A stretch of 64,000 nucleotides of DNA from an uncultured virus (IMG/VR IMGVR_UViG_3300042392_001468) (taxonomy: Duplodnaviria; Heunggongvirae; Uroviricota; Caudoviricetes). Shown one piece after another: positions 1 to 64,000 of the stretch. The number at the start of each line of letters is the position of its first letter. Position 1 is the first letter of the stretch. Location of the stretch: the IMG/VR virus record IMGVR_UViG_3300042392_001468; one strand, given 5' to 3'. Both the position numbers and the translations under genes were made by a program. A model generated the notes under the pieces. It saw only the letters and a list, made by a program, of their open reading frames with translations, did not search any database and had not been told where the DNA came from.

Positions 1-94
1 GCAATATCCGCGCCCCCACTCAAAAAATGAACCCGCTCACAGAGCCAAATCTGCGCCCTGCGTTTTTGGCCTGAATCCTGCCCTTTAGGTCGAG

Positions 95-406
95 TCAGTC
101 CGTCCCGGCCCATTCCTCAAGGCTCTTGTCCTGCTTTGAGTAGTTACAGGCCCGGCAGCATGGGACCAGGTTGCTCAGATCCTCTGTGCCTCCCTTAGAC
201 ACTGGCACCACATGGTCAACGGTGTCTGCGTATCTCCCGCAGTAGCGGCATGTGCGTCCGTGTAGATCGAAAACCCTTGCCTTGACCTTCTGCCATCGGC
301 CTCCGTAGGTTGCGGCTCTGGGCTTCTGGTGCTTGGCACAGCGTGTCTGCCTGCTCGCAGTAGGTGTGAAGGGTGCGGCGCAGGTTAGGCAGATTCGCTT
401 CGGCAT
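95..406 (-). CDS. HNH endonuclease, terminase-associated (HK97 gp74-like) type
   Basis: CRYCG...DHVVPVSKGGTEDLSNLVPCCRACN motif; start set at ATG 406, which overlaps the upstream stop (TGATG); last gene of the leftward operon. Confidence 0.9.
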   Translation of the reverse strand: MPKRICLTCAAPFTPTASRQTRCAKHQKPRAATYGGRWQKVKARVFDLHGRTCRYCGRYADTVDHVVPVSKGGTEDLSNLVPCCRACNYSKQDKSLEEWAGTD

Positions 407-687
407 CAGAACGGTGGTCGCCCTTCCCATTCATAGCCAGTGAGGCTCCAGCGCATCACGCCTTCTGCGTCAGTGGTGTGGGTGACTTGGCCGCGAATCT
501 CAAGCTGGCGAAGATGCCAGAGTGTCGCGGTCATGTCAAAGTCTGTGCGCTGGTTGATTGCCTTGGCAGGCCGTGGCTCCTTTGCTACCTGAGCCAGTGA
601 TGTGCGTCGGTCTGCTGCTCGCCTGCCGTCCAGTGTTGCGAAGGGCCAGCCCTCTGGTCTGCCTAACCTGCGGGGTGAGAAGATCAC
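406..687 (-). CDS. hypothetical phage protein
   Basis: ORF overlaps neighbours at both ends (GTGA/TGATG). Confidence 0.55.
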   Translation of the reverse strand: MIFSPRRLGRPEGWPFATLDGRRAADRRTSLAQVAKEPRPAKAINQRTDFDMTATLWHLRQLEIRGQVTHTTDAEGVMRWSLTGYEWEGRPPF

Positions 688-899
688 GCTGCCCAGTCCG
701 GCTTTAGCGTGATGTCTTTGCTGTCAAGCGATTCAGCTATGAGCTCAGCAGTTGGCATGGCTGCGAGCTGGCAGGGAGCGCATCGCTCATGTGGGTTGTT
801 CTGGCTCAGGACACAGCGACAGACTCGACAGAGCCGCTTGGCTTCGTAGAGTCCAGGACTGCGCTTAGGTTGATCTTCGGGCGGTATGTGCTCGATCAT
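684..899 (-). CDS. small Zn-finger-like hypothetical protein
   Basis: CRVC...CAPC pairs; coupled to the downstream gene. Confidence 0.6.
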   Translation of the reverse strand: MIEHIPPEDQPKRSPGLYEAKRLCRVCRCVLSQNNPHERCAPCQLAAMPTAELIAESLDSKDITLKPDWAA

Positions 900-1168
900 G
901 GAAAAGCCTGCCCTGTATGCCAGCTATGACACAGGGCAAGTGATGGGCATGAGCTGCTAAAGCCCCATGCTCTGAAGATTCCCGCCTGCGTAGGCCGCTA
1001 GAGGGCCATCGTTGCGGGCGGGTGTTCGCCACTGCCAGGGAGGGAGGAGTAGCAGCGAAGGTTTGCCGGGATAAAACCGGCTCAAGAGATACGAGTACCT
1101 ACAGCTTTCGCGGTTCTGTCACCGGACCACCGCAGGCACTGTCCAAGATACAACCCGCAGCGGACGCA
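900..1168 (-). ncRNA. candidate structured RNA / leader with about 6 consecutive hairpins
   Basis: ORF-free gap in a dense operon; stems such as TGCCCTGT/ACAGGGCA (909-938) and CCCGCC..GGCGGG (981-1022); G-U pairs mostly favour the - strand. Confidence 0.4.
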
Positions 1169-1681
1169 TCAGGCCGCTCTCTTCAGCTGCCTCTCTCGCC
1201 TGCCCGGCCTGCTGTTCTGGCTGGCAATGGTGCGGCGCTTTGCCATGCGCATCAGCTCGTCAGCTTCGCTTGGCTCAATCTCTGCCGTCTCCGCTGGCAC
1301 CTCTCGGTCGATCACTGAGCTTGCCATTGGATTGGCGATTGTGCCGCCTCCCCGTTTCAGGTACTCGGTGGTGTCGAAGCCCACCCTTGTGAAAGGTGCC
1401 TGCCAGTGTCCTCGCTTGTGCCTGATTGGGTTGGCGGTCAGACGAATGTACACATCTGGAAAGGTGGACTGATAGGGGCGGCCTTTCCTCTCGTCGCCAT
1501 CTGGCACGGCATCGTAGCGGCCATGGATCTTGCCCCATCGAAATACAAAGATGTCACCGTTTCTGACTTCCGGCTCGCTCTCCCATGTCAGCATCTGCGG
1601 AAGGTAGTGAGCCAGCTGGCTGATTGAAAGCTCAGTGATTGTCTCCCCGTCTTCGTCAAGCCATGTCTCTCGCTCAGTCAT
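1169..1681 (-). CDS. hypothetical phage protein (170 aa)
   Basis: Start MTERETW at 1681 overlaps the end of the upstream gene. Confidence 0.65.
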   Translation of the reverse strand: MTERETWLDEDGETITELSISQLAHYLPQMLTWESEPEVRNGDIFVFRWGKIHGRYDAVPDGDERKGRPYQSTFPDVYIRLTANPIRHKRGHWQAPFTRVGFDTTEYLKRGGGTIANPMASSVIDREVPAETAEIEPSEADELMRMAKRRTIASQNSRPGRRERQLKRAA

Positions 1682-1901
1682 CTGGGTGGCCCTTGGTTGT
1701 GGCATCGCGTATTGCCCGAGCACAGAGCTCATGGCCGTTGCGGTCAAGCACCTGAGCCACTGCTTCGAGCTTGGTGCGCTCCTGTGCGAGCAGTTGCCCT
1801 CTGGCCTGCGCCTCAGCTGCGAAGCCCTTGGCTCTTTCGTCAAGGCGTTGGATCTCGTCTTTCATCCAGCGCAGGGCTTCCTGTTGGGCTTCAGTGCTCA
1901 T
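1674..1901 (-). CDS. hypothetical coiled-coil protein
   Basis: ATGA overlap at 1898-1901; helical composition. Confidence 0.6.
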   Translation of the reverse strand: MSTEAQQEALRWMKDEIQRLDERAKGFAAEAQARGQLLAQERTKLEAVAQVLDRNGHELCARAIRDATTKGHPDD

Positions 1902-2080
1902 CTTGCTCCTCCAGATGCTCTTCTCCACTCTCTGATTTCGCGCCTGATTGCCGTGATGATCTCGGCCCGCCTTGCGTTGGCCAGCTCAGGAGCGCAGTAG
2001 GCGATTCCCTCGGCCAGCTGCTCAATGCGAGCCAGCACCTGGGCATCTTGGGTCTTTGTTGGCAGGCTTCCAAGCATCAC
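1898..2080 (-). CDS. hypothetical protein
   Basis: Coupled by overlaps on both sides. Confidence 0.55.
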   Translation of the reverse strand: MMLGSLPTKTQDAQVLARIEQLAEGIAYCAPELANARRAEIITAIRREIREWRRASGGAR

Positions 2081-2370
2081 GCCTCCTTCACCGCTTCAAT
2101 CAGGTCTTCCAGCTGGCGGTCGGTCAAGGTTCCAATCCACTTGCCTGTGCCGATTCCTGCCCTGTGGCATGTCCTGGCTACCCTTAGCGGCCCCCAGCGG
2201 TGCTGCGCTCCCAGAAGTTCGCTGATTGCCATGTTGGGGAAGGTGTTGGTTCTGAGCGCGTCGATTACGCTCATGTCTCCCACGCGGATCTGCTCTTTCA
2301 TTCGCGCCTTGCCTATGCGGACGCGGTTTGCGGCCTGTAAGGCTGACATGCGCTGCTCGACTGAGTTCAT
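2077..2370 (-). CDS. mihF: actinobacterial integration host factor (mIHF/sIHF) homolog
   Basis: EQRMSALQAANRVR..ARMKEQIRVG...ISELL.AQHRWG...IGTLTDRQ matches the mIHF pattern (EQRAAAL..A...R..RAELK..LK.G...VSALL.ALP.VG...L.GLGDRQ); 97 aa. Confidence 0.8.
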   Translation of the reverse strand: MNSVEQRMSALQAANRVRIGKARMKEQIRVGDMSVIDALRTNTFPNMAISELLGAQHRWGPLRVARTCHRAGIGTGKWIGTLTDRQLEDLIEAVKEA

Positions 2371-2434
2371 GCTGCTCCCATTGGTTTTGGGAGCGATTGC
2401 CCCCGGTTTTCGAAGGCAATGTGTTCTTGGTGTT

Positions 2435-3184
2435 TCATGCGGCGCTCCCAAGATCCAAGACTTCTTGGCCCATGCGCTGTGCGGCAACCTCGCAGAAGCG
2501 TTCTTCTAGCTCGATGCCGATGGCTTTGCGACCTAGGTTCTTTGCGGCCCGGAGAGTTGTGCCGCTTCCCATAAATGGATCAAGCACGGTTTCTCCAACT
2601 TCTGTGTGATTCTTGATAAACCACTCGACGAGCTTTAGCGGTTTTTCATTTGGGTGATCCCGTTTGCGTGGCGGAGATGTCCTGAAGACATTTGAGCCTG
2701 GCTGAGCTTTTTCCGACCACGAAAGTTTGCCCTTGGTCTTGTGAGCAACCATGACCATTTCGTGTTGCCTGCGGTAGCGCCACCCAAGGCCGGGATTCAC
2801 TTTGTCCCAAATAACAGAATGAAAGAAGCTGAGCCCACTTTCGTCCATGCGTTGAGCCAGCCACGCGAAAGTTGGCCGTGGGCCGCCGCCGCCGCAGCAG
2901 CAGCAGCAGCAGCAGCAGCAGTCATCGTTCAGTGCTGGCATCGCTTCGGTCAAAACAGCGTCCACGATTCGCCGCATTCCTTCGGGGTCATCGTTTGCGA
3001 TGGGCTGCCCTTCTATGCCTCTGTGTTCGTTCAGCCGGGCGTTGAAATCACCTTCGTGATTGGAATGCCCATATGGAGGGTCGGTCCAGAGTAGGGTCAC
3101 GCTTTGCGGGTCTAGGCTTGGCAGCACCTCAAGCGCATCGCCGTGGTAAATCGTCACCGCGTCGTCCTGGTAGTAGGGCTTCAT
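2435..3184 (-). CDS. N6-adenine/N4-cytosine DNA methyltransferase (beta class) with a Cys9-Gly4 insert
   Basis: TDPPY catalytic motif N-terminal; HPNEKP and VLDPFMGSGTT SAM-binding motif C-terminal. Confidence 0.93.
   Translation of the reverse strand: MKPYYQDDAVTIYHGDALEVLPSLDPQSVTLLWTDPPYGHSNHEGDFNARLNEHRGIEGQPIANDDPEGMRRIVDAVLTEAMPALNDDCCCCCCCCCGGGGPRPTFAWLAQRMDESGLSFFHSVIWDKVNPGLGWRYRRQHEMVMVAHKTKGKLSWSEKAQPGSNVFRTSPPRKRDHPNEKPLKLVEWFIKNHTEVGETVLDPFMGSGTTLRAAKNLGRKAIGIELEERFCEVAAQRMGQEVLDLGSAA
2882..2920 (+). repeat. (GCC)4(GCA)9 trinucleotide repeat encoding C9G4 in the methyltransferase
   Basis: Read directly from the sequence. Confidence 0.95.
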
Positions 3185-3239
3185 CCAGCCTGCCCCAGCC
3201 AAAATGAAACCCGCTGCTCATGCGGATTCCCTTCGGCAG

Positions 3240-3285
3240 TATGCTTTTTGGCACATTTCAGAACTGATTTGTGCTTAGCAACATA
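3240..3285. mobile_element. putative attP site of the serine integrase
   Basis: Imperfect inverted repeat about a central AA (3262-3263), 15 of 22 positions complementary; AT-rich; 12 bp upstream of the integrase ATG. Confidence 0.7.
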
Positions 3286-3297
3286 TACTCCGTTCTG

Positions 3298-4698
3298 ATG
3301 GAACTGTCTGGATATATCCGAGTCAGTGCCGTGGGCGGGCGAGAAGGTGAAGCCTATATCTCCCCCAGTGTTCAGAAGGAAGCCATTGGCTCTTACGCTG
3401 CTGAGATTGGCGGTGAAATCACTGAGTGGTTTGTCGATGAAGACTTTTCGGGCGGAAACATGGACCGGCCCGCCTTTCAGGCTGCTCTTGAAAAGTCCCG
3501 CTCTGGTCGAGCTGATGGGCTGGTTGTCATGCGGATTGACCGCTTCGCCCGCTCGGTTGCCGATGGAGCCACCATTGTCAGGGAGATGGTCGAAACCGAT
3601 CAGGTCTTTGCGTCGGTCACTGAGCGAATAGACCCGCGCACTCCCTCTGGAAGATTCATGCTCACGGCCTTCCTCGCCAATGCTGAGCTCTTTCTGGAGC
3701 AAAGTAAGGCGGGCTGGGAAGTAGCGAAAGCCAGGGCCATTGAGCGCGGCGCTCCTATTGGTCCCACTCCCTTTGGATACCTGCGGGTCAAGTCTCCCGC
3801 CGTCAAACCCAACCAGATCAGCCCTGAGCGAGCTGCTGAGATTGTCGGGCATGAGCCTGCGCTTGGCACAGTGATTCCAGATCCCGTTACCGGGCCAGTG
3901 GTGGCTGAAGTCTTTCGACGCTCTGCCACTGGAGACACGGTTGCCGACATTGCTGAATGGCTGCGTGGTCGATATGTGCCGGAAGGCCGCAGGCCGTTTG
4001 CCGCCAATGAGGTCAGGCGGTGGCTCGCCAATCGTTTCTACCTTGGAGAGCTCCACTATGGCAAGCTTTCCTCCAGGGGCGGTCACATGCCCCTGGTTGA
4101 TGAGCGCACCTTCGAAGCTGCCCAACCCGCGGCTCCCAGATTCCAGCGAGCTCGTGGGAAATCTTTGCCCTTGGCTGGGCTTGTCTTTTGTGCCAACTGC
4201 GGTGAGCCCATGGCTAGCAATCGTTCGGGTGGCAGCACAGGCCGCATTGCCATCTATCGGTGTGGCTCTGCCTGTGGAGCTGGTGCTGTGATTACTGCCA
4301 ACCTGCTTGACGGTTTCATTTTCAAAATGGCTCGTGATGCCGTGGCTGGATTCAAGCTCACTGGAAGCGGTGGCGGGCTGGAGAAACTTGATGAGGCTGT
4401 GCGGGCGGCTGAGTCCGAGCTGGATGCGTTCATTGGCAACCTCACAGTGCGGGCCTCTGTTGAGCCTGAAGTCTGGGAAAGAGGCGTGAAGGTGCGAGCC
4501 GCTGCGGTTGATGAGGCCAAGGCCAAGCGGGCCGAAGCAGTCAAGGCTGACCGGCTCATGTCTGTTGATCTTGACAATCCGACTGAGCAAGACCTACGAG
4601 CCTTCGCTTTTGCTGTGATTGAAGGCGTGTATGTCGGTCGGGGTCGCGGCCTTGACCGGGTGCGGGTTGTCTGGGCTGGAGAGCACAGCGAACCGTAG
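3298..4698 (+). CDS. int: large serine recombinase (integrase)
   Basis: GYIRVS catalytic motif, RIDRFARS, recombinase domain (NRFYLG), Zn ribbon (LAGLVFCANCG...YRC), coiled coil. Confidence 0.95.
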   Translation: MELSGYIRVSAVGGREGEAYISPSVQKEAIGSYAAEIGGEITEWFVDEDFSGGNMDRPAFQAALEKSRSGRADGLVVMRIDRFARSVADGATIVREMVETDQVFASVTERIDPRTPSGRFMLTAFLANAELFLEQSKAGWEVAKARAIERGAPIGPTPFGYLRVKSPAVKPNQISPERAAEIVGHEPALGTVIPDPVTGPVVAEVFRRSATGDTVADIAEWLRGRYVPEGRRPFAANEVRRWLANRFYLGELHYGKLSSRGGHMPLVDERTFEAAQPAAPRFQRARGKSLPLAGLVFCANCGEPMASNRSGGSTGRIAIYRCGSACGAGAVITANLLDGFIFKMARDAVAGFKLTGSGGGLEKLDEAVRAAESELDAFIGNLTVRASVEPEVWERGVKVRAAAVDEAKAKRAEAVKADRLMSVDLDNPTEQDLRAFAFAVIEGVYVGRGRGLDRVRVVWAGEHSEP

Positions 4699-4962
4699 CC
4701 CTGTTTCAGCCTCCCTGCGACGGATAATGGCTTCAATGCCCCGGTCGATTAGATGCTGCGGAACTTTCACCGAAGCCCCCTAACCACGCAGGCAGCGCAC
4801 CACCACACAAGCCCGCTTTCCACCATTACTGGAAAGCCCACTCTCTTCAGGCGGTCGCATTTCTCGCAGCGGTTCACAGCACCAGCTCCAAGACAATGAG
4901 CAGCAGGGCAAAAGCAACCCAGATTGCGGTGAGCTGCCAGACCCAAAGATTGTCTGGCGGGA

Positions 4963-5307
4963 TCACACCCTCACCCTCCTGTATGAAGTCGGGGCAAGCC
5001 TCATCCTTGCTTGCTCGATGCTGCCGAAGTTCTCCACTGCCTTGACCTGCTCTTCAGCTGTCAGGTGTGGGAGGAGGTCGAGCAGGCCGGCATCCACACG
5101 AAAGTGGCATGAGCCTGAATCGGTGGCGGGTCCGCAAAGCGGCACGATGTCCAGGGGGTTCACCCAGAGAGTGCGCTTGCCCGGCTTTGGCTTGTCATGT
5201 CTGCGGCCTGAGATGTGGGCCCGTTCAGTCTGCCCGGCTGCTCCACAGATGCGGCAGGGAGTGTCTGCGTCAGTCTGAATGCTGCTCCAATCCCTCTTTG
5301 GTCCCAT
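4963..5307 (-). CDS. HNH-like Zn-binding nuclease
   Basis: CRICG...RAHI...NPLDIVPLC...CH. Confidence 0.65.
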   Translation of the reverse strand: MGPKRDWSSIQTDADTPCRICGAAGQTERAHISGRRHDKPKPGKRTLWVNPLDIVPLCGPATDSGSCHFRVDAGLLDLLPHLTAEEQVKAVENFGSIEQARMRLAPTSYRRVRV

Positions 5308-5480
5308 CAGGATTCTTCCTCTGGCTGATCGAGTGGCTGAATGTAGGTTTCAACTGCCAGCCCGTTTGAGAGGCGCTTGGCCTCTTCTTCTTCGATGCCC
5401 TCTCCCAGATAGGCAGGGCGGTTGCTGCCCTTGATGAGCACCCTGAACAGCGGTTTGGCTTCCTCTTTCTTCTTAGCCAT
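5307..5480 (-). CDS. hypothetical protein
   Basis: TGATG coupling at both ends. Confidence 0.6.
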   Translation of the reverse strand: MAKKKEEAKPLFRVLIKGSNRPAYLGEGIEEEEAKRLSNGLAVETYIQPLDQPEEES

Positions 5481-5842
5481 CAGGCCGCTTCCCTCATCAG
5501 AAAGCCAGGCCGCTTTGGATCTCGCACGAGTCCGACCAGCCACGGCTCAGTCTTTGGCTTGCCCCTAGGCTCATCTGCCCAGAGCTCTTCCGGCATCTCG
5601 GTGTCAATGTGGAGGTCGAGCTTCACGCAGATGCGGTCAGCGACTCTGAGGCTGATTGTCCCGGCTTCGTATTCGGCCCGGAAGAGGGCTCTTACATCGG
5701 AGTCACTGGCCCATTGGCTTTTGCCTCCCGCGTTCAGACCGACTGAAGGATTGTTCATCTCAACTGGCCTCACCTGCTCAAGCCAGCGAACAAAGCCGGG
5801 CCCGTGAATCCACTCCCGTCCTAGTCCTGGGTAATGGCTCAT
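5480..5842 (-). CDS. hypothetical protein, homologous to 45383-45775
   Basis: WIHGPGFVRWL / ADRIC...MPEELW versus WLDGPRFIAFL / ADRVM...IPDDVW. Confidence 0.65.
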   Translation of the reverse strand: MSHYPGLGREWIHGPGFVRWLEQVRPVEMNNPSVGLNAGGKSQWASDSDVRALFRAEYEAGTISLRVADRICVKLDLHIDTEMPEELWADEPRGKPKTEPWLVGLVRDPKRPGFLMREAA

Positions 5843-5930
5843 GTCCGATCCACCACCAGTCCGGCTCCGATCAGGGCCAGCCAGAAGGCAACTGCCGCAG
5901 CTGCTCGGATTGCGTTTCGATTGTCGCGGG

Positions 5931-6299
5931 TCATGCCCGGCCTTCCAACTGGGCCATTGTGCGGCCTTGGCTTTCCAGCCTTGCCATGACTGAGTTGCGG
6001 GTTCGCTCCTCGCCAGCGACCTCCATGCCAATCAGGGCAGAGACAACTAGGCCAGTGTGCTCTTCTGGCAGGTTCTTTTTAGCCCATGCGAACTCTGCCG
6101 CCCTGCGGATCTGGAACGGTGGGAGTTCGTCAGCGGAGCCCTTTTTACTGCCTTTCCCATCCCATCCCATCCCATCCCGGTTTCCGCGGGAAACTCCTCT
6201 TTGGAAATCAGAAGGAATCCGCTCGGAAGGGTCAGAGACACTGCCAAAGGAATCCACGCGGAATCCAACTGGACGAACATCAGTGCTACGAAGTCGCAT
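5931..6299 (-). CDS. C-terminal part of a split replication-initiator-like protein
   Basis: RIP...GMGWDGKG linker typical of these proteins; in a +1 frame overlapping the end of 6286-6627. Confidence 0.55.
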   Translation of the reverse strand: MRLRSTDVRPVGFRVDSFGSVSDPSERIPSDFQRGVSRGNRDGMGWDGKGSKKGSADELPPFQIRRAAEFAWAKKNLPEEHTGLVVSALIGMEVAGEERTRNSVMARLESQGRTMAQLEGRA

Positions 6300-6627
6300 T
6301 GGACCGCTTCCTTTCCCTGTCCTTGTGCCGTTTCTCGTTCACTTCGGCCTTGCTCGGATTCCAGTCAAGGAAGTCGTGAATGGCGTACTTGCCACCCTCC
6401 GAGTACCAAAGTCCAACCTCTAGAAGAGCCTTGATCTGCTCCTGCCTGGCTGCCTCATCGGGCACCAGTGAGGCCAGCGCAGATGATGTGATCCAGCCAT
6501 CGGTGAGGTACTTTGTGCAGTAGCTGATGGCCCTTATGTGAAGGAATCCAGCTGGAGGGCAAACTTCCGCCAGCTCGGTCACTTTCGGGTGGCAGAAGAA
6601 GCCATCATCTAGTCGTGCCCAGGCCAT
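6286..6627 (-). CDS. phage replication-initiator-like winged-helix protein, N-terminal part
   Basis: MAWARLDDGFF.HPK...TDG.I...L...GLW...Y.IHDFLDWNP...DRERKR signature. Confidence 0.75.
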   Translation of the reverse strand: MAWARLDDGFFCHPKVTELAEVCPPAGFLHIRAISYCTKYLTDGWITSSALASLVPDEAARQEQIKALLEVGLWYSEGGKYAIHDFLDWNPSKAEVNEKRHKDRERKRSNATS

Positions 6628-7367
6628 TACGCCAGCACCGCCTCAGGCTGGATGAGCGACATCTGAGGCACCACATGAAGCACCGCAATCACCAACCAAC
6701 TGCTGCGATGTTGGGCATGGTTGCCCAGTAATAAAACGCAGTTATCGTCAAGCCGTAAGTTTTGACGAAGCCCAAGTTGATCCTCAGGGAACTTCCGCAT
6801 GAACTCAAATGCGCCCCACTCCCTGAGTTTCAAGTTGTGCTCGTAGCCTTCGGGGTCCGCAAACTGAATCCGAGGCGTGTAGGTAAATCGCTTTGAGCCC
6901 GTAGGCTCAGGACCACCTGCGCTGAACAGCCCCATCTGCGGTGCGTCAGGTGCCCCTGGGTTGTAATCAAAATCTAAACTGGGATATGAGGGCCGTATGA
7001 ATGCCAGACTCAATCTTCGCTGGTTAGCTTCAACCAATGAGCCGACAGAGTGAGCCTCTACGGCCTGAGCCAAAGCGGTCGGCTCAAACTCACCAACCTG
7101 CTCAAAGTTGCGAGCGTTGATCTCCCGGTGATCCAATCGCCTCTCGCCTCGTAAAGCAAAAGATTCAGAGCGACTGTCCCTTGAGTTTTTCTCGATTTCA
7201 GCTTGGTAGATTCCCCAGCGCCTCGGTGCGTTGAATCTTGAAAGCGGGTACAGCCTCAGCAGCGAGCCAAGCTCTTGAGAATATCCGGCACTACAAACGC
7301 ACTCGCGTCCGTCGCTGATTACCTCTGGCACGGTTGTGCCAAGCATCACGAAATCGTCAAGACGCAT
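6627..7367 (-). CDS. conserved hypothetical protein (VCSAG...RLYP family)
   Basis: 246 aa; LGTTVPE...CVCSAG...LLRLYP, LREWG, LLGN motifs; overlaps the upstream ParB-DUF4326 gene. Confidence 0.75.
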   Translation of the reverse strand: MRLDDFVMLGTTVPEVISDGRECVCSAGYSQELGSLLRLYPLSRFNAPRRWGIYQAEIEKNSRDSRSESFALRGERRLDHREINARNFEQVGEFEPTALAQAVEAHSVGSLVEANQRRLSLAFIRPSYPSLDFDYNPGAPDAPQMGLFSAGGPEPTGSKRFTYTPRIQFADPEGYEHNLKLREWGAFEFMRKFPEDQLGLRQNLRLDDNCVLLLGNHAQHRSSWLVIAVLHVVPQMSLIQPEAVLA

Positions 7368-8256
7368 TGGCCCTCCCCGCAAGCTCGTCAGCGTGGCAGC
7401 GTTCGGGTGAGCACCAGCAGCCTAGAGCTTTGCCGCGTAGTGACTTGATCGAACCCAGCAGGCTGGGCTTGTTGGGCAGGTAGTGGTCGCGGTAAGAATC
7501 ACAGACGGCATTGCGATCACCGTCCGCCCCGAGCAGAAATGGATTGCCCCATTCGCTGCCTCGATCAACTCGCATCATTCGTCCTTGGCCCTCTGCCCAA
7601 CCGATCAGTCGGCCATCGGTCTTCAGGTTCACTACTACGGCTTTTCCAGATTCCATCTCTCGACGCATTGACACCTCACGCTCAGTCCACTTCTCTGGGT
7701 CTGCGGCTTCGTTTGCCTGAACAACCCTTTTGGCCTCACGCTGGGCATCGCGCAAACTGATTTCGCCTGAACGCATTTGCTTAAGTAGCTCTGGCGAACT
7801 AGCGCCGATCTTGTTCGCATCGGATATGTAGCGTTCGTTGACTTGAACCAGCTCGGCTGCTGCTTGTCTTGACTCAAAACCTCCCGGAACTTTTTCCGGA
7901 ATGTTCGGCTCTAAGTCGGTTCGCCTTCCCTGCCGCTTCCGCGCCTCTGCCTCCAGTTCAGGAAGCAGGTCAACCGCCAGAGCTGCCCGCTGGGTGGCAG
8001 TCAAATGCCTGCGGTGGATGTTCTGAGAAACGACATAGGCCACTGGGCCGCAGCCAGGGTCAACCCAGTCCTCGGTTTTGACCTGAACGCCCGCCATCTT
8101 GCAAGCCCTTGAACGATTGCGCCCGTCTAAGACTTGGCCTTCATAGATGACCACCGGATGGTTGAGCCCGTTGGCCTTGATGTCATCGGCCAAATTTCGC
8201 AGCTCTGCCTCCGACATCATTGGAAACAAATCTGCTGCTGGGTGCGCTTCCATCAC
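7357..8256 (-). CDS. ParB-like N-terminal domain fused to DUF4326
   Basis: HPAADLFP...DIKANG...LDGRNR...N..RRHL (ParB); DRGSEWGNPF...LRGKALGCWCSPERCHAD (DUF4326). Confidence 0.85.
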   Translation of the reverse strand: MMEAHPAADLFPMMSEAELRNLADDIKANGLNHPVVIYEGQVLDGRNRSRACKMAGVQVKTEDWVDPGCGPVAYVVSQNIHRRHLTATQRAALAVDLLPELEAEARKRQGRRTDLEPNIPEKVPGGFESRQAAAELVQVNERYISDANKIGASSPELLKQMRSGEISLRDAQREAKRVVQANEAADPEKWTEREVSMRREMESGKAVVVNLKTDGRLIGWAEGQGRMMRVDRGSEWGNPFLLGADGDRNAVCDSYRDHYLPNKPSLLGSIKSLRGKALGCWCSPERCHADELAGRANAS

Positions 8257-8828
8257 TCTGCCTCCCCTTCGTAGTAGTTGCCAGACCGGTTGGCCTCCAG
8301 CTCAAACAAAGTCGGGAGGGCAGTGGTGGCTACCGAACCACCACTGCCCAGGGACTCCGCGCCCTTTCCCGAACTGGCGGCAGCCCTTAGACGCTGGGAT
8401 GCGTGATTGCTGCCGCCAGTTCGGGAGCCCGTTTCCGGGCCGCCGAACTTCCCACGGTGGCTATCCACTTCCACCTCTTCACCACGACAGCCTTGGTTAG
8501 CGCGGTGAAGTTTTGCTATGCCAGCCGGTGTGATCTGGTAGACGGCTGAGCGCCTTCCGTGGCCGGCAGGATCGTTTGATGAGATGCGCTCCCCAGTCTC
8601 GGCCATCAGTCCTTGGCGGACCAATGCCATGACTTGCGCTCCCACGCAGTTTTTACAGTCGGCAGGGATGCCCAGCACCAGCAGGTCAGCTGCGTGAAAG
8701 CGACCGTGGATCTCCAGGCTCTCAAGAATGGCCTGCCGGATTGCTCCCGACCAGTGAGCCTTGCGAGCTTCCAGCAAAGTCTTGGCCTCTTCGAATGTGG
8801 CGGTGCTGCCGCCTCTCTCGCCAATCAT
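8253..8828 (-). CDS. hypothetical winged-helix-like protein
   Basis: ATGA overlap; VGAQVMALVRQGLM.ETG...R...VY wHTH-like segment. Confidence 0.6.
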   Translation of the reverse strand: MIGERGGSTATFEEAKTLLEARKAHWSGAIRQAILESLEIHGRFHAADLLVLGIPADCKNCVGAQVMALVRQGLMAETGERISSNDPAGHGRRSAVYQITPAGIAKLHRANQGCRGEEVEVDSHRGKFGGPETGSRTGGSNHASQRLRAAASSGKGAESLGSGGSVATTALPTLFELEANRSGNYYEGEAE

Positions 8829-9178
8829 GCGGCCAATCCATCTATACGCTCTGATGTGGAGTGAATGTCTCTCACGCTCACTGCCTCCCGTTCTGTCTCT
8901 TGGATTTTCAAAAGCGCAGCCTTGGCCAGTGATGCCGCAATGTCTCTGCGCTGCTTGGCCTCGGCAGCCGCAGCGTTGGCCACGATCTCGGCACCGTTTG
9001 AAGGCATGGCCTTGTCCCGGCATTCCAGATAGGTCACTGACTTGACGCGCCTGTATTCAGCGTCTGAGCTGGCCTCGATTGCGGCCTGAGCTATGTACTC
9101 AGCGCGGGCCTCTCGTCGCTGGAGCGCCAGCTGGTGGTCAGCCCGCCTGCGCTCGTTCAGATCCATGGTGCCGTTCAT
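8825..9178 (-). CDS. hypothetical helical protein
   Basis: Coupled ORF in the recombination cluster. Confidence 0.7.
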   Translation of the reverse strand: MNGTMDLNERRRADHQLALQRREARAEYIAQAAIEASSDAEYRRVKSVTYLECRDKAMPSNGAEIVANAAAAEAKQRRDIAASLAKAALLKIQETEREAVSVRDIHSTSERIDGLAA

Positions 9179-9567
9179 CGGAATCTGTCCGGGTAGGTGT
9201 CTCGCTCAGCGATGGAGACTCTTTCGACACAGCCATGGCCGTCGTCTTGGTAAAGCGCAGATGAGCGACGGCCTCCGCGCCTTGGCTTGGCTTTCTCGCT
9301 GTAGTAGCGGGCCTCACAGTCATCGCAGCAAAGCCCCTGCTTGTGAAAGGGCTCAGAGCAGCGCATACATGGAAAGGCGGACTCTCCCCTCTCGCGCATG
9401 ATTGCCGCCTCCGCCTGCTGGCAATCACAAAGAAGCCTTGGCCGGTTGACCTTGTGGCGACGGCACCACGAGCACCACTGAGATGAGCTGTCCAGCTCGC
9501 TGTGCTCGTAGCAGGGGTCATCGGGGTTGATCCCTAGGCTGATCGCTCTTTCACGATCAGTTGTCAC
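9175..9567 (-). CDS. Cys-rich hypothetical protein
   Basis: Four CxxC pairs; coupled overlaps. Confidence 0.6.
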   Translation of the reverse strand: MTTDRERAISLGINPDDPCYEHSELDSSSQWCSWCRRHKVNRPRLLCDCQQAEAAIMRERGESAFPCMRCSEPFHKQGLCCDDCEARYYSEKAKPRRGGRRSSALYQDDGHGCVERVSIAERDTYPDRFR

Positions 9568-10238
9568 TGTGCCACCTCGTACTCAATGCCCGCCAAAAGC
9601 GCCCTGGTGTTTCCGTCTTTCAACAGGTCAATGGCGGTGGCGGTGTGAGTCTCGCGGTCCTGCTTGATCCACTCCCGCAGGCCGTCTCGCTCTTCGTTTG
9701 ACAGACCGACCTCTGCCACAAGCTGGGCCAGCTCATCCATTGGAGTGTCTGCTGGCGGGTCGACTGGTGGCTCCTCGCTTCCCAGCTCCTCTGGTGTGTA
9801 AGCAGCAGAGCTGGTTACATCAGGCGCGTACCAGCGAACTCCCTGAGTGAGCGCCCGAGCAAAAAGAAGAGCGGCTGTGTATTTCTTCCATGTCTGGTTT
9901 CCACCCAGCCCGGCCTTCTTTGCGTCCTCAAGCGTGAACTCACTGACACCGGACACTTCCCCGTCCTGTAGGAACTCAATGCGGCAGGTGGTGTCGGAGT
10001 GATCCGCAACCCGATAGTCGTAGCGTGGGTGGCGTTTGACCAATGCCGCAAGCAGGTTGGCGCTCATGGTCGGCTTGCCCTGAATGAGCGTGATGCCGCT
10101 GACCGCCTCCATCGGTCCCACTCCCATTTCCGCTCCAGCCAGAATCAAGACGTAAGCCTGGGCCTCGTTCTTGATGTTCGGAAACATGCCCGACTGATGG
10201 AAGGCAGATGCGGTCACCCTTGCGTCTGCGACGTTCAT
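9564..10238 (-). CDS. recT: RecT-like ssDNA-annealing recombinase
   Basis: SG.FP...A...ILAG.E.G.GP......I..IQGKP...A...LFARA...R...PDV. Confidence 0.8.
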   Translation of the reverse strand: MNVADARVTASAFHQSGMFPNIKNEAQAYVLILAGAEMGVGPMEAVSGITLIQGKPTMSANLLAALVKRHPRYDYRVADHSDTTCRIEFLQDGEVSGVSEFTLEDAKKAGLGGNQTWKKYTAALLFARALTQGVRWYAPDVTSSAAYTPEELGSEEPPVDPPADTPMDELAQLVAEVGLSNEERDGLREWIKQDRETHTATAIDLLKDGNTRALLAGIEYEVAQ

Positions 10239-10429
10239 ATGCCCACGCCCGTCAGGTAGTAGACGCGCCGCCCATCAGGGTCAGTTTCGTACGCCACCAT
10301 GCCCTCGTTCTGGAGCTTCCGCAGACTGCTGACAACCTCAGTGGCTGGCAGCAGCGAGTTGACGCTGATCTCAGAGGGTGACTGCTGCCCGTAGTGAAGA
10401 GCCTTGATGACCTTCTCGTGGGTCTTCAT
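10235..10429 (-). CDS. small winged-helix protein
   Basis: SPSEIS...V..SLRKL..EG.V...GRRVYYLT. Confidence 0.65.
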   Translation of the reverse strand: MKTHEKVIKALHYGQQSPSEISVNSLLPATEVVSSLRKLQNEGMVAYETDPDGRRVYYLTGVGI

Positions 10430-10707
10430 GCCACCACCTCAATGGCGTACTCACTGATTCGGGCTTCAAGCGATTCAATCCGCTCAATCAGGCCGATGGT
10501 TTCAGCGTGAAACGTGCCGGGAATGCCGCTGCGCTCGACGTACTTGGCGGTGTCTCGCGCCAGCATTCTCATGTCTTCCAAGTTTCCGCAGGCGGTCTGT
10601 ACTGCCTCGACCATGCGCTTGTGAAGCTCTTCTTCGATCTCGTCAATCAAGGTGCTTGCCTCCGATGAGGTAGACCACGACTGCCGCAACTCCGAGAGCG
10701 GCCACAA
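10426..10707 (-). CDS. hypothetical protein
   Basis: Coupled ORF. Confidence 0.55.
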   Translation of the reverse strand: MWPLSELRQSWSTSSEASTLIDEIEEELHKRMVEAVQTACGNLEDMRMLARDTAKYVERSGIPGTFHAETIGLIERIESLEARISEYAIEVVA

Positions 10708-10719
10708 TCATCAGCTCCA

Positions 10720-10959
10720 TCAGTCGGCTCCGGTGATGTTGCGGACGATCTCCCTGCGGGTTGACACCTTGCGGAAGTACGGAGCAACGCGGTCCCGGTA
10801 GTCAGGCCCGGTCAGCTCCATCTCACGGGCTGAGAGCCGCTGGTCAATTCGCTGCTCGGTCGGTGCCTCGTGGAACACTTTGACCTGCCGCAAAATCCAC
10901 AGCGTCAAAACAATCAGCGACACCAGGCAGACGATTGGTGTGAAGTCGAACTCGCTCAT
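10720..10959 (-). CDS. small membrane protein
   Basis: N-terminal hydrophobic helix. Confidence 0.6.
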   Translation of the reverse strand: MSEFDFTPIVCLVSLIVLTLWILRQVKVFHEAPTEQRIDQRLSAREMELTGPDYRDRVAPYFRKVSTRREIVRNITGAD

Positions 10960-11141
10960 GCGGCCTCCTTCTTGGCTTCAACTTCGGCATCCAAATGACG
11001 GAGAAGGGCAAGTCGAACCTCAGCCGATGCGCTCCGATGATTGGACCGGGCCAGCAGGCGCAGCGCGTCCCGTGTGTCCGGTTCCACCTTCGTTGCGACA
11101 ACCACTGTGTAGGTCGCCTCGCTCCCTTGCGATGTGCTCAT
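10956..11141 (-). CDS. Arc-like ribbon-helix-helix regulator (Cro position)
   Basis: VATKVEPDTRDALRLLARSNHRSASAEVRLAL; first gene of the leftward early operon. Confidence 0.8.
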   Translation of the reverse strand: MSTSQGSEATYTVVVATKVEPDTRDALRLLARSNHRSASAEVRLALLRHLDAEVEAKKEAA

Positions 11142-11230
11142 TGTGAAACCTTACCACAACTTTAGGCGGATTTGGTTTCATGATGAAAGCCGACTTGCGG
11201 TGCGGTTTACTTCCGGCTGCTAGATTTGTT
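11142..11230. promoter_or_regulatory. divergent immunity control region with leaderless leftward promoter and operator-like inverted repeats
   Basis: - strand TGGTAAGGT 6 nt before the ATG at 11141; TGAAACC(11144)/GGTTTCA(11174); palindrome TTTCATgATGAAA 11176-11188. Confidence 0.55.
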
Positions 11231-11291
11231 AGCCCTTCACGAAGAAGGGCACTTGAATGAAGCCGGCAGGGGTGACGGCGGAAAGGCGCAA

Positions 11292-11651
11292 ATGCCAACG
11301 AGGACACCAGGGCAAAGAATTAAGCAGGCAATTAAGTCTGCGGGCAAAACCCAGCAGCAGGTAGCGACCCACTGTGGAGTCTCCGCTCAGTCGGTAGGCA
11401 ACTGGGTTGCTGATCGTGATGAGCCAAAGGGCACCAACCTTCTCGCGTTGGCTGAGTTTTTGAGTCTGGATGCCTCGTGGATTTTGACCGGCGAGGAACC
11501 TGTCGAGCAGCGCGAGGTGCTCGAGGAACTCCGAGAAATCAGGACCGCTCAGGAAGATGCCGTCGAGCAGATGAAGGAGGCCAGAAACGAAACCATGACC
11601 GCTCTGAGGGAGCTGCGCCAGCTCATAGAAGATGGCACTGAATCCTTTTGA
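11292..11651 (+). CDS. XRE-family HTH repressor (CI-like)
   Basis: GQRIK......TQQQVA...GVS.QSV.NW...P....L..LA..L....WILTG; start may lie further upstream. Confidence 0.9.
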   Translation: MPTRTPGQRIKQAIKSAGKTQQQVATHCGVSAQSVGNWVADRDEPKGTNLLALAEFLSLDASWILTGEEPVEQREVLEELREIRTAQEDAVEQMKEARNETMTALRELRQLIEDGTESF

Positions 11652-11673
11652 CCTCTGATTAGGGATTGCCCAC

Positions 11674-11704
11674 AAAAAAACCCGCCGCTCTTTCGAGTGA
11701 CGGG
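11674..11704 (-). terminator. intrinsic terminator of the late operon
   Basis: CCCGTCACTC-GAAA-GAGCGGCGGG followed by T7. Confidence 0.85.
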
Positions 11705-11729
11705 CTGTACGGACAGATCACGGACTGCT

Positions 11730-12053
11730 TCACGACTTGATAGCAGGCCATTCGTTCGGTGGAATCCACTGCGGCTTGCTTCGCTTCGGCCACCAGACCA
11801 GCCACGGTTGAGCACCGGCCTGGCTTGCTGATTCCAGCAGGTGCCGCCTATCAGCCGGCGGAAAGCCTGCGAACGGGCCGCGAGTCGTTGACTTCACTTC
11901 AATCATGCGCGGCTCCCTGCCGACATGGAGGGCAATCAGGTCGGCCTCCCCGTGTGATCCTGCCGCCCTCAGCACAAACCAGCCTTCCTCTCGAAGCTGG
12001 TTGGCTAGGTCGCGCTCCCTCTGGATGCCCCTGACCTGCGCTCCCCTGCTCAT
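11730..12053 (-). CDS. Hjc-type (PD-(D/E)xK) Holliday junction resolvase
   Basis: G...ER.L...L...GW.V.RAAGS.G..DLIA......IEVKS. Confidence 0.85.
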   Translation of the reverse strand: MSRGAQVRGIQRERDLANQLREEGWFVLRAAGSHGEADLIALHVGREPRMIEVKSTTRGPFAGFPPADRRHLLESASQAGAQPWLVWWPKRSKPQWIPPNEWPAIKS

Positions 12054-12340
12054 GTCTCGGGAAGTGCGCTGATCTGCCGGGCCTGCTCAATGATGGCAGC
12101 GGCCTCCTGCCTGCCTAACTCTTCCGGTGACAGATGCCCGAGCTCGGTGCGCTGCTGTTCTCTTTGAGCGCAGTAACGAATGAAGGCCAGGTTCCGCAGG
12201 CGGTCTATCGCCTGGGCGATAGTCAGCGGACGGGGAACTGAGCAGGTCATACAGGGACGCTGACACTCAGGGCACTTGGAATACTTTGGCGAGTACGGCC
12301 AGCAGGTGTGGCAACTGCCGCACTGGTAGCTGGCTGCCAT
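12050..12340 (-). CDS. Zn-ribbon hypothetical protein
   Basis: CGSC...CPEC. Confidence 0.65.
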   Translation of the reverse strand: MAASYQCGSCHTCWPYSPKYSKCPECQRPCMTCSVPRPLTIAQAIDRLRNLAFIRYCAQREQQRTELGHLSPEELGRQEAAAIIEQARQISALPET

Positions 12341-12341
12341 C

Positions 12342-12740
12342 TCACTGCCGCCGCTTCCGCTCAAGAGCAGCGTGCGCCAGTGCGAAGTGATGCGCCGCAG
12401 TCAGCAGCTCGGGGTCAATCGCTTCTGTGCCAGCTCGCCGATCATTCAGCCAAGCAAAGCAGGCATAGTTGAAGCCGTCCGCTGCCTCTTCGAGTCCTTC
12501 GGCGCAGTTGTCTCGCCCCAGATACTTCAGGCCGAACTCAACCCGCCCGGCTCGCTCCCTGCGGAATGAGTCAGTGAAGATGCCAGGCGTTACGCCCGGC
12601 AGCTTTGCCACCTCAGCCTGGAACTCGGCCAGAGTCGTGTCGCTGGAGAGGATGCGCCTGTTGTGCTTGACACCGCACCTGCGGCAGAAGTCTGGTCTGC
12701 GGTCATTCAGGCTGGGTCGCTCGCAGCGGCAATGGCTCAT
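12342..12740 (-). CDS. Zn-ribbon plus MazG-like helical protein, close homolog of 58018-58419
   Basis: CRCERP.LNDRRPDFC..CG; GLKY.GRDNC.EGLEEAADG.NYA. Confidence 0.75.
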   Translation of the reverse strand: MSHCRCERPSLNDRRPDFCRRCGVKHNRRILSSDTTLAEFQAEVAKLPGVTPGIFTDSFRRERAGRVEFGLKYLGRDNCAEGLEEAADGFNYACFAWLNDRRAGTEAIDPELLTAAHHFALAHAALERKRRQ

Positions 12741-13972
12741 GCGTATCGCCTTCCGTCTGGCAGAAGCAATCGCCCCGGCAGGTAGACAATCGGTGCCACG
12801 GTGAAATCATCGTCCGGCCATGTCTTGACCAGCATGGCTCCCTGCTGCCAGTCGGGGCAGTTCGCATATCCGAGGCCGTCCTCAATCTCACACATACAGC
12901 CGCACTCGCCGGCCAGCCGGGTTTCGGTTCCGTCGTCTGGGTCGTGCGCTGTCCTGTAGAGCAGAGACATCCGGTGGCTGTGGCCCTGAAGGGTTGAGCC
13001 CGAAAGCTCGGTGAGCATCTTGCCGCCGGGGTTCTTGGTGGTCGAGTAGCCGTGAAGGGCGGTGAGCCGCTTGCCGATGCGGGTCTTGGCCTTGTCCCAA
13101 TCCTTCTCCACCAGCTCGACGTGAAGCTCGTCCAGCCTGAGCAGATTCCTCAGTGACAGTGCCGGCGTATCTTCATTGGCAACAGTGATGTCGTAGAGCC
13201 CTTTGAGGTTGTCCACCAGTGCGTAATACAGCCGCATGTCGTGATTGCCGAACTTGAGCCGGATCTGAGCATCAGGGCAGGCCGTGCGGTAATCGAGCAG
13301 AAGGTTGAAGCCCGACTGGAGGCACTCGTTGACCGTGTTGGTGAAGGGGTACTCCCCGCCTGGTCCCTGCTTTGGCATCTGCCGGTGGCGGGATATGTCA
13401 GCGAAGTCCAGCAGGTCGCCGTTGATCTCGATCAGATCCGGCTGCTCTTCTGCGAGGAACGTACAAAACAGCCGGTGAAGTGTCTTGTCGTGGTGCGGGG
13501 CGTGATGGTCGCCGCAGACAACGGCAGTCGTGGGTCCGGTTGTCTCTCGGGGCTTTGGTTTCGGCAGCGGCTTCCAGCCCTTGAGCTCTGGCAGCTTCAG
13601 CCCTCCGAGTATCGGCTGAGCGGAAATCTCCAGCCTGATCTGCTCGTTAGGTGCGTCGGGGCTTCCCCAGGTTCCCTCACGCGCCTTGACATTGGTGACG
13701 CGCCAGCCCTCGGGGTCAAGCCCGACGCGCTTGAGCAGCTTCTCGGGGCTCAGATCCGCGCCCTTCTCTACGTCAACAGTCAAGGTCTGAGCGCCTTTAG
13801 GGACTGGCGCTCCTATCTTGGTCGCTCTGCCTTCCCGCAGCAGCTTGTTCCGCAGACCAGCAGGCGAGACACCGACCTCTGTGGCGGTCGTGACGATGCC
13901 CGACTCCAGCACGCGGGCTTCAACCGCGTCCAGGTCCAGGCTCTCGAAAACCAGTGACTGCTTACCGGCCAG
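12737..13972 (-). CDS. HTH plus calcineurin-like metallophosphoesterase
   Basis: GDHH, NGDLLD, GNHD, HG, GHSHR motifs; start is either CTG 13972 (after AGGAAGG) or GTG 13912. Confidence 0.85.
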   Translation of the reverse strand: MAGKQSLVFESLDLDAVEARVLESGIVTTATEVGVSPAGLRNKLLREGRATKIGAPVPKGAQTLTVDVEKGADLSPEKLLKRVGLDPEGWRVTNVKAREGTWGSPDAPNEQIRLEISAQPILGGLKLPELKGWKPLPKPKPRETTGPTTAVVCGDHHAPHHDKTLHRLFCTFLAEEQPDLIEINGDLLDFADISRHRQMPKQGPGGEYPFTNTVNECLQSGFNLLLDYRTACPDAQIRLKFGNHDMRLYYALVDNLKGLYDITVANEDTPALSLRNLLRLDELHVELVEKDWDKAKTRIGKRLTALHGYSTTKNPGGKMLTELSGSTLQGHSHRMSLLYRTAHDPDDGTETRLAGECGCMCEIEDGLGYANCPDWQQGAMLVKTWPDDDFTVAPIVYLPGRLLLPDGRRYA

Positions 13973-14147
13973 AGCGCCTTCCTACCGGCTCGACAAAGTG
14001 GCGAAGGATTGGAGCAGTGGCTGCGATGACCACTACGGAGATCCAACCGGCGATGATTCCCTCAGCAGCTAAGGCCGCTACTACGGCATTGGCAGTGAGC
14101 AGCACAACGGTTGGCTCAATGTAGAAAGCTCTGAGTATTGATCTCAC
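13962..14147 (-). CDS. holin-like membrane protein
   Basis: Two TM helices, EP...R..V.PV pattern; AAAGGAAA RBS; downstream of the lysins. Confidence 0.7.
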   Translation of the reverse strand: MRSILRAFYIEPTVVLLTANAVVAALAAEGIIAGWISVVVIAATAPILRHFVEPVGRRSGR

Positions 14148-14214
14148 GGGTTTCCTTTCGAGATATGACTGGCGACCATCAGCACTAGGACAAACACGAG
14201 AAGCACGGGGTCCA

Positions 14215-14919
14215 TCAGGGGAACTCTGTTGAGTAGTTCCCGGTTCTGATTAGACGATTCTCAGCCCTGCGTCGGCGGGTCAGCCCTGGCAAAGCAGAGC
14301 CGCCGGCCTTGTGATAGAGCAGCAAGGCACTGGCAATGGCTCGACGGTTGCCAGAGTCGATGGCTTTGCCGACAGTCTCAAAGCCGGGTGTGCCGGGTGT
14401 GACTGCGCCGGGTCCGAGATTGAAGGCAAACGAAACCAGCCCGTCAAAAAACTCCTGAGTGAACTGGCCCTCGAGCGGCCCGCCTTTGTCGAACAGCGCC
14501 TTGACCGCAGGCGCATAGTCGGCAGCGACCTTCTGGCGCAGCAGCTGCCGGGCCTCTCGCTCTGTGAGCTGTCCCGGTTTGTCTTGGCCCTTGATCCAGA
14601 CTCCCTGCCGGTCAGCGTCGTTGACTGGCCGGTATCCGAGCAGATGCCCGTAGCCCACCGTGGCGTAGCCGACCGGATCGTTGTAAGGCTTCGAGAAGAA
14701 ACCCTCAAACGATGAGATGAAAGCGGCTCCCTTGTTAGAGAGGGTTGCGTTTGATGCGTCGGTCTTTCGACGGATGATGCGCCTCAGCTTGCGAATGGCG
14801 CGAACATGGCCCCTGGCTGCTTTGGCGTGACCGGGTGCCTTGGTCTGTTCCCACTTTCCCACCTGGCGATTGCGTGAGCGGATGCGCTGCTTGAGCTTTT
14901 GCCTGAGCTTGGTCAGCAT
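14215..14919 (-). CDS. endolysin, GH24 lysozyme with a basic N-terminal extension
   Basis: FEG....Y.D..G..TVGYGH...D.LVSFAFNLG...LPGLTRRR.AE. Confidence 0.92.
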   Translation of the reverse strand: MLTKLRQKLKQRIRSRNRQVGKWEQTKAPGHAKAARGHVRAIRKLRRIIRRKTDASNATLSNKGAAFISSFEGFFSKPYNDPVGYATVGYGHLLGYRPVNDADRQGVWIKGQDKPGQLTEREARQLLRQKVAADYAPAVKALFDKGGPLEGQFTQEFFDGLVSFAFNLGPGAVTPGTPGFETVGKAIDSGNRRAIASALLLYHKAGGSALPGLTRRRRAENRLIRTGNYSTEFP

Positions 14920-15455
14920 CAGACTCGCCTGATTCCGACGTGGGTGTGTGGGCCGGTGCCGTGTGTGCCGCAGATGATCTGGATGCGGAACTGCCGCCCT
15001 GCCCGGCTGATGATGTGCTCAGCGTAATCGTCGCCTGCGCCGTTGTAAGGCACTCCGAGCGCATCGCCTATGGCCGCACCGAAGGCGTAGTTGGAGTCGG
15101 TGCCGAAGTCCACCGCATAAGCGTTGGTGTTCCCAAAGTAATGATCGCTTGACGGGTTGCCGTAAGTCTCGCTGCGTTTCCTCGATGTGACCGGGATGCC
15201 CCACTTGCGGCCAATCGGAATGATCTCGTTGGTGGCGATGGACTGGCAGCCCTGCCACGGGCCCGTTCCCGACTCTGGCCTGCGAAGCACTGCCCGCTTG
15301 ATGAGCTTCCGCAGCTTGGCAATCGCGCCGTTGTGCGTGCGGACGGCCTTGGCGTGTCCGCGCCGGCGGTTCTTGCGGTAGAGCTTGGCCTGCCGTTCGC
15401 GGGCAGACTTGCGCCTCCGCAGTTTGTTCCGCAGAGTGGAGAGTGGTGCGGCCAT
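14919..15455 (-). CDS. second lysin, LAS/M15-like Zn peptidase with a basic N-terminal extension
   Basis: S.H......AVD ... H.H Zn ligands (SDHY...AVDF...HTHVG). Confidence 0.7.
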   Translation of the reverse strand: MAAPLSTLRNKLRRRKSARERQAKLYRKNRRRGHAKAVRTHNGAIAKLRKLIKRAVLRRPESGTGPWQGCQSIATNEIIPIGRKWGIPVTSRKRSETYGNPSSDHYFGNTNAYAVDFGTDSNYAFGAAIGDALGVPYNGAGDDYAEHIISRAGRQFRIQIICGTHGTGPHTHVGIRRV

Positions 15456-15470
15456 TTGGCCCTCCTGTTG

Positions 15471-15767
15471 TTAGAGCTTGTCCAGATTCAGCAGTGCCAC
15501 CGTCGCGGCACTACCGATGACAACCAGAAAGCCGATGACCGCCGGTGCCACCCAGCGGGCAATCTGCTCGCGGTGCTGCTGGTCGCGCTGCTGGCGCTGG
15601 TTGATGAGCGCCTTGTCAACCTGCTCCCTGCCTTCGAGCTCGGTCACTCGCCCGTTGGTTTTTTTGACTTCGCTGCGGATCTCCGTCAGCGCCTCCTGCT
15701 GTGCGTCGAGCTTCGTGGCGATGCGCCCCAGCTCGACAAGGATGGTGTGAATATCGCCGGGGGTCAT
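15471..15767 (-). CDS. coiled-coil membrane protein of the lysis cassette
   Basis: KKTNGRV..LE coiled coil plus C-terminal TM helix. Confidence 0.7.
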   Translation of the reverse strand: MTPGDIHTILVELGRIATKLDAQQEALTEIRSEVKKTNGRVTELEGREQVDKALINQRQQRDQQHREQIARWVAPAVIGFLVVIGSAATVALLNLDKL

Positions 15768-17344
15768 ATGATTCCCCTTGCCGACAGTGCGCCTGAAACC
15801 CGCTGATTGAAGGCTTCCATTGTGTCAATGGCATTGTCAGTGGTGATCGTCAGGGAGTGGTCCGACCACGAAGTTCTGGTTATTAGACGCGGCACGGGCG
15901 TGTGCTGGTTTGTGACCAGGACGGTTTGATCTGCTCTGACATAAGAGCTGGGCCAGCGGTGGCCGTGAATGTCTTTGACATAGGCCGGCACGGTGATCGT
16001 CGAAGGTCGCCGGGCCTGGTTAGCATTTGCCAAAGCGACGGCTCCAATCTCAACCGCGTCATCTGGGGGCACAGGCCAGGACACGTCGATATTCAGCCAA
16101 GCCTGATCTCCCCACTGGTTGGCCGCAATCCACTCGGCATTGTCCCTGAGTCCGCTGGCATCGTCGGGAGTCAGCCGCTTTTGTTCATTGGTCGTTACGT
16201 CGGTGAAAGACACGGCCACTCCGTTGTAGAGGTTCTCGGTCGTGTCGCCTTGGTATTCGACTCGCACGCCGTCCACGCCTGATGCCACTTGCCAGTCAGC
16301 CACGGATAGGTCATACGGTGAGAAGTCCAGCATCCGGTCCTCCCAGACTCCGAGCTTCCACAGGTGGTATCCGTTGAGCTGGCGGATCGCGTCAGCCGGG
16401 GTCGTCGGCTCCCGCCAGACTGCGTGCGGAATCAGGTAGCTGGTCGGCTGTATTCCGGTGGTGATCCACTGCGGGCAGTATCGGTTGGCAAGGTAGCGGA
16501 TGGCATCTGATGCGGTGAAACCCGTCATGCCGTCGTCGCGGGTAGTGATCGGCACGCCATGCTGCCCGTAAACCGCTGCGGTCATGGTCTGGCTGAAAGG
16601 CAACGCGGCTGATGGCGTGTGCTGGGTCGAAGCCTTGACCGTCAGCACTAGCGCCTTTGGCGAGCCGGTGAAGTTGATTGTCCGTGCCGTGCTGTCGAGC
16701 GTCAGGTTCGATGTGGTCGAGCCTGTTATCTGATCCTCGTTGGTAGCAGACACCGTTGAAGTCGCCACGTTCGTCGTGTTCGTCCGTGAGCCGTTGTAGG
16801 CCAGCGCGGATATGGATGTGCCAGACGGTGCGCGGTAGGCCGCTTCAGACTGAGAGTTGGCAGGAATGACCTTGCCGGTTGAGCCGGTGAAGATGACCGA
16901 TCCAGTTTTTGTCTCTACGCTGTAATCGGCTTCCTGCGGAATGGTCGAAGCGTTGAGAGCTTTGCGGGCAGTCGTGACTGAGCCCCAGGCGGAAACGTCC
17001 CGGTCAATGATGAAGTCGGTGATTTCCCGCTGCTCGCCGTGGCTCATCCAACCGTCACAGTCAAGTGAGAACTGGTCGGATACTGGAATGCCCTGAGCCC
17101 GTCCCTGGTAGACAATCCGGCCTGTGCCTGAGCGCAGCGTCAGCTCGTTGAGAAGTCCCAGCTCTGGGTAATCTCGTTCGGTCGGCCTGCGAAGCACAAC
17201 CGAACCGCTGGAGAAACCGCGTCCTGATTCCGTGTCAAACGATGGCGAGAGCGGACGGTTGCCCGCATCCGGTGATGCCGAGTCCCAGCGGATGACCTCA
17301 CCGGACGGCAGCCGGATCTCCGCATTTAGGTCAGCCGCGCTCAT
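15764..17344 (-). CDS. minor tail / tail-tip hub protein
   Basis: Position after the distal tail gene; beta-rich; YNGV.V.F pattern. Confidence 0.7.
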   Translation of the reverse strand: MSAADLNAEIRLPSGEVIRWDSASPDAGNRPLSPSFDTESGRGFSSGSVVLRRPTERDYPELGLLNELTLRSGTGRIVYQGRAQGIPVSDQFSLDCDGWMSHGEQREITDFIIDRDVSAWGSVTTARKALNASTIPQEADYSVETKTGSVIFTGSTGKVIPANSQSEAAYRAPSGTSISALAYNGSRTNTTNVATSTVSATNEDQITGSTTSNLTLDSTARTINFTGSPKALVLTVKASTQHTPSAALPFSQTMTAAVYGQHGVPITTRDDGMTGFTASDAIRYLANRYCPQWITTGIQPTSYLIPHAVWREPTTPADAIRQLNGYHLWKLGVWEDRMLDFSPYDLSVADWQVASGVDGVRVEYQGDTTENLYNGVAVSFTDVTTNEQKRLTPDDASGLRDNAEWIAANQWGDQAWLNIDVSWPVPPDDAVEIGAVALANANQARRPSTITVPAYVKDIHGHRWPSSYVRADQTVLVTNQHTPVPRLITRTSWSDHSLTITTDNAIDTMEAFNQRVSGALSARGII

Positions 17345-19341
17345 TATGCGTTCGGCACCGACAGAAACCGGGGGTATCCGTCAATGTCAATGTCCAGAGG
17401 ATCGGTCGTGCCGTTGCCAGAAGTCAGCAGGCCGGAAGAGCGCCGCGTCATCACGGTCAGATTGTTGTTGGCACCGGGCCTGATCTGGATGCCCGATGAG
17501 CCAATGTAGGGGTACTCCGCACCGGAGGTGTTCACCATCTTTGGCCCTGACAGCGTGAGGGTGTCGCCTGCCGGGATTGGTGGTGGCGTGACACCGACCA
17601 AAGACGAAACGCGGAAGTCCCGCAGCTTGCGCTCCATAGTCGGTGTCGAAAGGCTGTACTGGTCAATCAGTCCGACCTTGGCGCTTGAAACATTGCCTAG
17701 CGTTGCGCCAGAAGCCAGGTCAGCGTCCTGGCCTGACGCATACTGAGATGCGCCCCCGAAGGCAACTTCGATATACCAGCGCCCGTCTGCGGTCATCTGA
17801 ATATTCCAGTCAGCGGTAAATCCCGAAAGTGCGGACGGAACGACCTCACCTGCCCACAGTGTTTTGTAGGTGCCACCTACTCGCTTCTGAAGATAGGGCC
17901 GGGCGTTGAAATGTAGTCCCGTGCCGTCGTTGATCCACCCAGCCCAGGCAAAGTTATTGGAATCCACATAGCGAGCCACAGCCCCTGTCAGAAGTCCGCC
18001 CGTGCCGAGTGAGACACCATTGGACGGTCTGAGGGTTTCTGATTGCCAGCGCAGGTCAAGGTCAATCGGATTGCCAGTGCCTGCGGTGGCGATGACGGGT
18101 GTGCTCATTGAAACTGGTGTGCGTGTTGCGCCAGAAGAGGAAACCGTCCAGCCGCTTGCCACAGTTGACCAGGAGCCGCTGCCAAGGTCAAAGCTCTTCG
18201 CGTTGAGCTCTCTGGAAATCAGGACACTTAGCGAATCTCGAAGCGTCACCGCTCCGTTGAGCTGCTTGCCAGCTGCCGGGCCGGTGATCTCCACGACTGA
18301 ATCCGCAGGCACCAGCACTAAGTCCTTGAAAGACACGGTGCCAGTGGTTTCAATCCAGCCTGTCCACGAGCTGCCCGTGAGCACTTCCCCCAGGTAGGCA
18401 TCCGTCACTCCTGAGTTGTTGACGGTGGCTGAAGGGTTAGTGCGCCGTGAGCCACCAGACTCAGCCCATGTCAGCCGGACAGAGCCGCCGGTCGCGCTCG
18501 ATGACGTGGCTTCTGAGAGGTAGACCTTGAATGCGCCGGTCCTGCTCTGAGAAGGCAGCGATGCTGAAACCGTCCACACGGTCGAGGTCGTTGTGATGAC
18601 ACCGGAAGCCAGTGATCCGGCCACTAGGGTCATGGCGGATGTGGCTACATTGGCAGCCGTTGAAGCCTCGCCCTCCTTGATTCCGACAATCACCCGAGAG
18701 CGGACACGGTTCGGTGAGGCTACGTCTTTGAGCTTGAGCCGCAGCCAGGGTGAAACCTCGCCTGCGCCGCCTGCCACCGTAGCGATAGCGGCGAACGGTG
18801 TGCCGGATGTGGTGGCATCTAGGAAGCTGGTCGTGAAAGGCGTAGTGCCTGTGGTGCCGTAAGCGAACGGGTCACATACAAACCTGAGCGTGACCACGGG
18901 CCGGTTGATAAACCAGCCCGCAGATTCGCCGTCAAGGGTTTTCGGCAGGTCGGTGATCTCTGCCGTCAGCACAATCAGCGAGTAAGACTGCGTTGCGCCG
19001 GCGGGCGTGTAGACCAGCCGCACCAGATCCGTCACAGGGTTCGTCCAATCACCTGCGGCCAGCCGCTCGGCTGACTCCAGCACCTTCTCGACAGCGGCGA
19101 TTGAGTTGAGCGCCGCGTTCATGTTGGCCGCATCCAGCAGCCTGATCCTTGCCGTGACCTCGCGGGTTCCCTTTGGCGACACCCTGGCAGGCACAGCCCC
19201 GTCAGCGTCAAGGGAAGAAACCAGATCCTCTCGACGTTCTGGGTTGCCCAGCTCGAGAACTTCCATGCCCCATTTCGTGCCGTCGTTGAGAGCAATGGCT
19301 GATCCCGTAGGTGGTGTCAGCGTCAGGGTTTCAAGTGCCAT
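17344..19341 (-). CDS. distal tail (Dit-like) / minor tail protein
   Basis: Directly after the TMP; L.F.CDPFAYG motif; Ser/Thr-rich inserted domains. Confidence 0.7.
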   Translation of the reverse strand: MALETLTLTPPTGSAIALNDGTKWGMEVLELGNPERREDLVSSLDADGAVPARVSPKGTREVTARIRLLDAANMNAALNSIAAVEKVLESAERLAAGDWTNPVTDLVRLVYTPAGATQSYSLIVLTAEITDLPKTLDGESAGWFINRPVVTLRFVCDPFAYGTTGTTPFTTSFLDATTSGTPFAAIATVAGGAGEVSPWLRLKLKDVASPNRVRSRVIVGIKEGEASTAANVATSAMTLVAGSLASGVITTTSTVWTVSASLPSQSRTGAFKVYLSEATSSSATGGSVRLTWAESGGSRRTNPSATVNNSGVTDAYLGEVLTGSSWTGWIETTGTVSFKDLVLVPADSVVEITGPAAGKQLNGAVTLRDSLSVLISRELNAKSFDLGSGSWSTVASGWTVSSSGATRTPVSMSTPVIATAGTGNPIDLDLRWQSETLRPSNGVSLGTGGLLTGAVARYVDSNNFAWAGWINDGTGLHFNARPYLQKRVGGTYKTLWAGEVVPSALSGFTADWNIQMTADGRWYIEVAFGGASQYASGQDADLASGATLGNVSSAKVGLIDQYSLSTPTMERKLRDFRVSSLVGVTPPPIPAGDTLTLSGPKMVNTSGAEYPYIGSSGIQIRPGANNNLTVMTRRSSGLLTSGNGTTDPLDIDIDGYPRFLSVPNA

Positions 19342-22300
19342 CAGTAACGGACTCCTAAGGGTTGAGTGACAGAAGTGCGCTTGCCGACGATCTGGCCTGA
19401 GATAACGTCAGACAGCATCCGCAGTGCCTCACGGGAGGATGTGGCTTGAACAGATGATTGGAGCTGGTTCTGCTCCTTGATGGCCTCGGCCAGTTCCTTC
19501 ATCGCAGTAGCCAGGTCAACCGATGCTTCTGAGCCGCCCTTCAATGTGGCGATTTCAGACTCAGCACTGGCAGCCGTGGTCAGCGCATTGGTGCGGGTTT
19601 CCGGTGAGCTCCCGAGCCTGTTGAGTCTTGCCCGAGCCGCTTTGCGGGCAGCCTTTGATGCGTTCTTATTCTTGACAGTTGCCCTGTCCCTAGCCCGTTC
19701 CTCTGCTGAGTAGTTCTTCAGGAAGTTGGATGTGCGCCTGGCTGTCTTCAGCGCGTTGTTGCGAATGCCGGTCTGAAGCGCCAGCTGGCCAGAGCGCACC
19801 GCATCATCGTCTGCGCTGCCAGCAGTGCCCTCGGCAATGGTGGCTGCCCTTTCGTAGATGGCAACCTTGTCCTCCATCGAGAGGCCAGGCATGGTCAGCA
19901 GCTTCTTGATGCTTTCCGGCAGATTCTTGAAGCCAGGCAGCCCCTTGAAGCTAGATGCGCTCGGTCTTGTTGGAGCGTTGGCTGGAGCGTTGTCTGGTGC
20001 GGCCTGACCGATGCCAGCGCCGGCCTGCTTGGTGAGCCCGGTTGCTTTCCTGCCGGCCCTTCCAGCGCCACCGACGTTGCCTGCTCTTGCGAGCCTCAGT
20101 GATTGCTTGGCTGCCTTGATCGCAGCCTTGACCTTGCCACGGGTGCCGGGCTTGCCACCGTTTTCCTTGAACCTCTTGCCGACAGCGTTGGCACGCCGGA
20201 CCTTCCTACGGGCTCCACCCTTGGCCTTGTCCTGCGCCTCGTCTGAGTAGATCAGATCCCAATAGAACTCCTTGTCAAACCTGCCGCCGGAAAACCCTGA
20301 ATAGCGCCCGTTGTTGTAGGCAGACCATGCGCCGATTCCCTCACGGTTGAGAATCTCCTTGGCATAGAGCGCATTCTGGATCGGGTTCAGCATCCCTGAG
20401 ACTGGCTTGCCGTGAATGCTGTTGATCTGCCAGAGGCCGTAGTCCACAGAGCCGTCAGAGTTCAGGCCAGCGTTGTTGAGCTTCGCGTTGCCACCGGACT
20501 CGGCCTGGGCAATCTGAGTCATGAGCCCAGGGTTAGACATGCCGACAGCGGATGCCAGTGTGTGGAGCTGGTTTGGACCCCACTGCTTTCTGTTCTTCAT
20601 CGGTGACTTGGATGTGACCTTGCCGCCGTTGCGTAGTGCTACGTGGACGTGATCGAAATGGTCAGCCTCGGCATAGGGAGCAGTCCTGGCACCGTTCTTG
20701 ATTGCCCAGCCCAGCGGGGTATAGATCAGCTCCAGCAGGTGCTGCCCAAAGTTGGTGCCTACGTAGTTGGCAAACTTGAACATCTCTGCCGTGGGTCCGT
20801 CTGAGTTGGAGAAGTCCCTTGCGCGGTTCACGCCGTGGTAGCCGTCATCACCTGCGCGATAGCCAGAGGTCGTGTCGAGGCCGAACTTGGCAGCCAGCTT
20901 CTCCATACCTTGAAGGCTGGGCTTCAGGCGCTCGATCCACTTCTGGGCTTGTGACTTGCCACGGTCAATCGCGGCCTGGCCTGTGGCGGTGGGAACCCGA
21001 GCGCCTCCGCTTAGCTTCGGGCTGGGCAGATTGCCAACCATGCCGCCGCCACCGAAATGTGGAGCCTGCCTGCGTAGCGCCTCAGTCTCGGAAGCACCTG
21101 ATGCCAAGCGTCGCTGACCGTCTGAGGTAAATACCTTCGCCCCAATCGGCAGGTACATCAGCACTGAGTCGCGTGGCTCGGGTCGTCCCGGCACATACAT
21201 CTCACGGCTCTTGTAAGAAATCAGCTCACCGGGCGACACGGCAGCCGGCACGAGCCTCTTGGAACCAGGCTGAGAGAGTTCGCCACCACGACGGAAGGAA
21301 AGGCTCACCTTCTGATTGGAGCCGAACGCATCCGCTGCGGTGTTCGCGCTGTTTGCCAGCGACTGGTAAGCCGTGCGGACTGGTCCCGGCACCGATGATG
21401 CCGACCGCTTGATGCGGTTGTGAGCCTTGACCGCTGAGCTCGCCATTTCGTCAAACTTATTGCCGGTGTCCTTTGCCGTCTTGTCAACGCCTGAAAGTCC
21501 GCTGGCTGCGCCCTGCTGGATCTTGCGCCACATGTCGGGTCCAAAGCGCCGGATGAACTTGGACCGGAGCTTCTGAAGTGTGCCGTCAGGCAGCTTGCCT
21601 TTCGCGTCGAGCTCACGGGCGTAGGCCAGCATGGATGCTCCAGCGGTCTGCCTGGCCGCTGGTGTCATCTTGTTCAGCCGCTGGATGAATCCACGGATGT
21701 TGACTTGGTTGACCGAACGGGCTTTCGTCCATCCATTAGCAATGCCACGGGCGATGCCGACTGGATCGCCTGAAGCCATGAGCTTTTGCCGTCTGGCGAT
21801 AATGTCTTGAATGCGCTTGATGCCTTCGCGGGTGAGCTTGCCGCCCTTTGAGTAGGCATCTCGGGTCGCTTGGATCTGAGCGTTGAGAGTCCCTTCCACT
21901 GCGCTACGCCACTGCGGGGTATATCTGTTGTAGGTCTGGGAGATGCTCTGAAGTTGACGATCTACTACTGCCCGAAGGTCGGGACCGATCAGCTGACCAG
22001 AGCTAATCGTTTCCATGCCGCTCTGAATACTTGCTGCTTGCTGATTCTGCCTGCCGACCCTTGACGCACCGATGATGTTTTGTATTTCATTCCGTTGTTT
22101 CCTAGTTAGGTCGAGCTGCTCAGCTAGTGAATTAGCTTGGCCCTTCAGCACCTGATACCGCTCCCTATTCGCGGTGCCGATTTCGTTCAGCGTGTCTTTC
22201 AGGTCGTGAGCAATGTCACCCTGCTGTGAGAGTCCTCCTTGATTGAGAAACTCCAGCGGCCCCCCGTCGCCGCCACCCAAAGCTCGTGACATCGTGCCCA

Positions 22301-23636
22301 GCACACCCTTGCCCCTGTTGTCAATCTCATCCAAACGGCTGAGTACATCTCCCCCGCTTCGATTGAAGGCAGCGTTGGCTATTTCAAGCCCGCCGAACAG
22401 TGCCGTTACCGCTGCTCCAGTTTTGGCAAAACTCTTGACCTTGCTTAGCAATCCACCAGCGGCAGCAGCGGCACCAGCGGCACCAGCGGCACCAGCCCCC
22501 CCCGCAGCACCACCAGCCAATCCACCAGCCGCGCCAGTGGCGGCAGCCCCGCCGAAGATAGTGCCAAAGACTTTGCCCGCCGCAGCTATCGCAGCGACTC
22601 CACCGAATGACCGCAGCACAAAGGCTGTCAGGGCCACCTTCCCGAGCAGGCCGGTTTCCATAAAGGCTTTCCCGATGCCTTTGGCCAGCGCCACTCCGAT
22701 CTCGCCCGCGCCTTGCGCTATCTGCGGGGCAAGGTCGGTCACGAGTTTCACAACGTCCTGCTGAAGTTTCTGGAACTCACCACGGAGCCTGGTCAGTTTC
22801 TGTGCCCGTGTCAGCTCGCCTGAGTTGATGATCTTGACAAACTCACCGAACTTGTCGAGCGCGGCAGTAATGGCAGGCGTGGCATGTTTAGCAAACGCAA
22901 TCTGGAGCCCCATGCCAGCGACCTCCGCCCGTCGCTGTGCGTTGGTGAAGTCGCTCATTGCGTCTACGGTGTCGCCGCCCATCGTCGCGCCGAACTCATC
23001 AGCCCACCGCAGCTGCTCCTGAAGTCCGGCTGCGCCCTTTGAGAACATCGGAAGAATGGTCTGATAGCCCCGTCCGAGAATCTTGGAAGCTGCGGCCTGC
23101 CTGGTGGATGAACCTTCAGCCTTGCCGAGCGCGTCAGCGACCAGCAGAATCTGCTTCGAGAAGTTGCCGCCGGTCTTTGTCAGGTCGGCCTGCGTGATGC
23201 CAAGCGCAGCAAAGGGCTTCAGGGAAGATTCGGTGCCGGCCTTCGCACCCTCAACGGCTTTGGAAAGTGAAGTGAAGCCCATCGTCAGGGCTTTGGAGTC
23301 AACGCCCCTGGCTCTCGTTACGGCAGCCCAGCGTGAAGCCTCCTTCGTAGCCATGCCAAGGTTCCGCTCCAGCCCCATCGTCGCCAGGGCCAGCTCCTGC
23401 GTTGTGACGATTGCCTGTTTTGCCTGTGCCACAGACAAGTATGCGGCCACCGCACCTCCAGCAGCGGCAGCCGCACCTAAAAACGATGACCGCAGACGAT
23501 CAGTTGCCCTAGATCCGACACCAGCGGACTTCGACAACCCGCCAGTCTCTTTCGTGACACGACGCATTCCGGCGCTAACGCCAGATGTGTCCATGCCCAT
23601 AATGATCTCAAGAGCGCGTGAGCGTCTTGCCGCCAT
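19341..23636 (-). CDS. tape measure protein with peptidase-like and lytic transglycosylase domains
   Basis: 1431 aa, Ala/Gly-rich helical; YH...ARDF...HFDHVH; AESGGN...DYGLWQIN...W. Confidence 0.92.
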   Translation of the reverse strand: MAARRSRALEIIMGMDTSGVSAGMRRVTKETGGLSKSAGVGSRATDRLRSSFLGAAAAAGGAVAAYLSVAQAKQAIVTTQELALATMGLERNLGMATKEASRWAAVTRARGVDSKALTMGFTSLSKAVEGAKAGTESSLKPFAALGITQADLTKTGGNFSKQILLVADALGKAEGSSTRQAAASKILGRGYQTILPMFSKGAAGLQEQLRWADEFGATMGGDTVDAMSDFTNAQRRAEVAGMGLQIAFAKHATPAITAALDKFGEFVKIINSGELTRAQKLTRLRGEFQKLQQDVVKLVTDLAPQIAQGAGEIGVALAKGIGKAFMETGLLGKVALTAFVLRSFGGVAAIAAAGKVFGTIFGGAAATGAAGGLAGGAAGGAGAAGAAGAAAAAGGLLSKVKSFAKTGAAVTALFGGLEIANAAFNRSGGDVLSRLDEIDNRGKGVLGTMSRALGGGDGGPLEFLNQGGLSQQGDIAHDLKDTLNEIGTANRERYQVLKGQANSLAEQLDLTRKQRNEIQNIIGASRVGRQNQQAASIQSGMETISSGQLIGPDLRAVVDRQLQSISQTYNRYTPQWRSAVEGTLNAQIQATRDAYSKGGKLTREGIKRIQDIIARRQKLMASGDPVGIARGIANGWTKARSVNQVNIRGFIQRLNKMTPAARQTAGASMLAYARELDAKGKLPDGTLQKLRSKFIRRFGPDMWRKIQQGAASGLSGVDKTAKDTGNKFDEMASSAVKAHNRIKRSASSVPGPVRTAYQSLANSANTAADAFGSNQKVSLSFRRGGELSQPGSKRLVPAAVSPGELISYKSREMYVPGRPEPRDSVLMYLPIGAKVFTSDGQRRLASGASETEALRRQAPHFGGGGMVGNLPSPKLSGGARVPTATGQAAIDRGKSQAQKWIERLKPSLQGMEKLAAKFGLDTTSGYRAGDDGYHGVNRARDFSNSDGPTAEMFKFANYVGTNFGQHLLELIYTPLGWAIKNGARTAPYAEADHFDHVHVALRNGGKVTSKSPMKNRKQWGPNQLHTLASAVGMSNPGLMTQIAQAESGGNAKLNNAGLNSDGSVDYGLWQINSIHGKPVSGMLNPIQNALYAKEILNREGIGAWSAYNNGRYSGFSGGRFDKEFYWDLIYSDEAQDKAKGGARRKVRRANAVGKRFKENGGKPGTRGKVKAAIKAAKQSLRLARAGNVGGAGRAGRKATGLTKQAGAGIGQAAPDNAPANAPTRPSASSFKGLPGFKNLPESIKKLLTMPGLSMEDKVAIYERAATIAEGTAGSADDDAVRSGQLALQTGIRNNALKTARRTSNFLKNYSAEERARDRATVKNKNASKAARKAARARLNRLGSSPETRTNALTTAASAESEIATLKGGSEASVDLATAMKELAEAIKEQNQLQSSVQATSSREALRMLSDVISGQIVGKRTSVTQPLGVRY

Positions 23637-24117
23637 CAGTCACCTCCAGATAGCTCCTGGCGTATTCCGTCCAGGAGAAGTTCAAGTTCCCACAGCGCAA
23701 GGTTTTCGGCCTCCGCTACGGACAAACCGCAGTAGCGACGCAGCAGGAAATACTCCTGCCGCTCGCTCCTGCTCAGGTAGGGCGTTCTGAACGAAGCGCA
23801 GAGATGCGCTCGAACAGCATCTCAACATGCCCGTAGCCGATTTCGTCGGCCTTGTACTTCTGGCGCACGACGGTCTTGGCGTGAATCTTCTTGCCGTCCT
23901 CGTCACCGATTGGCTCAAGCAGAACGTCCAGCAGCTCAGCCAGTGCCTCGAGCGCCGCGTCCTCGCCTGCCTCATCGTCAAGCGCCTCCAGATTCTTGAA
24001 GGCTTCCTCTACCTTCCGCTCAACCGCCCTGGTGGGCTGGCGTACGGAAAACTTCGGACCCCACAGATCAACCTCAATCGGATCGAACAGATCAGTGGCT
24101 GCGTTCAGTGTTTTCAT
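23636..24117 (-). CDS. tail assembly chaperone, frameshifted long (GT-type) form
   Basis: -1 frame after CGC CCT ACC TGA reads PYLSRSERQEYFLLRRYCGLSVAEAENLALWELELLLDGIRQELSGGD* and ends in a TGATG overlap with the TMP. Confidence 0.7.
23773..24117 (-). CDS. tail assembly chaperone (G-type short form)
   Basis: Acidic 114 aa protein upstream of the TMP. Confidence 0.75.
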   Translation of the reverse strand: MKTLNAATDLFDPIEVDLWGPKFSVRQPTRAVERKVEEAFKNLEALDDEAGEDAALEALAELLDVLLEPIGDEDGKKIHAKTVVRQKYKADEIGYGHVEMLFERISALRSERPT

Positions 24118-24152
24118 TTGTGACTCACTTTCATTCGACAGTTCTCAACAGT

Positions 24153-24195
24153 CGTGCCGAGCCCCCGCCCTGTCGAGACGACGGGGGCCGGCACG
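24153..24195. promoter_or_regulatory. strong GC hairpin between neck-like gene and chaperone
   Basis: CGTGCCG.GCCCCCG ... CGGGGGC.CGGCACG; the T-tract is on the + side only. Confidence 0.5.
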
Positions 24196-24211
24196 TTTTG
24201 GAAATCTCTAG

Positions 24212-24739
24212 TCAGTCGTCAAAGCCGTTGATGCGGGCAAGGTGGTCAACCATGTCCATGAGTTCCTGCTCCATCTCCGGCCTGCGCCTGAGCACAGCCT
24301 TCCCGAGCATCTGAGAGCGCGGGATGGTCATAGGCGGCACGCCGAACTCGGCCCGTGGCCTGATCCGACCGTCCGCCTGGCCCCTTGCGCCCCATTCGTG
24401 CGCGGGTGCGTAGGGAAGATCGGAATACAAAGACATTTGCCTGGCCTTGACAGACAGGCGGATTGAACGCTGAAGAGTCCCAGGCCGGTGCTTCTTGCCT
24501 TTGGACTGGTACGGCTTGCCAATGGGCGTGAGCTTCTTGGCCTCACCCTGCGTTTTCTTTCCGATCTCTCGCAGGTACTTTGTGAGCTCCTTTGCGAGTC
24601 CTTCGTCAATCTTCTTCAGATCGCGCCGGAACTGTGCCAGCCCGACGATCTGGATGGCACGATCACGACTGGCCCCGCCCCCGCTCTTTGGTCGAGCGGG
24701 GGCAGAACCGTCACCCGTGCTGTGCGGGCGATAGGCCAT
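24212..24739 (-). CDS. HK97 gp10-like neck / tail-completion protein
   Basis: I.GL..F.RDL...AK.LTP...G.L.RSI...YA..HEWG. Confidence 0.75.
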   Translation of the reverse strand: MAYRPHSTGDGSAPARPKSGGGASRDRAIQIVGLAQFRRDLKKIDEGLAKELTKYLREIGKKTQGEAKKLTPIGKPYQSKGKKHRPGTLQRSIRLSVKARQMSLYSDLPYAPAHEWGARGQADGRIRPRAEFGVPPMTIPRSQMLGKAVLRRRPEMEQELMDMVDHLARINGFDD

Positions 24740-24741
24740 CG

Positions 24742-25731
24742 CTACAGAGCGGTGTCCGTATTCGTGTTCACGATGGTCATGGGGGCATCCGTGCCGTTCC
24801 ACAGTGCGCGGAACTCAACCTCGGAAGTGATGAGGTCGGGTCCGGCGACAACCGGGCTGGAGCTGATCTGCTTGGCAGCCGGTACTGTGATCTCGGTCTG
24901 GAAGTAGGACGAACCCTCGATGAGGGTGTTCCGTGCGCGGGCGACCAGGGCCACCAGCGACTCGTTCCTGAACCGGGTGTGATCGGCCAGTGAAGCGAAC
25001 TCCAGCGTGGCTGAGATTGCCAGCTCACTCTGAGCGTTCAGCAGCGGCTCATCCTTGACACCGGAGTTGCCCAGGTGGTAGCGGTCGGTGGACATGTTCA
25101 GCGGAACCGTGATGGTCAGCGAGCGAACATTGGCCTGAGCCGATCCACCTACTGTGATCGACCAGTCCTTGAAGCCGTAGGGCTTCGCGGATGCCGAGTA
25201 GGTCGGAGTGCCGAGCGTCTGACTGGTCTGCTCGTCGCGTCCGTCGATACTCAGGTTCAGCGTTGCCGCTTCGCCTGCTTCGATGGAGATGGTGGCTTCA
25301 GTGATCTTCGCGCCGGCGTAGTCGAATGGACGAACGGTGCCGGTGGTGTCGGGCCTGCCTACCTGAAACGAGACTGACTTGCCGACCGGAGAGGTCAGAC
25401 CAATCGGAAACGTCTGTGTGCGGGCGTTCGTCGCGCCGCTGGGTGTGACAGATGTGACAGCCGAGCCGGTGAGCAGGTTGAACAGCTTGCCCATTCCCCG
25501 GTCGTGAAGCAGCATCTCGACTGAGCCTTCAACCGAACGAGTGGAGCTGACGTGGTAGCCAGAAGGCTGAACCATGACTCCGGCCATGAGCGGCTGGTTG
25601 GCGATGTACTCCTGCGTGAGCGCAAGGCTCTCGCTCTCAAACGGCAGGTAGGTGGTGGGTGCCACCCTCGTTCCGTAGGTTGTTTCGTTGCCGATGCCGA
25701 GCTGGGCATCAAGTCCTGATCCGTGCGGCAT
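24742..25731 (-). CDS. major tail tube protein
   Basis: GSGL.AQLGI..ETTYGT...ESL pattern; ends NTDTAL. Confidence 0.85.
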   Translation of the reverse strand: MPHGSGLDAQLGIGNETTYGTRVAPTTYLPFESESLALTQEYIANQPLMAGVMVQPSGYHVSSTRSVEGSVEMLLHDRGMGKLFNLLTGSAVTSVTPSGATNARTQTFPIGLTSPVGKSVSFQVGRPDTTGTVRPFDYAGAKITEATISIEAGEAATLNLSIDGRDEQTSQTLGTPTYSASAKPYGFKDWSITVGGSAQANVRSLTITVPLNMSTDRYHLGNSGVKDEPLLNAQSELAISATLEFASLADHTRFRNESLVALVARARNTLIEGSSYFQTEITVPAAKQISSSPVVAGPDLITSEVEFRALWNGTDAPMTIVNTNTDTAL

Positions 25732-25898
25732 CAGACGTTCTCCTTCTTCTTAGCAGTGGTCTTGACTTCGATCCAGCCCTGCTCAACGAGCTTGGCTCCG
25801 ATCTCAGCCGGAACTTCGACAGCCTCGCCGCAGTCAGCCTTGATGCCGACTTCAGCGATTAGCAACGAGTCCGGCCCTTCTTCGTAGCGAACCTTCAC
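25731..25898 (-). CDS. small virion-associated protein (55 aa, not in the ORF track)
   Basis: GTG after AAAGGAG; MKVRYEEGP...GEAVEVPAEIG.KL.EQGW; TGATG overlap with the tail tube gene. Confidence 0.65.
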   Translation of the reverse strand: MKVRYEEGPDSLLIAEVGIKADCGEAVEVPAEIGAKLVEQGWIEVKTTAKKKENV

Positions 25899-25912
25899 GG
25901 TCGCTCCTTTCG

Positions 25913-26332
25913 TTAGATACGGGCCGTGCCCGTGAGCGTTGTCCTTATTCGACAGCCCTGGCCTTTGTCTGTCTGGAAAAACTCCCGCGTGCCTTTAGTC
26001 AGGCGGGCATCCCATGAGACTCCATCCAGGTGATGATCGCCGCGAACAGCAGCGTCAACGATTGCGAAGATTTCCCAGCACCTCGCGGCAGCTGGTTTCA
26101 TGTCCCTCCCAGATGGCGTGATCGCCTCCACGATCAGCTCTATCTGGAATGACTCTTCAAGCGGAACCTCCTGCGGTCCAAGCAGCCGAAAGCTCCGCTC
26201 AAAGTCTGCGCCGAAGATCGCCACGAGCTCCTTGGCCTCGGTGTAGCCGTAGACCACTTTGGTCGGCTCGTCCTCTAGCGCCTCAATCAGCACTTCCTCC
26301 AGATGGTTCTCGATTGTGGGGACTGCGCTCAT
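25913..26332 (-). CDS. tail terminator-like protein
   Basis: Position and size; ends ARI. Confidence 0.65.
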   Translation of the reverse strand: MSAVPTIENHLEEVLIEALEDEPTKVVYGYTEAKELVAIFGADFERSFRLLGPQEVPLEESFQIELIVEAITPSGRDMKPAAARCWEIFAIVDAAVRGDHHLDGVSWDARLTKGTREFFQTDKGQGCRIRTTLTGTARI

Positions 26333-26901
26333 ACGACTGGCGTGGCGTAGGCGTAGTCACTGACGATCTGGTTGACCTCGGGAATCGGGAAGATTGCGCC
26401 CCTGACTCCTGGCGTGACAAGCGACCATGCGGCCATCTCGGTTGTCTTGGAAGTGGCCCGCTCGTCAAAGTCAGTCGGGTCAATGGTCAGGTAGTGGCGG
26501 GTCAGCAGCAGCACCGCTCGCTTGATCGGCAGCGGTGTAACTTCCCAGCCGTGGCGATAGAGCACTGAATGCTTGCCATCGTCAAGCGGAATCAGGCCGT
26601 CTGGGTATGGGCCTTCGTTGACTTCCTCGTTGTCAACTTCGAGCACCTGGAGCACCCGTGGCATCTCCAGCAGAGCTATGTCATTTCGACCGAAGGCGAT
26701 TTCCTGCCGCTCGCGCTCAGTGAAGGCGACACCGCAGGCATCTTCCAGCCGAGCGGTGGCGGTGTCACGTGCGCTTTCAATCACTGGCTCGTCAAGATCC
26801 GTGAGCCCAATGTCAGCAATGAATGCTTCGACCTCTTCGACCGTGACCAGCGCCGCCTCGGTGAACTCGTTGTCCGGCTCGGAAATGATGATGTGACTCA
26901 T
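26329..26901 (-). CDS. head-tail adaptor protein
   Basis: VTVEEV...LE..CG.AF...Y.HG...P..IKRA.L...IPEV. Confidence 0.8.
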   Translation of the reverse strand: MSHIIISEPDNEFTEAALVTVEEVEAFIADIGLTDLDEPVIESARDTATARLEDACGVAFTERERQEIAFGRNDIALLEMPRVLQVLEVDNEEVNEGPYPDGLIPLDDGKHSVLYRHGWEVTPLPIKRAVLLLTRHYLTIDPTDFDERATSKTTEMAAWSLVTPGVRGAIFPIPEVNQIVSDYAYATPVV

Positions 26902-27245
26902 CAGACTTCCTCTGCGTCAAGCGAAGGTTCAATGACAATGGAGAGGTAGCCCGTGTTAGGGATGGTCTGATTCTGCCCAGCTCCCCAGTCAATGTCAGCC
27001 TCAGCGTTGTAGGTGCCGGGAAAGGCCGTATCGCCCGTTGCCGGGGTCCACGATATCCAGCCTTCTTCTGCGTCGTCAATCTCGCAGGGGTCAGTGGCAA
27101 TCCGCACTGAGTTGTCTGACTTGACCAGGTGAAGGATGACCTCCTCAGCCTCGGTCAGATCCACCGGCACAAGCGGTGAGCCCTGCCGCAGCTGAATGCG
27201 AAGAGGTGGAAATGTGTCGTTTTGTTTGAGCGTGTAATCAGCCAA
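26901..27245 (-). CDS. BppU-N-like Ig-fold virion protein
   Basis: KQNDT.P.L...VDLT...G...W...DT...G.Y.AE...T.P..GY. Confidence 0.7.
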   Translation of the reverse strand: MADYTLKQNDTFPPLRIQLRQGSPLVPVDLTEAEEVILHLVKSDNSVRIATDPCEIDDAEEGWISWTPATGDTAFPGTYNAEADIDWGAGQNQTIPNTGYLSIVIEPSLDAEEV

Positions 27246-27522
27246 GAATCAGAGCCTCCGATGTTCGGCTGTCAATATCCGAACGGGTAGAGATGGAAGT
27301 GACAAGACTTTGCGAAGCGTCGGCCTGCGGCAGCGCGTCCGAATCGCCGGAAGCCGGCTGGGTCTGTGAGAGCAGCGCGGCCATTGCCGCAAGCATGTCG
27401 TCAGCCTGCGGGATTCCTCTGGATGCGTCGGGTGTAAATACTGCCGTCGTGGGAGTACGGGGCAGCGGCATCCCTGGGTACAGCTGGGAGCTTGGATAGA
27501 GCCGGATTTCTGGGAAGAGCAT
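27238..27522 (-). CDS. small virion-associated protein with YP/LYP repeats
   Basis: AGGAGG RBS; LFP..LYPS..LYP. Confidence 0.6.
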   Translation of the reverse strand: MLFPEIRLYPSSQLYPGMPLPRTPTTAVFTPDASRGIPQADDMLAAMAALLSQTQPASGDSDALPQADASQSLVTSISTRSDIDSRTSEALILG

Positions 27523-27532
27523 GTGGCCTCCT

Positions 27533-27606
27533 AAGTTCTTGCGAAGGTCGCCCTGCTGCTAGCGGCAGTGATTCTTGCCCGGTAGTGCTGGAAGGTGAAA
27601 GCGCAT
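27533..27606 (-). pseudogene. degenerate 5' remnant of a GT4 paralog
   Basis: MRFHLPALPG identical to the 28870 start; 20-nt identity 27578-27597 / 28842-28861; frameshifted continuation ITAASSRATF resembles ITKANSTCAF. Confidence 0.75.
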
Positions 27607-27839
27607 CAGCCCTTGATTGCCTGAACGTGAACATTGCCCGATACGGCTTTCCAGTCTGAGTCCGTGCCTACTTGCGTCGGTGTGTAAATGTCGGGCGTGG
27701 TTGCCCTGCTTGTGCTGTCTGTCAAGTTCGGGATGGACACGGTTGCGTCCGGCCTTGCGCCTGAGCGGGGTCGGTCTGGCAGGTTCGGGAAGATGTTGGC
27801 TCCGGGGAACAGCCCTGGGCGTGGGTAGCGGTCGCTCAT
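27606..27839 (-). CDS. small protein with YP/FP repeats
   Basis: TGATG coupling at both ends; YP.PGLFPG..IFP. Confidence 0.6.
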   Translation of the reverse strand: MSDRYPRPGLFPGANIFPNLPDRPRSGARPDATVSIPNLTDSTSRATTPDIYTPTQVGTDSDWKAVSGNVHVQAIKG

Positions 27840-28870
27840 CAGAAGCCCTGCGGTACATGGTCGGAGTGCCAGCCGTCACCGCCAAGCGTGGTAAGGCGGT
27901 CGAAGTAAGTCTCGTACTGCGGGGCAACGGCGTCGTAGCTGTAGCGGTCAATGGCAGATTGCCTGAGCTGGTCGCCGTTGAGCTCCGGTGCCCGTCGTAC
28001 TGCTTCGCAGAACTCCCCCAGGGTGTGACAACGGAAGCCGGTTACGTTGTGCTGGACGGTTTCGGTGAAGGCTCCCCAGTCCGTCGTGATCGGTGGGGTG
28101 CCTGCGAGCTGGGCCTCGACCGCTACGAAGCCGAATGGCTCAATGTAGGTGGTGGGCATCAGCACTGCCTCTGCCTGTGACATAAGCCGCGCCCGTTCTT
28201 CAGGTCCGACTACGCCTATGGCTTCACCGTATGTGGGCTGATGCGGTCCCGCGCCGGCGAGGATGAGCCGCTTGCCAAGCTTCTGCGCCACGGACTCAGC
28301 GATTCCTACGCCCTTGCGCTCTTCCAGCCTGCCGATGTAGAGCAGGTAGTCCTCTTTGCCTTCGTGCCTGGGGTGTTCGTCCGGGTCGAAGTAGGCCGGG
28401 ATCACGGCGTGGTAAAAGCTGCCATCTGCGCTGTTAGTGCCGCGCTGTTGTCCGTAGGTGGTGTGTTGCCACGCTACGGACTCGAAGATTCGGAACGGTG
28501 CGAAGCTCCCACCGTAGCCAATGCCGAACTCTACGGGGTACATGAAGGGCAATGAGGCCATCAAACTCTCTTGGCATATGCCTCCGATAAGCCCGAGAAT
28601 ATCGCCCGGCTCTGCTCTTTCTGCGATTGCTGCGGCTGCGCTCCGGTTGTATTCTTCCCAAGCCTCCGGGCTAAAGGCCGGGGGTGCTGTCTCTGGGTAG
28701 CAAGCCACATGATCGCCAAGCGAATCGTGCTGCGGATCGCCGTAGACATTTACCTCATGGCCCCGTGGCACCATCATGTCAGCGAACTTCCTCACCTTCT
28801 GCGTGAAGGCGCAAGTCGAGTTAGCCTTTGTGATTGGCTGCCCCGGTAGTGCTGGAAGGTGGAATCTCAT
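27839..28870 (-). CDS. glycosyltransferase family 4 (GT-B)
   Basis: YIGRL..RKG...EPFG.V.VEA...GTP.IT.D.G...E.V.H..TG. Confidence 0.93.
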   Translation of the reverse strand: MRFHLPALPGQPITKANSTCAFTQKVRKFADMMVPRGHEVNVYGDPQHDSLGDHVACYPETAPPAFSPEAWEEYNRSAAAAIAERAEPGDILGLIGGICQESLMASLPFMYPVEFGIGYGGSFAPFRIFESVAWQHTTYGQQRGTNSADGSFYHAVIPAYFDPDEHPRHEGKEDYLLYIGRLEERKGVGIAESVAQKLGKRLILAGAGPHQPTYGEAIGVVGPEERARLMSQAEAVLMPTTYIEPFGFVAVEAQLAGTPPITTDWGAFTETVQHNVTGFRCHTLGEFCEAVRRAPELNGDQLRQSAIDRYSYDAVAPQYETYFDRLTTLGGDGWHSDHVPQGF

Positions 28871-28900
28871 GATTGGATGATCCTTTACGAGGTTCCGAAC

Positions 28901-31408
28901 CTAGATGACGATGCTCTTCTGGAACCTACGCCGGAATGTCTGCGTAGCTGTAGTGTTCTGGCCGTGACAAGTTATTTGAATTGTCGGAGTGCCTGTCAAG
29001 TCATTTGTTGTCAAAGCATAAATCGCTCCTGATGTAGTCGTGGCGATAGCCTGTCTCGCATTTGCGGCAGTAGGAGCGTAGCGATTGATACTCATCTGCA
29101 AATAGGCGCTGCCTGAAGAATGAGTGACAATGGCGGCAGATATTTCCACAATCGAAAAGTTTGTGGCTGAGTTTGTGAGAGTCGCGCCATCGGTGTGGGT
29201 CAGGTAAGTGACTCCATCAACTACGAGGGTGAATACATAAGTCCTTGCGGCCCCAGAGTTGTTTATCAGGTATCCCTTTACTTCTGTTTCGATTGCCTTC
29301 CCTGAAGCTAAAGCAGTATTCGGTATAAAAGTGGCAATCGTCTGGGCGGAAGTAGAGTTTACCGATATCGAAGTATCTGAGAGGTTGGTCGCATCTACAA
29401 TAGGACCAGTTGCTCCCGTTGCTCCGGTGCTACCTGCCGGGCCGCTTGGTCCCGATGGACCGCTAGGACCAGAAGGACCGCCGCCTGCCGCTACCCATTC
29501 AAGATTCCAGTCATCGGCATCAACCTTTGCCAGAACCTCGCCTGTGCTGCCGCCCGGAGGAACGGGGAAGGCAATAAAGGATATGCCCGAATCAACCCAA
29601 TCAGTACCGTCATAGGTCCAAATATCAAAGAGTGGTGAGCCGTCAATCTCGATGTAGTAATCACCGGATGAGCCGGGATCAGTCGGGGGTCCGTAGTCAA
29701 AGGTAAGTGTGCCGCTGCCCCCCGCAGGACCGGATGGGCCGCTGGGTCCGGTGGCTCCTGCCGTACCCGGTGTTCCGCTTGCTCCCGCCGCTCCGGTAGC
29801 CCCGGTTACTCCTGTCGGTCCCGTTGCGCCTGTAAGTCCTGTGGGTCCGCTCGGTCCCGTGGCTCCTGCGATGCCCGCTGGTCCCGATGGTCCGCTTGGA
29901 CCCGCTGCGCCAGTCACACCAGTTGGTCCTGTAGCTCCGGCTGGTCCGGTTGCGCCTGTAACTCCTGTGGGTCCGGTGGCACCATCTGCGCCTGCTGCCC
30001 CGGTTACGCCAGATGGTCCTGTCGCCCCGGTAAGTCCTGTGGGTCCGCTAGGGCCGGTTGCGCCGGTTGTGCCTGCGGCTCCGCTTGGCCCGGTTGCTCC
30101 CGTTGCTCCGGTGCTACCTGCCGGGCCGCTTGGTCCCGATGGACCGCTAGGGCCAGAAGCACCGCCGCCTGCCGCCACCCATTCAAGATTCCAGTCAGAG
30201 GCATCAACCTTTGCCAGAACTTCGCCTGTGCTGCCGCCTGCCGGGACAGGGTAGGTCAAAAGGCTAACGCCGCTTGCGGTCCAATCCGTACCGTCGTAAG
30301 CCCATATTTCCCAGATTACGGGTGTGCTATCTAGCTCTACATAAACTGAGCCGCTGCTGGGTGAATAGGTCGGCGTTCCGTTGCCGAACACAATGTCTCC
30401 CGCTTCACCTTCGGGTCCAGAAGGACCGGATGGGCCGGAGGGTCCGGTAGCTCCGGTTACTCCAGAAGGCCCGGTGGCTCCTGTGGCTCCTGCCGTACCC
30501 GGTGTTCCGCTTGCTCCTGGTGTCCCGCTCGCCCCCGTTGCTCCGGTTACTCCGGTTGGCCCGGTCGGGCCGGGAACCGTTGAGGCAGCGCCGCTTGGCC
30601 CGGTGGCTCCTGCGGGACCGCTCGGCCCCGTTGGTCCTGGCACGGTTGAAGCCGCACCAGTAGGGCCAGTTGCGCCTGCGGGTCCGGTTGATCCGACATT
30701 TCCAGAGGGCAAAAAGTCCACTGAAAGAAAGCCCGGCGAAACACCAGGAATGTCACCTGAGATGTAGTCAACGCCGATTTTGTAGTAGCCCGTTGCTGCG
30801 GTAACGCTTGTAACCGCCAGAACCATTGTTGCTGAGCTTGTAGCGGTTTGGATAAGAAGGTTGCCCTTTATTGCGCTGGTTGAATCATCCCAGGTGTCAT
30901 ACCATGCGGTTTGACTAGTGGTATTGAGGTCTTGGTTGTCAATGAATACCTGAGTCACCGAAGCAGCCGTTGAGTTATTGAGCTTTAGGTTGCCTGCGCC
31001 GGGGTCAGAATCAGCCGTTGTGCTGTTGAAGGTGTACCTAAGCCCACCGCGAGCGCCAGAAGGACCGGATGAACCGCTCGGGCCGGTGGCTCCTGCGGGT
31101 CCAGAAGGCCCGGTGGGACCAGAAGGCCCGGTGGCTCCGGTGGCTCCGGTAGGTCCGGTTACGCCAGTGGCTCCTGCTAAACCGCTAGGGCCAATAATTC
31201 CGCTGGGGCCGGTCGCTCCAGTGACTCCTGTTGGGCCGGTGGGACCAGCAAGCCCGCCGTATGGAAGTGAGTTCCAAGCAGTTGCACCGTCACCAACCTT
31301 GAACTTGTCAGTGTCGGTTTCTAGCGCCATTTCACGCTCTGCCAAAATAGGGTTATTGGCAATCCAATTGGCTGCCGTGTCGCCTCTAAGTTGGATTCGT
31401 ACCGCCAT
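28901..31408 (-). CDS. collagen-like fibre protein with Mtd-N/hyaluronidase-N-like anchor
   Basis: IQLR.DTAANW...NP.LA..E...ETDT..K.GDG.TAW..L.Y; long G-X-T/S repeats; globular C-terminus. Confidence 0.88.
29409..30238 (+). repeat. 146-bp direct repeat pair (29409-29554 and 30093-30238) inside the collagen gene
   Basis: About 6 mismatches by eye. Confidence 0.85.
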
Positions 31409-31647
31409 CAGCCAATTCCTCCGTTGATACCACCGTCAAACAAAATAGAGGTTGAAGTGCCTCCGTCTACATTGACAAAACTTGCTCCGGTGGCTCCGGT
31501 GGCTCCGGTGGCTCCTGCGGGTCCGCTTGGCCCCGTAGCACCAGTAGCTCCGGTTGGCCCGCCAGCCGGTCCAGTGGGACCAGGTGCCCCGATAAGCACC
31601 TTTTCCCACGCGCTCGTAACGGGATTGTATTGCTTTATAACCGTCAT
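31408..31647 (-). CDS. short collagen-like protein
   Basis: GPT/GAT repeats; VDGG...DGG tail; coupled at both ends. Confidence 0.75.
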
Positions 31648-32390
31648 GTGAGTTTGACCGCTTTTTGCGTTTTGCGCGTGAAGGTCTGAGTGGCTGTTGT
31701 ATTTTGACCGTGACAATAAAGTGCCAACGATCCTCCATCCGTAAAATCGTTTGCCGTGTTATTCCAAATCTGACCGCTGGCAGTAGTTGTCATATCTTGG
31801 CGAGTGTTAGCAGTAGACGGACTTGAGCGATTTAGGGTCATTTGAATGTGACTATCAAATTGATCGTAGACGGCTACAACAATTTTTACATCTACAACCG
31901 AGGATGTAGCCGAGTTTGTAAGAGCGGCACCTTCTGTGTAAGTCAAATAAGTTGTGCCATCAAATTGAACTGTCCAAACATAGGTTCTACTCGCACCTGA
32001 ATCATTCTTAAGCAAACCTCGCACATCAAGTTCAAACATTGTGTTGGCTGCTAGGTTCGAAGTTGGGGCAGCAAGTGCGACTAACACAGGCGTTGTTGAG
32101 TTCACATTGTAAGAAGTGCTTGTAACTAGGGCATCGTCAAAACCTGCGCCCGTTGGACCGGAGGGACCGGATGGACCGGATGGGCCTATACCAACATCCC
32201 CTGCCTCTGTGGTGTCAGCCCAAAGGCTATCTGTATCGTCTGGAGGCGTGTCGGAAATGATAATGCCCGGATCGCCCTCTGGCCCGGTAGGTCCGGTTGG
32301 CCCGGTAACGGCAACCTCAACTTTTTTGTCTAAGTATTCAAAGTTGAGCGTCGAAGCCCGGTCTGGGACTGTTCGATGCGGTAACTCCAT
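31644..32390 (-). CDS. collagen-like fibre protein; C-terminal domain paralogous to 28901-31408
   Basis: Shared N.SGA.RTYV.T...DG.TYLT.T.GA.LTNSAT and [13 protein letters not shown]. Confidence 0.8.
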   Translation of the reverse strand: MELPHRTVPDRASTLNFEYLDKKVEVAVTGPTGPTGPEGDPGIIISDTPPDDTDSLWADTTEAGDVGIGPSGPSGPSGPTGAGFDDALVTSTSYNVNSTTPVLVALAAPTSNLAANTMFELDVRGLLKNDSGASRTYVWTVQFDGTTYLTYTEGAALTNSATSSVVDVKIVVAVYDQFDSHIQMTLNRSSPSTANTRQDMTTTASGQIWNNTANDFTDGGSLALYCHGQNTTATQTFTRKTQKAVKLT

Positions 32391-32998
32391 TAGGTAGCCG
32401 CAATACCAAAGACATATACATTGCCTACAAACGATGAGGTTACAACCGTAGCTGACAAAGTAATTGTGGTTGTAGATGTTACGACAACCATAGCTACTTG
32501 AACTCCTGCCGCATACTTATCGCCAGCCTCGCCAGTCAATCGTTCAAGATTTGTAAAAGCCGATGTTGGCTGCGTAACTGTGGCTGCCCCCCCAGAACTA
32601 CCAATAGAAAAACTGTGTGCTTGTCCGTTCGTGGTTCCTTGCCCTATGACAAGGTAGGTGCCTGGGGGTACATTTGAAACGCTTCCCGAAACTTGAGGGC
32701 TGCCACTAGATGTGATTACCGTTCCGCGATTTGACTCAAAAACAAACTTGACACTTCCGCTAAGCACAGAAAGGGCTGCCATTTTTGCGGCAGTTACCGC
32801 TCCGTCAGCAATTTTGCCCGTAGGAACAGAAGTATTTGCTAATTTCGATCCAACGATTCCTGCGTTATCGGCAATGTTTGCGTTATCCAAACCGCCGTTT
32901 ATCGCGTCACGGATTGTGCCAATCGCAGAAGCAATCTTGGGATCTTCTGTGTCGTTTGGCTTTCCTACGACTGGAACTTGCGGGTCAATTGTTGCCAT
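32390..32998 (-). CDS. tail fibre/spike-like protein
   Basis: NG.LD..NI...KIADGAVTAAK fibre repeats. Confidence 0.7.
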   Translation of the reverse strand: MATIDPQVPVVGKPNDTEDPKIASAIGTIRDAINGGLDNANIADNAGIVGSKLANTSVPTGKIADGAVTAAKMAALSVLSGSVKFVFESNRGTVITSSGSPQVSGSVSNVPPGTYLVIGQGTTNGQAHSFSIGSSGGAATVTQPTSAFTNLERLTGEAGDKYAAGVQVAMVVVTSTTTITLSATVVTSSFVGNVYVFGIAAT

Positions 32999-33011
32999 TG
33001 TCTAATCCTAC

Positions 33012-34790
33012 CTAGTCTGATCGTGGTCGCAGGAAACCCGCTATTGAGTAGATTTCCATTGTGTTTGCGTTTATTTCTTCGTCGTAAATGCGAAGCGACC
33101 AGGCTCGGCCCCAGCCATCAGTCGGGGTGTAGTAACGCTTTTGAGTAATAGTCGGCGTGGCTCCAAAGGTGCCCTCGTCGCCAAAGTCTGTGCCAGAGTC
33201 GCCAAAATCGCCGCCAGTTGAAGCGCCAGATTCCCAAGGTATCCAGTCTAGGCGTTGGCGGGTGTCGCCAAAAGTGGTGCCTGCGTCTAGTTCCCAATAA
33301 CCCACGCCATCAATGCGGTACTGGCTGATTCGTTTGTTCAACTGTGGAGCGCCCCAAGTCCAGTACGGACCTTCCCAATACGACTGATACGGCAAGGCGT
33401 TGTCTGTGTAGACATTTTTGACAAGCATTTGATCCATGCCCGCGATCTGGGGAACCGCACCGTACAGCTTAGCGCCGCTGCCCAAGTCAAGTATTGCGTA
33501 GTCGGCTGCGGCTAGTGAATGAATCCACCACGCCCCGGTATCAAGTTGGTATTGAAGCGTGACCGTGTTTTTGTTGTCAGCGTATGGGATTGACAACCAA
33601 TACGAGTCCTGAAAATAAACACCTACTGACCGTTTGTAAGCGATTGGTTGAGTTTCCGAAATGGTGGCAAGCAGCGGCTTGATCTTGTCCGATACCACGC
33701 GAATGTTGCTGCCGTCAGTAATACATACGCCCAAGTCCTCTGAAAGAAACAAGGTACCCTGGGTTGTCTCCACAATAGAGCGATGTGAAGAACATCCAAT
33801 GCTCGAGGACAAAGTGCGGTAAATCCCAGAAGCGCCGTCTGAAATGACATAGGACTTGCGTTCTTTGAATACAATTACATACGGGCCTACTGTGCCAAGC
33901 CCGGTTGTTACTTGCCCATCATCCGGGTCTATATCGTCAATGAGGTCGGTATCCCAATTACAGGGGTCAGGTAGCGGTGTGGAATCGTCGTTGATTCCTG
34001 TTTTCCAAATGCGGCCCGGATAATCGGGGTCGCCGGTAGCCCACATGCGATCTTGAGCGTAGATCAAATAGGGAGTGCCATCGGGCACTTCACCCTGTGA
34101 CGCATCGGCTTCCCAATCCTCCGTAGTCGCAGAAACCCCGTCCCAATACTGCGGGGTGTTTACGCCGTTCATGCCGTAATACGGTCCTTGGTCTGGGCTT
34201 TCGTCTGTAGCAAGTGGTCCCTGTACCCATTCCCACGGTTTGTTAGCGGCTTGATTGCTTTTCAGCGTTGTAGTGGTGCCGCCCGTAGTAATCTTGACTA
34301 TCGAATCCGTTGCGGCCCCGGGGCTGACCGGGCCAACCCCGATGAATCCTTGAAAGGCTCCTGTCGTAGCGAACAGGGTGTGGGCACTCAGGATCGCGCC
34401 GTCAAGTGCCGTAACCATTGCCCCGTCGTTATGCGCCGCTGCGGTCGTACTCAGGGATGCCCGGGTACAGCCCGCAAAGGTGGTTGAGGTCTTGCTTGCG
34501 TATTGAATCTTCTCGTTGTCAATCAGTATGTAGCCGGAGGCCGCTGCGCCGGTAGTGCTAGTGACTGTGATCGTGGTAACAGCGGCGTTGATCGCGCCGT
34601 TGAGGGTAGTGTTGATATTCCCGTATGTTCCGGTGCGGGTACTACCGTTGCGCTTGTTTAGAGCGCCTGTGCGGTTCGCGTATACATTGCGGCAATCCTG
34701 GCATTGGTTGTCCTCGAGCAAATATGGCCCGGCTTCAAGATTGAGTCCACCTGAGAAATCGGTGTATAGGACCGGGTTGCCGGTAGCCAT
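33012..34790 (-). CDS. podovirus tail nozzle (tube B / stabilization-like) protein
   Basis: DFSGGLN...N......G.L.KR.G N-terminus; beta-propeller-like body (IGC...SI). Confidence 0.78.
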   Translation of the reverse strand: MATGNPVLYTDFSGGLNLEAGPYLLEDNQCQDCRNVYANRTGALNKRNGSTRTGTYGNINTTLNGAINAAVTTITVTSTTGAAASGYILIDNEKIQYASKTSTTFAGCTRASLSTTAAAHNDGAMVTALDGAILSAHTLFATTGAFQGFIGVGPVSPGAATDSIVKITTGGTTTTLKSNQAANKPWEWVQGPLATDESPDQGPYYGMNGVNTPQYWDGVSATTEDWEADASQGEVPDGTPYLIYAQDRMWATGDPDYPGRIWKTGINDDSTPLPDPCNWDTDLIDDIDPDDGQVTTGLGTVGPYVIVFKERKSYVISDGASGIYRTLSSSIGCSSHRSIVETTQGTLFLSEDLGVCITDGSNIRVVSDKIKPLLATISETQPIAYKRSVGVYFQDSYWLSIPYADNKNTVTLQYQLDTGAWWIHSLAAADYAILDLGSGAKLYGAVPQIAGMDQMLVKNVYTDNALPYQSYWEGPYWTWGAPQLNKRISQYRIDGVGYWELDAGTTFGDTRQRLDWIPWESGASTGGDFGDSGTDFGDEGTFGATPTITQKRYYTPTDGWGRAWSLRIYDEEINANTMEIYSIAGFLRPRSD

Positions 34791-35441
34791 CTAAAGCACC
34801 CAGGAAGTCGGAGCCAGTGGGTCAATACGATTGTCGCCTACCCTTTTGGCTTGCGTGTAATCATCAGAGTCGTATTGAACCTCGCCACGGCACTTCATAA
34901 TGTCCTCGTCAAAGCGGCCCTTGTGGTACATGGCTGAGTTGTAGTCGTTCTCGCGCTCGTAGCAATGCCAGAGGGCGTAGGAAACGAGCAGGTGGTGATA
35001 GGTGCCCGGGATCTGGGGAGTGTCGCCCGCATTGGCAAGCGTGGCTGGCTTGGCGTAGTAACGAAGCCTGAGTGTGTAAACAGTGTCCGGCGTGGGCCAA
35101 AGGTTGATTTCGTCATTGGTGATCGCATAGTGGGTAGGTATTCCACTACTAAACGGCAGCGCGTCTAGGTCGCCTTGGGAAACTTCTTGAAGCGGGTAGG
35201 AATCCGTTGCCGTGCGGGTATACATGAGAGAGTAAACCCGCATGAAATTCTCGGGCAAATCGTAGGCAGCATCGTTGTTGGCCGTAATGATCTCCTGAGA
35301 GGAAAACAGTTCGCGGAAATCAGTCTGAGCGGCAACATACGCCTGCCCCTGGTTGAGCCGCGCCTGCACATAGTTTGTGTATTGCACAGGGGAGAACTGG
35401 TGGCTCAGTACCTCGTCTGTAAGTTCGGAAAAAGTTGGCAC
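34791..35441 (-). CDS. podovirus tail adaptor (tube A-like) protein
   Basis: YDLP..F...G.P..Y......LWPTPD..Y...Y...P..L...D.P.IP..YH..LV.YA. Confidence 0.82.
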   Translation of the reverse strand: MPTFSELTDEVLSHQFSPVQYTNYVQARLNQGQAYVAAQTDFRELFSSQEIITANNDAAYDLPENFMRVYSLMYTRTATDSYPLQEVSQGDLDALPFSSGIPTHYAITNDEINLWPTPDTVYTLRLRYYAKPATLANAGDTPQIPGTYHHLLVSYALWHCYERENDYNSAMYHKGRFDEDIMKCRGEVQYDSDDYTQAKRVGDNRIDPLAPTSWVL

Positions 35442-35453
35442 TCCCCTATGGTA

Positions 35454-36173
35454 CTAGGCAGCCTTGGAGATTACCGACGCGGCAGGTTCGTCTGGCACCA
35501 TGCGTTCCAGGGTATCCGCCATTTCGGGGATGCGGTTCTTGTACGGCTTGGAGTCTTTCCACATCGAGTAAACTTTATCGTCCTTGCGGTCCATATGGCC
35601 GCAAAGGATTGAGCCGTTACAAAACACCTTGCCGCCTGCCTCATACAGCTTGCGGAAAAAATGAAGATCCTCGCCTTCCTTCTCGCTGTTCATGCCGTCC
35701 GAGGACTCTACGAAAGCGAAGTAAGGTTCCTCGATCTTGTCAAAGGCTGATACGCGGATTACACAGCATCCCAGCCCGGCTCCCCAAACAGGGAAGGTTT
35801 CACCCATTTTCCAATCCCAATAAGGCCCGGAAACATCTTCTGGCTTGCCTCCAAAAATCAGCGGCTCGGGCGGGATGGTTTTCGTACAGTAAACCCCCGT
35901 AATCGCGTCCCAATCGTCATTTTGCTCCATTTGATAGAGCATCAGTTTCATGGCGCTGTCAGGAATCAACACATCATCGTCAATGAAAACGAGGTATTTA
36001 CAGTCGCGCTCTTTGGCGGCAATGGCACAGTTGTTGCGGGCTGTGGCAATCGGCACCTTGATTGGGACAATCGTGTTGCGCTCCCCCGATACCGGCCATT
36101 GAAGTTGTGAATACATGATGGCCCATGCGATATGAACCGGGCCGTTTGAGGGAATTGCTACAGCGTATTTCAC
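35454..36173 (-). CDS. glycosyltransferase family 2 (GT-A)
   Basis: ARN...FIDDD...G.GC..I....F...GED..F...GH. Confidence 0.9.
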   Translation of the reverse strand: MKYAVAIPSNGPVHIAWAIMYSQLQWPVSGERNTIVPIKVPIATARNNCAIAAKERDCKYLVFIDDDVLIPDSAMKLMLYQMEQNDDWDAITGVYCTKTIPPEPLIFGGKPEDVSGPYWDWKMGETFPVWGAGLGCCVIRVSAFDKIEEPYFAFVESSDGMNSEKEGEDLHFFRKLYEAGGKVFCNGSILCGHMDRKDDKVYSMWKDSKPYKNRIPEMADTLERMVPDEPAASVISKAA

Positions 36174-36646
36174 TCAGAGTCTTTCTTGTCGGGAATGTCC
36201 TTGCTGATTACAGCCGTGTCCTGGTTGTAGCCAAGATCCCTACGAATAGCAAAAGCCAGTTTTTCTGCGTTTTCACCGATCTTTTGCGAAAACTCCCAAT
36301 CGCGGGCTGCTTCTGCCAACTCATGCTGTTTTTCCAGTTCGTCAGCGTAGGAGTAGTCGGGCTGCTGATTGAGCCAGTTGATCCGCTCGAGGTCGCGCAC
36401 AATGCGTCCGTCAAGTTCCTGATAGGTAGCAACCATGTAGCCGCTGCCCGCTTCTTGATTGTGTTCGCGGGCGTAAACGACATAGTATTGCCCGACTTCT
36501 GAGTACCGCAGGTGAAGCCGCTCGTCAATCTCTTGAAGGCGCTGTGCGATTCCCCCCGCATCCTGGGTGATTAGGTGCATCTTCCCGTCACGGCCAGACT
36601 TGATTTGTTCAATCGAAGCCGGTTCTATTTCACCAGTCCACTCCAT
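36170..36646 (-). CDS. hypothetical structural-module protein
   Basis: ORF between capsid and GT2, coupled by GTGA. Confidence 0.7.
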   Translation of the reverse strand: MEWTGEIEPASIEQIKSGRDGKMHLITQDAGGIAQRLQEIDERLHLRYSEVGQYYVVYAREHNQEAGSGYMVATYQELDGRIVRDLERINWLNQQPDYSYADELEKQHELAEAARDWEFSQKIGENAEKLAFAIRRDLGYNQDTAVISKDIPDKKDSE

Positions 36647-36682
36647 TACGACTGCCAGCCTACCACATCGTTCTGTCAAACG

Positions 36683-36717
36683 AAAACGAGGGGCCGGGCT
36701 AAATACCCGACCCCTCG
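36683..36717 (-). terminator. intrinsic terminator after the major capsid gene
   Basis: CGAGGGGTCGGG-TATTTAG-CCCGGCCCCTCG followed by TTTTCGTTT. Confidence 0.85.
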
Positions 36718-36739
36718 CTGTTCGTCGTGGTGCCTGTGA

Positions 36740-38011
36740 CTAGGCAGTTACGCTCGGAGCATCGTCCGTGGCGAACTGCAACTTGCCGAGGCGGTTCGGC
36801 GCTACAGCACCAAGGGTGGCGTACCACCCGAGGTATGCCTGCCAGGTTGCCTCATGCGTACCGGCAACCGAACCGTTCTTGAGTTGGAACACAGTACCAT
36901 CCTGGGGGCTTTCGAGGAAGCCCGGACCCCACTGTTGGAACCAACGAAGCGCCGACTTGTCAATGGCGAACACATTACCCTTGGGGCAATCATCGTCAAT
37001 GACAACCGGAACCTCACCGCTGCCAGAAGCGACCATGATCGCGGAGTAACCTCCGTGGATCTGGACGGCCTGGTTGTTGGTGAACCGCTTGGTGGATTGG
37101 AAAGTGTCAGCAAGCCTGCGACGGATGCCGCGACTCGTAACAAACACTTCCGTATCACCTTGGCCGGTCTGACCAACATCGTCTGAGATAAGCTCAAACG
37201 AGGTTTCGCCAGCGGTGGCCGGTGAAGCGGCCTGAGTACCGACATTACGAACCTGGGAGTTCCAGAACTCGTTTCCGGCGGTGCCTGAGTTGATTGAGTG
37301 GAGCGTCCTGCTGGTAGCGACAATGCTCTGCATTCCCTGCATCTCCTGGCCGTATGAACCGGCGAGGTAGATACCGAATGTAGTAGCAATGGTGCCACCA
37401 ACCGCTGCCGAGAAGGTAACGGTCTTGTTGGCTGCGTCCAGAGCAGTAACGAGATTTCCCGAACCGCCCGCCAGAGTGCTTGCGTCGGTGCGCCTAAGCA
37501 CATCAACGGGGTCGCCCACATGGAGGTACTGGATCGAATCAACCGTGACAGGTCCGACCGTAGTAGAAGCCGTAGCCGCGACAGAAGCAAGCAGACCATC
37601 TCCGGTTCCCCAGATTTGACGGTTTACATCCTTCTTCATGTCCTTGGTCGCACCCTTGACTTCGGCATCAAGCAGGTTCACAAAGGCTCCGGTGTTGGAA
37701 CTTGTGGCTCTGATTGAAGCGTCGGTCAGTTCAATGGACTGGTAGTGACGGGTGATCGGAATGATCGCGTCCTCCCAGACTTGAGTGCCAGCAACCGGCA
37801 GAACTCCGCCGTCACCCCTGGAACCACGACCCCTGTTTCGGGCCTTGTGAACCGGGACGATTGCCCGCCGACCGTGATGGTCTACGGTGAACTCCGTCTG
37901 CCGTTCGATTTGGTCAATCATGTAGGACTTGTGGTTGAGTTGTTCAACGACAGGTCCGACATACAGATCCTTGAGGATCGCGTCTGCGTTTGTCAGTGTT
38001 TGAGTAGCCAT
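36740..38011 (-). CDS. major capsid protein
   Basis: ILKDLY.GP..EQLN...NRQ.WG.G.G...D.DCP pattern; follows scaffold; followed by a terminator. Confidence 0.9.
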   Translation of the reverse strand: MATQTLTNADAILKDLYVGPVVEQLNHKSYMIDQIERQTEFTVDHHGRRAIVPVHKARNRGRGSRGDGGVLPVAGTQVWEDAIIPITRHYQSIELTDASIRATSSNTGAFVNLLDAEVKGATKDMKKDVNRQIWGTGDGLLASVAATASTTVGPVTVDSIQYLHVGDPVDVLRRTDASTLAGGSGNLVTALDAANKTVTFSAAVGGTIATTFGIYLAGSYGQEMQGMQSIVATSRTLHSINSGTAGNEFWNSQVRNVGTQAASPATAGETSFELISDDVGQTGQGDTEVFVTSRGIRRRLADTFQSTKRFTNNQAVQIHGGYSAIMVASGSGEVPVVIDDDCPKGNVFAIDKSALRWFQQWGPGFLESPQDGTVFQLKNGSVAGTHEATWQAYLGWYATLGAVAPNRLGKLQFATDDAPSVTA

Positions 38012-38023
38012 GCTTGGAATCTC

Positions 38024-38866
38024 CTAGCCGAGTAGTTGTTTCTCTTTTTCTAGGCGTTCCCTTGCGATCTGCGCGACATTGTTTGAAGTGATTGGCTCAG
38101 GTGTCGTAGCGGCAGGTCCAGAACCTTCGGGAAGGCCCGGCTGTTGACGCTTCTTGTCAAACAACTGGCTTTCGCCCTTGCTGACAAGTGACTTGTATTT
38201 CTCAAAACCTGCGGCAATAGGATCATCAGATGAATCAATGAACATTTCCGCGAGTTCAAGAACCTCGCCTATGACTTCATCGGGCAGGTCAGGATTTTCT
38301 GTTTTGAGGGCAGAAATAGACTCGTCAATCTGCGCTTCCGCAGCGGCAAGTGCTTCCTTTTCCTGCTGGCTGGTTTGTTGCTGCTGAACATACTCAGCAA
38401 TAGGGCCAACCATTTCCTGAACTTGGTTTTGGAGCAGACTGGTGAGTTGGTTCTTGTCAAACGGGTCAAAGTCCTCATCGGACATATCGCCCGAATCTTC
38501 CTCGCCCTGCCCGGCTTCATAAAAACCGAGTTGTTCGCCTACCTGATCCCACCATTCATGTACCGACTCCTGCGCTTGTTCGTCGCCTTCTGCGGCGGCT
38601 TCAAGTGCGTTAGCCAATCCCAGGTATCCGCCGACTTGCTCAGGGTCCATATCGAACACCCCAAGTTCTTCAAACGGTTTCGTTTTCTCAGAGAGAGATT
38701 GAAACCGTTTAGTGAACGAGGCATCCTGGGCCTTGAGCGCCGGGATAACTGTGTCGTGCATCTCCGGGGAAATGCCATCAAGGAACGCGCTGTAAAGATC
38801 GTTCCCTTCTTGTGTCTCAGCACCTTGGCCCTCTACTTCTGCGGGCTGTGTGGCTTCGTCACTCAT
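38024..38866 (-). CDS. capsid scaffolding protein
   Basis: Very acidic helical protein immediately upstream of the capsid gene. Confidence 0.8.
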   Translation of the reverse strand: MSDEATQPAEVEGQGAETQEGNDLYSAFLDGISPEMHDTVIPALKAQDASFTKRFQSLSEKTKPFEELGVFDMDPEQVGGYLGLANALEAAAEGDEQAQESVHEWWDQVGEQLGFYEAGQGEEDSGDMSDEDFDPFDKNQLTSLLQNQVQEMVGPIAEYVQQQQTSQQEKEALAAAEAQIDESISALKTENPDLPDEVIGEVLELAEMFIDSSDDPIAAGFEKYKSLVSKGESQLFDKKRQQPGLPEGSGPAATTPEPITSNNVAQIARERLEKEKQLLG

Positions 38867-38986
38867 TTACTTCCTTTCGACTGTGGTTTGCCCACGCACG
38901 GCTGTACCTGCTGCCGCAGGTCTTGGCCGAAACTGTGTGCGTACTCTTGGTCACAATAGACACAGAGTACCTGAATGAATGGAAGT

Positions 38987-39145
38987 TTACTCAGGGGTAG
39001 GGTCGGGGGCTGTTTTAGCCACTTCCCAATCGCCGGGACTGGCAAGTTCCATTTGTAACTGTTGTACCAGTTCAGTTACATCATTAGGAGGCCCGGCTTC
39101 AAGGTACTCCCTAAGCGCGGCCTTTAGTTCATGCTCCGTTACCAT
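38987..39145 (-). CDS. small hypothetical protein (52 aa, not in the ORF track)
   Basis: MVTEHELKAALREYLEAGPP...; weak resemblance to 39129-39458. Confidence 0.5.
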   Translation of the reverse strand: MVTEHELKAALREYLEAGPPNDVTELVQQLQMELASPGDWEVAKTAPDPTPE

Positions 39146-39458
39146 TGGTTGCCATCGCAGAAGCGGCTTCGCGCATTTGCTCTACTGCCTTTTCAAACTC
39201 TTGCTGACCAGGGGAGGGTTTATCTTCCCCAAGGGCTGCCTTGGAGTAGTGATTGCCGGTGCCTTCCGTAACACCACCGGCTTCCAACGCCTGCTTTTGG
39301 CCGGGTGAAACTTCGCCTACGGTATGACCCTTGAGCGCAGTAGCAACTTCTTTGAGTTGACCTATTGCGGTATCAGGAAGATCCCTGGGCGGGTTCTCCA
39401 TAAAGTCATTGAGTGCGGCAAGAAATTTGCCTGTTCCGGGGTCTGGGAGATTAGGCAC
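39129..39458 (-). CDS. hypothetical protein
   Basis: Overlaps the portal end; SPGQ repeats. Confidence 0.65.
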   Translation of the reverse strand: MPNLPDPGTGKFLAALNDFMENPPRDLPDTAIGQLKEVATALKGHTVGEVSPGQKQALEAGGVTEGTGNHYSKAALGEDKPSPGQQEFEKAVEQMREAASAMATNGNGA

Positions 39459-41454
39459 TTGATTCCTTTGCTTGTTGTTTGTCTAGCTCTGCTTGGAAAG
39501 CCATACTTTCTTCTTCGGTAGCCAACTGTTGATCTTCGGCTGCCTGTTGTTCTTGGGCTTGCTGTGCGATCTGTTGATTGACCATTTCTACCATGTATGT
39601 ACGGTGTGCGGCAACATGAGCGTCAAAAATCATCTTTAGTTGATCGTCAAGGCCATCGTAACGCGAGGTTTTTTGGAACTCAGTGTGTTCCGCAATGTGG
39701 AACTCATGGTTGTCAAACGAGTTGATACCCACCGGATTACCTTGTAGCAACTGGCGGTTTTCACGATTGACTTGCTTGGCATCTTCGCTAAAGCCTTCAA
39801 ACAACCGATCCAGACCGCCAACCTCGTAATCCTTGAGGAACTTGCGAAGGTTGCGCTCATCAATAGGTACGCCGTATTGAAGCATAAGCCCGAGAACTTC
39901 GGTCATGGCTGCTTGCTTGGCTGCCTTGGAGCGGGGCATTTGCGATCCGGCCTGTACCTCTACTTGCGGATCTTCCCCAAGCATTTCACCCTTGAAAGCA
40001 AAAATGTCCCAATTGCCGTCCTCACCTGCGATTTTGATGAGGCGTTCGTCGGAGTTGTAGGCAGCCCGGTTTTTGAGGATCTTTGTACCCAAGTGACCGA
40101 GCGATTGTTCCATCTGCTGAATTTCCGGGCCGAGCCTAGTTTCATCTGCCTCTTGAAGCAGGTTGATTGCGCTTGCGGCTGTAACGCCGGGCGGGACCGT
40201 TGCGCGGCTGACCTCATGCATGCCCGAGATTTCTTCAATGCTTTTCTCAATCCGAGCCACTTCATTTTCTACATAGACAGGGATGCTGGGGGGCTGCATG
40301 AACTGCGGAATGGGATCTTGAACCGTTGAATCGTATTCGACCAACTCACCAGGGGTGCCGTCATAGCGCACATTGGCTTGGCGGGAAATGGCAACAGCCG
40401 GGTTTCCAAGCCTGCGGGCATTTTCTTTGATCTGGGTGCGAATAATGTTTAGGTCTTGCTGAGGCCCGCGAAGATCGGTAACTACAGCGTGACTCCAAAA
40501 GCGTCCCGGCACCTGTACCGAGCCAAACTTGACATAGGGCATCGGGTCAAACGGTTCCTCTGAAACAAGCAGGTTGTCGTTGGCCCACACAGCCCGCCAG
40601 CCGTTCGGGTACTTGCTGCTGGGTTTACACCAGTATTCCCGCACCTTTACGCCACGATAGGAGCCGGTAGCGCCTCCGGTGACATAAACCCCACCTGTCC
40701 AGCCTTCTGAAACGGCAGAAGGGATCTCAGAATCGGGAATGGGATCGTAGGGAGCGCCGGATGCGTCGGCAGGATAACGGCGGCGGCAGTATTCGACTGA
40801 GCGCACCTTTTCTTCTATTAGCCACTCAATATCGTCCATAGAAGTAGCCAGCGGGTCTGGAAAAATCTCAAATACTGACATTGCTTCTACGCAAAGGTCG
40901 CCTGCGGCAATTTCCTTGACTTCTACTTGTTCAAGGATTTCGGGCGGTAGTTGTTGCGCGGCTTCGGCGCGTAGCGGGGCACCGTTTTCATCAGTTAGCG
41001 GGCCGTCCGGTCCCTCGAGGTATTGAATCTTCTCACCCTTGGTTTTATCCCAATAGATTTTGAGAAATCCGTCAGAACACACATCTGCCCACAACAAAGC
41101 CATGAACAACTTGCTTTGAATAGCAAGTGCTTCCCAATCGTTTTCCAGTATGCGCTCACCTACGCGAGCAGCGTCAATAGCCTTATCATCGGCACCTTGC
41201 GGCGTAGCCGAGAACATGGGGCGATTCTTCGATTTCCGGGCAACCCTGGAAGTAACAACAGGAGTAATGCGGTTATCGGTTACAAGCTGGCGGCGGGAAT
41301 CAATTCTTGGGGTTGATACTCGACCGCCTGCGTACATGACCCATTGTTTGCCCGCGAAGAAAGCGCGGTTGAGCATCCAATCGGGTTCATGGACGAATCG
41401 AGCAGATTTGGCTTGCTCGTATTTCTCATTGAGTTCTGCGACATTTACACTCAT
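39451..41454 (-). CDS. portal protein (P22-like long portal)
   Basis: 667 aa after TerL; N..F..GKQW, G..P.GVTAASAI..LQE.D, DNH..H..EH. Confidence 0.9.
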   Translation of the reverse strand: MSVNVAELNEKYEQAKSARFVHEPDWMLNRAFFAGKQWVMYAGGRVSTPRIDSRRQLVTDNRITPVVTSRVARKSKNRPMFSATPQGADDKAIDAARVGERILENDWEALAIQSKLFMALLWADVCSDGFLKIYWDKTKGEKIQYLEGPDGPLTDENGAPLRAEAAQQLPPEILEQVEVKEIAAGDLCVEAMSVFEIFPDPLATSMDDIEWLIEEKVRSVEYCRRRYPADASGAPYDPIPDSEIPSAVSEGWTGGVYVTGGATGSYRGVKVREYWCKPSSKYPNGWRAVWANDNLLVSEEPFDPMPYVKFGSVQVPGRFWSHAVVTDLRGPQQDLNIIRTQIKENARRLGNPAVAISRQANVRYDGTPGELVEYDSTVQDPIPQFMQPPSIPVYVENEVARIEKSIEEISGMHEVSRATVPPGVTAASAINLLQEADETRLGPEIQQMEQSLGHLGTKILKNRAAYNSDERLIKIAGEDGNWDIFAFKGEMLGEDPQVEVQAGSQMPRSKAAKQAAMTEVLGLMLQYGVPIDERNLRKFLKDYEVGGLDRLFEGFSEDAKQVNRENRQLLQGNPVGINSFDNHEFHIAEHTEFQKTSRYDGLDDQLKMIFDAHVAAHRTYMVEMVNQQIAQQAQEQQAAEDQQLATEEESMAFQAELDKQQAKESSA

Positions 41455-41774
41455 GCGGCTCCGTCAGGCGGTTGGCCGTTGGATTCTACGATTTGTCCTA
41501 CCAAGTGTAGTTCGTCGTGGATACTGTTGTCGGGAAGGGGAGGCCCGGTTGTTGGTGAGGGAGGAATGTATTCGGGGCGTTGAATGCGTTCCAGCAAATT
41601 GTTTCGCTCTACCATCCACTCCTGTTCACGCTGCCTAGCGTGTTCATCGGTGCGAATAATCAAGTCCGTTAGCATTTTGGCATTGAGGTCAGCCGACTTT
41701 CGGGCTTCCCGATTGTTCCAAACCAAAGCGCCTACTACGCTAATTATTACTGCTGTGGTCAATATTTCAACCAT
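41451..41774 (-). CDS. membrane-anchored coiled-coil protein
   Basis: N-terminal TM helix; ER..LL.RIQ.P. Confidence 0.65.
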   Translation of the reverse strand: MVEILTTAVIISVVGALVWNNREARKSADLNAKMLTDLIIRTDEHARQREQEWMVERNNLLERIQRPEYIPPSPTTGPPLPDNSIHDELHLVGQIVESNGQPPDGAA

Positions 41775-41784
41775 GTAATCCTTT

Positions 41785-42159
41785 CTACGCCAACCCGGTA
41801 ACGGCAAGGGCACCATTTGAGTTGCGAAGTAGCCCGCCATCCCATGTAGGTGAATCTGCTGCGCCAACTATAAGGTAGCCGTTGGCAGTAGTAGTAAAGC
41901 CCGGGACTACGCCGTTTACTGGTGTGCCGGATTCTGTGATTACCAAAGCACCATCGGGGGTTCTAACAAATCCCCCGGAAAAAGCAGCATCAGTCGTAGT
42001 CTCAGTGACAAGCAACCGTCCATCTGGGTCAGTTATAAAACCGGGCACAATCCCGTAACCAGCCCCTACATCGTCGGTAGTTACAGCCAGGCTACCGTCA
42101 AGATCAGTAACAAAACCCGGGACTACGGTGCCAAAGGTTTCAGTTCCCGTCAGCGCCAC
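41785..42159 (-). CDS. repeat-containing small virion protein
   Basis: About 5 copies of (P/G)GF.T..DG.L.V. Confidence 0.7.
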   Translation of the reverse strand: MALTGTETFGTVVPGFVTDLDGSLAVTTDDVGAGYGIVPGFITDPDGRLLVTETTTDAAFSGGFVRTPDGALVITESGTPVNGVVPGFTTTANGYLIVGAADSPTWDGGLLRNSNGALAVTGLA

Positions 42160-42628
42160 TCGCTACCTTCCGCTTTGCCTTGCTGATTTTTTCAGCCTTG
42201 GAGCGGTTGGAACGGAGTTGCTTGATTTCTTTGTCATGCGACTCCGGGCCTTGAAGTTGGGGCTTGCCTGCGGGCCGTTTTACCGGATGGTCAATCAAGG
42301 TGCCGACCGTATGGGTCAGGTCAGAAATAGCGCGGTCCTTTTTGCGGGCCTCGCGCTCAGATTCCTTGAGTTGTTCCCGGGCTGCCTCGAGTTCGGCCTG
42401 GTATCGCTCAACATGATCCATGCCGAGCATTCGGGCACTTTCCCTGACGCAATCCTCACAAATTACGATCTTGTCAAGGTACGGCGTGACTTCTGACTGA
42501 GGATCAGTAACAACCGGCCCTTCGTAAATCGCCTCAAAGTCCACATATTCAGGTTGCGGCTCCCGAACCATCGGGGGCTGAAAGCAGACCGAGCATCGGA
42601 TGGGTTTGTCTGCGCCCGCGAGTCTCAC
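42140..42628 (-). CDS. Zn-finger plus coiled-coil hypothetical protein
   Basis: CSVC...ICEDC. Confidence 0.7.
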   Translation of the reverse strand: MRLAGADKPIRCSVCFQPPMVREPQPEYVDFEAIYEGPVVTDPQSEVTPYLDKIVICEDCVRESARMLGMDHVERYQAELEAAREQLKESEREARKKDRAISDLTHTVGTLIDHPVKRPAGKPQLQGPESHDKEIKQLRSNRSKAEKISKAKRKVASGADGN

Positions 42629-42939
42629 CTGAGCGTAGCCCTGCCCTTGATTGGCTTCATTGGCTTCGGCTTACGACCCCACGCGCTTTCTTTTGGACGG
42701 TAGCCCTTACGGGTCGCTTTCTTCTGTACCAGCACCTTAGCGAGTTGCTGAATGGCCTGTGACTGGTTGAGTTTTGTGCCAGATTGCCTTTTCCCCGTCT
42801 GGGGAGGAAGCGGGCGAGTCATTCCGCCGCCTGCGGGCTTGGGCCGTCCGATTGGATAAAGGCCACCGGGGAACTTGGGGCGCTTACTAGCCATTTTGCG
42901 GCGCGGGGGAGCGCCCTTCGCTGGGTAGTAACGCATCAC
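42625..42939 (-). CDS. basic hypothetical protein
   Basis: K/R/P-rich; coupled overlaps. Confidence 0.55.
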   Translation of the reverse strand: MMRYYPAKGAPPRRKMASKRPKFPGGLYPIGRPKPAGGGMTRPLPPQTGKRQSGTKLNQSQAIQQLAKVLVQKKATRKGYRPKESAWGRKPKPMKPIKGRATLR

Positions 42940-43169
42940 GAAATGATGAAGCTGTAGTTGCCGCCTTGCGGAATCTTGTCCGTCTGGACGGTCCCGAGAG
43001 TCTGGATCGCATCGTTGATAAGCGCCGGGTTGATACTAACGCCGTCAAATACGAGCGTGATATGAACTTCGCCGCGCTTGTCTGTACGAACCGGGTTGCG
43101 GGCGGTGTCATCCATCATTGCCGTTGTCTGAGCGGCGGTGTATACGACTTCGGTTGTAGCTGCCATCAC
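42936..43169 (-). CDS. hypothetical protein
   Basis: AGGAG RBS; coupled to the downstream gene. Confidence 0.65.
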   Translation of the reverse strand: MMAATTEVVYTAAQTTAMMDDTARNPVRTDKRGEVHITLVFDGVSINPALINDAIQTLGTVQTDKIPQGGNYSFIIS

Positions 43170-43204
43170 TTGCTCCTGGGTTGAAGGTTAGTAGAAGGGT
43201 ATCA

Positions 43205-44743
43205 CTAGGCGACGGGGATTTCGGGGCGCGATACTGACTCAAAGTGTTCGCGGGCCATTCGTTCCTGTTGTGTCTCTGTAACTCGTTCAAACTCATGGGG
43301 TAGGTACGGGCGGCTCATTACCGCAAGGCGCGTGGCATCCATAAGGTGATCGTGCGACTTGACGGGAGCTTCTTTACCGTCATTTTCACCCGCTCGAGGG
43401 GGTTTCTTCCAACGGTAGGTGCGAATCTCTTTCAGGAAGTTCACGCAGTTTTCACCGATCAAAAGGCGGTCGGTTTGAAATCGCTCGCGTACACGGTTAA
43501 TTCCAGCGGTAACAGAGTTTTGCCCGGGAATAGTGACTACGCCGTGGTCGGCAAACTCCATTTGATCTGAGCGTCCAGTCTGAGAGTTCCGGTTCCTGGC
43601 CGCAGGGTCAATGACATAATAAATCGGCTGGCAATCGTAGTGCGCGTTGGTCTTGTGGATTTCGTCGCACACTTCCCGAATGGTCATATCCTTGAAATAT
43701 CCTTCCTCAAACATGACCATTTTATCGTCAGAGGTCAGGTAGTACCAGCCGACCGCACAGGCATAACGGATGCCCGGGTCTATGGAGACAACGACATTGA
43801 CATTCTCGGGCAAGGGGTCTACCGGGGGCACGGTGTGTTCTTCTCTTTTGAAGTCCTTGTAAACGAGTCCTGACATAGCGACGAACTTGCCTTCTTTACG
43901 AGCAAGTCTTTCTTCATTGGAAAGCCCGCGAAGTGCCTCTACCTTCTCAGCCTCCCCGAGCCAAGGGTTATCGTCCATATCCACAATGACCAGGCCCATG
44001 CCGTCGTGCTGAATGATCCCGCCGTTGTCCTGGGCCAACTCCATTGAGTCAGAGAGTTCGTCGTACATATGGGTCAGACCGTTTACGGGGGTCATGGTGA
44101 ATAGCAGATCCCCGCGCCGACGCATAACTCGTAGCCGGGCTTCCTGTAGGTGTTCTCTGCCCGGTTCTTCGTCCATATGAACGCGATCTAGGGTCGAACC
44201 TCCCCACTGCTGGGCTTCCTGTTGAAAAGTCTTGAACGAGTAGTAGGTGCCGTTCTGTAGGTGTAGAACATGGTTCAACTTGTCATAGGCCGACTTCCAG
44301 TTACCTCCGACCAACTGGTTTGGCGGCAGCCACTCCCTCAATTTCTCAAAAATGAAGTCCTCAATTTCTGAGCGACCCTGAGCGGCGATCCGGCAGCGGA
44401 ACGGTGCGTTGTACCGCTTGAATTGCCGCAGGTGTTCGGGCACCATATCCGCGTCAATGCCTTGGATAATATCGTCCACGATTCCCCAAGTAGTCTTGCC
44501 TGACTGGTTGCCTCCAATGTAGGCGATACGGCGGTCTGTAAAGCCGTGGCCGATCATCTGCTTGGGATGAACAGGCCCGAAGGCCGGGTTGTTGTAGCGA
44601 ATCAGAGGATTGTGCTTTACCGAATCCTCGAGGTTCTTGATTGCCTGAATCGCACGGTCCCGCTTGGCGGGCGGCAGAAGGTCAATGCGATCCTTGGCAA
44701 TCGTGAGTGCGCTTTTGGTCACACGGTAAGTGTACGCATCCAA
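43205..44743 (-). CDS. terL: terminase large subunit
   Basis: Walker A GGNQSGKT, Walker B VHMDEEP, TMTP coupling motif, RNase H-like SIDPG and DH.MDA. Confidence 0.95.
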   Translation of the reverse strand: MDAYTYRVTKSALTIAKDRIDLLPPAKRDRAIQAIKNLEDSVKHNPLIRYNNPAFGPVHPKQMIGHGFTDRRIAYIGGNQSGKTTWGIVDDIIQGIDADMVPEHLRQFKRYNAPFRCRIAAQGRSEIEDFIFEKLREWLPPNQLVGGNWKSAYDKLNHVLHLQNGTYYSFKTFQQEAQQWGGSTLDRVHMDEEPGREHLQEARLRVMRRRGDLLFTMTPVNGLTHMYDELSDSMELAQDNGGIIQHDGMGLVIVDMDDNPWLGEAEKVEALRGLSNEERLARKEGKFVAMSGLVYKDFKREEHTVPPVDPLPENVNVVVSIDPGIRYACAVGWYYLTSDDKMVMFEEGYFKDMTIREVCDEIHKTNAHYDCQPIYYVIDPAARNRNSQTGRSDQMEFADHGVVTIPGQNSVTAGINRVRERFQTDRLLIGENCVNFLKEIRTYRWKKPPRAGENDGKEAPVKSHDHLMDATRLAVMSRPYLPHEFERVTETQQERMAREHFESVSRPEIPVA

Positions 44744-44931
44744 ACCTTTCGATTCCCGGGCACCCTATCCAGACCCTTCATATGAGGACCAGCCATACAC
44801 CAGTCAGGAACATCGTTCAAGTGGAGAAAATCAGTCTTACAACAGAAATGGTCTACGGATTCTTCCTTGGGATTTACCCCCGAGCGCCAATGTCTGACCG
44901 TCCGGGCCTGATCCTCCGGTACTAAACGCAT
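44719..44931 (-). CDS. hypothetical protein
   Basis: GAGGA RBS before MRLVP; overlaps the terL start. Confidence 0.5.
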   Translation of the reverse strand: MRLVPEDQARTVRHWRSGVNPKEESVDHFCCKTDFLHLNDVPDWCMAGPHMKGLDRVPGNRKVWMRTLTV

Positions 44932-45061
44932 GTAGTTTTCTTCCTCGAGCCAGAGAACCAGGGAAGGGCCGTGGTAGGTCAAAGCGCCAGAACAAAAAAG
45001 ATCAGCGCACAAACCAAACCGGCTACGGCTATTTGCCACACCCACAGGTTTTCGGGAGGGA

Positions 45062-45283
45062 TCATGCGAACAGGGCTGTTTGGGGGTCTTTGACCAAGGC
45101 GTAGCGGGCACCGTAGCGCCCTGGGGAGTCCTCGTATCGCTCTGATTGGATTTGGTAGCCCGCGTCTACGAGTTCCTTGATTCGCTGAGAGGGATTGCCC
45201 GAGAATCCTTGCTTTCGCAGGTAGAAGCTAGTTACCGATCCTTGGGTTTCCAGCAGTTCCAAAATGCGGTCTTTGTCGCTCAC
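45062..45283 (-). CDS. winged helix-turn-helix protein
   Basis: RIL.LL...G.VT...RI.EL...GY.I...ARY.L; AAAGGA RBS. Confidence 0.75.
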   Translation of the reverse strand: MSDKDRILELLETQGSVTSFYLRKQGFSGNPSQRIKELVDAGYQIQSERYEDSPGRYGARYALVKDPQTALFA

Positions 45284-45382
45284 TTGTTTTTTCCTTTCTC
45301 AGTCCAAATATTCAGGTATGAAACGAGTGTGGCTCGGTAGCCGGGCTTTGTCCACTTCAGAATCGGTTTCTTGTCCATAGGT

Positions 45383-45775
45383 TCAACTTACCTCCTGTGT
45401 CAAGGCTTCCGCCCTCCAGCGGTTTACCGTTCGACGGCTGATTTTCAAGGCTTGGCTTACTTTTCGCACAGAAATACCGTCCTCGAGCATTTTCAGCCCC
45501 TCGGATCGCCGGGCATCTACTATGGGACTCCTTTTGCGTAGATACCTTTGATCGGCTGACCATACATCGTCGGGGATCATGCGTTCTGAAATCAAGTTTT
45601 CTGTCATTACGCGGTCGGCGGCTCCATATCTGTCAGCCCGACCACCACGCTCCCAATCACTCCAACGCCGAATAGTCGCGTCAGGTTGTTGGTTTTTGAC
45701 AACGCCCTCAGAAAGCAGGAAAGCAATGAACCTGGGGCCATCCAACCAGCGGGGGAGTTCTTCGGGTTTGTCCAT
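45383..45775 (-). CDS. C-terminal HTH protein, homologous to 5480-5842
   Basis: G.SVRKVS..L.ISRRTV.RW HTH; shared N-terminal motifs. Confidence 0.72.
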   Translation of the reverse strand: MDKPEELPRWLDGPRFIAFLLSEGVVKNQQPDATIRRWSDWERGGRADRYGAADRVMTENLISERMIPDDVWSADQRYLRKRSPIVDARRSEGLKMLEDGISVRKVSQALKISRRTVNRWRAEALTQEVS

Positions 45776-46219
45776 GAAATAAACACTAGCGAGCTTGTCA
45801 AATGGTGGTGGTCTGGAAGGTGGTTCTGCCTGATCCCAATTTGGGAAGCCCGGGAATTGGTTAGCCCCCTGGAACGGCAAAGGGGCCGCACGGCCCTTGA
45901 CTGCCATACGACCCCGTTTGCTATGCTTCCAGCAGATCAACGAAGAAAGCGAGGAAAGCGTATCAAATAGCAGAACTTGACAACTCCATGGCGCGAGTCC
46001 CGGCAGAGTGACCTATGAACGGGGCGGTGAATCGGATTCTGACGGCTACCTACTCTAGCGAGGCAAGGAAAGCGCGATCCCCGGCTAACTGACATTGAAC
46101 CAGGCTCTAGTACGCAGACAGCATCATGGAGAAAAGCCTAGCCTCGGGAGAAGGGGCGCTAGTGGGGGGCTACCCCAGAGAGGGTCGAACTGTGCCCAAT
46201 TTCCTGTAAACTAGGCGGT

Positions 46220-46426
46220 ATGGAACAGCGCAAACAACTGGCCCGAGCAATGGCTACCAGGAAGAAGTTGAGGCCCATCAAGGCCAAGTTTGAGGATTCC
46301 CTGGGGCCGCAGAGAAGTGCTCAGCTAGTCAACCGTGGCTACACCTACAGCAACGGATACTGGCGGCAAACCAGACCTCCTTACCGTAGACCCGCGCCTT
46401 TTACGCCGTCCCAACTTCCTGCGTAA
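46220..46426 (+). CDS. basic hypothetical protein
   Basis: TAAACT -10-like box 7 nt before the ATG (leaderless). Confidence 0.5.
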   Translation: MEQRKQLARAMATRKKLRPIKAKFEDSLGPQRSAQLVNRGYTYSNGYWRQTRPPYRRPAPFTPSQLPA

Positions 46427-46497
46427 CTCGGGGTAGAGGACTCGAACCCCTATTGCCGGGACCAAAACCCGGTGTCTTACCGTTAGACGAACCCCGA
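46427..46497 (-). tRNA. tRNA-Gln(UUG), no encoded CCA
   Basis: TCGGGGT/ACCCCGA acceptor stem, CCGGG-TTTTGGT-CCCGG anticodon arm, GGTTCGAGTCC T-loop. Confidence 0.93.
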
Positions 46498-46599
46498 TCA
46501 ACTACAGCGGTAACACCTGCCGCCCTTGAGGTCAGCGACGGGGAAGTAGACCCCGCACTTCCCACAGGCCGCGTATGAAGTGGAAACGGTCATTGAACC

Positions 46600-46833
46600 C
46601 TAGTACCGGGAACCTTCGTGAAAACTCTCCAGGATCGCCTCTATGCGCTTGGCAGGCACTCCCTGCTTCCGTGCGTGAGTGATAGCAGCAGCCACAGCGT
46701 CCTCGCAGTCGTGGTATTGGATTCGGGCTGACTCCCTTTTGGAGAGGGACCGGGTAAGTCTGACAATCCACGAATCAAACTCGCGGCCCTCCACAAACTC
46801 CTTGCCGTCATTGTTCTTGATCGTCATAGCCAC
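46600..46833 (-). CDS. hypothetical protein
   Basis: ORF at the head of the leftward operon. Confidence 0.6.
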   Translation of the reverse strand: MAMTIKNNDGKEFVEGREFDSWIVRLTRSLSKRESARIQYHDCEDAVAAAITHARKQGVPAKRIEAILESFHEGSRY

Positions 46834-47015
46834 AACTTCCTGGTCAGGTGTTTCCAGATTCTAGATCGAATAGGAACCCTACGACACTCAGGACACAAGG
46901 CACCCCAATAACGCTTTCCTATTTGGTCGTACCGAATGTAGCGCCGGTCAACGCGGTTCTGGCACCCATCGCATTTCAGGTGGCTAGAAGGAAATCTCGG
47001 GGGAATGTCAAGCAC
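46824..47015 (-). CDS. small Zn-finger hypothetical protein
   Basis: CDGC...CPEC. Confidence 0.5.
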   Translation of the reverse strand: MLDIPPRFPSSHLKCDGCQNRVDRRYIRYDQIGKRYWGALCPECRRVPIRSRIWKHLTRKLWL

Positions 47016-47099
47016 CTACTCATCCTAATCCCTCTGTCAAGAGTATTCACAGGTCGGCTGCCGGGAGTTTGTCAGGTACGCCTTCCCTGTTCATCTTTA

Positions 47100-47800
47100 G
47101 GGGGCATCTAGTGGGCCTGGCAGTAAAAGCGTTTCCCCGTGTTTCTGGAGGCTATCTGGCTCTAGCAAGCCAAGTAGGGCCGGGGAGAAAGGGCTGCCGG
47201 GTTTTCAGGGTTAGTTTCCTGTTCTTGGCTCTAGTCCTACCTGTTTTGGCTTGTAGCCTAGTGATCGGGTAGTGATCTAGCCCGTGAGGGGGGTTTTTGT
47301 GCTGTTGGTACCCATATATAAACATCCATACATCACATCACTTCACCGCCTCCCCTCCCCTTCTGCCTACCTGTGAACATGTGCGTACTAGCACGAGGAT
47401 GGACCCCCGGACACCTAGTTCACGATGAAACAAGCCGTACAGATAGCCTAACCTCGAGGCCAGCAAGCCTAGTCCTGATGCCAGATGCCGGGCACCTAGT
47501 CGCCTGAGTGAATGAGTAGGTGAGAGGGTTTACCCTAGTCAACAAGCCACCTAGCTCAGCCACCTAGCTCAGCCAACAGGCGACCATGCCACCTAGCACT
47601 AGCCCCTAGTCCCTAGTGAGTGAGAGCAGGTAGAGAGGGAAGCCCGCGAAGTCAGGCAGCCAAGCCAGGCCGAGCCGACCTAGTGCTATCTAACCCTCAA
47701 GGATGCCGACCCGATGCCAGCCACCACGCCACCTAGCGAACGCAGCCGAGCCGCTGCCAGGAGCGCAGAGAATGGACACCCAAGCCCCTAGCACTACAGG
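47100..47800. other. non-coding divergence region with CTAG cluster and strand-skew switch (candidate genome end / pac / ori)
   Basis: 19 CTAG in about 690 bp; + strand G/T-rich left of about 47310 and A/C-rich right of it; tandem AGCCACCTAGCTC repeat 47545-47575. Confidence 0.55.
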
Positions 47801-47889
47801 AGCAGGAGCAGGAGGGAAGCCCGGAAGCCCGCGCCATTATTCGCCGCAGATGCCCGAGCCGATGCCCGCAGATTCTTTGCTCCCAGCCC

Positions 47890-47918
47890 TTGACAAATGC
47901 CAGCGGAGGGTATACTTT
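47890..47918 (+). promoter_or_regulatory. sigma70/SigA-type early promoter, leaderless transcript
   Basis: TTGACA (47890) - 17 nt - TACTTT (47913) - 6 nt - ATG (47925). Confidence 0.75.
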
Positions 47919-47924
47919 CCCCGC

Positions 47925-48569
47925 ATGAGTCAGACAACGACAGACACCGCCGCCCCAGCCATGCACAAAACCACCACAGGAGGAACCGCACCGATGCCCG
48001 CACTATATGGACGAAAGAACGGTGGCAAATGGCACCGCGTCAGCACCGACGCAACCCACCGCGCCCACTGCAACCAGCGCAACCAGGCGACCACCACCAG
48101 CACCGAGCGCCCGACCGCCAACCTTTGCGGCCAATGTTTCAAGACCGCACAAGACACCACAGCCGCCCAGGACAGCAAGCACCTCGAGGAACTTTGGACC
48201 GAGAACGACCGCAAGCACCAAGCAACGACAGACGAAGGAGCCGCAAGAATGGACAGCAAGCCCGACGAATGGCAGCCCAGAGCCGCCACCAAAGCAGAAA
48301 CCGCCAAGCACCTAGCAGACAACGAAGCCCGGAGGATGGACACCGCAGCGGACCCCGCTTGGATGAAAAACCAAATCTATGTAGTGGAAGCCCGCCCGCA
48401 CCACGACGCACCGCACGACGGAGCGACTTTGACCCATTGGACCTACCACGCCAAGCAGATCACAGACGCACGGATGCGGAAGCACCACAAGGACCGAGGC
48501 GTGAAGTTCTACGGATACCGTGAAGCCGAAGCCGAAGCCAGCCGCGCCAACCGCAGCCAGGAGGCATAA
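47925..48569 (+). CDS. first early protein, hypothetical
   Basis: ATG at the predicted +1; KWH...HC...LC.QC Zn-like motif. Confidence 0.65.
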   Translation: MSQTTTDTAAPAMHKTTTGGTAPMPALYGRKNGGKWHRVSTDATHRAHCNQRNQATTTSTERPTANLCGQCFKTAQDTTAAQDSKHLEELWTENDRKHQATTDEGAARMDSKPDEWQPRAATKAETAKHLADNEARRMDTAADPAWMKNQIYVVEARPHHDAPHDGATLTHWTYHAKQITDARMRKHHKDRGVKFYGYREAEAEASRANRSQEA

Positions 48570-48571
48570 GA

Positions 48572-48781
48572 ATGGACAGCGCCTACGGATACACGCCCGC
48601 ATACACGACGCAAGCCGCCCGCGATGCGTTCAGGTGGCAAGGGAAGCGATACGCCGACCACATAGAGCAAAGCGCCCTAGAGATGGCCGCCCGATTCAAA
48701 GCCCGAGGACAGCACGACGAAGCCCGGAAGATGGTAACGCGCACCATTGGCGAAGCCCTACAGGGTAACGACGGAATCTAA
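48572..48781 (+). CDS. early hypothetical protein
   Basis: AGGAGG RBS. Confidence 0.6.
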   Translation: MDSAYGYTPAYTTQAARDAFRWQGKRYADHIEQSALEMAARFKARGQHDEARKMVTRTIGEALQGNDGI

Positions 48782-48884
48782 ACCGCAGCCAGGCGACAGG
48801 GAGAAAGACCCCGAGCGGATCACGCCCGCAGTCGCCCTTGCCCATACCGGGCAGACCAAACCACCACAACGCAAGGATGGACAC

Positions 48885-49994
48885 ATGAGCGCAAGCACCA
48901 AACAGATCAAAGAAGCCGTGGCAATGGCCCGGAAGTTCGAGAAAGAATTCGGACCAAGCACCAGCAGCACCGACCCGGGCACCATTGCCCACATGAACAG
49001 CCGAGGAATTACAGTTTCACACGGCCAGAATTGGCTGCGGATAAAGTTTGCCGAGCCTATCGGCGGACTGTGGGAAGTACCGCAGCCCGTTCGCCTCGAG
49101 GATGCCGCGAAGGTAGCCGGAGAATGGACAGCGAAGGACACGCCGAAAGCCCACGCGACCCCGGGCGGAGGATGGACAGCCGCAGGGATTGAGTTCCCGC
49201 CCGCAGAAGCGAGCGATACCAGCGACCCGACCACGGAAGCCAGGACGCAGGGAGCAGCAACCTACGCAACCGCAGACCTGCACGACCTTGCAGCGAAGGT
49301 AGCGAGCAAGGACGATATGCGCCCCGTTCTGACAGGCGTAAGGTTCGAGCCTGATGCAATGGTGGCGACGGACAGTTACAGGCTTGGAGTCATTACCGCA
49401 GATGGCCCGAGCGCAGGCATAACCGTGCCCGGAGCAGCCGTAAGGATCGTGACCGAGAAGGCCGGAGAATGGACAGCACTACGGACGGAGCCGGAAGCCG
49501 ACCCCGAGAAGCCGGGCACCGTTGCCGGACTTGAGACAGTCACCAAAGCGGGCAACAGCGTAACGGTTGAAGTCGGAGCAATCAGCGGGCAGTTCCCGAA
49601 TTACACGCAACTATTCCCAGAGTATTACGAGTGCAGCGCCAGGATGGACACCGCCGCAGCACTAGCCGCAGCGAAGAAGGTCAAGAGATGGGCAGCGAAT
49701 AACAAGCCCGCAGTGATCGAGTGGAGCGCCGGAGCCGTGACCCTCGAGTTTCCGAACGAGAACGGCCCGAGCGTAAAGCCGCAGCCAATCACCAACGGAA
49801 GCCCGCCCAGGTATCAAGTAAGACAGGACGGGGACGAGTTCCCGAGGATCGGCATAAACCCCGAATTCTTGCACGACGGCCTCGAGTTCACCGGAGAAAA
49901 TGCCACGCTCGAGGCCACCGGCCCGCTTCGCCCCGTAAATCTCAACAGCGGAAACCGCCGCTATCTTCTGATGCCCGTAAGGATCGGAGCATGA
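48885..49994 (+). CDS. truncated DNA polymerase III beta-clamp-like protein (domains II-III) with unrelated N-terminus
   Basis: ASKDDMRPVLTGV, VATDSYRL, G.FPNY..L.P, IG.NP.FL.DGL, YLLMPVR. Confidence 0.85.
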   Translation: MSASTKQIKEAVAMARKFEKEFGPSTSSTDPGTIAHMNSRGITVSHGQNWLRIKFAEPIGGLWEVPQPVRLEDAAKVAGEWTAKDTPKAHATPGGGWTAAGIEFPPAEASDTSDPTTEARTQGAATYATADLHDLAAKVASKDDMRPVLTGVRFEPDAMVATDSYRLGVITADGPSAGITVPGAAVRIVTEKAGEWTALRTEPEADPEKPGTVAGLETVTKAGNSVTVEVGAISGQFPNYTQLFPEYYECSARMDTAAALAAAKKVKRWAANNKPAVIEWSAGAVTLEFPNENGPSVKPQPITNGSPPRYQVRQDGDEFPRIGINPEFLHDGLEFTGENATLEATGPLRPVNLNSGNRRYLLMPVRIGA

Positions 49995-50212
49995 GAAACC
50001 CGGGCAGATTCTACGCAGCCTGCACAGTTGCCGTATCGGTTGCGATGTTCGCAGCCGTTCAATTCGACGGATGGAAGGATGGACAAAGCCAGCCCAGAAC
50101 AGCGGAAGAAATAGCCCGCGCACATGAGCAGCACGAACAAGCCCGCGAGGGAATCGAAGAAGCCGCCCGCGCCGCAATGAGCGCCGGGCAGTACCCGACA
50201 GGAGGAAAGTAA
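49991..50212 (+). CDS. small membrane/exported protein
   Basis: ATGA overlap; hydrophobic N-terminus. Confidence 0.55.
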   Translation: MRNPGRFYAACTVAVSVAMFAAVQFDGWKDGQSQPRTAEEIARAHEQHEQAREGIEEAARAAMSAGQYPTGGK

Positions 50213-50213
50213 A

Positions 50214-50906
50214 ATGGACACCTACAAAAGCGACAAATACCCCGGACTGGTGGCAATAGCCCACCCGGACGAGGACACAATTAGCCCCATACGCGAAGCA
50301 GTTTGCCGAGGGATTCAGATAGTGAGCCTCGAGCCCCGGGCAGTTTGGTGGCCGGAAGCGGAAACCGGGCACCTCGAGATTGAGTGCCCGCAATGCGACG
50401 GATTCGGCGGAACCGCATGGGACAGAACCGGAGGAATGGCCCAGAGTTGCGCCGATTGTGACGAAAGCGGATACCGCGAAGCCAGGACCGGCCCGGAATG
50501 GAGCCAAGACAACAAAACCGGACCCGCCCTGCCGTTCAGGATGAACTACAGCACGAGTCAGCCATGGATTCAATCGTGCGAATGGAACGAGAACCCGGAC
50601 GGAATCCTAGCTATTACGGACCCGGACGAGTTCCCAGACTACGAGGACGGCCTTAAGTGCCTTGAGGGAGAAATAACCCACGAAACCACCTACCTGCAAG
50701 AGGGTGCCTATTGGATCGAAGTAAAGCCCGACCCCGAAAGCGATAACCCCGCGCCCGACCTGCCCTATATGTCAGTTGGAGGCTATATCGGGTTCGGCCT
50801 CGAGGATGAAGCCGACGAACTACTGAGCGAAGCCTACGCACAAGCAGAAGCCGAGCGCCAGGAGCAAGCAGCAATGGCAGCCCGCGACATTGTCACCACC
50901 AACTAA
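50214..50906 (+). CDS. acidic early protein with a DnaJ-type Zn finger
   Basis: AGGAGG RBS; CPQCDGFG...CADCDESG. Confidence 0.7.
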   Translation: MDTYKSDKYPGLVAIAHPDEDTISPIREAVCRGIQIVSLEPRAVWWPEAETGHLEIECPQCDGFGGTAWDRTGGMAQSCADCDESGYREARTGPEWSQDNKTGPALPFRMNYSTSQPWIQSCEWNENPDGILAITDPDEFPDYEDGLKCLEGEITHETTYLQEGAYWIEVKPDPESDNPAPDLPYMSVGGYIGFGLEDEADELLSEAYAQAEAERQEQAAMAARDIVTTN

Positions 50907-50934
50907 CCACCACGCACCAAAGGAGAATGGACAG

Positions 50935-51264
50935 ATGAAACTCACCAAAGACGAACAGGAAGCCCGCGACCACCTTGCAGGGATTATCAGCCCGGAGGAA
51001 AACCTAACCATTGAAGTGCAATACGCGGGCAGCGTTAGTTATTCCCGCGTGTTCAGAGTGACGCAAGGCTATGGGTTCGGCCCGGAAGTTCAGGAAATAA
51101 CCACATGGGTTGGAAGAGCAATTGGAAACCGGAGCCGAGAAACCAAAACCCAGAAGGGAATCAGACAGCCGCAAGGAGGCTATTGCCCCGCCGTGCAAAT
51201 CTATGAAGGGTTGCGCCACAGACTAGGGCAGCCGAACGAACAGAAGTTCATGCAGAGGATATGA
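50935..51264 (+). CDS. early hypothetical protein
   Basis: AAGGAG RBS; MKLTK start. Confidence 0.7.
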   Translation: MKLTKDEQEARDHLAGIISPEENLTIEVQYAGSVSYSRVFRVTQGYGFGPEVQEITTWVGRAIGNRSRETKTQKGIRQPQGGYCPAVQIYEGLRHRLGQPNEQKFMQRI

Positions 51265-51373
51265 ACATGGCAACCACCACGACCACACCAGCGCCAAGGA
51301 TGGACACCGCCGCAGACTTGCGGGCACAGTTCTTCGCTTGGCTTATGTCTCAGCCCCCAGGAGGGAAAACACA

Positions 51374-51655
51374 ATGAGCGGCCCGGAAATCAAGCCCTAC
51401 CACGCCGGAAAGGTATGGGAATACAGCGATGCAATTGGAGTCCGGCATATAGGCCACTTTGAAGGCTTCTCAGATCATGGCGGAACCGATGTGCCCTATT
51501 TTTTCAGGGACAGCGAGAGCGGAGCGTTATCAGTAGTGAGTGGAGCGAGGCTAAAAGAGGCCCGCGCCATTCATGGCGTAACCGGCGACATAAAATCAGA
51601 CGACCCGATCCGGCGAGCAGTTGCCAGAATGGACGAAGCGAGGGAGGCACAATGA
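51374..51655 (+). CDS. early hypothetical protein
   Basis: GGAGG RBS. Confidence 0.65.
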   Translation: MSGPEIKPYHAGKVWEYSDAIGVRHIGHFEGFSDHGGTDVPYFFRDSESGALSVVSGARLKEARAIHGVTGDIKSDDPIRRAVARMDEAREAQ

Positions 51656-51966
51656 CCAAATGGACGGTTTACATATCGTTCACCGGATGCTTGCCAGAAG
51701 GAGCCGAGCCGCCGCCAATCTTCGAGAGTTACGAGGATGCCCGCAGCTATTGGACCGACGAAGCAGCCGCAGAAATAGACGGCCTCACAGAATGGGCAGA
51801 ATATGACGATGACAAAGGAGCGAACGCCCAAGAGGATGCCCGAACCCTCGAGGAAGCAAGAGAAGCCGAGGAAATGCGAAGCCCGCACGGACCCCGGAGC
51901 CTTTACCTTCCACGCGGAGCCGACCTAATACTCGAGGAAATGGAGCAAGAATGGACACACCACTAA
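51652..51966 (+). CDS. acidic early hypothetical protein
   Basis: ATGA overlap; GCLPE...FES..DA motif. Confidence 0.65.
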   Translation: MTKWTVYISFTGCLPEGAEPPPIFESYEDARSYWTDEAAAEIDGLTEWAEYDDDKGANAQEDARTLEEAREAEEMRSPHGPRSLYLPRGADLILEEMEQEWTHH

Positions 51967-52292
51967 AACGACTCATTGCGGATGGCTCCCGAACCATTGA
52001 ACAGCGCCGGGCAGCCTTCCAAGAGTTCAACAGACAGCAGCAGAAATGCGACAAGTGCCAAACCCCGGGCACCTACCGTGCAGGCAGATGCTCAGGCTGC
52101 ATTACGGAGTCCCAAGACCAGGAGCGAGCCGCCCGGATTATGTCCGACGCGGGCGACCTAGTAAACGCGGCTCGGGAGATCCTCGAGCAGATACCCGGAG
52201 AATGGACAGGCGACGAATGCGGAAGGATCGAAAGCGAAATAGCAGGCACCGCCCGCAACCTACACGCAAAAGCAGCGATGCCCGATGCTTGA
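51951..52292 (+). CDS. early hypothetical protein with CxxC pairs
   Basis: Overlapping ORF chain. Confidence 0.6.
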   Translation: MDTPLKRLIADGSRTIEQRRAAFQEFNRQQQKCDKCQTPGTYRAGRCSGCITESQDQERAARIMSDAGDLVNAAREILEQIPGEWTGDECGRIESEIAGTARNLHAKAAMPDA

Positions 52293-52473
52293 GCACACAT
52301 GCACACCCGACAGAGACAACGGAGGAAGGAATTTAGACGGATGCGAAGCATGCAGCCGCGAAGCCTTCCCCGCATGGATGAGCAGCCCGCGAACGGATGC
52401 GGAGCGAAGAGCGACAGCCCGGTTATTGGCAGAAGTAGATGCACAGATCAGGCAGGAGCGGTCCAATGCTTGA
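52285..52473 (+). CDS. small hypothetical protein
   Basis: Overlapping ORF chain. Confidence 0.5.
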   Translation: MLEHTCTPDRDNGGRNLDGCEACSREAFPAWMSSPRTDAERRATARLLAEVDAQIRQERSNA

Positions 52474-52625
52474 CCTATTGCTAGGAAGCACGGTCGGTCA
52501 ATTGATAGGTGCCCTAATTATTTTCCACCTAGTTATTTGGATCGGAGAACGCCGCCAAGAGGTCAAGAACACGCAGCGGGCACTAGACCTGTGGAGGAAT
52601 GATCGGGAAAACTAAACCGAGACAA

Positions 52626-53069
52626 TCAAAAGCAATGGAATGGGTCGCCGGTATCGGTGGCCCGTTCTATTTGCACGACCGTCCGGCCAGGACCGCCCCA
52701 AGACTTAGCAGCCGCAAGAATGGACACCTGCCTATCATCACCGAACACGCAACCGGAAAGACAATCTAGCGCCCCCTTCGAATAATTATCTACATCAGGA
52801 CCGGGGACCGGATGCGCCTCGAGCTTCCCCCCCTTTACCTGCCCTGCATTGCGCCCAGTCCCGAAGTGCGACTTAGGCCGAGGGACCACGAACCCGAGCC
52901 GAACCAACAGCAGCCCCTCGAGTGGCTCAGAGTCCCAGAGAGCAGCGACGGCAGCCCGCGCCGCCGGTAAATAATCCCCGTAGCGCCCAGGGTAATAGGT
53001 GGCGTATCGCGTAACCTTCGGACGGACTGCCGCCACAGGCTCTAGCGGAATGTCAAACGATGCCAGCAA
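52626..53069 (-). CDS. rusA: RusA-family Holliday junction resolvase
   Basis: RPKSH...PDVDN..K..LD.L....F.DDRQV. Confidence 0.92.
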   Translation of the reverse strand: MLASFDIPLEPVAAVRPKVTRYATYYPGRYGDYLPAARAAVAALWDSEPLEGLLLVRLGFVVPRPKSHFGTGRNAGQVKGGKLEAHPVPGPDVDNYSKGALDCLSGCVFGDDRQVSILAAAKSWGGPGRTVVQIERATDTGDPFHCF

Positions 53070-53301
53070 GCTCAGGCTCCCCAGCCTCGAGAATCAATGC
53101 ATCGAGTTCGGAGCGGTTGATATTGAATTGGCGAACGGTTGCCTCCCTCGAGAGCGAATCTGCCAAGTGCCACAGGATGCGGTCAACATGTTCGGCCCTC
53201 TCATGCCAGGATCGGGAAGTCATGCAGGTTAGCATCAGCGGCCCGGATTCTGTCAGCGAGTCGAAAAGGTCAGCCCGCCTTGCGGTCATGCCGTTAGCCA
53301 C
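53053..53301 (-). CDS. hypothetical protein
   Basis: Overlaps the rusA start. Confidence 0.55.
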   Translation of the reverse strand: MANGMTARRADLFDSLTESGPLMLTCMTSRSWHERAEHVDRILWHLADSLSREATVRQFNINRSELDALILEAGEPELAGIV

Positions 53302-53321
53302 GATTGTCCATTCTTACGACC

Positions 53322-53355
53322 CAACCATGATTTGCCTCAACCATGATTTGCCTCA
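53322..53355 (+). repeat. 16-bp tandem direct repeat (CAACCATGATTTGCCT)x2
   Basis: Intergenic, perfect copies. Confidence 0.9.
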
Positions 53356-53357
53356 TT

Positions 53358-53594
53358 TCAAATCTGCCCCGACTTGCGACCCTTGCTCATGTGGCAAGAC
53401 CGGCATAGGGTCTGCATGTTTTTGGAACTCATGTTTGCCGTGTTGCCGTCTTTGTGATCGCGGTGCGCTCCCCTGCCTGATACAGATTTACCGCATTTGG
53501 CACAGCGAGAAGCCGCTTTGGATGCGCGTTGCCAACGCTTCCAACGACCCCACTTAGACAGCTTGCTTACGGGCATCTTTTTTCCCATGCCCAC
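53358..53594 (-). CDS. small HNH endonuclease
   Basis: CAKCG...HRDHKDGN..N...N..TLCRSCH. Confidence 0.8.
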   Translation of the reverse strand: MGMGKKMPVSKLSKWGRWKRWQRASKAASRCAKCGKSVSGRGAHRDHKDGNTANMSSKNMQTLCRSCHMSKGRKSGQI

Positions 53595-53631
53595 AGGGTA
53601 CCGTAAAGGCTAGATTAGATTGCCCGCAAAT

Positions 53632-53826
53632 TCAACCTTTTGACGGCCAGAGCCAATCCCTGCCTTGCTCAAGTTTTTCAATAGTTGGCTCTAAGTCTCG
53701 GGCCAACGCCCTTCCCTGTTCGTAGTGAAGTTTTTCTTCCAATGCCTTGATCTCTCCCAGGGATACCCAGAATCCTACGATGAAGCCAGCGATCAGACCT
53801 ATGAACAATGCCAGCAAAATAACCAT
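53632..53826 (-). CDS. small membrane protein
   Basis: N-terminal TM helix; TAATG coupling. Confidence 0.65.
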   Translation of the reverse strand: MVILLALFIGLIAGFIVGFWVSLGEIKALEEKLHYEQGRALARDLEPTIEKLEQGRDWLWPSKG

Positions 53827-54161
53827 TAGAACGGTATGTCACTTTCTGGCACCGGAGCGTACTCAGCATCTTCGTATCGGATGAAGTGCTTGGAGCGCCA
53901 TTCTTCGGTTTGTTTGTCTTTCCACGCTGCCCGCTCGAGGGCACCAGTCACTTTGACCGGGACATTGAGCGGTATGTCTTGAAGTTCATGCGCTTTTTTG
54001 CCGACCGCTTCTACATCTACCCACATACGGACTTCCTTATCGCCCCGCTGTGCGGTAAAGGTAAGGGATGCTGTGGCTAGTTCGGTGCTTCCCGTTGGTC
54101 GGTCTATGGATCGGATGCTTGGCTCTTTGTCAAAGGTGCCCGCGATTTCAACCTTGTTCAT
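53826..54161 (-). CDS. ssb: single-stranded DNA-binding protein
   Basis: MNKV.I.G...P...V.V.G.L...W; acidic DIPF tail. Confidence 0.88.
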   Translation of the reverse strand: MNKVEIAGTFDKEPSIRSIDRPTGSTELATASLTFTAQRGDKEVRMWVDVEAVGKKAHELQDIPLNVPVKVTGALERAAWKDKQTEEWRSKHFIRYEDAEYAPVPESDIPF

Positions 54162-54333
54162 TGTTCTCCTTCTCGTTCTCGTAAATGGCTAGGCTAAGGT
54201 CTGTTACCAAGTCACGCGCTTCATCGGGCGTGAAGGTCAGGTATGCGCGGTCGGCGTTCAAGTTCTCGGGCACTTCCATAATGACAATCGGGCGACTGGC
54301 AGGACCGTTTCTAAAAACCGTGTATGGCTTCAT
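54148..54333 (-). CDS. hypothetical protein
   Basis: Coupled ORF; FTPDEAR.L motif. Confidence 0.6.
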   Translation of the reverse strand: MKPYTVFRNGPASRPIVIMEVPENLNADRAYLTFTPDEARDLVTDLSLAIYENEKENNEQG

Positions 54334-55121
54334 TTTTTCCTTCCCAGGGGGTTTCTTGCCTTCTGTAGTTCGGTAGTACGGTAGAACCGCATGACTTCCT
54401 CAAAAGCCTTGGGTTCCATGTAGTTCGGACGAAAGGTGTACGGCTTGCCCTTGTCTTTGGGCGGGCCTATTGACACTACTGCCGCACCCTCAGTCTCGAT
54501 GCCCCAACGCTCACAGGCAAGTTGGTACGCGCACAGTTGGTAAAGGTGCTGTTCGTACACGGCTTTCTGCTTGTTGGTCTTGAAGTCAAACAGGATTCGC
54601 TTGCCTGTTAGATCGTCGCCCCTGGCACCCTTTGGCCGGGCTGTGACTTTGCCAATGGCATCGAAGGTGCCCGCGTACCCGAGTTCAGGATGGACAATCC
54701 TTACTTCGGCTTCCTCAAATACCGGCTGGTAGTCAAGCATCCATTCGGCAAACGACTGAGCGTACAAAGCGTGTTCGGGGTTGTCGAAATCTGACACGCT
54801 AAGAATGTCGCCAGTACGAATCATGGACTCAATAGCAAGGTGGAGGGCAGAACCGCGATCTCCGCCTTCTTTCTTTTCATCCTCGCAGGTAAGCCCGGAA
54901 TCTCGGACCATCTGCTTGAGTTCCGCCATGTTGTCGGGCAACGATCCTGTTTGTTCATAGATCGTCAGCGCGGCCTTCTGTCCCACGCCTTCTGCCCACG
55001 GTGCCAGGTACGGCGGCAGAACCTTGTGGATTACATCGGTGACGCGCATAAAGTCCTCACCGTTGTAGAGGTAGCACTTGCCGTCCTGACTGAGTTCTAT
55101 CTGATTGAGTTCGGGGATCAT
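54330..55121 (-). CDS. PD-(D/E)xK exonuclease (RecB/Cas4-like)
   Basis: RG..LH...E......GYAGTFD...DFKT...QL.AY. Confidence 0.88.
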   Translation of the reverse strand: MIPELNQIELSQDGKCYLYNGEDFMRVTDVIHKVLPPYLAPWAEGVGQKAALTIYEQTGSLPDNMAELKQMVRDSGLTCEDEKKEGGDRGSALHLAIESMIRTGDILSVSDFDNPEHALYAQSFAEWMLDYQPVFEEAEVRIVHPELGYAGTFDAIGKVTARPKGARGDDLTGKRILFDFKTNKQKAVYEQHLYQLCAYQLACERWGIETEGAAVVSIGPPKDKGKPYTFRPNYMEPKAFEEVMRFYRTTELQKARNPLGRKK

Positions 55122-55312
55122 GCCCCGAGCCTCTTTTTTTCTGCCTCAATGAAGTCCATATCAAGTTCCTGAATCTTCGTGGTAGCGGGTTTTGGCCCGC
55201 CAGCCCAGGGAGCGGTTTCCATTTTGTCAGTAATCAAATCAAGAACCTTAGAAGCAGCGTTCAGCCGCTCCCTAAGTTCTTGAACCTCATTTTCCAGTTC
55301 TTCGTGTTTCAT
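55118..55312 (-). CDS. hypothetical coiled-coil protein
   Basis: AGGAGG RBS. Confidence 0.6.
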   Translation of the reverse strand: MKHEELENEVQELRERLNAASKVLDLITDKMETAPWAGGPKPATTKIQELDMDFIEAEKKRLGA

Positions 55313-55359
55313 GCGTTGCCTCCTGTTGTGGTGGTCATGTAACAACCATATGGCATATG

Positions 55360-56025
55360 TCAAATGGAGTTGAAGAAATCGAGGATTTGCCGCTTCTGCT
55401 CTGGGGTTGCGGCTTCTACGGAATCAATCCCAAGTGCGGTTTTCTTGAGTTGAATGTTCATCGTGGCTGCCTCTTGGGTTAGCCCGATTGCCGTAGCCCC
55501 GTTGAGGTAGGCATGGTAGCCTGCGGTGAGTTCTTCCTTAGTAGGCCCGGGATCTGGGGCGGTTGGGGCAGCGGGGGTCGGTGCCTGTGGGGTCGCGGGC
55601 TTGCCCTGTAGCAGCGTGAGGCTGAAATCAAACAGGTGTGCGACTGCCGCCTCAATCTGGGCACTACCGCTCTGTACGCCGCCCGCGCCCAACTGCGCGG
55701 CCACCAAATCAACCGCACCCTTGTAGGCGACGGCCCGCTCAATCGAATCCTGGTCGGCCTTGCTTTTGCCCATAGGGGGTCGGCCTCCACCGCCTGCCCC
55801 CATTGCCTTCTTCAACTTCGGGGGGAACTTGGGGTTGCTCTTGTCTAGGGTGCCTTCAATGGATTGCCCGGGAGTTGGTGCCGGAGTCGCGGGCTTTTGA
55901 GCAATCTCAGCCGGGCCTTGGTACCCATCGTCACCCTTGATCGTCAGCTTGTAAGAAATAAGCGGTCCATTCTTGGACTCAAACTCCCGAGTCCCGGTTA
56001 CTCCCTCTACAGTGTAATTGCTCAT
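55360..56025 (-). CDS. putative ssDNA-binding/annealing protein (OB-like N-terminus)
   Basis: Beta-rich N-terminus, I.R.VA.K.A helix; adjacent to the exonuclease. Confidence 0.55.
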   Translation of the reverse strand: MSNYTVEGVTGTREFESKNGPLISYKLTIKGDDGYQGPAEIAQKPATPAPTPGQSIEGTLDKSNPKFPPKLKKAMGAGGGGRPPMGKSKADQDSIERAVAYKGAVDLVAAQLGAGGVQSGSAQIEAAVAHLFDFSLTLLQGKPATPQAPTPAAPTAPDPGPTKEELTAGYHAYLNGATAIGLTQEAATMNIQLKKTALGIDSVEAATPEQKRQILDFFNSI

Positions 56026-56180
56026 GTTTCCTTCCTGTATGCGTCTATCGCTTTGTCTACTGCCTTGTCGAAAGTTGTGTGGCACTTGATTAGCATTGCC
56101 GCTCGACGGGTAGCGTCTTTATCCAAAAGTGCTTCAATCACGCCAGGCGAAAAACCAATTTCGATTACAAAACCATTCAT
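56022..56180 (-). CDS. hypothetical protein
   Basis: ATGA coupling at both ends. Confidence 0.5.
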   Translation of the reverse strand: MNGFVIEIGFSPGVIEALLDKDATRRAAMLIKCHTTFDKAVDKAIDAYRKET

Positions 56181-56374
56181 TTCTTCCCCGCTGCTAGTGC
56201 GGCCAGATTTGCGGGGTCGAAATAACCTTGATCGGTAAAGTAATGAGCGAGCGCGAGCCGACAAATTGCTGATTCGCTTCGGTGTTCGTAGCGGGCTGCT
56301 GCGCCAAGCATTACTGAAAGATCGTCCGAACATTTGAAACTGACCCTAGCATTGCCTGTGTAGGGATCATTCAT
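56177..56374 (-). CDS. ribbon-helix-helix regulator
   Basis: VSFK......L...AR.EHRS.SAICRLAL, similar to 10956-11141. Confidence 0.75.
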   Translation of the reverse strand: MNDPYTGNARVSFKCSDDLSVMLGAAARYEHRSESAICRLALAHYFTDQGYFDPANLAALAAGKK

Positions 56375-56742
56375 GTTTGATCCTCCTTTCTGTAAACCTG
56401 TTCCATTTCCCACTCGAGGTCATATGCGAATATGAAGTCGTGGGTGAAGCCCGGGAGTTGGTGGTAGTAGACCCGCATGAAGCCGTTGTCCAGTTTGTGA
56501 TGATACGCCCGGCAGCCGGGCACACCGTTTCGGGCATCCCAGACCATAGCCAGCGTTTCGGCCTCATCGTATCCTCGGTCCCTGGCTATCCGCTTCAACT
56601 TCTGTTTGCTCAGTAGGTGGCAGGGATCTATCGGGCCGTCGCAAGCATGGGGGGTGATCGTATTCAGCCAGCACGGACCCCGACCTAGTACGGCGCGGTA
56701 GAAATCGTGCCTGGCTTCCCGGGCTGCTTTAGTTTCTCTCAC
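56371..56742 (-). CDS. HNH-like nuclease
   Basis: C...C.G..DP.H...D.RNG...CR..H. Confidence 0.65.
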   Translation of the reverse strand: MRETKAAREARHDFYRAVLGRGPCWLNTITPHACDGPIDPCHLLSKQKLKRIARDRGYDEAETLAMVWDARNGVPGCRAYHHKLDNGFMRVYYHQLPGFTHDFIFAYDLEWEMEQVYRKEDQT

Positions 56743-57044
56743 TCCCACTTCCTCCTTCCAAGGGCTTCCAAGTGTGCCTTGAAAACCCCGGCCTCCTGTT
56801 GCTTGTTGGTATCCAGTAGCCATTGCCATACTTCCCAGCCCGAATACAGGTGGGATTTGCCCGCAAGCCAAGCGTGGTCAGGAAACTCTTTATGGCTAGG
56901 CCAGTTACGCGCCCTGGCACCAAACAATTCGTCTAATGCCCCGCCCGTCCACAATCCACCCATGCGGGCGATCAACTTGCGGAACTCGTAAGCGGTCAGC
57001 ATGTTCATCTGCGGTGCGACCTTGGAAGGGTACTTGTCTCCCAT
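56739..57044 (-). CDS. excisionase/AlpA-like DNA-binding protein
   Basis: L.ELFG...NW...FP......LY...EV.QW. Confidence 0.55.
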   Translation of the reverse strand: MGDKYPSKVAPQMNMLTAYEFRKLIARMGGLWTGGALDELFGARARNWPSHKEFPDHAWLAGKSHLYSGWEVWQWLLDTNKQQEAGVFKAHLEALGRRKWE

Positions 57045-57319
57045 TACTGCTCCCATCCGGCAGCGCGGGCTTCGGCGGTTTCTGCCAACCGTTCTGCTCC
57101 GTAGTCAATATCCTCGCGGCGGCGGTTGAACAAGCCCCTAGCGGCCTGCCATGGCTTAGGATCATTAGCCCCGTCTTGGCATCCCCAATGAATCGGGCTT
57201 TCAGGCGTGGCCGAACTTGCCTTCGCTTGGCTCCGCTTTATTGGTTGCCCGCACTTGACGCAAGTTGTGCCATCAAATGACGCGACCCTCTCTCTGTGCC
57301 TTGCTGCGTAGTCTCTCAT
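57044..57319 (-). CDS. Zn-finger hypothetical protein
   Basis: CVKCG...H..C; GGAAGG RBS. Confidence 0.6.
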   Translation of the reverse strand: MRDYAARHRERVASFDGTTCVKCGQPIKRSQAKASSATPESPIHWGCQDGANDPKPWQAARGLFNRRREDIDYGAERLAETAEARAAGWEQ

Positions 57320-57390
57320 GGTGCCTTCCTGTGGTGGTTGAATCTTCTAGGTCTTACCTTATGGCATCTGTCAAGGGGTATGCTGTATCT

Positions 57391-57927
57391 ATGGAAATTG
57401 AAGCCCGGAAACCGGCTACCCCACAAGATATGACCGAACTTGACATTGCGGAGGGGCTTCGGATGCTTGCGCTTTACGGCGGAAACTCGGCCAAAGCATC
57501 GGCAGCCTTGCTTTCGGAAGGCCGTCCAATCTCAGCCAGCACCCTACAGCGTTGGAAATCGGAAACCTACCCCGTTCAATACGAGGACATTGTTTACCGG
57601 CTGCGCCAGGACATAGGCCAAAAAGTGTCGGATGGCGCTATGGAAACCGCAACCGCTGCCCACGCGCTCGAGGCGGAAATGATCGCACAGGCCCAACAGA
57701 ACCTCCATGAAATCCCGGCCAAGGATCTGCCCAAGGCGGCGCTCAACATGGCACAAGTCAAACGAACGAACATTGAAGTAGCCCGGCTGCTTAGAAACGA
57801 ACCGACTGCGATCACAGAAGTACGCGACTACTCTGAATCCCTTGACGAACTCAAGGCGCTTGGGATCATCGAGGTTGAGGCAGAAGAAGTGGAGAACGAC
57901 GAACGGCCAGCCCCACCACCAGGCTGA
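57391..57927 (+). CDS. terminase small subunit-like HTH protein
   Basis: N-terminal HTH (ISASTLQRWK), helical core, RLL..EPT.I tail; TATGCT 6 nt before the ATG. Confidence 0.6.
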   Translation: MEIEARKPATPQDMTELDIAEGLRMLALYGGNSAKASAALLSEGRPISASTLQRWKSETYPVQYEDIVYRLRQDIGQKVSDGAMETATAAHALEAEMIAQAQQNLHEIPAKDLPKAALNMAQVKRTNIEVARLLRNEPTAITEVRDYSESLDELKALGIIEVEAEEVENDERPAPPPG

Positions 57928-58017
57928 CCGTTGCGCCTCCCACAAGCCTGACTTTCCCGCATGGACGGACGGGAAACGAAGGAAGGTGTCAGGCTTAGAA
58001 CAACCTTACCAAGAGTG

Positions 58018-58419
58018 TCAAGTTTTCCAGCGTTTTCGTTGTAGGGCGGCGTGGGCAAGGGAAAAATGGTGAACGGCCTCGAGCAAGTCTGGGTCAATAT
58101 CTTCTATGCCTTTGCGCCGGTCATTGAGCCAGTCAAAAAAAGCGTAGTTCATGCCGTCAGCGGCTTCTTCTAAGCCTTCGCCGCAGTTGTCCCGACCTAT
58201 GTATTTCATGCCAAATGAGAACCTGCCTGCCAACTCCCTTTGCTGGGCTTGTCGGATTGATTGGGCTGAAAAGCCCGGGAGGTCGGCCAGCATCCCGAAA
58301 AACTCTGCGAAGGTATCGTCCGAGGATTGAATGTTTGGCGCATGACGCATACCGCATCGAAGGCAATGGTCGGGTCGGCGGTCGTTTAGGCGAGGGCGGT
58401 CACACCGGCAATACTTCAT
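58018..58419 (-). CDS. Zn-ribbon plus MazG-like helical protein, close homolog of 12342-12740
   Basis: CRCDRP.LNDRRPDHC..CG; GMKY.GRDNC.EGLEEAADG.NYA. Confidence 0.75.
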   Translation of the reverse strand: MKYCRCDRPRLNDRRPDHCLRCGMRHAPNIQSSDDTFAEFFGMLADLPGFSAQSIRQAQQRELAGRFSFGMKYIGRDNCGEGLEEAADGMNYAFFDWLNDRRKGIEDIDPDLLEAVHHFSLAHAALQRKRWKT

Positions 58420-59615
58420 TCGCACTCAAGGAATGAAACATCGGTAAGGCCGCGCTTCGGATGGAAGGTTGAAAGAACCTGGCACGGCGGCTGTCCACCA
58501 CCAAACGCTTTGAGGGAATATTCGTCTACTCCCTTGATTGAACCGTTCACGATAATCCTTCCCTGCTCTACAGCGTTAGCTTGATGAAAATGCCCGTTGT
58601 GAAAATAATCAACCGGGATGCCGCCCGAAACATACTGATTGCGAAGCGCATTGACTCGGCGGCTAACCCCGCCCCACGGAATCCCGGGCATACTTGACCG
58701 AACACCGTCACCATGCCACAGCAGGTTCGCAAACCTGTCGGCTACCATAACCCTGTGCTGATTGGCTTTGGGAATGTCGAAAGAAATCCTTTTGTTTCTT
58801 TTCAGCGAGGTAGCCATAACATGATAGGCCGTCCAGTCTGCGTTGTCGTAGCCCTGCTTGGCCCACGGTTTCTTGTGCGCCCTGGGGTGATTACCTACAA
58901 CGCCCGCAAACTCGATCAACTCAAACCGCTCGGTCAAAGATTCCAGCCACTCGGCACCGTCTAGGCCCAATTGAACCGTCGCCTCTGCCAAGGGGATTTC
59001 GTTGGTCGCTTCCAGTTCGCCATGAATGTTCCCTGAAAGCATATCCCCAAGCGCAAATACATGGAGTTTGCGAACCGGGTATGGGCGGTTGTCCTGATAC
59101 GAGAAAAGCGCCTCACGCAAGCGGTCCTGCCGCTTCAACATGATTTCCCAATTGTATTCGTTCAACCCGCCCGTTTCCTCGAGGGAAACGACTTCCCCGG
59201 CATGAAGGTCCGACCAATCCAGCACGAACACATGCTCAGTTTTCTTGCGGTGAGACTTGGGGATTACCTGCGGGGAATATTTAGATTTACAGCGGCCCGC
59301 TGCGTCCTCTACAGCCCGGGCAACCCGTTCGTCATAAACATTGTCTTTGCGATCTTTGCGAAGGGCTGATTCAAGTTCTTTGATTCGCTGTTGAGCAATT
59401 TCAAGCTCAGAAACTTCTTCCCTTGCCTCGGGCTGGGGGCTTGGAGGTTTAGCGGTTGGCTTTTTAGCCGTATTCAAACCATGCTTTTGAGCATGGTCGC
59501 TGAGGGTACTTCTTGATATTCCCAAGTCCCGCGCAACTTGCGAAACTCCTTTTTCATCTAATTGCGCTTGAAGTTTTTCAAGGCTCGGGTAAACATGAAT
59601 GGTTTGACCGCCCAC
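58416..59615 (-). CDS. HTH plus metallophosphoesterase
   Basis: SDLH, LGD, GNH, HGD, GHFH motifs; N-terminal HTH VARDLGISRSTL. Confidence 0.88.
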   Translation of the reverse strand: MGGQTIHVYPSLEKLQAQLDEKGVSQVARDLGISRSTLSDHAQKHGLNTAKKPTAKPPSPQPEAREEVSELEIAQQRIKELESALRKDRKDNVYDERVARAVEDAAGRCKSKYSPQVIPKSHRKKTEHVFVLDWSDLHAGEVVSLEETGGLNEYNWEIMLKRQDRLREALFSYQDNRPYPVRKLHVFALGDMLSGNIHGELEATNEIPLAEATVQLGLDGAEWLESLTERFELIEFAGVVGNHPRAHKKPWAKQGYDNADWTAYHVMATSLKRNKRISFDIPKANQHRVMVADRFANLLWHGDGVRSSMPGIPWGGVSRRVNALRNQYVSGGIPVDYFHNGHFHQANAVEQGRIIVNGSIKGVDEYSLKAFGGGQPPCQVLSTFHPKRGLTDVSFLECE

Positions 59616-59658
59616 TATTCCCTTTCAGTTGTACGAAACGGCTGACGAATTGTAGGAT

Positions 59659-59823
59659 TCAGTCAGTCAGCCTGGGATCGTTGGGCACTAGGTAAACCAA
59701 GAGCGCGGTAATCAGCGTCGTTACTGCTACAACAATTTCTGGCTCCACAGAAACACCCTGCGTTGCTAGAATTGTAACAATCGCACCGATCACAGCAGCG
59801 ACCGTCTTTCGGTATTCGCTCAT
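59659..59823 (-). CDS. holin (54 aa, not in the ORF track)
   Basis: MSEYRKTVAAVIGAIVTIL...LITALLVYLVPN; AAAGGAAA RBS. Confidence 0.75.
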   Translation of the reverse strand: MSEYRKTVAAVIGAIVTILATQGVSVEPEIVVAVTTLITALLVYLVPNDPRLTD

Positions 59824-59835
59824 CTGTTTCCTTTC

Positions 59836-60393
59836 TTACCAAGAGTTCCAACGCGCACGATACGGGCGAGCGTCAGTATGAATGTTGCCACCAGGGTATA
59901 CACCAATACCGTTGTTCTTCCAAATGGCTTCACAGGCTGCGAGAAACTTGTCACGGCCAAAACGGTTGATTGTGCTTATGTCCCAATCGCAAGCGTCGGC
60001 TTGCATGTGGCGGGATTGGCTTGCTCCACCTACGGCAGCGTTGTGGGCCGGGGAGCGGTAATAGGAAAGAGCGCCAAGGGGTTTGTCTCCAAGGCGATGC
60101 CGTAGCCGTTCGCACTTGAACGCTTGCCGCTGTGCGTTTTCCCGCAAGTTGCTAGGTACAGGGCTGCCGTCTTTTGACTCCCACTCATTGCGGGTAAAAT
60201 TGGGTGAAACATACCCATTTCGCCAGCAAAACTTTTGAAACTTGCCAGAACGCTTTGCCAACGGACCATATGGGTATTTCCACATGCGACGAAAAGGATG
60301 AAGCCTGCCGTGTTTGCCTGGGAACTTTGCCATTACTCTCCTGAAATTGCCTGTACGCAATCTATCGCATTTGCCGGTTGTTACAAAATCCAA
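59836..60393 (-). CDS. endolysin, peptidase M15A
   Basis: SPNF...E, S.YRS..HN.AVGGA..SRH....A.D...H.D. Confidence 0.9.
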   Translation of the reverse strand: MDFVTTGKCDRLRTGNFRRVMAKFPGKHGRLHPFRRMWKYPYGPLAKRSGKFQKFCWRNGYVSPNFTRNEWESKDGSPVPSNLRENAQRQAFKCERLRHRLGDKPLGALSYYRSPAHNAAVGGASQSRHMQADACDWDISTINRFGRDKFLAACEAIWKNNGIGVYPGGNIHTDARPYRARWNSW

Positions 60394-60469
60394 CGGAAAT
60401 TCATCGCCGCAAGAATCAACGAAACTACAACGACATAAACACTTGTGCGTGGGTAGCGGCGCAGGTCGC

Positions 60470-60640
60470 TCATGGCTTGTGACTTCCCTTGTCTCGGGCC
60501 AGAATAGCTGGTAGCCCGCACATTGCGGCGAACAGTACGAGTAACTGGGGGTCGGAGGACGGAGTGATTACCGTTTCGTGGATGATCCCCGCTAACCCCG
60601 TCACGAATAGGGCTAAGTCTCGGCTTGGTCGCCATTTCAT
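60470..60640 (-). CDS. small two-TM lysis-cassette protein (56 aa, not in the ORF track)
   Basis: RDLALFVTGLAGIIHET...LLVLFAAMCGLP; ATGA-coupled to a 30-aa TM peptide (60381-60473). Confidence 0.65.
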   Translation of the reverse strand: MKWRPSRDLALFVTGLAGIIHETVITPSSDPQLLVLFAAMCGLPAILARDKGSHKP

Positions 60641-60668
60641 CCTTCACCGTTTTTCTGCCCTTGTCGTT

Positions 60669-63600
60669 TCATCGTTTTTTTGGTTTCGGTTTGACATATT
60701 TTGGTAGTCCAGCAAGGGACTCTGCGACAGATTTTACCTTGTCTGACTCACTATTCTGGCTGGCTTCTGACACATTGACAGCGGCAGAAGGTAGATCCAT
60801 TTCTGTGCCCGTTCCCCAATTGAGTATTGAACCGTCAGGGTTACGGAAGTTTTGAAGGTTGTTGATGGCGTTACTTTGGGTGCCCGGGGTTTCGGTAGTG
60901 CTGCTGGTAGTGCCGCCTGTGGTACCGCCACCAGTCGTGCCGGAAGCGGCTGCGGCTTTTGCCCGCGCTGCGGCCTTGACTTGCTGCATGGGGGAGGTCG
61001 GCGTACTTTGCGGCATACCATCCGTGTACGCATTGGCGGCATCACCGACAAGTTCAACATGCCAATCTTCGCCCGGTACGGGAAGCCCGAGTCCAAATTG
61101 CGAGAGAAGTTCACGCTGTTTGTCGGTGAGGTTTACATCTGCGGCCCTACCGAACTCATGGTTAGAGGTTCCTGGCACCGCCGCAAGTGCGCCGCCCGCT
61201 TGGTAGTCGGCGTAAGCCGCTTCCTGTTCTGCCCTAGTTCGGAAACCTGAGTTGAATGAGATAGGTTCGCCGGAAGCCTTAGCGAGTTGTAGCAGGGCAT
61301 TGGCAAGCGGCGGCTGGAATCGCAACAAAGTGTTTTCATCTGGGGCGAACCACTCTGTTTTGCTGGTTCCCTGTTTACCGCCCTGTGAGAAGTCGCCCGT
61401 AGCCTGGGGGTTTGTTGGGGCATCTTCGGGCACTTCGTACACACCCATGCGCTTGCCACGCTCAACCATTTGCCAGAACCTTTCTTTGGCTTGCTGTTGG
61501 TTGCCTGTATTGATGGGTGTTGCTGTTACATCTTGCCAAGGGATGCCGTCTTGGTAGCCCGCCGCATCCCATCCAGAACCGCGTAGCACTTCAACCTGTT
61601 CCTCTGGGGATTTGCCTACAGCGTTAGGCAGGATGCCGGGAATACCTGCCCCTGCGCCCCATTTCTCGCCTCGCAAGAACGCTGCGGTCGCCTTAGCCGC
61701 AGTCGCGGGGCTACCAAACTCCGGTGCTTCCATATGCGGGCCTATGTTCAACCAATTGTGATAATCGCGGGCTTCATAATCGCCCGATGCGTAGCCCTGC
61801 TCTGCCAGCACCCAACCGCCAACAACCTTTGGGTCAAGGCCGGTTTCTTTAGCAAGAACTTGTGCGAAAGTGCGTTGTGATTTTGACAAACCGGGTGCTG
61901 AAATCTTTGCGCTACCGCTTCCAAACGCCTTGACTTTTTGGGCACGGATCTTCTTGGCAAAGGCAACCTGACGCTTACGGGGAACATTCTTCATCGGTTC
62001 AATGCCCGCGCCTGCCGGGATGCGCTCGGCTGGGGGCGTGTTCGCGGGCTGATCCCTGTAGGTCGTGATCGGTGTCTTGGGCGTGTAGCCAGGCTGCGTA
62101 GCGTCGTAGTTGTAGCCGCCGCTTGACAATGATGCCTGTGTGGTTCGGGGGGTGTTGCTTAGACCTTCGCCTAATGAATCGCCAGCATTGCCGGTTTGTG
62201 CCAGCATCTTCTTTGCCTGCCTGTAGCCCGGGTATTCGGTCCCGCCCCATCTTTGCATGTATTGCTGTTTTACCTGATCTTGTTCGTCATAACGGGCTTG
62301 TACGACTTCCTGTTTGATCGTTGAATCGTTGGGCAACGGTGCGCCTACCTTCTTTGCGTACTCCACGATCTGACGATTGAGTTTTTCTACCCTGTCGGAG
62401 CCATATTTGTTCATGCCCGAAAGTTTGATGTACCGTTTTGCCAATCTTTTTTCTTCGGCAGTACGAGGTTCGCCCGACAAACCTTCTGCCTCTTGTGCCC
62501 GGCGTTCGGCAGCCAGTTTTCGGCCAACATCGTAAAGACTTTGATTCTTGCGGCCTCGGAAAGTGACACGCGGGTACTTGCCCCTGGCCGTAGTCTGAGC
62601 GTCCTCGCGGGCACGGTACAGGCGGTCAAGTTCCTGTTCCTGCTGCTTTCCTTCTACGGGTTCCGGGGTTAAGGCAAACAGGTTGCGTCGGATGCGGTCG
62701 CGGGTCAGGTTCGGATCGTCGCCAGCCTTCGGTTCTCTGCCGGGTGCGTTGGAGAAGATACTGAGGGGTTTCGTAAGATCAAACCCGTCGAGGCTGAGTT
62801 CGGGTGCGTCCTGCTCACCTTGGATAATTTCCTTCGGTGAGTAGCCGGTTTCGCGCAATATCTCGCGGGGAGGGGCGGCAAGCAACAGGAATTCTTCAAT
62901 CCATTGCCCGACCTTTGTTTTCATGCCCGGGTCAGGATTGGTAATGTCATCGTCTGGGTCAGACAGGCGGTTGCCGTACTGGTCTTTTTCACTTAGGAAG
63001 ATTCGGGGAGCGCCGGAGGTCAGGGGCACTACTGCCTTGAACAAGTTACTGATGAGATCGCCTTCTTTTGAGAAGCCTGCTTCCATAAAGATATTGCCCG
63101 CGATTCCGGTACGGCTGAGAGGGGAAAGCATCGTCGGGTCGCCGTCCGGCCCGCCGTAAAGAACCGCTACCGCCCAATCATTCATCCAGCGGGGGTCGTA
63201 GTTCATCAGCCGCTCGAGGATTTCCGCGTTGAATTGTCCAAACATCGTTGCCAGTTGCCAGCGAACCGGGTGACGCTTGGGGAAGGTGCGAAGTGTCCAA
63301 TCTAGCGAGAACCGGACAAATGGGTAGAAGAAAACGACGCTGCCGATTTCGCGCTCGTAGCCGGGCTTCAAGTCGGTCCAGTTGCCGTAGAGTTCGTCAA
63401 GGTTCTTGGCGAGTAGCTGACCGGCTTCCATGCCTTCCCTTGAGTTGAGCCACTTGATCTGCTCGGCCCGGTTCATCTTCATAAGGATTCCCGAGGACCG
63501 TTCGATTACATCGTAGTTGCCCTGAATCGCCTTGGCGGTACGGCGCAAGGTAGACAACTCACGGTCGAGTTCGGCAAGCAATCCTGCCTCACGGATAAGG

Positions 63601-64000
63601 CTACCCTTCCACCTGTCAAACTTGCCCAACTGCTCGAGCGCAACGGTTTCTTTGACCATTCGCCACCCTGGGTATTCACGCTCTACCTTGAGCGCGGCGT
63701 TTATGTCCTTTTGGGCAGTTTTGGCGTTGCTGTATTCGCGGGCTATTCCGAGACTTGTACCTGCCAAATGTGCTTGCCCGCGAGCAACTGATGTGTCGGG
63801 GTTCTTGCGGTTTGCTGCCGCCTCGCGGTAGGCGCGGATCAACCTTCTGGGGTTCGGGTTGTCGGAAACTTGTACGAGTAGTTCTGCTATCGGCTGAGCA
63901 AGTGCCCATGAGGGAGAAGTTCCAAGTACCACGCGGGAAGTAAAGCGGTTGAGTTCATAAAACGCCTTCATTAGGCCCGTAGGCATATCCTTCATGTGGG
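60669..64000 (-). CDS. large internal virion/ejection protein with lysozyme-like and M15 peptidase domains (5' end outside the window)
   Basis: Frame open to the window edge; FFYPF helical region; W.LAEQ...NWLNIG; SGFRT..EQ...PGTSNHE.G.A.D...E.WH. Confidence 0.8.
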   Translation of the reverse strand, partial: HMKDMPTGLMKAFYELNRFTSRVVLGTSPSWALAQPIAELLVQVSDNPNPRRLIRAYREAAANRKNPDTSVARGQAHLAGTSLGIAREYSNAKTAQKDINAALKVEREYPGWRMVKETVALEQLGKFDRWKGSLIREAGLLAELDRELSTLRRTAKAIQGNYDVIERSSGILMKMNRAEQIKWLNSREGMEAGQLLAKNLDELYGNWTDLKPGYEREIGSVVFFYPFVRFSLDWTLRTFPKRHPVRWQLATMFGQFNAEILERLMNYDPRWMNDWAVAVLYGGPDGDPTMLSPLSRTGIAGNIFMEAGFSKEGDLISNLFKAVVPLTSGAPRIFLSEKDQYGNRLSDPDDDITNPDPGMKTKVGQWIEEFLLLAAPPREILRETGYSPKEIIQGEQDAPELSLDGFDLTKPLSIFSNAPGREPKAGDDPNLTRDRIRRNLFALTPEPVEGKQQEQELDRLYRAREDAQTTARGKYPRVTFRGRKNQSLYDVGRKLAAERRAQEAEGLSGEPRTAEEKRLAKRYIKLSGMNKYGSDRVEKLNRQIVEYAKKVGAPLPNDSTIKQEVVQARYDEQDQVKQQYMQRWGGTEYPGYRQAKKMLAQTGNAGDSLGEGLSNTPRTTQASLSSGGYNYDATQPGYTPKTPITTYRDQPANTPPAERIPAGAGIEPMKNVPRKRQVAFAKKIRAQKVKAFGSGSAKISAPGLSKSQRTFAQVLAKETGLDPKVVGGWVLAEQGYASGDYEARDYHNWLNIGPHMEAPEFGSPATAAKATAAFLRGEKWGAGAGIPGILPNAVGKSPEEQVEVLRGSGWDAAGYQDGIPWQDVTATPINTGNQQQAKERFWQMVERGKRMGVYEVPEDAPTNPQATGDFSQGGKQGTSKTEWFAPDENTLLRFQPPLANALLQLAKASGEPISFNSGFRTRAEQEAAYADYQAGGALAAVPGTSNHEFGRAADVNLTDKQRELLSQFGLGLPVPGEDWHVELVGDAANAYTDGMPQSTPTSPMQQVKAAARAKAAAASGTTGGGTTGGTTSSTTETPGTQSNAINNLQNFRNPDGSILNWGTGTEMDLPSAAVNVSEASQNSESDKVKSVAESLAGLPKYVKPKPKKR

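Follow-up and report, generated by a model that had tools for sequence, protein, structure and literature searches.

A lake-water siphovirus and podovirus joined in one contig, most likely by mis-assembly within a shared fibre-tip/glycosyltransferase cassette

Related systems and chimeric contigs

Distal modules of phage tail fibres are exchanged horizontally between unrelated phages, a classical form of mosaicism known from the fibres of P2, Mu, lambda and the T-even phages. Glycosylated collagen-like surface fibres with a TNF/C1q-like C-terminal knob are exemplified by BclA (PDB 1wck), and in mycobacteriophages phage-encoded glycosyltransferases (GTs) are proposed to glycosylate virion proteins (on this subject see e.g. 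PMC11256854). For freshwater actinophages that infect low-GC 'Ca. Nanopelagicales', the published account describes, among other things, hypervariable 'host-recognition' islands with a tail-fibre gene, collagen-like proteins and encoded glycosyltransferases, and its authors infer extensive recombination (PMC10202952). Chimeric contigs that join genomes through repeats are among the artefacts of metagenome and virome assembly (on this subject see e.g. PMC3901335).

The window analysed here (the whole stretch of 64,000 nucleotides) most likely consists of the genomes of two distinct phages from lake water, one a siphovirus and one a podovirus, concatenated in a segment that we call S. As in repeat-induced chimeric contigs, an exact repeat, which probably exceeds the length of reads or inserts, shows doubled coverage and branches at both borders, and the parents are recovered separately; unlike in the usual cases, the repeat is a recently exchanged structural gene cassette found in phages of two tail types and not a transposon, rRNA or low-complexity element. 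Classical fibre mosaicism is matched in that the N-terminal anchor is phage-specific, the presumed receptor-binding distal part is shared and the borders lie in homologous or repetitive sequence. It differs in that S also carries the 5' part of the adjoining GT gene, that the siphovirus gene lies between capsid and connector genes and that identity is essentially 100% over 1.6 kb.

The remaining likenesses are looser. The freshwater actinophages, as far as that account describes them, resemble our phages by description only, as lake phages with collagen-like proteins and glycosyltransferases (PMC10202952). The podovirus fibre protein ORF C has Gly-X-Thr/Ser-rich repeats followed by a compact C-terminal domain predicted to be all-beta, with a glycosyltransferase encoded nearby, as for BclA; however, its match to 1wck (ORF C residues 55-188) is mostly collagen repeat, the structural match of its knob is at a common level and its glycosylation is putative. 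With the mycobacteriophage enzymes the likeness, again by description only, is that GT genes lie with or near structural genes and that virion-protein modification is proposed, whereas the proposed target here is a collagen-like fibre.

Two genomes and the segment they share

Phage 1 is a temperate HK97-like siphovirus of ~36 kb, and its right arm fills window positions 1-28484 on the minus strand:

1..28484, minus: siphovirus arm (Pfam and PHROG matches; identity to contigs L001 and L154), with the following features
95-430: HNH
2435-3202: N6/N4 methylase
3271-4698, plus: serine integrase
6286-6627: replication initiator
7357-8256: ParB/DUF4326
9564-10238: RecT
11730-12053: Hjc
12737-13912: metallophosphoesterase
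14215-14919, minus: lysozyme
15764-19341, minus: tail-tip genes
19341-23636, minus: TMP
24742-25731, minus: tail tube
26329-26901, minus: head-tail adaptor
end of the arm (up to 28484), minus: siphovirus-type 3' part of the GT gene

Matches on this side include Phage_tube_2 (100 bits), TMP PHROGs and serine recombinase domains. With its copy of S, window 1-30069 would represent the right-hand ~30 kb of the siphovirus (collagen protein, GT, tail, lysis, recombination, integrase and HNH). An independent siphovirus contig, L001 (IMGVR_UViG_3300042519_001270), is 99.97% identical to window 17842-30109; it is identical over 17842-30069, and the first difference is a SNP at 30070. Beyond the shared part it carries TerS, TerL, portal (Phage_portal, 293 bits), S78 protease (Peptidase_S78, 126 bits), HK97 capsid (Phage_capsid, 244 bits) and a 458-aa collagen protein (Collagen, 77.9 bits), and no podovirus genes were found in it. 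The marker set of an HK97-like temperate siphovirus (TerL, portal, S78, HK97-fold capsid, tube, tape measure and integrase) is complete in L001 and the window taken together. At the opposite end, window 1-6430 is 100% identical to contig L154, in which the HNH gene runs straight into TerS and TerL.

Phage 2, a podovirus, has a self-closing map of ~42.5 kb. Most of it lies in window 30102-64000, on the minus strand, and window 28485-64000 would make up 35.5 kb of the map:

30102..64000, minus: podovirus-specific part (identity to contig L081; Pfam and PHROG matches)
within 30102..64000, minus: N-terminal 435 aa of fibre ORF C, ORF B, ORF A and virion genes
33012-34790, minus: 592-aa virion protein
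34791..44743, minus: head/packaging block
34791-35441, minus: SU10-type adaptor (Pfam SU10_adaptor, 101.5 bits)
36740-38011, minus: major capsid protein (phrog_14242 major head protein, E 8.5e-65)
39451-41454, minus: P22-type portal (Pfam P22_portal, 44.2 bits)
43205-44743, minus: TerL (phrog_2)
46427..46497, minus: tRNA-Gln, anticodon TTG (ARAGORN)
47.7-52.3 kb, plus: early block
52626-53069: RusA
54330-55121: exonuclease
58416-59615: phosphoesterase-like
59836-60393: M15 endolysin
60669..64000, minus: 3' part of a giant virion protein with a VanY-like peptidase domain (VanY, 28.7 bits)

Two independent podovirus contigs, L081 and L082, are 100% identical to window 28485-41408. Past 28485 they continue into a GT 3' part of their own, whose identity to the window is ~57-92% in stretches of 100 bp, then through 6.36 kb absent from the window, and then into window 64000-61963 at 100% (L081:19880-21917). 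Since the 6.36 kb joins the far end of the window in this way, the podovirus map closes without siphovirus DNA. The ORF of the giant virion protein runs off the window end and in L081 starts ~4.35 kb further upstream (~2,560 aa in total, L081 ORF 15526-21915+); over its VanY region it has a weak 'TMP' PHROG match (E 6.9e-8). SU10_MCP scored only 26.5 bits in the podovirus, with no stretch passing alone, and no match to a tail tube or sheath was found among the podovirus ORFs scanned, many of which carry no annotation.

An earlier sequence-only reading had described one minus-strand run from TerL through portal, capsid, collagen fibres and a GT4 into a siphovirus adaptor, tail tube, TMP and tail tip, and the Pfam and PHROG matches confirm it. 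Of the functions it considered duplicated, lysins (Phage_lysozyme and Peptidase_M15), resolvases (Hjc and RusA) and the partner genes at 12342-12740 and 58018-58425 (64% identical) do occur on both sides; the phosphoesterase-like proteins showed no pairwise similarity by BLASTP, and the relation within the proposed 5480/45383 family was not significant (E 0.04). Its suggestion of a common host found no support: a genome-contig search returned no relative of the tail tube, and for the integrase only matches of 24-26% identity, in a Dehalococcoidia MAG and a Clostridia MAG. Megablast against the INPHARED phages gave no match for window 12000-31000 or 31000-52000.

Composition also changes sharply between the two sides. 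GC is ~0.60 in the left part versus ~0.53-0.55 in the right, and AGCT, thought by eye to be common on the left and scarce on the right, indeed occurs 173 times in 1-31000 versus 26 times in 31000-64000; for ACGT the left has 29 occurrences and the right none, although a Markov model predicts ~71 there. Synonymous-codon and 4-mer likelihood scans locate the compositional change at ~28.5 kb, the left border of S (4-mer change-point at 28514), and there is a weak suggestion that S is podovirus-like in composition. The scans cannot place an assembler's switch, because the switch is undefined anywhere within 28485-30069.

The features around the junction are:

27839..28870, minus: GT4 glycosyltransferase, 343 aa, siphovirus allele (Glycos_transf_1, phrog_3408)
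28485..30101, minus: segment S, 1,617 bp (three-way alignment of the window, L001 and L081/L082)
28901..31408, minus: ORF C, 835-aa collagen-like fibre protein (translation, Pfam, L081)
31408..31647, minus: ORF B, 79-aa podovirus collagen-repeat protein (three-frame translation)
31644..32390, minus: ORF A, 248-aa podovirus fibre with short collagen runs (translation)

S comprises GT codons 1-128, a 30-bp spacer and approximately residues 436-835 of ORF C. Within it L001 and L081 have no differences over 28485-30069 and a single SNP at 30070. Against the siphovirus the window shows no mismatch until 30069 is passed, and against the podovirus none from 28485 onwards; its alleles are those of the siphovirus through 28484, and at the SNP it has the podovirus one. 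The two genomes overlap in S, which each of them genuinely carries. That both phages share a fibre/glycosylation module, as the sequence-only reading held, is borne out by the identity of S in contigs of each. Its proposal that the join ran through collagen repeats was right in placing a shared stretch in the fibre/GT region, but the stretch is an exact segment and not low-complexity collagen repeat.

ORF C is a genuine podovirus gene, and the last ~400 aa of its product are common to the 458-aa siphovirus protein of L001. A chimeric ORF C was considered and ruled out because L081 carries the same 835-aa ORF.

Origin of the join

Read depth was taken from Logan contigs, all short-read contigs, aligned to the window for four runs: X8, X17 and the possible source runs X1 and X2, the last two perhaps not mutually independent. 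For X1, a depth of 15.5 on the left arm rose to 32-37 within S and fell to 17.2 on the right arm; the corresponding values for X2 were 26.5, ~51 and 26.8. In both, the depth of S is the sum of the two arms. Contigs of X1 and X2 end at 28396/28485 and at 30101/30122, that is, at both borders of S, and a contig leading from S at 30101 into the siphovirus's own collagen N-terminus, with the same letters as L001, was present in X1 (depth 19), X2 (30.1) and X17. Each phage was also found alone: X8 holds the podovirus (at a depth of 13.8 on the right, against 0-0.7 left of 27874) and X17 the siphovirus (~7 on the left and 0-1.2 right of 30010). Across 24 runs, 19 hold just 0.52-0.67 of an 8-kb junction stretch, approximately the share expected from one phage alone; among these 19 only X8 and X17 were aligned to the window, and the shares of runs X3-X7, X9-X16 and X18-X24 serve only as a loose indication. 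The near-equal arm depths in X1 and X2 are what a cointegrate predicts, and could equally be the cause of an assembler mis-join.

Very probably, the siphovirus-podovirus join is a repeat-induced mis-assembly within S, because S is identical in independent contigs, depth is summed in S, the borders are broken and the parents are found alone. This favours the account preferred in the sequence-only reading, in which two co-occurring phages were mis-joined via a collagen/GT module common to both, and the coverage step or graph branch at the repeat, named there as speaking against a true hybrid, is present in X1 and X2. As an exact 1.6-kb repeat, S would merge both genomes into one tangled assembly graph, and with near-equal coverage of the phages the assembler would enter S from the podovirus and exit into the siphovirus.

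A real cointegrate, the product of a single recombination at S between circular podovirus DNA and siphovirus DNA inside a co-infected or lysogenic cell, is improbable. Such a molecule would measure ~78 kb and contain S at each joint, and the window would cover 64 kb of it. The 1.6-kb exact identity would be an efficient substrate for homologous recombination, natural recombination in the cassette is seen from the GT mosaic described below, and the arm depths in X1 and X2 are close to 1:1, although it is at equal coverage, too, that assemblers make mis-joins. X1 and X2 appear to contain all four junctions between the arms and S, which two separate genomes fit equally; indeed, the depth pattern does not separate the two explanations, since short-read contigs fit two separate genomes and a cointegrate with S twice alike. 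What weighs against a cointegrate is that each phage is found without the other (X8, X17; L001, L081, L082), that the IMG/VR contigs containing S all have a parental arrangement (3/3) and that ~78 kb would exceed the expected packaging of a ~36-kb or ~42.5-kb phage head. An exact 40-mer of S had no matches among metagenome contigs.

We consider a viable hybrid highly improbable; this would be a two-tail or tail-swapped virus in which S links the head, packaging and fibre genes of the podovirus to the connector, tail, lysis and lysogeny genes of the siphovirus. The minus-strand ORF run is unbroken across the joint and the GT and fibre ORFs are intact, but a switch within a stretch that is identical in both phages would leave them so in any case. 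Nor is the siphovirus arm orphaned, since its own junction with S reaches the full depth of the siphovirus in the possible source runs; the podovirus and siphovirus portions of the window total 64 kb, and a P22/SU10-type portal and adaptor on an HK97-type connector and tube set would be structurally implausible. Equally improbable are two adjacent prophages in a bacterial chromosome, in favour of which the siphovirus does encode a serine integrase: the junction lies mid-way in both structural modules and not at attachment sites, Pfam and PHROG scans found no host genes flanking it within the window, and the arrangement is contradicted by L154, where HNH leads straight into TerS and TerL, and by L081, where the podovirus map is closed.

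A shared fibre tip and glycosyltransferase

A very recent exchange of the fibre-tip/GT cassette among the siphovirus, the podovirus and a third siphovirus (L003) is real, and is ordinary phage mosaicism. By sequence comparison, the window GT4 is a natural mosaic: its N-terminal ~174 aa are identical to the podovirus GT and its C-terminal part is 96% identical to the GT of L003. The siphovirus and podovirus enzymes agree at 122/122 positions in the N-terminal part and 171/221 in the rest, those of the siphovirus and L003 at 86/117 and 213/221. This mosaic shows natural recombination in the cassette. The window and L081 copies both match Glycos_transf_1 (55.9 and 56.0 bits, cut-off 26.4), and GT relatives adjoin collagen-repeat genes in 39 of the 42 IMG/VR loci with enough flank to judge. 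In both siphoviruses the collagen gene is placed outside the tail-fibre cluster, with the capsid gene on one side and the connector genes on the other.

ORF C consists of an Mtd_N domain (52 bits), four collagen runs (Collagen, 137.8 bits in 6 stretches), two copies of a ~80-aa globular insert and a ~156-aa C-terminal knob predicted to be a beta-sandwich. The knob is 46% identical to the C-terminal knob of ORF A (72/156, E 1e-45, BLASTP). ORF B, in its longer TTG-start frame (31408-31716), matches Collagen at E 1.2e-4 and 22.2 bits, below the 27.2 cut-off. An AF2 model of the ORF C knob, built from a 3-sequence alignment, is all-beta (pLDDT 81.6). Foldseek found no PDB match to it at E <= 0.001; the best VIA-align row was a TNF-like lectin (Z 8.1, rmsd 3.1, 114 residues), a level that the tool calls common, followed by many unrelated beta-sandwiches at Z 7-7.7. 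In the ESM Atlas it met only unnamed viral clusters, one with 38% Collagen members.

S is a recently exchanged cassette that encodes the distal 400 aa of a putatively trimeric collagen-like fibre, with its predicted beta-sandwich knob, and the N-terminal part of the GT4. Each phage joins it to an N-terminal anchor of its own, which is 58 aa long for the siphovirus and comprises Mtd_N plus 435 aa for the podovirus. Homologous recombination is the most likely route of the exchange, with one crossover predicted within the conserved core of the GT and a second within the Gly-X-Y repeats. By analogy, the knob probably binds a host surface structure, and the likely role of the GT is to O-glycosylate either the Thr/Ser-rich Gly-X-Thr/Ser repeats or some other protein of the virion.

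The chances are about even that S forms a unit complete in itself, a 'fibre tip plus glycosyltransferase head' cassette that has been mobile in recent times and can be fitted to differing virion anchors. The anchor of the two unrelated siphoviruses may then be a short N-terminus directly after the capsid gene, forming a head or neck fibre, and that of the podovirus may be the Mtd_N-type protein in the tail-fibre cluster; three virion architectures in one lake community would present the same binding knob. A bolder and less likely variant places the ~78-kb cointegrate behind the 1:1 depth.

A two-tail hybrid would have been remarkable, and the evidence points instead to an assembly artefact; if listed as a single genome in a viral database, the contig would distort genome size, taxonomy, host prediction and gene-sharing estimates. 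What is real is the collagen-fibre-tip/GT cassette of the lake-water siphovirus, podovirus and third siphovirus, nearly identical in all three, whose recombination borders fall within the GT gene and within the Gly-X-Y repeats. It is a concrete example of cross-morphotype exchange of a probable adhesion module, and suggests a candidate system for glycosylated phage fibres.

Gene content and composition on the two sides of the window

The siphovirus genes of the window (1-28484) and its podovirus genes (30102-64000) flank a 1,617-bp segment common to both phages (28485-30101, here S). ORF listing together with Pfam and PHROG scans bore out the gene map drawn in the sequence-only reading:

43205-44743, - strand, TerL (podovirus-type virion block)
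39451-41454, - strand, P22-type portal (same block)
36740-38011, - strand, major capsid protein (same block)
34791-35441, - strand, SU10-type adaptor (same block)
33012-34790, - strand, virion protein of 592 aa (same block)
31644-32390, - strand, ORF A, collagen repeats
31408-31647, - strand, ORF B, collagen repeats
28901-31408, - strand, ORF C, collagen repeats, 835 aa
27839-28870, - strand, GT4 glycosyltransferase (GT)
26329-26901, - strand, head-tail adaptor (siphovirus side)
24742-25731, - strand, tail tube (siphovirus side)
19341-23636, - strand, tape measure (siphovirus side)
between tape measure and lysozyme in gene order, - strand, tail-tip proteins (siphovirus side)
14215-14919, - strand, lysozyme (siphovirus side)
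after lysozyme in gene order, phosphoesterase, Hjc, RecT, ParB/DUF4326 and replication initiator (siphovirus side)
3271-4698, + strand, serine integrase (siphovirus side)
listed between integrase and HNH, DNA methylase (siphovirus side)
95-430, HNH endonuclease (siphovirus side)
right of the podovirus virion block, tRNA-Gln, + strand block, RusA, exonuclease, phosphoesterase-like gene and M15 endolysin
running past the window end, large ORF (podovirus side)

The - strand is kept without a break from the podovirus virion block through the collagen ORFs and GT into the siphovirus genes. The + strand block at 47000-53000 has a very high AT skew (+0.32 to +0.46) and is nearly devoid of family matches, the exception being the ORF at 48747-49994, with PHROG matches to 'DNA polymerase processivity factor' and RusA-like families. 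Joining window 60669-64000 to positions 15526-19879 of the independent podovirus contig L081 yields a giant protein of ~2,560 aa that includes a VanY-like peptidase domain and is encoded directly upstream of a holin-like ORF and the M15 endolysin. The protein probably resides inside the virion and is ejected; Pfam and PHROG gave no match to its N-terminal 2,130 aa.

Composition separates the two sides. GC content is ~0.60 up to ~30 kb and 0.51-0.56 over 31-46 kb, and 4-mer likelihoods, with the two sides as training data, placed the change-point at 28514. AGCT, described earlier only qualitatively as common on the left and scarce on the right, occurs 165 times in 1-28484, near expectation, and only 30 times in 30102-64000 against ~126 expected (0.18-0.30 of expectation in the podovirus), a difference far beyond chance. 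ACGT is absent from 30102-64000 (~71 expected), while 1-28484 holds two TGCA (~125 expected) and five AATT (~42 expected). Strong palindrome avoidance thus differs between the two phages, with TTAA scarce in both. Within the siphovirus, ACGT is missing from 1-10000 (12 expected) and occurs 29 times in 10001-28484, which hints at a different history of the early/lysogeny arm.

Of the functions said to be duplicated on the two sides, only one pair is clearly homologous outside S: the genes at 12342-12740 and 58018-58425 (- strand), encoding proteins of 132 and 135 aa that are 64% identical (E 4e-60). Each lies directly downstream of a phosphoesterase-like gene, but the phosphoesterase-like proteins themselves have no pairwise similarity, and the proposed 5480/45383 family found no support (E 0.04). 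No further DNA similarity was detected between the two sides outside S. Searches with the tail tube and integrase did not identify the host.

Independent contigs and read depth around the shared segment

Scanning IMG/VR with the GT protein recovered a 25.7-kb siphovirus contig, L001 (IMGVR_UViG_3300042519_001270), which matches window 17842-30109 at 99.97% identity and shows no relationship past that point. Upstream of the matched part it encodes TerS, TerL, portal, S78 protease, HK97-fold capsid protein and a 458-aa collagen protein whose last ~400 residues are those of ORF C. A second siphovirus contig, L154, matches window 1-6430 at 100% identity and extends beyond base 1 with TerS, TerL and portal sequence, 80% identical to L001 1-2773. 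The siphovirus head genes that were to be sought left of base 1 are therefore found there in an independent contig, and the siphovirus map closes at ~36 kb. The TerS/TerL/portal arms (L154:6366-9100 and L001:1-2773) are only 80% identical while elsewhere the contigs match the window at 100% and 99.97%, respectively; the siphovirus population, too, is mosaic.

On the podovirus side, the contigs L081 (38.3 kb) and L082 were recovered with the N-terminal 433 aa of ORF C as query. Window 28485-41408 is identical in both, and the ~150 mismatches in the 13.5-kb alignment are confined to 27893-28484. In L081 GT has a 3' part of its own, and downstream of it come ORFs of 295 and 346 aa and the beginning of the giant ORF. 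After 6.36 kb absent from the window the contig matches window 64000-61963 at 100%, so that the podovirus map closes at ~42.5 kb (36.1 kb plus 6.36 kb) with no siphovirus DNA. ORF C genuinely belongs to the podovirus.

In a three-way alignment with the window, L001 and L081 showed no differences in 28485-30069, one SNP at 30070 and identity on to 30101. S holds GT codons 1-128, the spacer and about residues 436-835 of ORF C. The window has the siphovirus allele at every variable site to 28484 and the podovirus allele at SNP 30070; it is thus exact siphovirus sequence to 30069 and exact podovirus sequence from 28485, and the switch could lie anywhere within the 1,585 bases that match both.

In 24 lake-water runs, half or more of the words sampled from window 25300-33300 were present; three runs had at least 0.95 of the words and 19 had 0.52-0.67, roughly the share expected of one phage alone. 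Depth over 22000-38000 was read from the Logan contigs of four runs.

Depth of Logan contigs left of S, in S and right of S
X1 (possible source run): 15.5; 32-37; 17.2
X2 (possible source run): 26.5; about 51; 26.8
X8 (podovirus alone): 0-0.7; about 13; 13.8
X17 (siphovirus alone): about 7; about 6; 0-1.2

Contigs in X1 and X2 end at 28396/28485 and 30101/30122. One contig in X8 departs from the window at 28311 into unlike sequence, and a contig departing from S at 30101 was found in X1 (depth 19), X2 (30.1) and X17 (5.7); its extra letters and loose end are the L001 sequence encoding the N-terminus of the siphovirus's own collagen protein. The depths in X8 and X17, with the departing contigs, establish that S is carried, identical, by each phage when the other is absent, as expected from the earlier proposal of a common fibre/GT module. 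In X1 and X2 the same contig places the siphovirus's own junction at full siphovirus depth in the possible source runs.

Nature of the join

Gene content, composition and independent contigs all confirm that a siphovirus and a podovirus meet in this window. The join is very probably a mis-join, as the sequence-only reading preferred: contigs diverge beyond S, both maps close and the depths add up in S. The parental arrangement was found in all three IMG/VR contigs containing an S 40-mer, in a set outside which the window's own record may lie. Two self-closing maps with one exact 1.6-kb repeat would form a figure-of-eight in the assembly graph, and near-equal coverage would leave no coverage cue, so that a path could cross from one loop into the other. 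The sizes are consistent with such a graph (~35.7 kb plus 42.5 kb, ~78 kb in total); the ~14 kb outside the window would hold the 6.36-kb podovirus stretch, the podovirus GT 3' part, a second S and the 5.7-kb siphovirus head arm.

If a single crossover at S had produced a real cointegrate, short reads would look no different and depth would again be 1:1, but both phages occur independently and packaging size argues against it; we regard a cointegrate as improbable. The full-depth siphovirus junction and the map closures contradict a viable tail-swapped hybrid, which is extremely unlikely, and they speak equally against two adjacent prophages, to which we give next to no credence. The join as such most likely does not reflect biology.

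The glycosyltransferase-collagen cassette

Comparison of the siphovirus, podovirus and L003 copies identified GT as a natural mosaic, L003 being the contig of a third phage with different TerL, portal, protease, scaffold, capsid and major tail protein. Between siphovirus and podovirus the N-terminal part is identical (122/122, with identity on to about residue 174) and the remainder is 77% identical (171/221); between siphovirus and L003 the corresponding values are 74% (86/117) and 96% (213/221). L003 also encodes, between its capsid and connector genes, a 511-aa collagen protein whose knob is 97% identical to that of S. In this unrelated siphovirus (IMGVR_UViG_3300044621_000806, 6027-14026) the module is expanded, running from the 511-aa collagen protein through this GT, three unannotated ORFs and a second GT (phrog_2170) to a nucleotide-sugar epimerase (phrog_540), which suggests a small phage-borne glycan pathway.

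GT is generally associated with collagen genes. With L001 and loci repeating the same GT DNA set aside, 69 distinct IMG/VR GT loci remained; upstream sequence reached 4.5 kb or more in 42, and in 39 of these 42 eight or more successive Gly-X-Y units were encoded on the strand of GT, no further than 4.5 kb upstream of it. Only four such runs occurred in 290 kb lying more than 6 kb from GT. A 46-48% identical GT lies ~1.07 kb upstream of the portal gene in a group of contigs (L041, L044, L061, L063, L064, L067, L069-L071, L073, L075, L077, L078 and L080) that also carry a prohead protease gene where the locus reaches far enough; phage genomes therefore carry relatives of GT at three or more distinct positions.

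ORF C consists of an Mtd_N domain (52 bits), four Gly-X-Thr/Ser-rich collagen runs, an ~80-aa globular insert present twice and a 156-aa C-terminal domain, of a type that also ends ORF A (46% identical). Modelled with AlphaFold from an alignment of 3 sequences, this knob came out as an all-beta sandwich (pLDDT 81.6). Foldseek returned no match for it at E <= 0.001; the best VIA-align match, to a TNF-like lectin (Z 8.1, rmsd 3.1, 114 residues aligned), was borderline, with many unrelated beta-sandwiches close behind (Z 7-7.7). Sequence matches of ORF C in the PDB, mainly repeat-driven, were collagens, BclA (residues 55-188) and the N-terminus of a prophage hyaluronidase (residues 3-84). A trimeric collagen stalk would present a distal binding knob, the phage-specific N-terminus would dock the stalk on the virion, and the adjacent GT4 would glycosylate the Thr/Ser-rich stalk or another virion protein.

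Passages of PMC10202952 describe freshwater actinophages that encode glycosyltransferases and a variable island with a tail-fibre gene and collagen-like proteins, an island that its authors interpret there as recombination-driven host-recognition variation. The GT mosaic and the L003 cassette show recent recombination of the cassette among at least three lineages, with borders that appear to lie in the conserved GT core and the Gly-X-Y repeats. Exchange of tail fibres between phages is classical. Although the shared cassette is real, it exemplifies known phage mosaicism.
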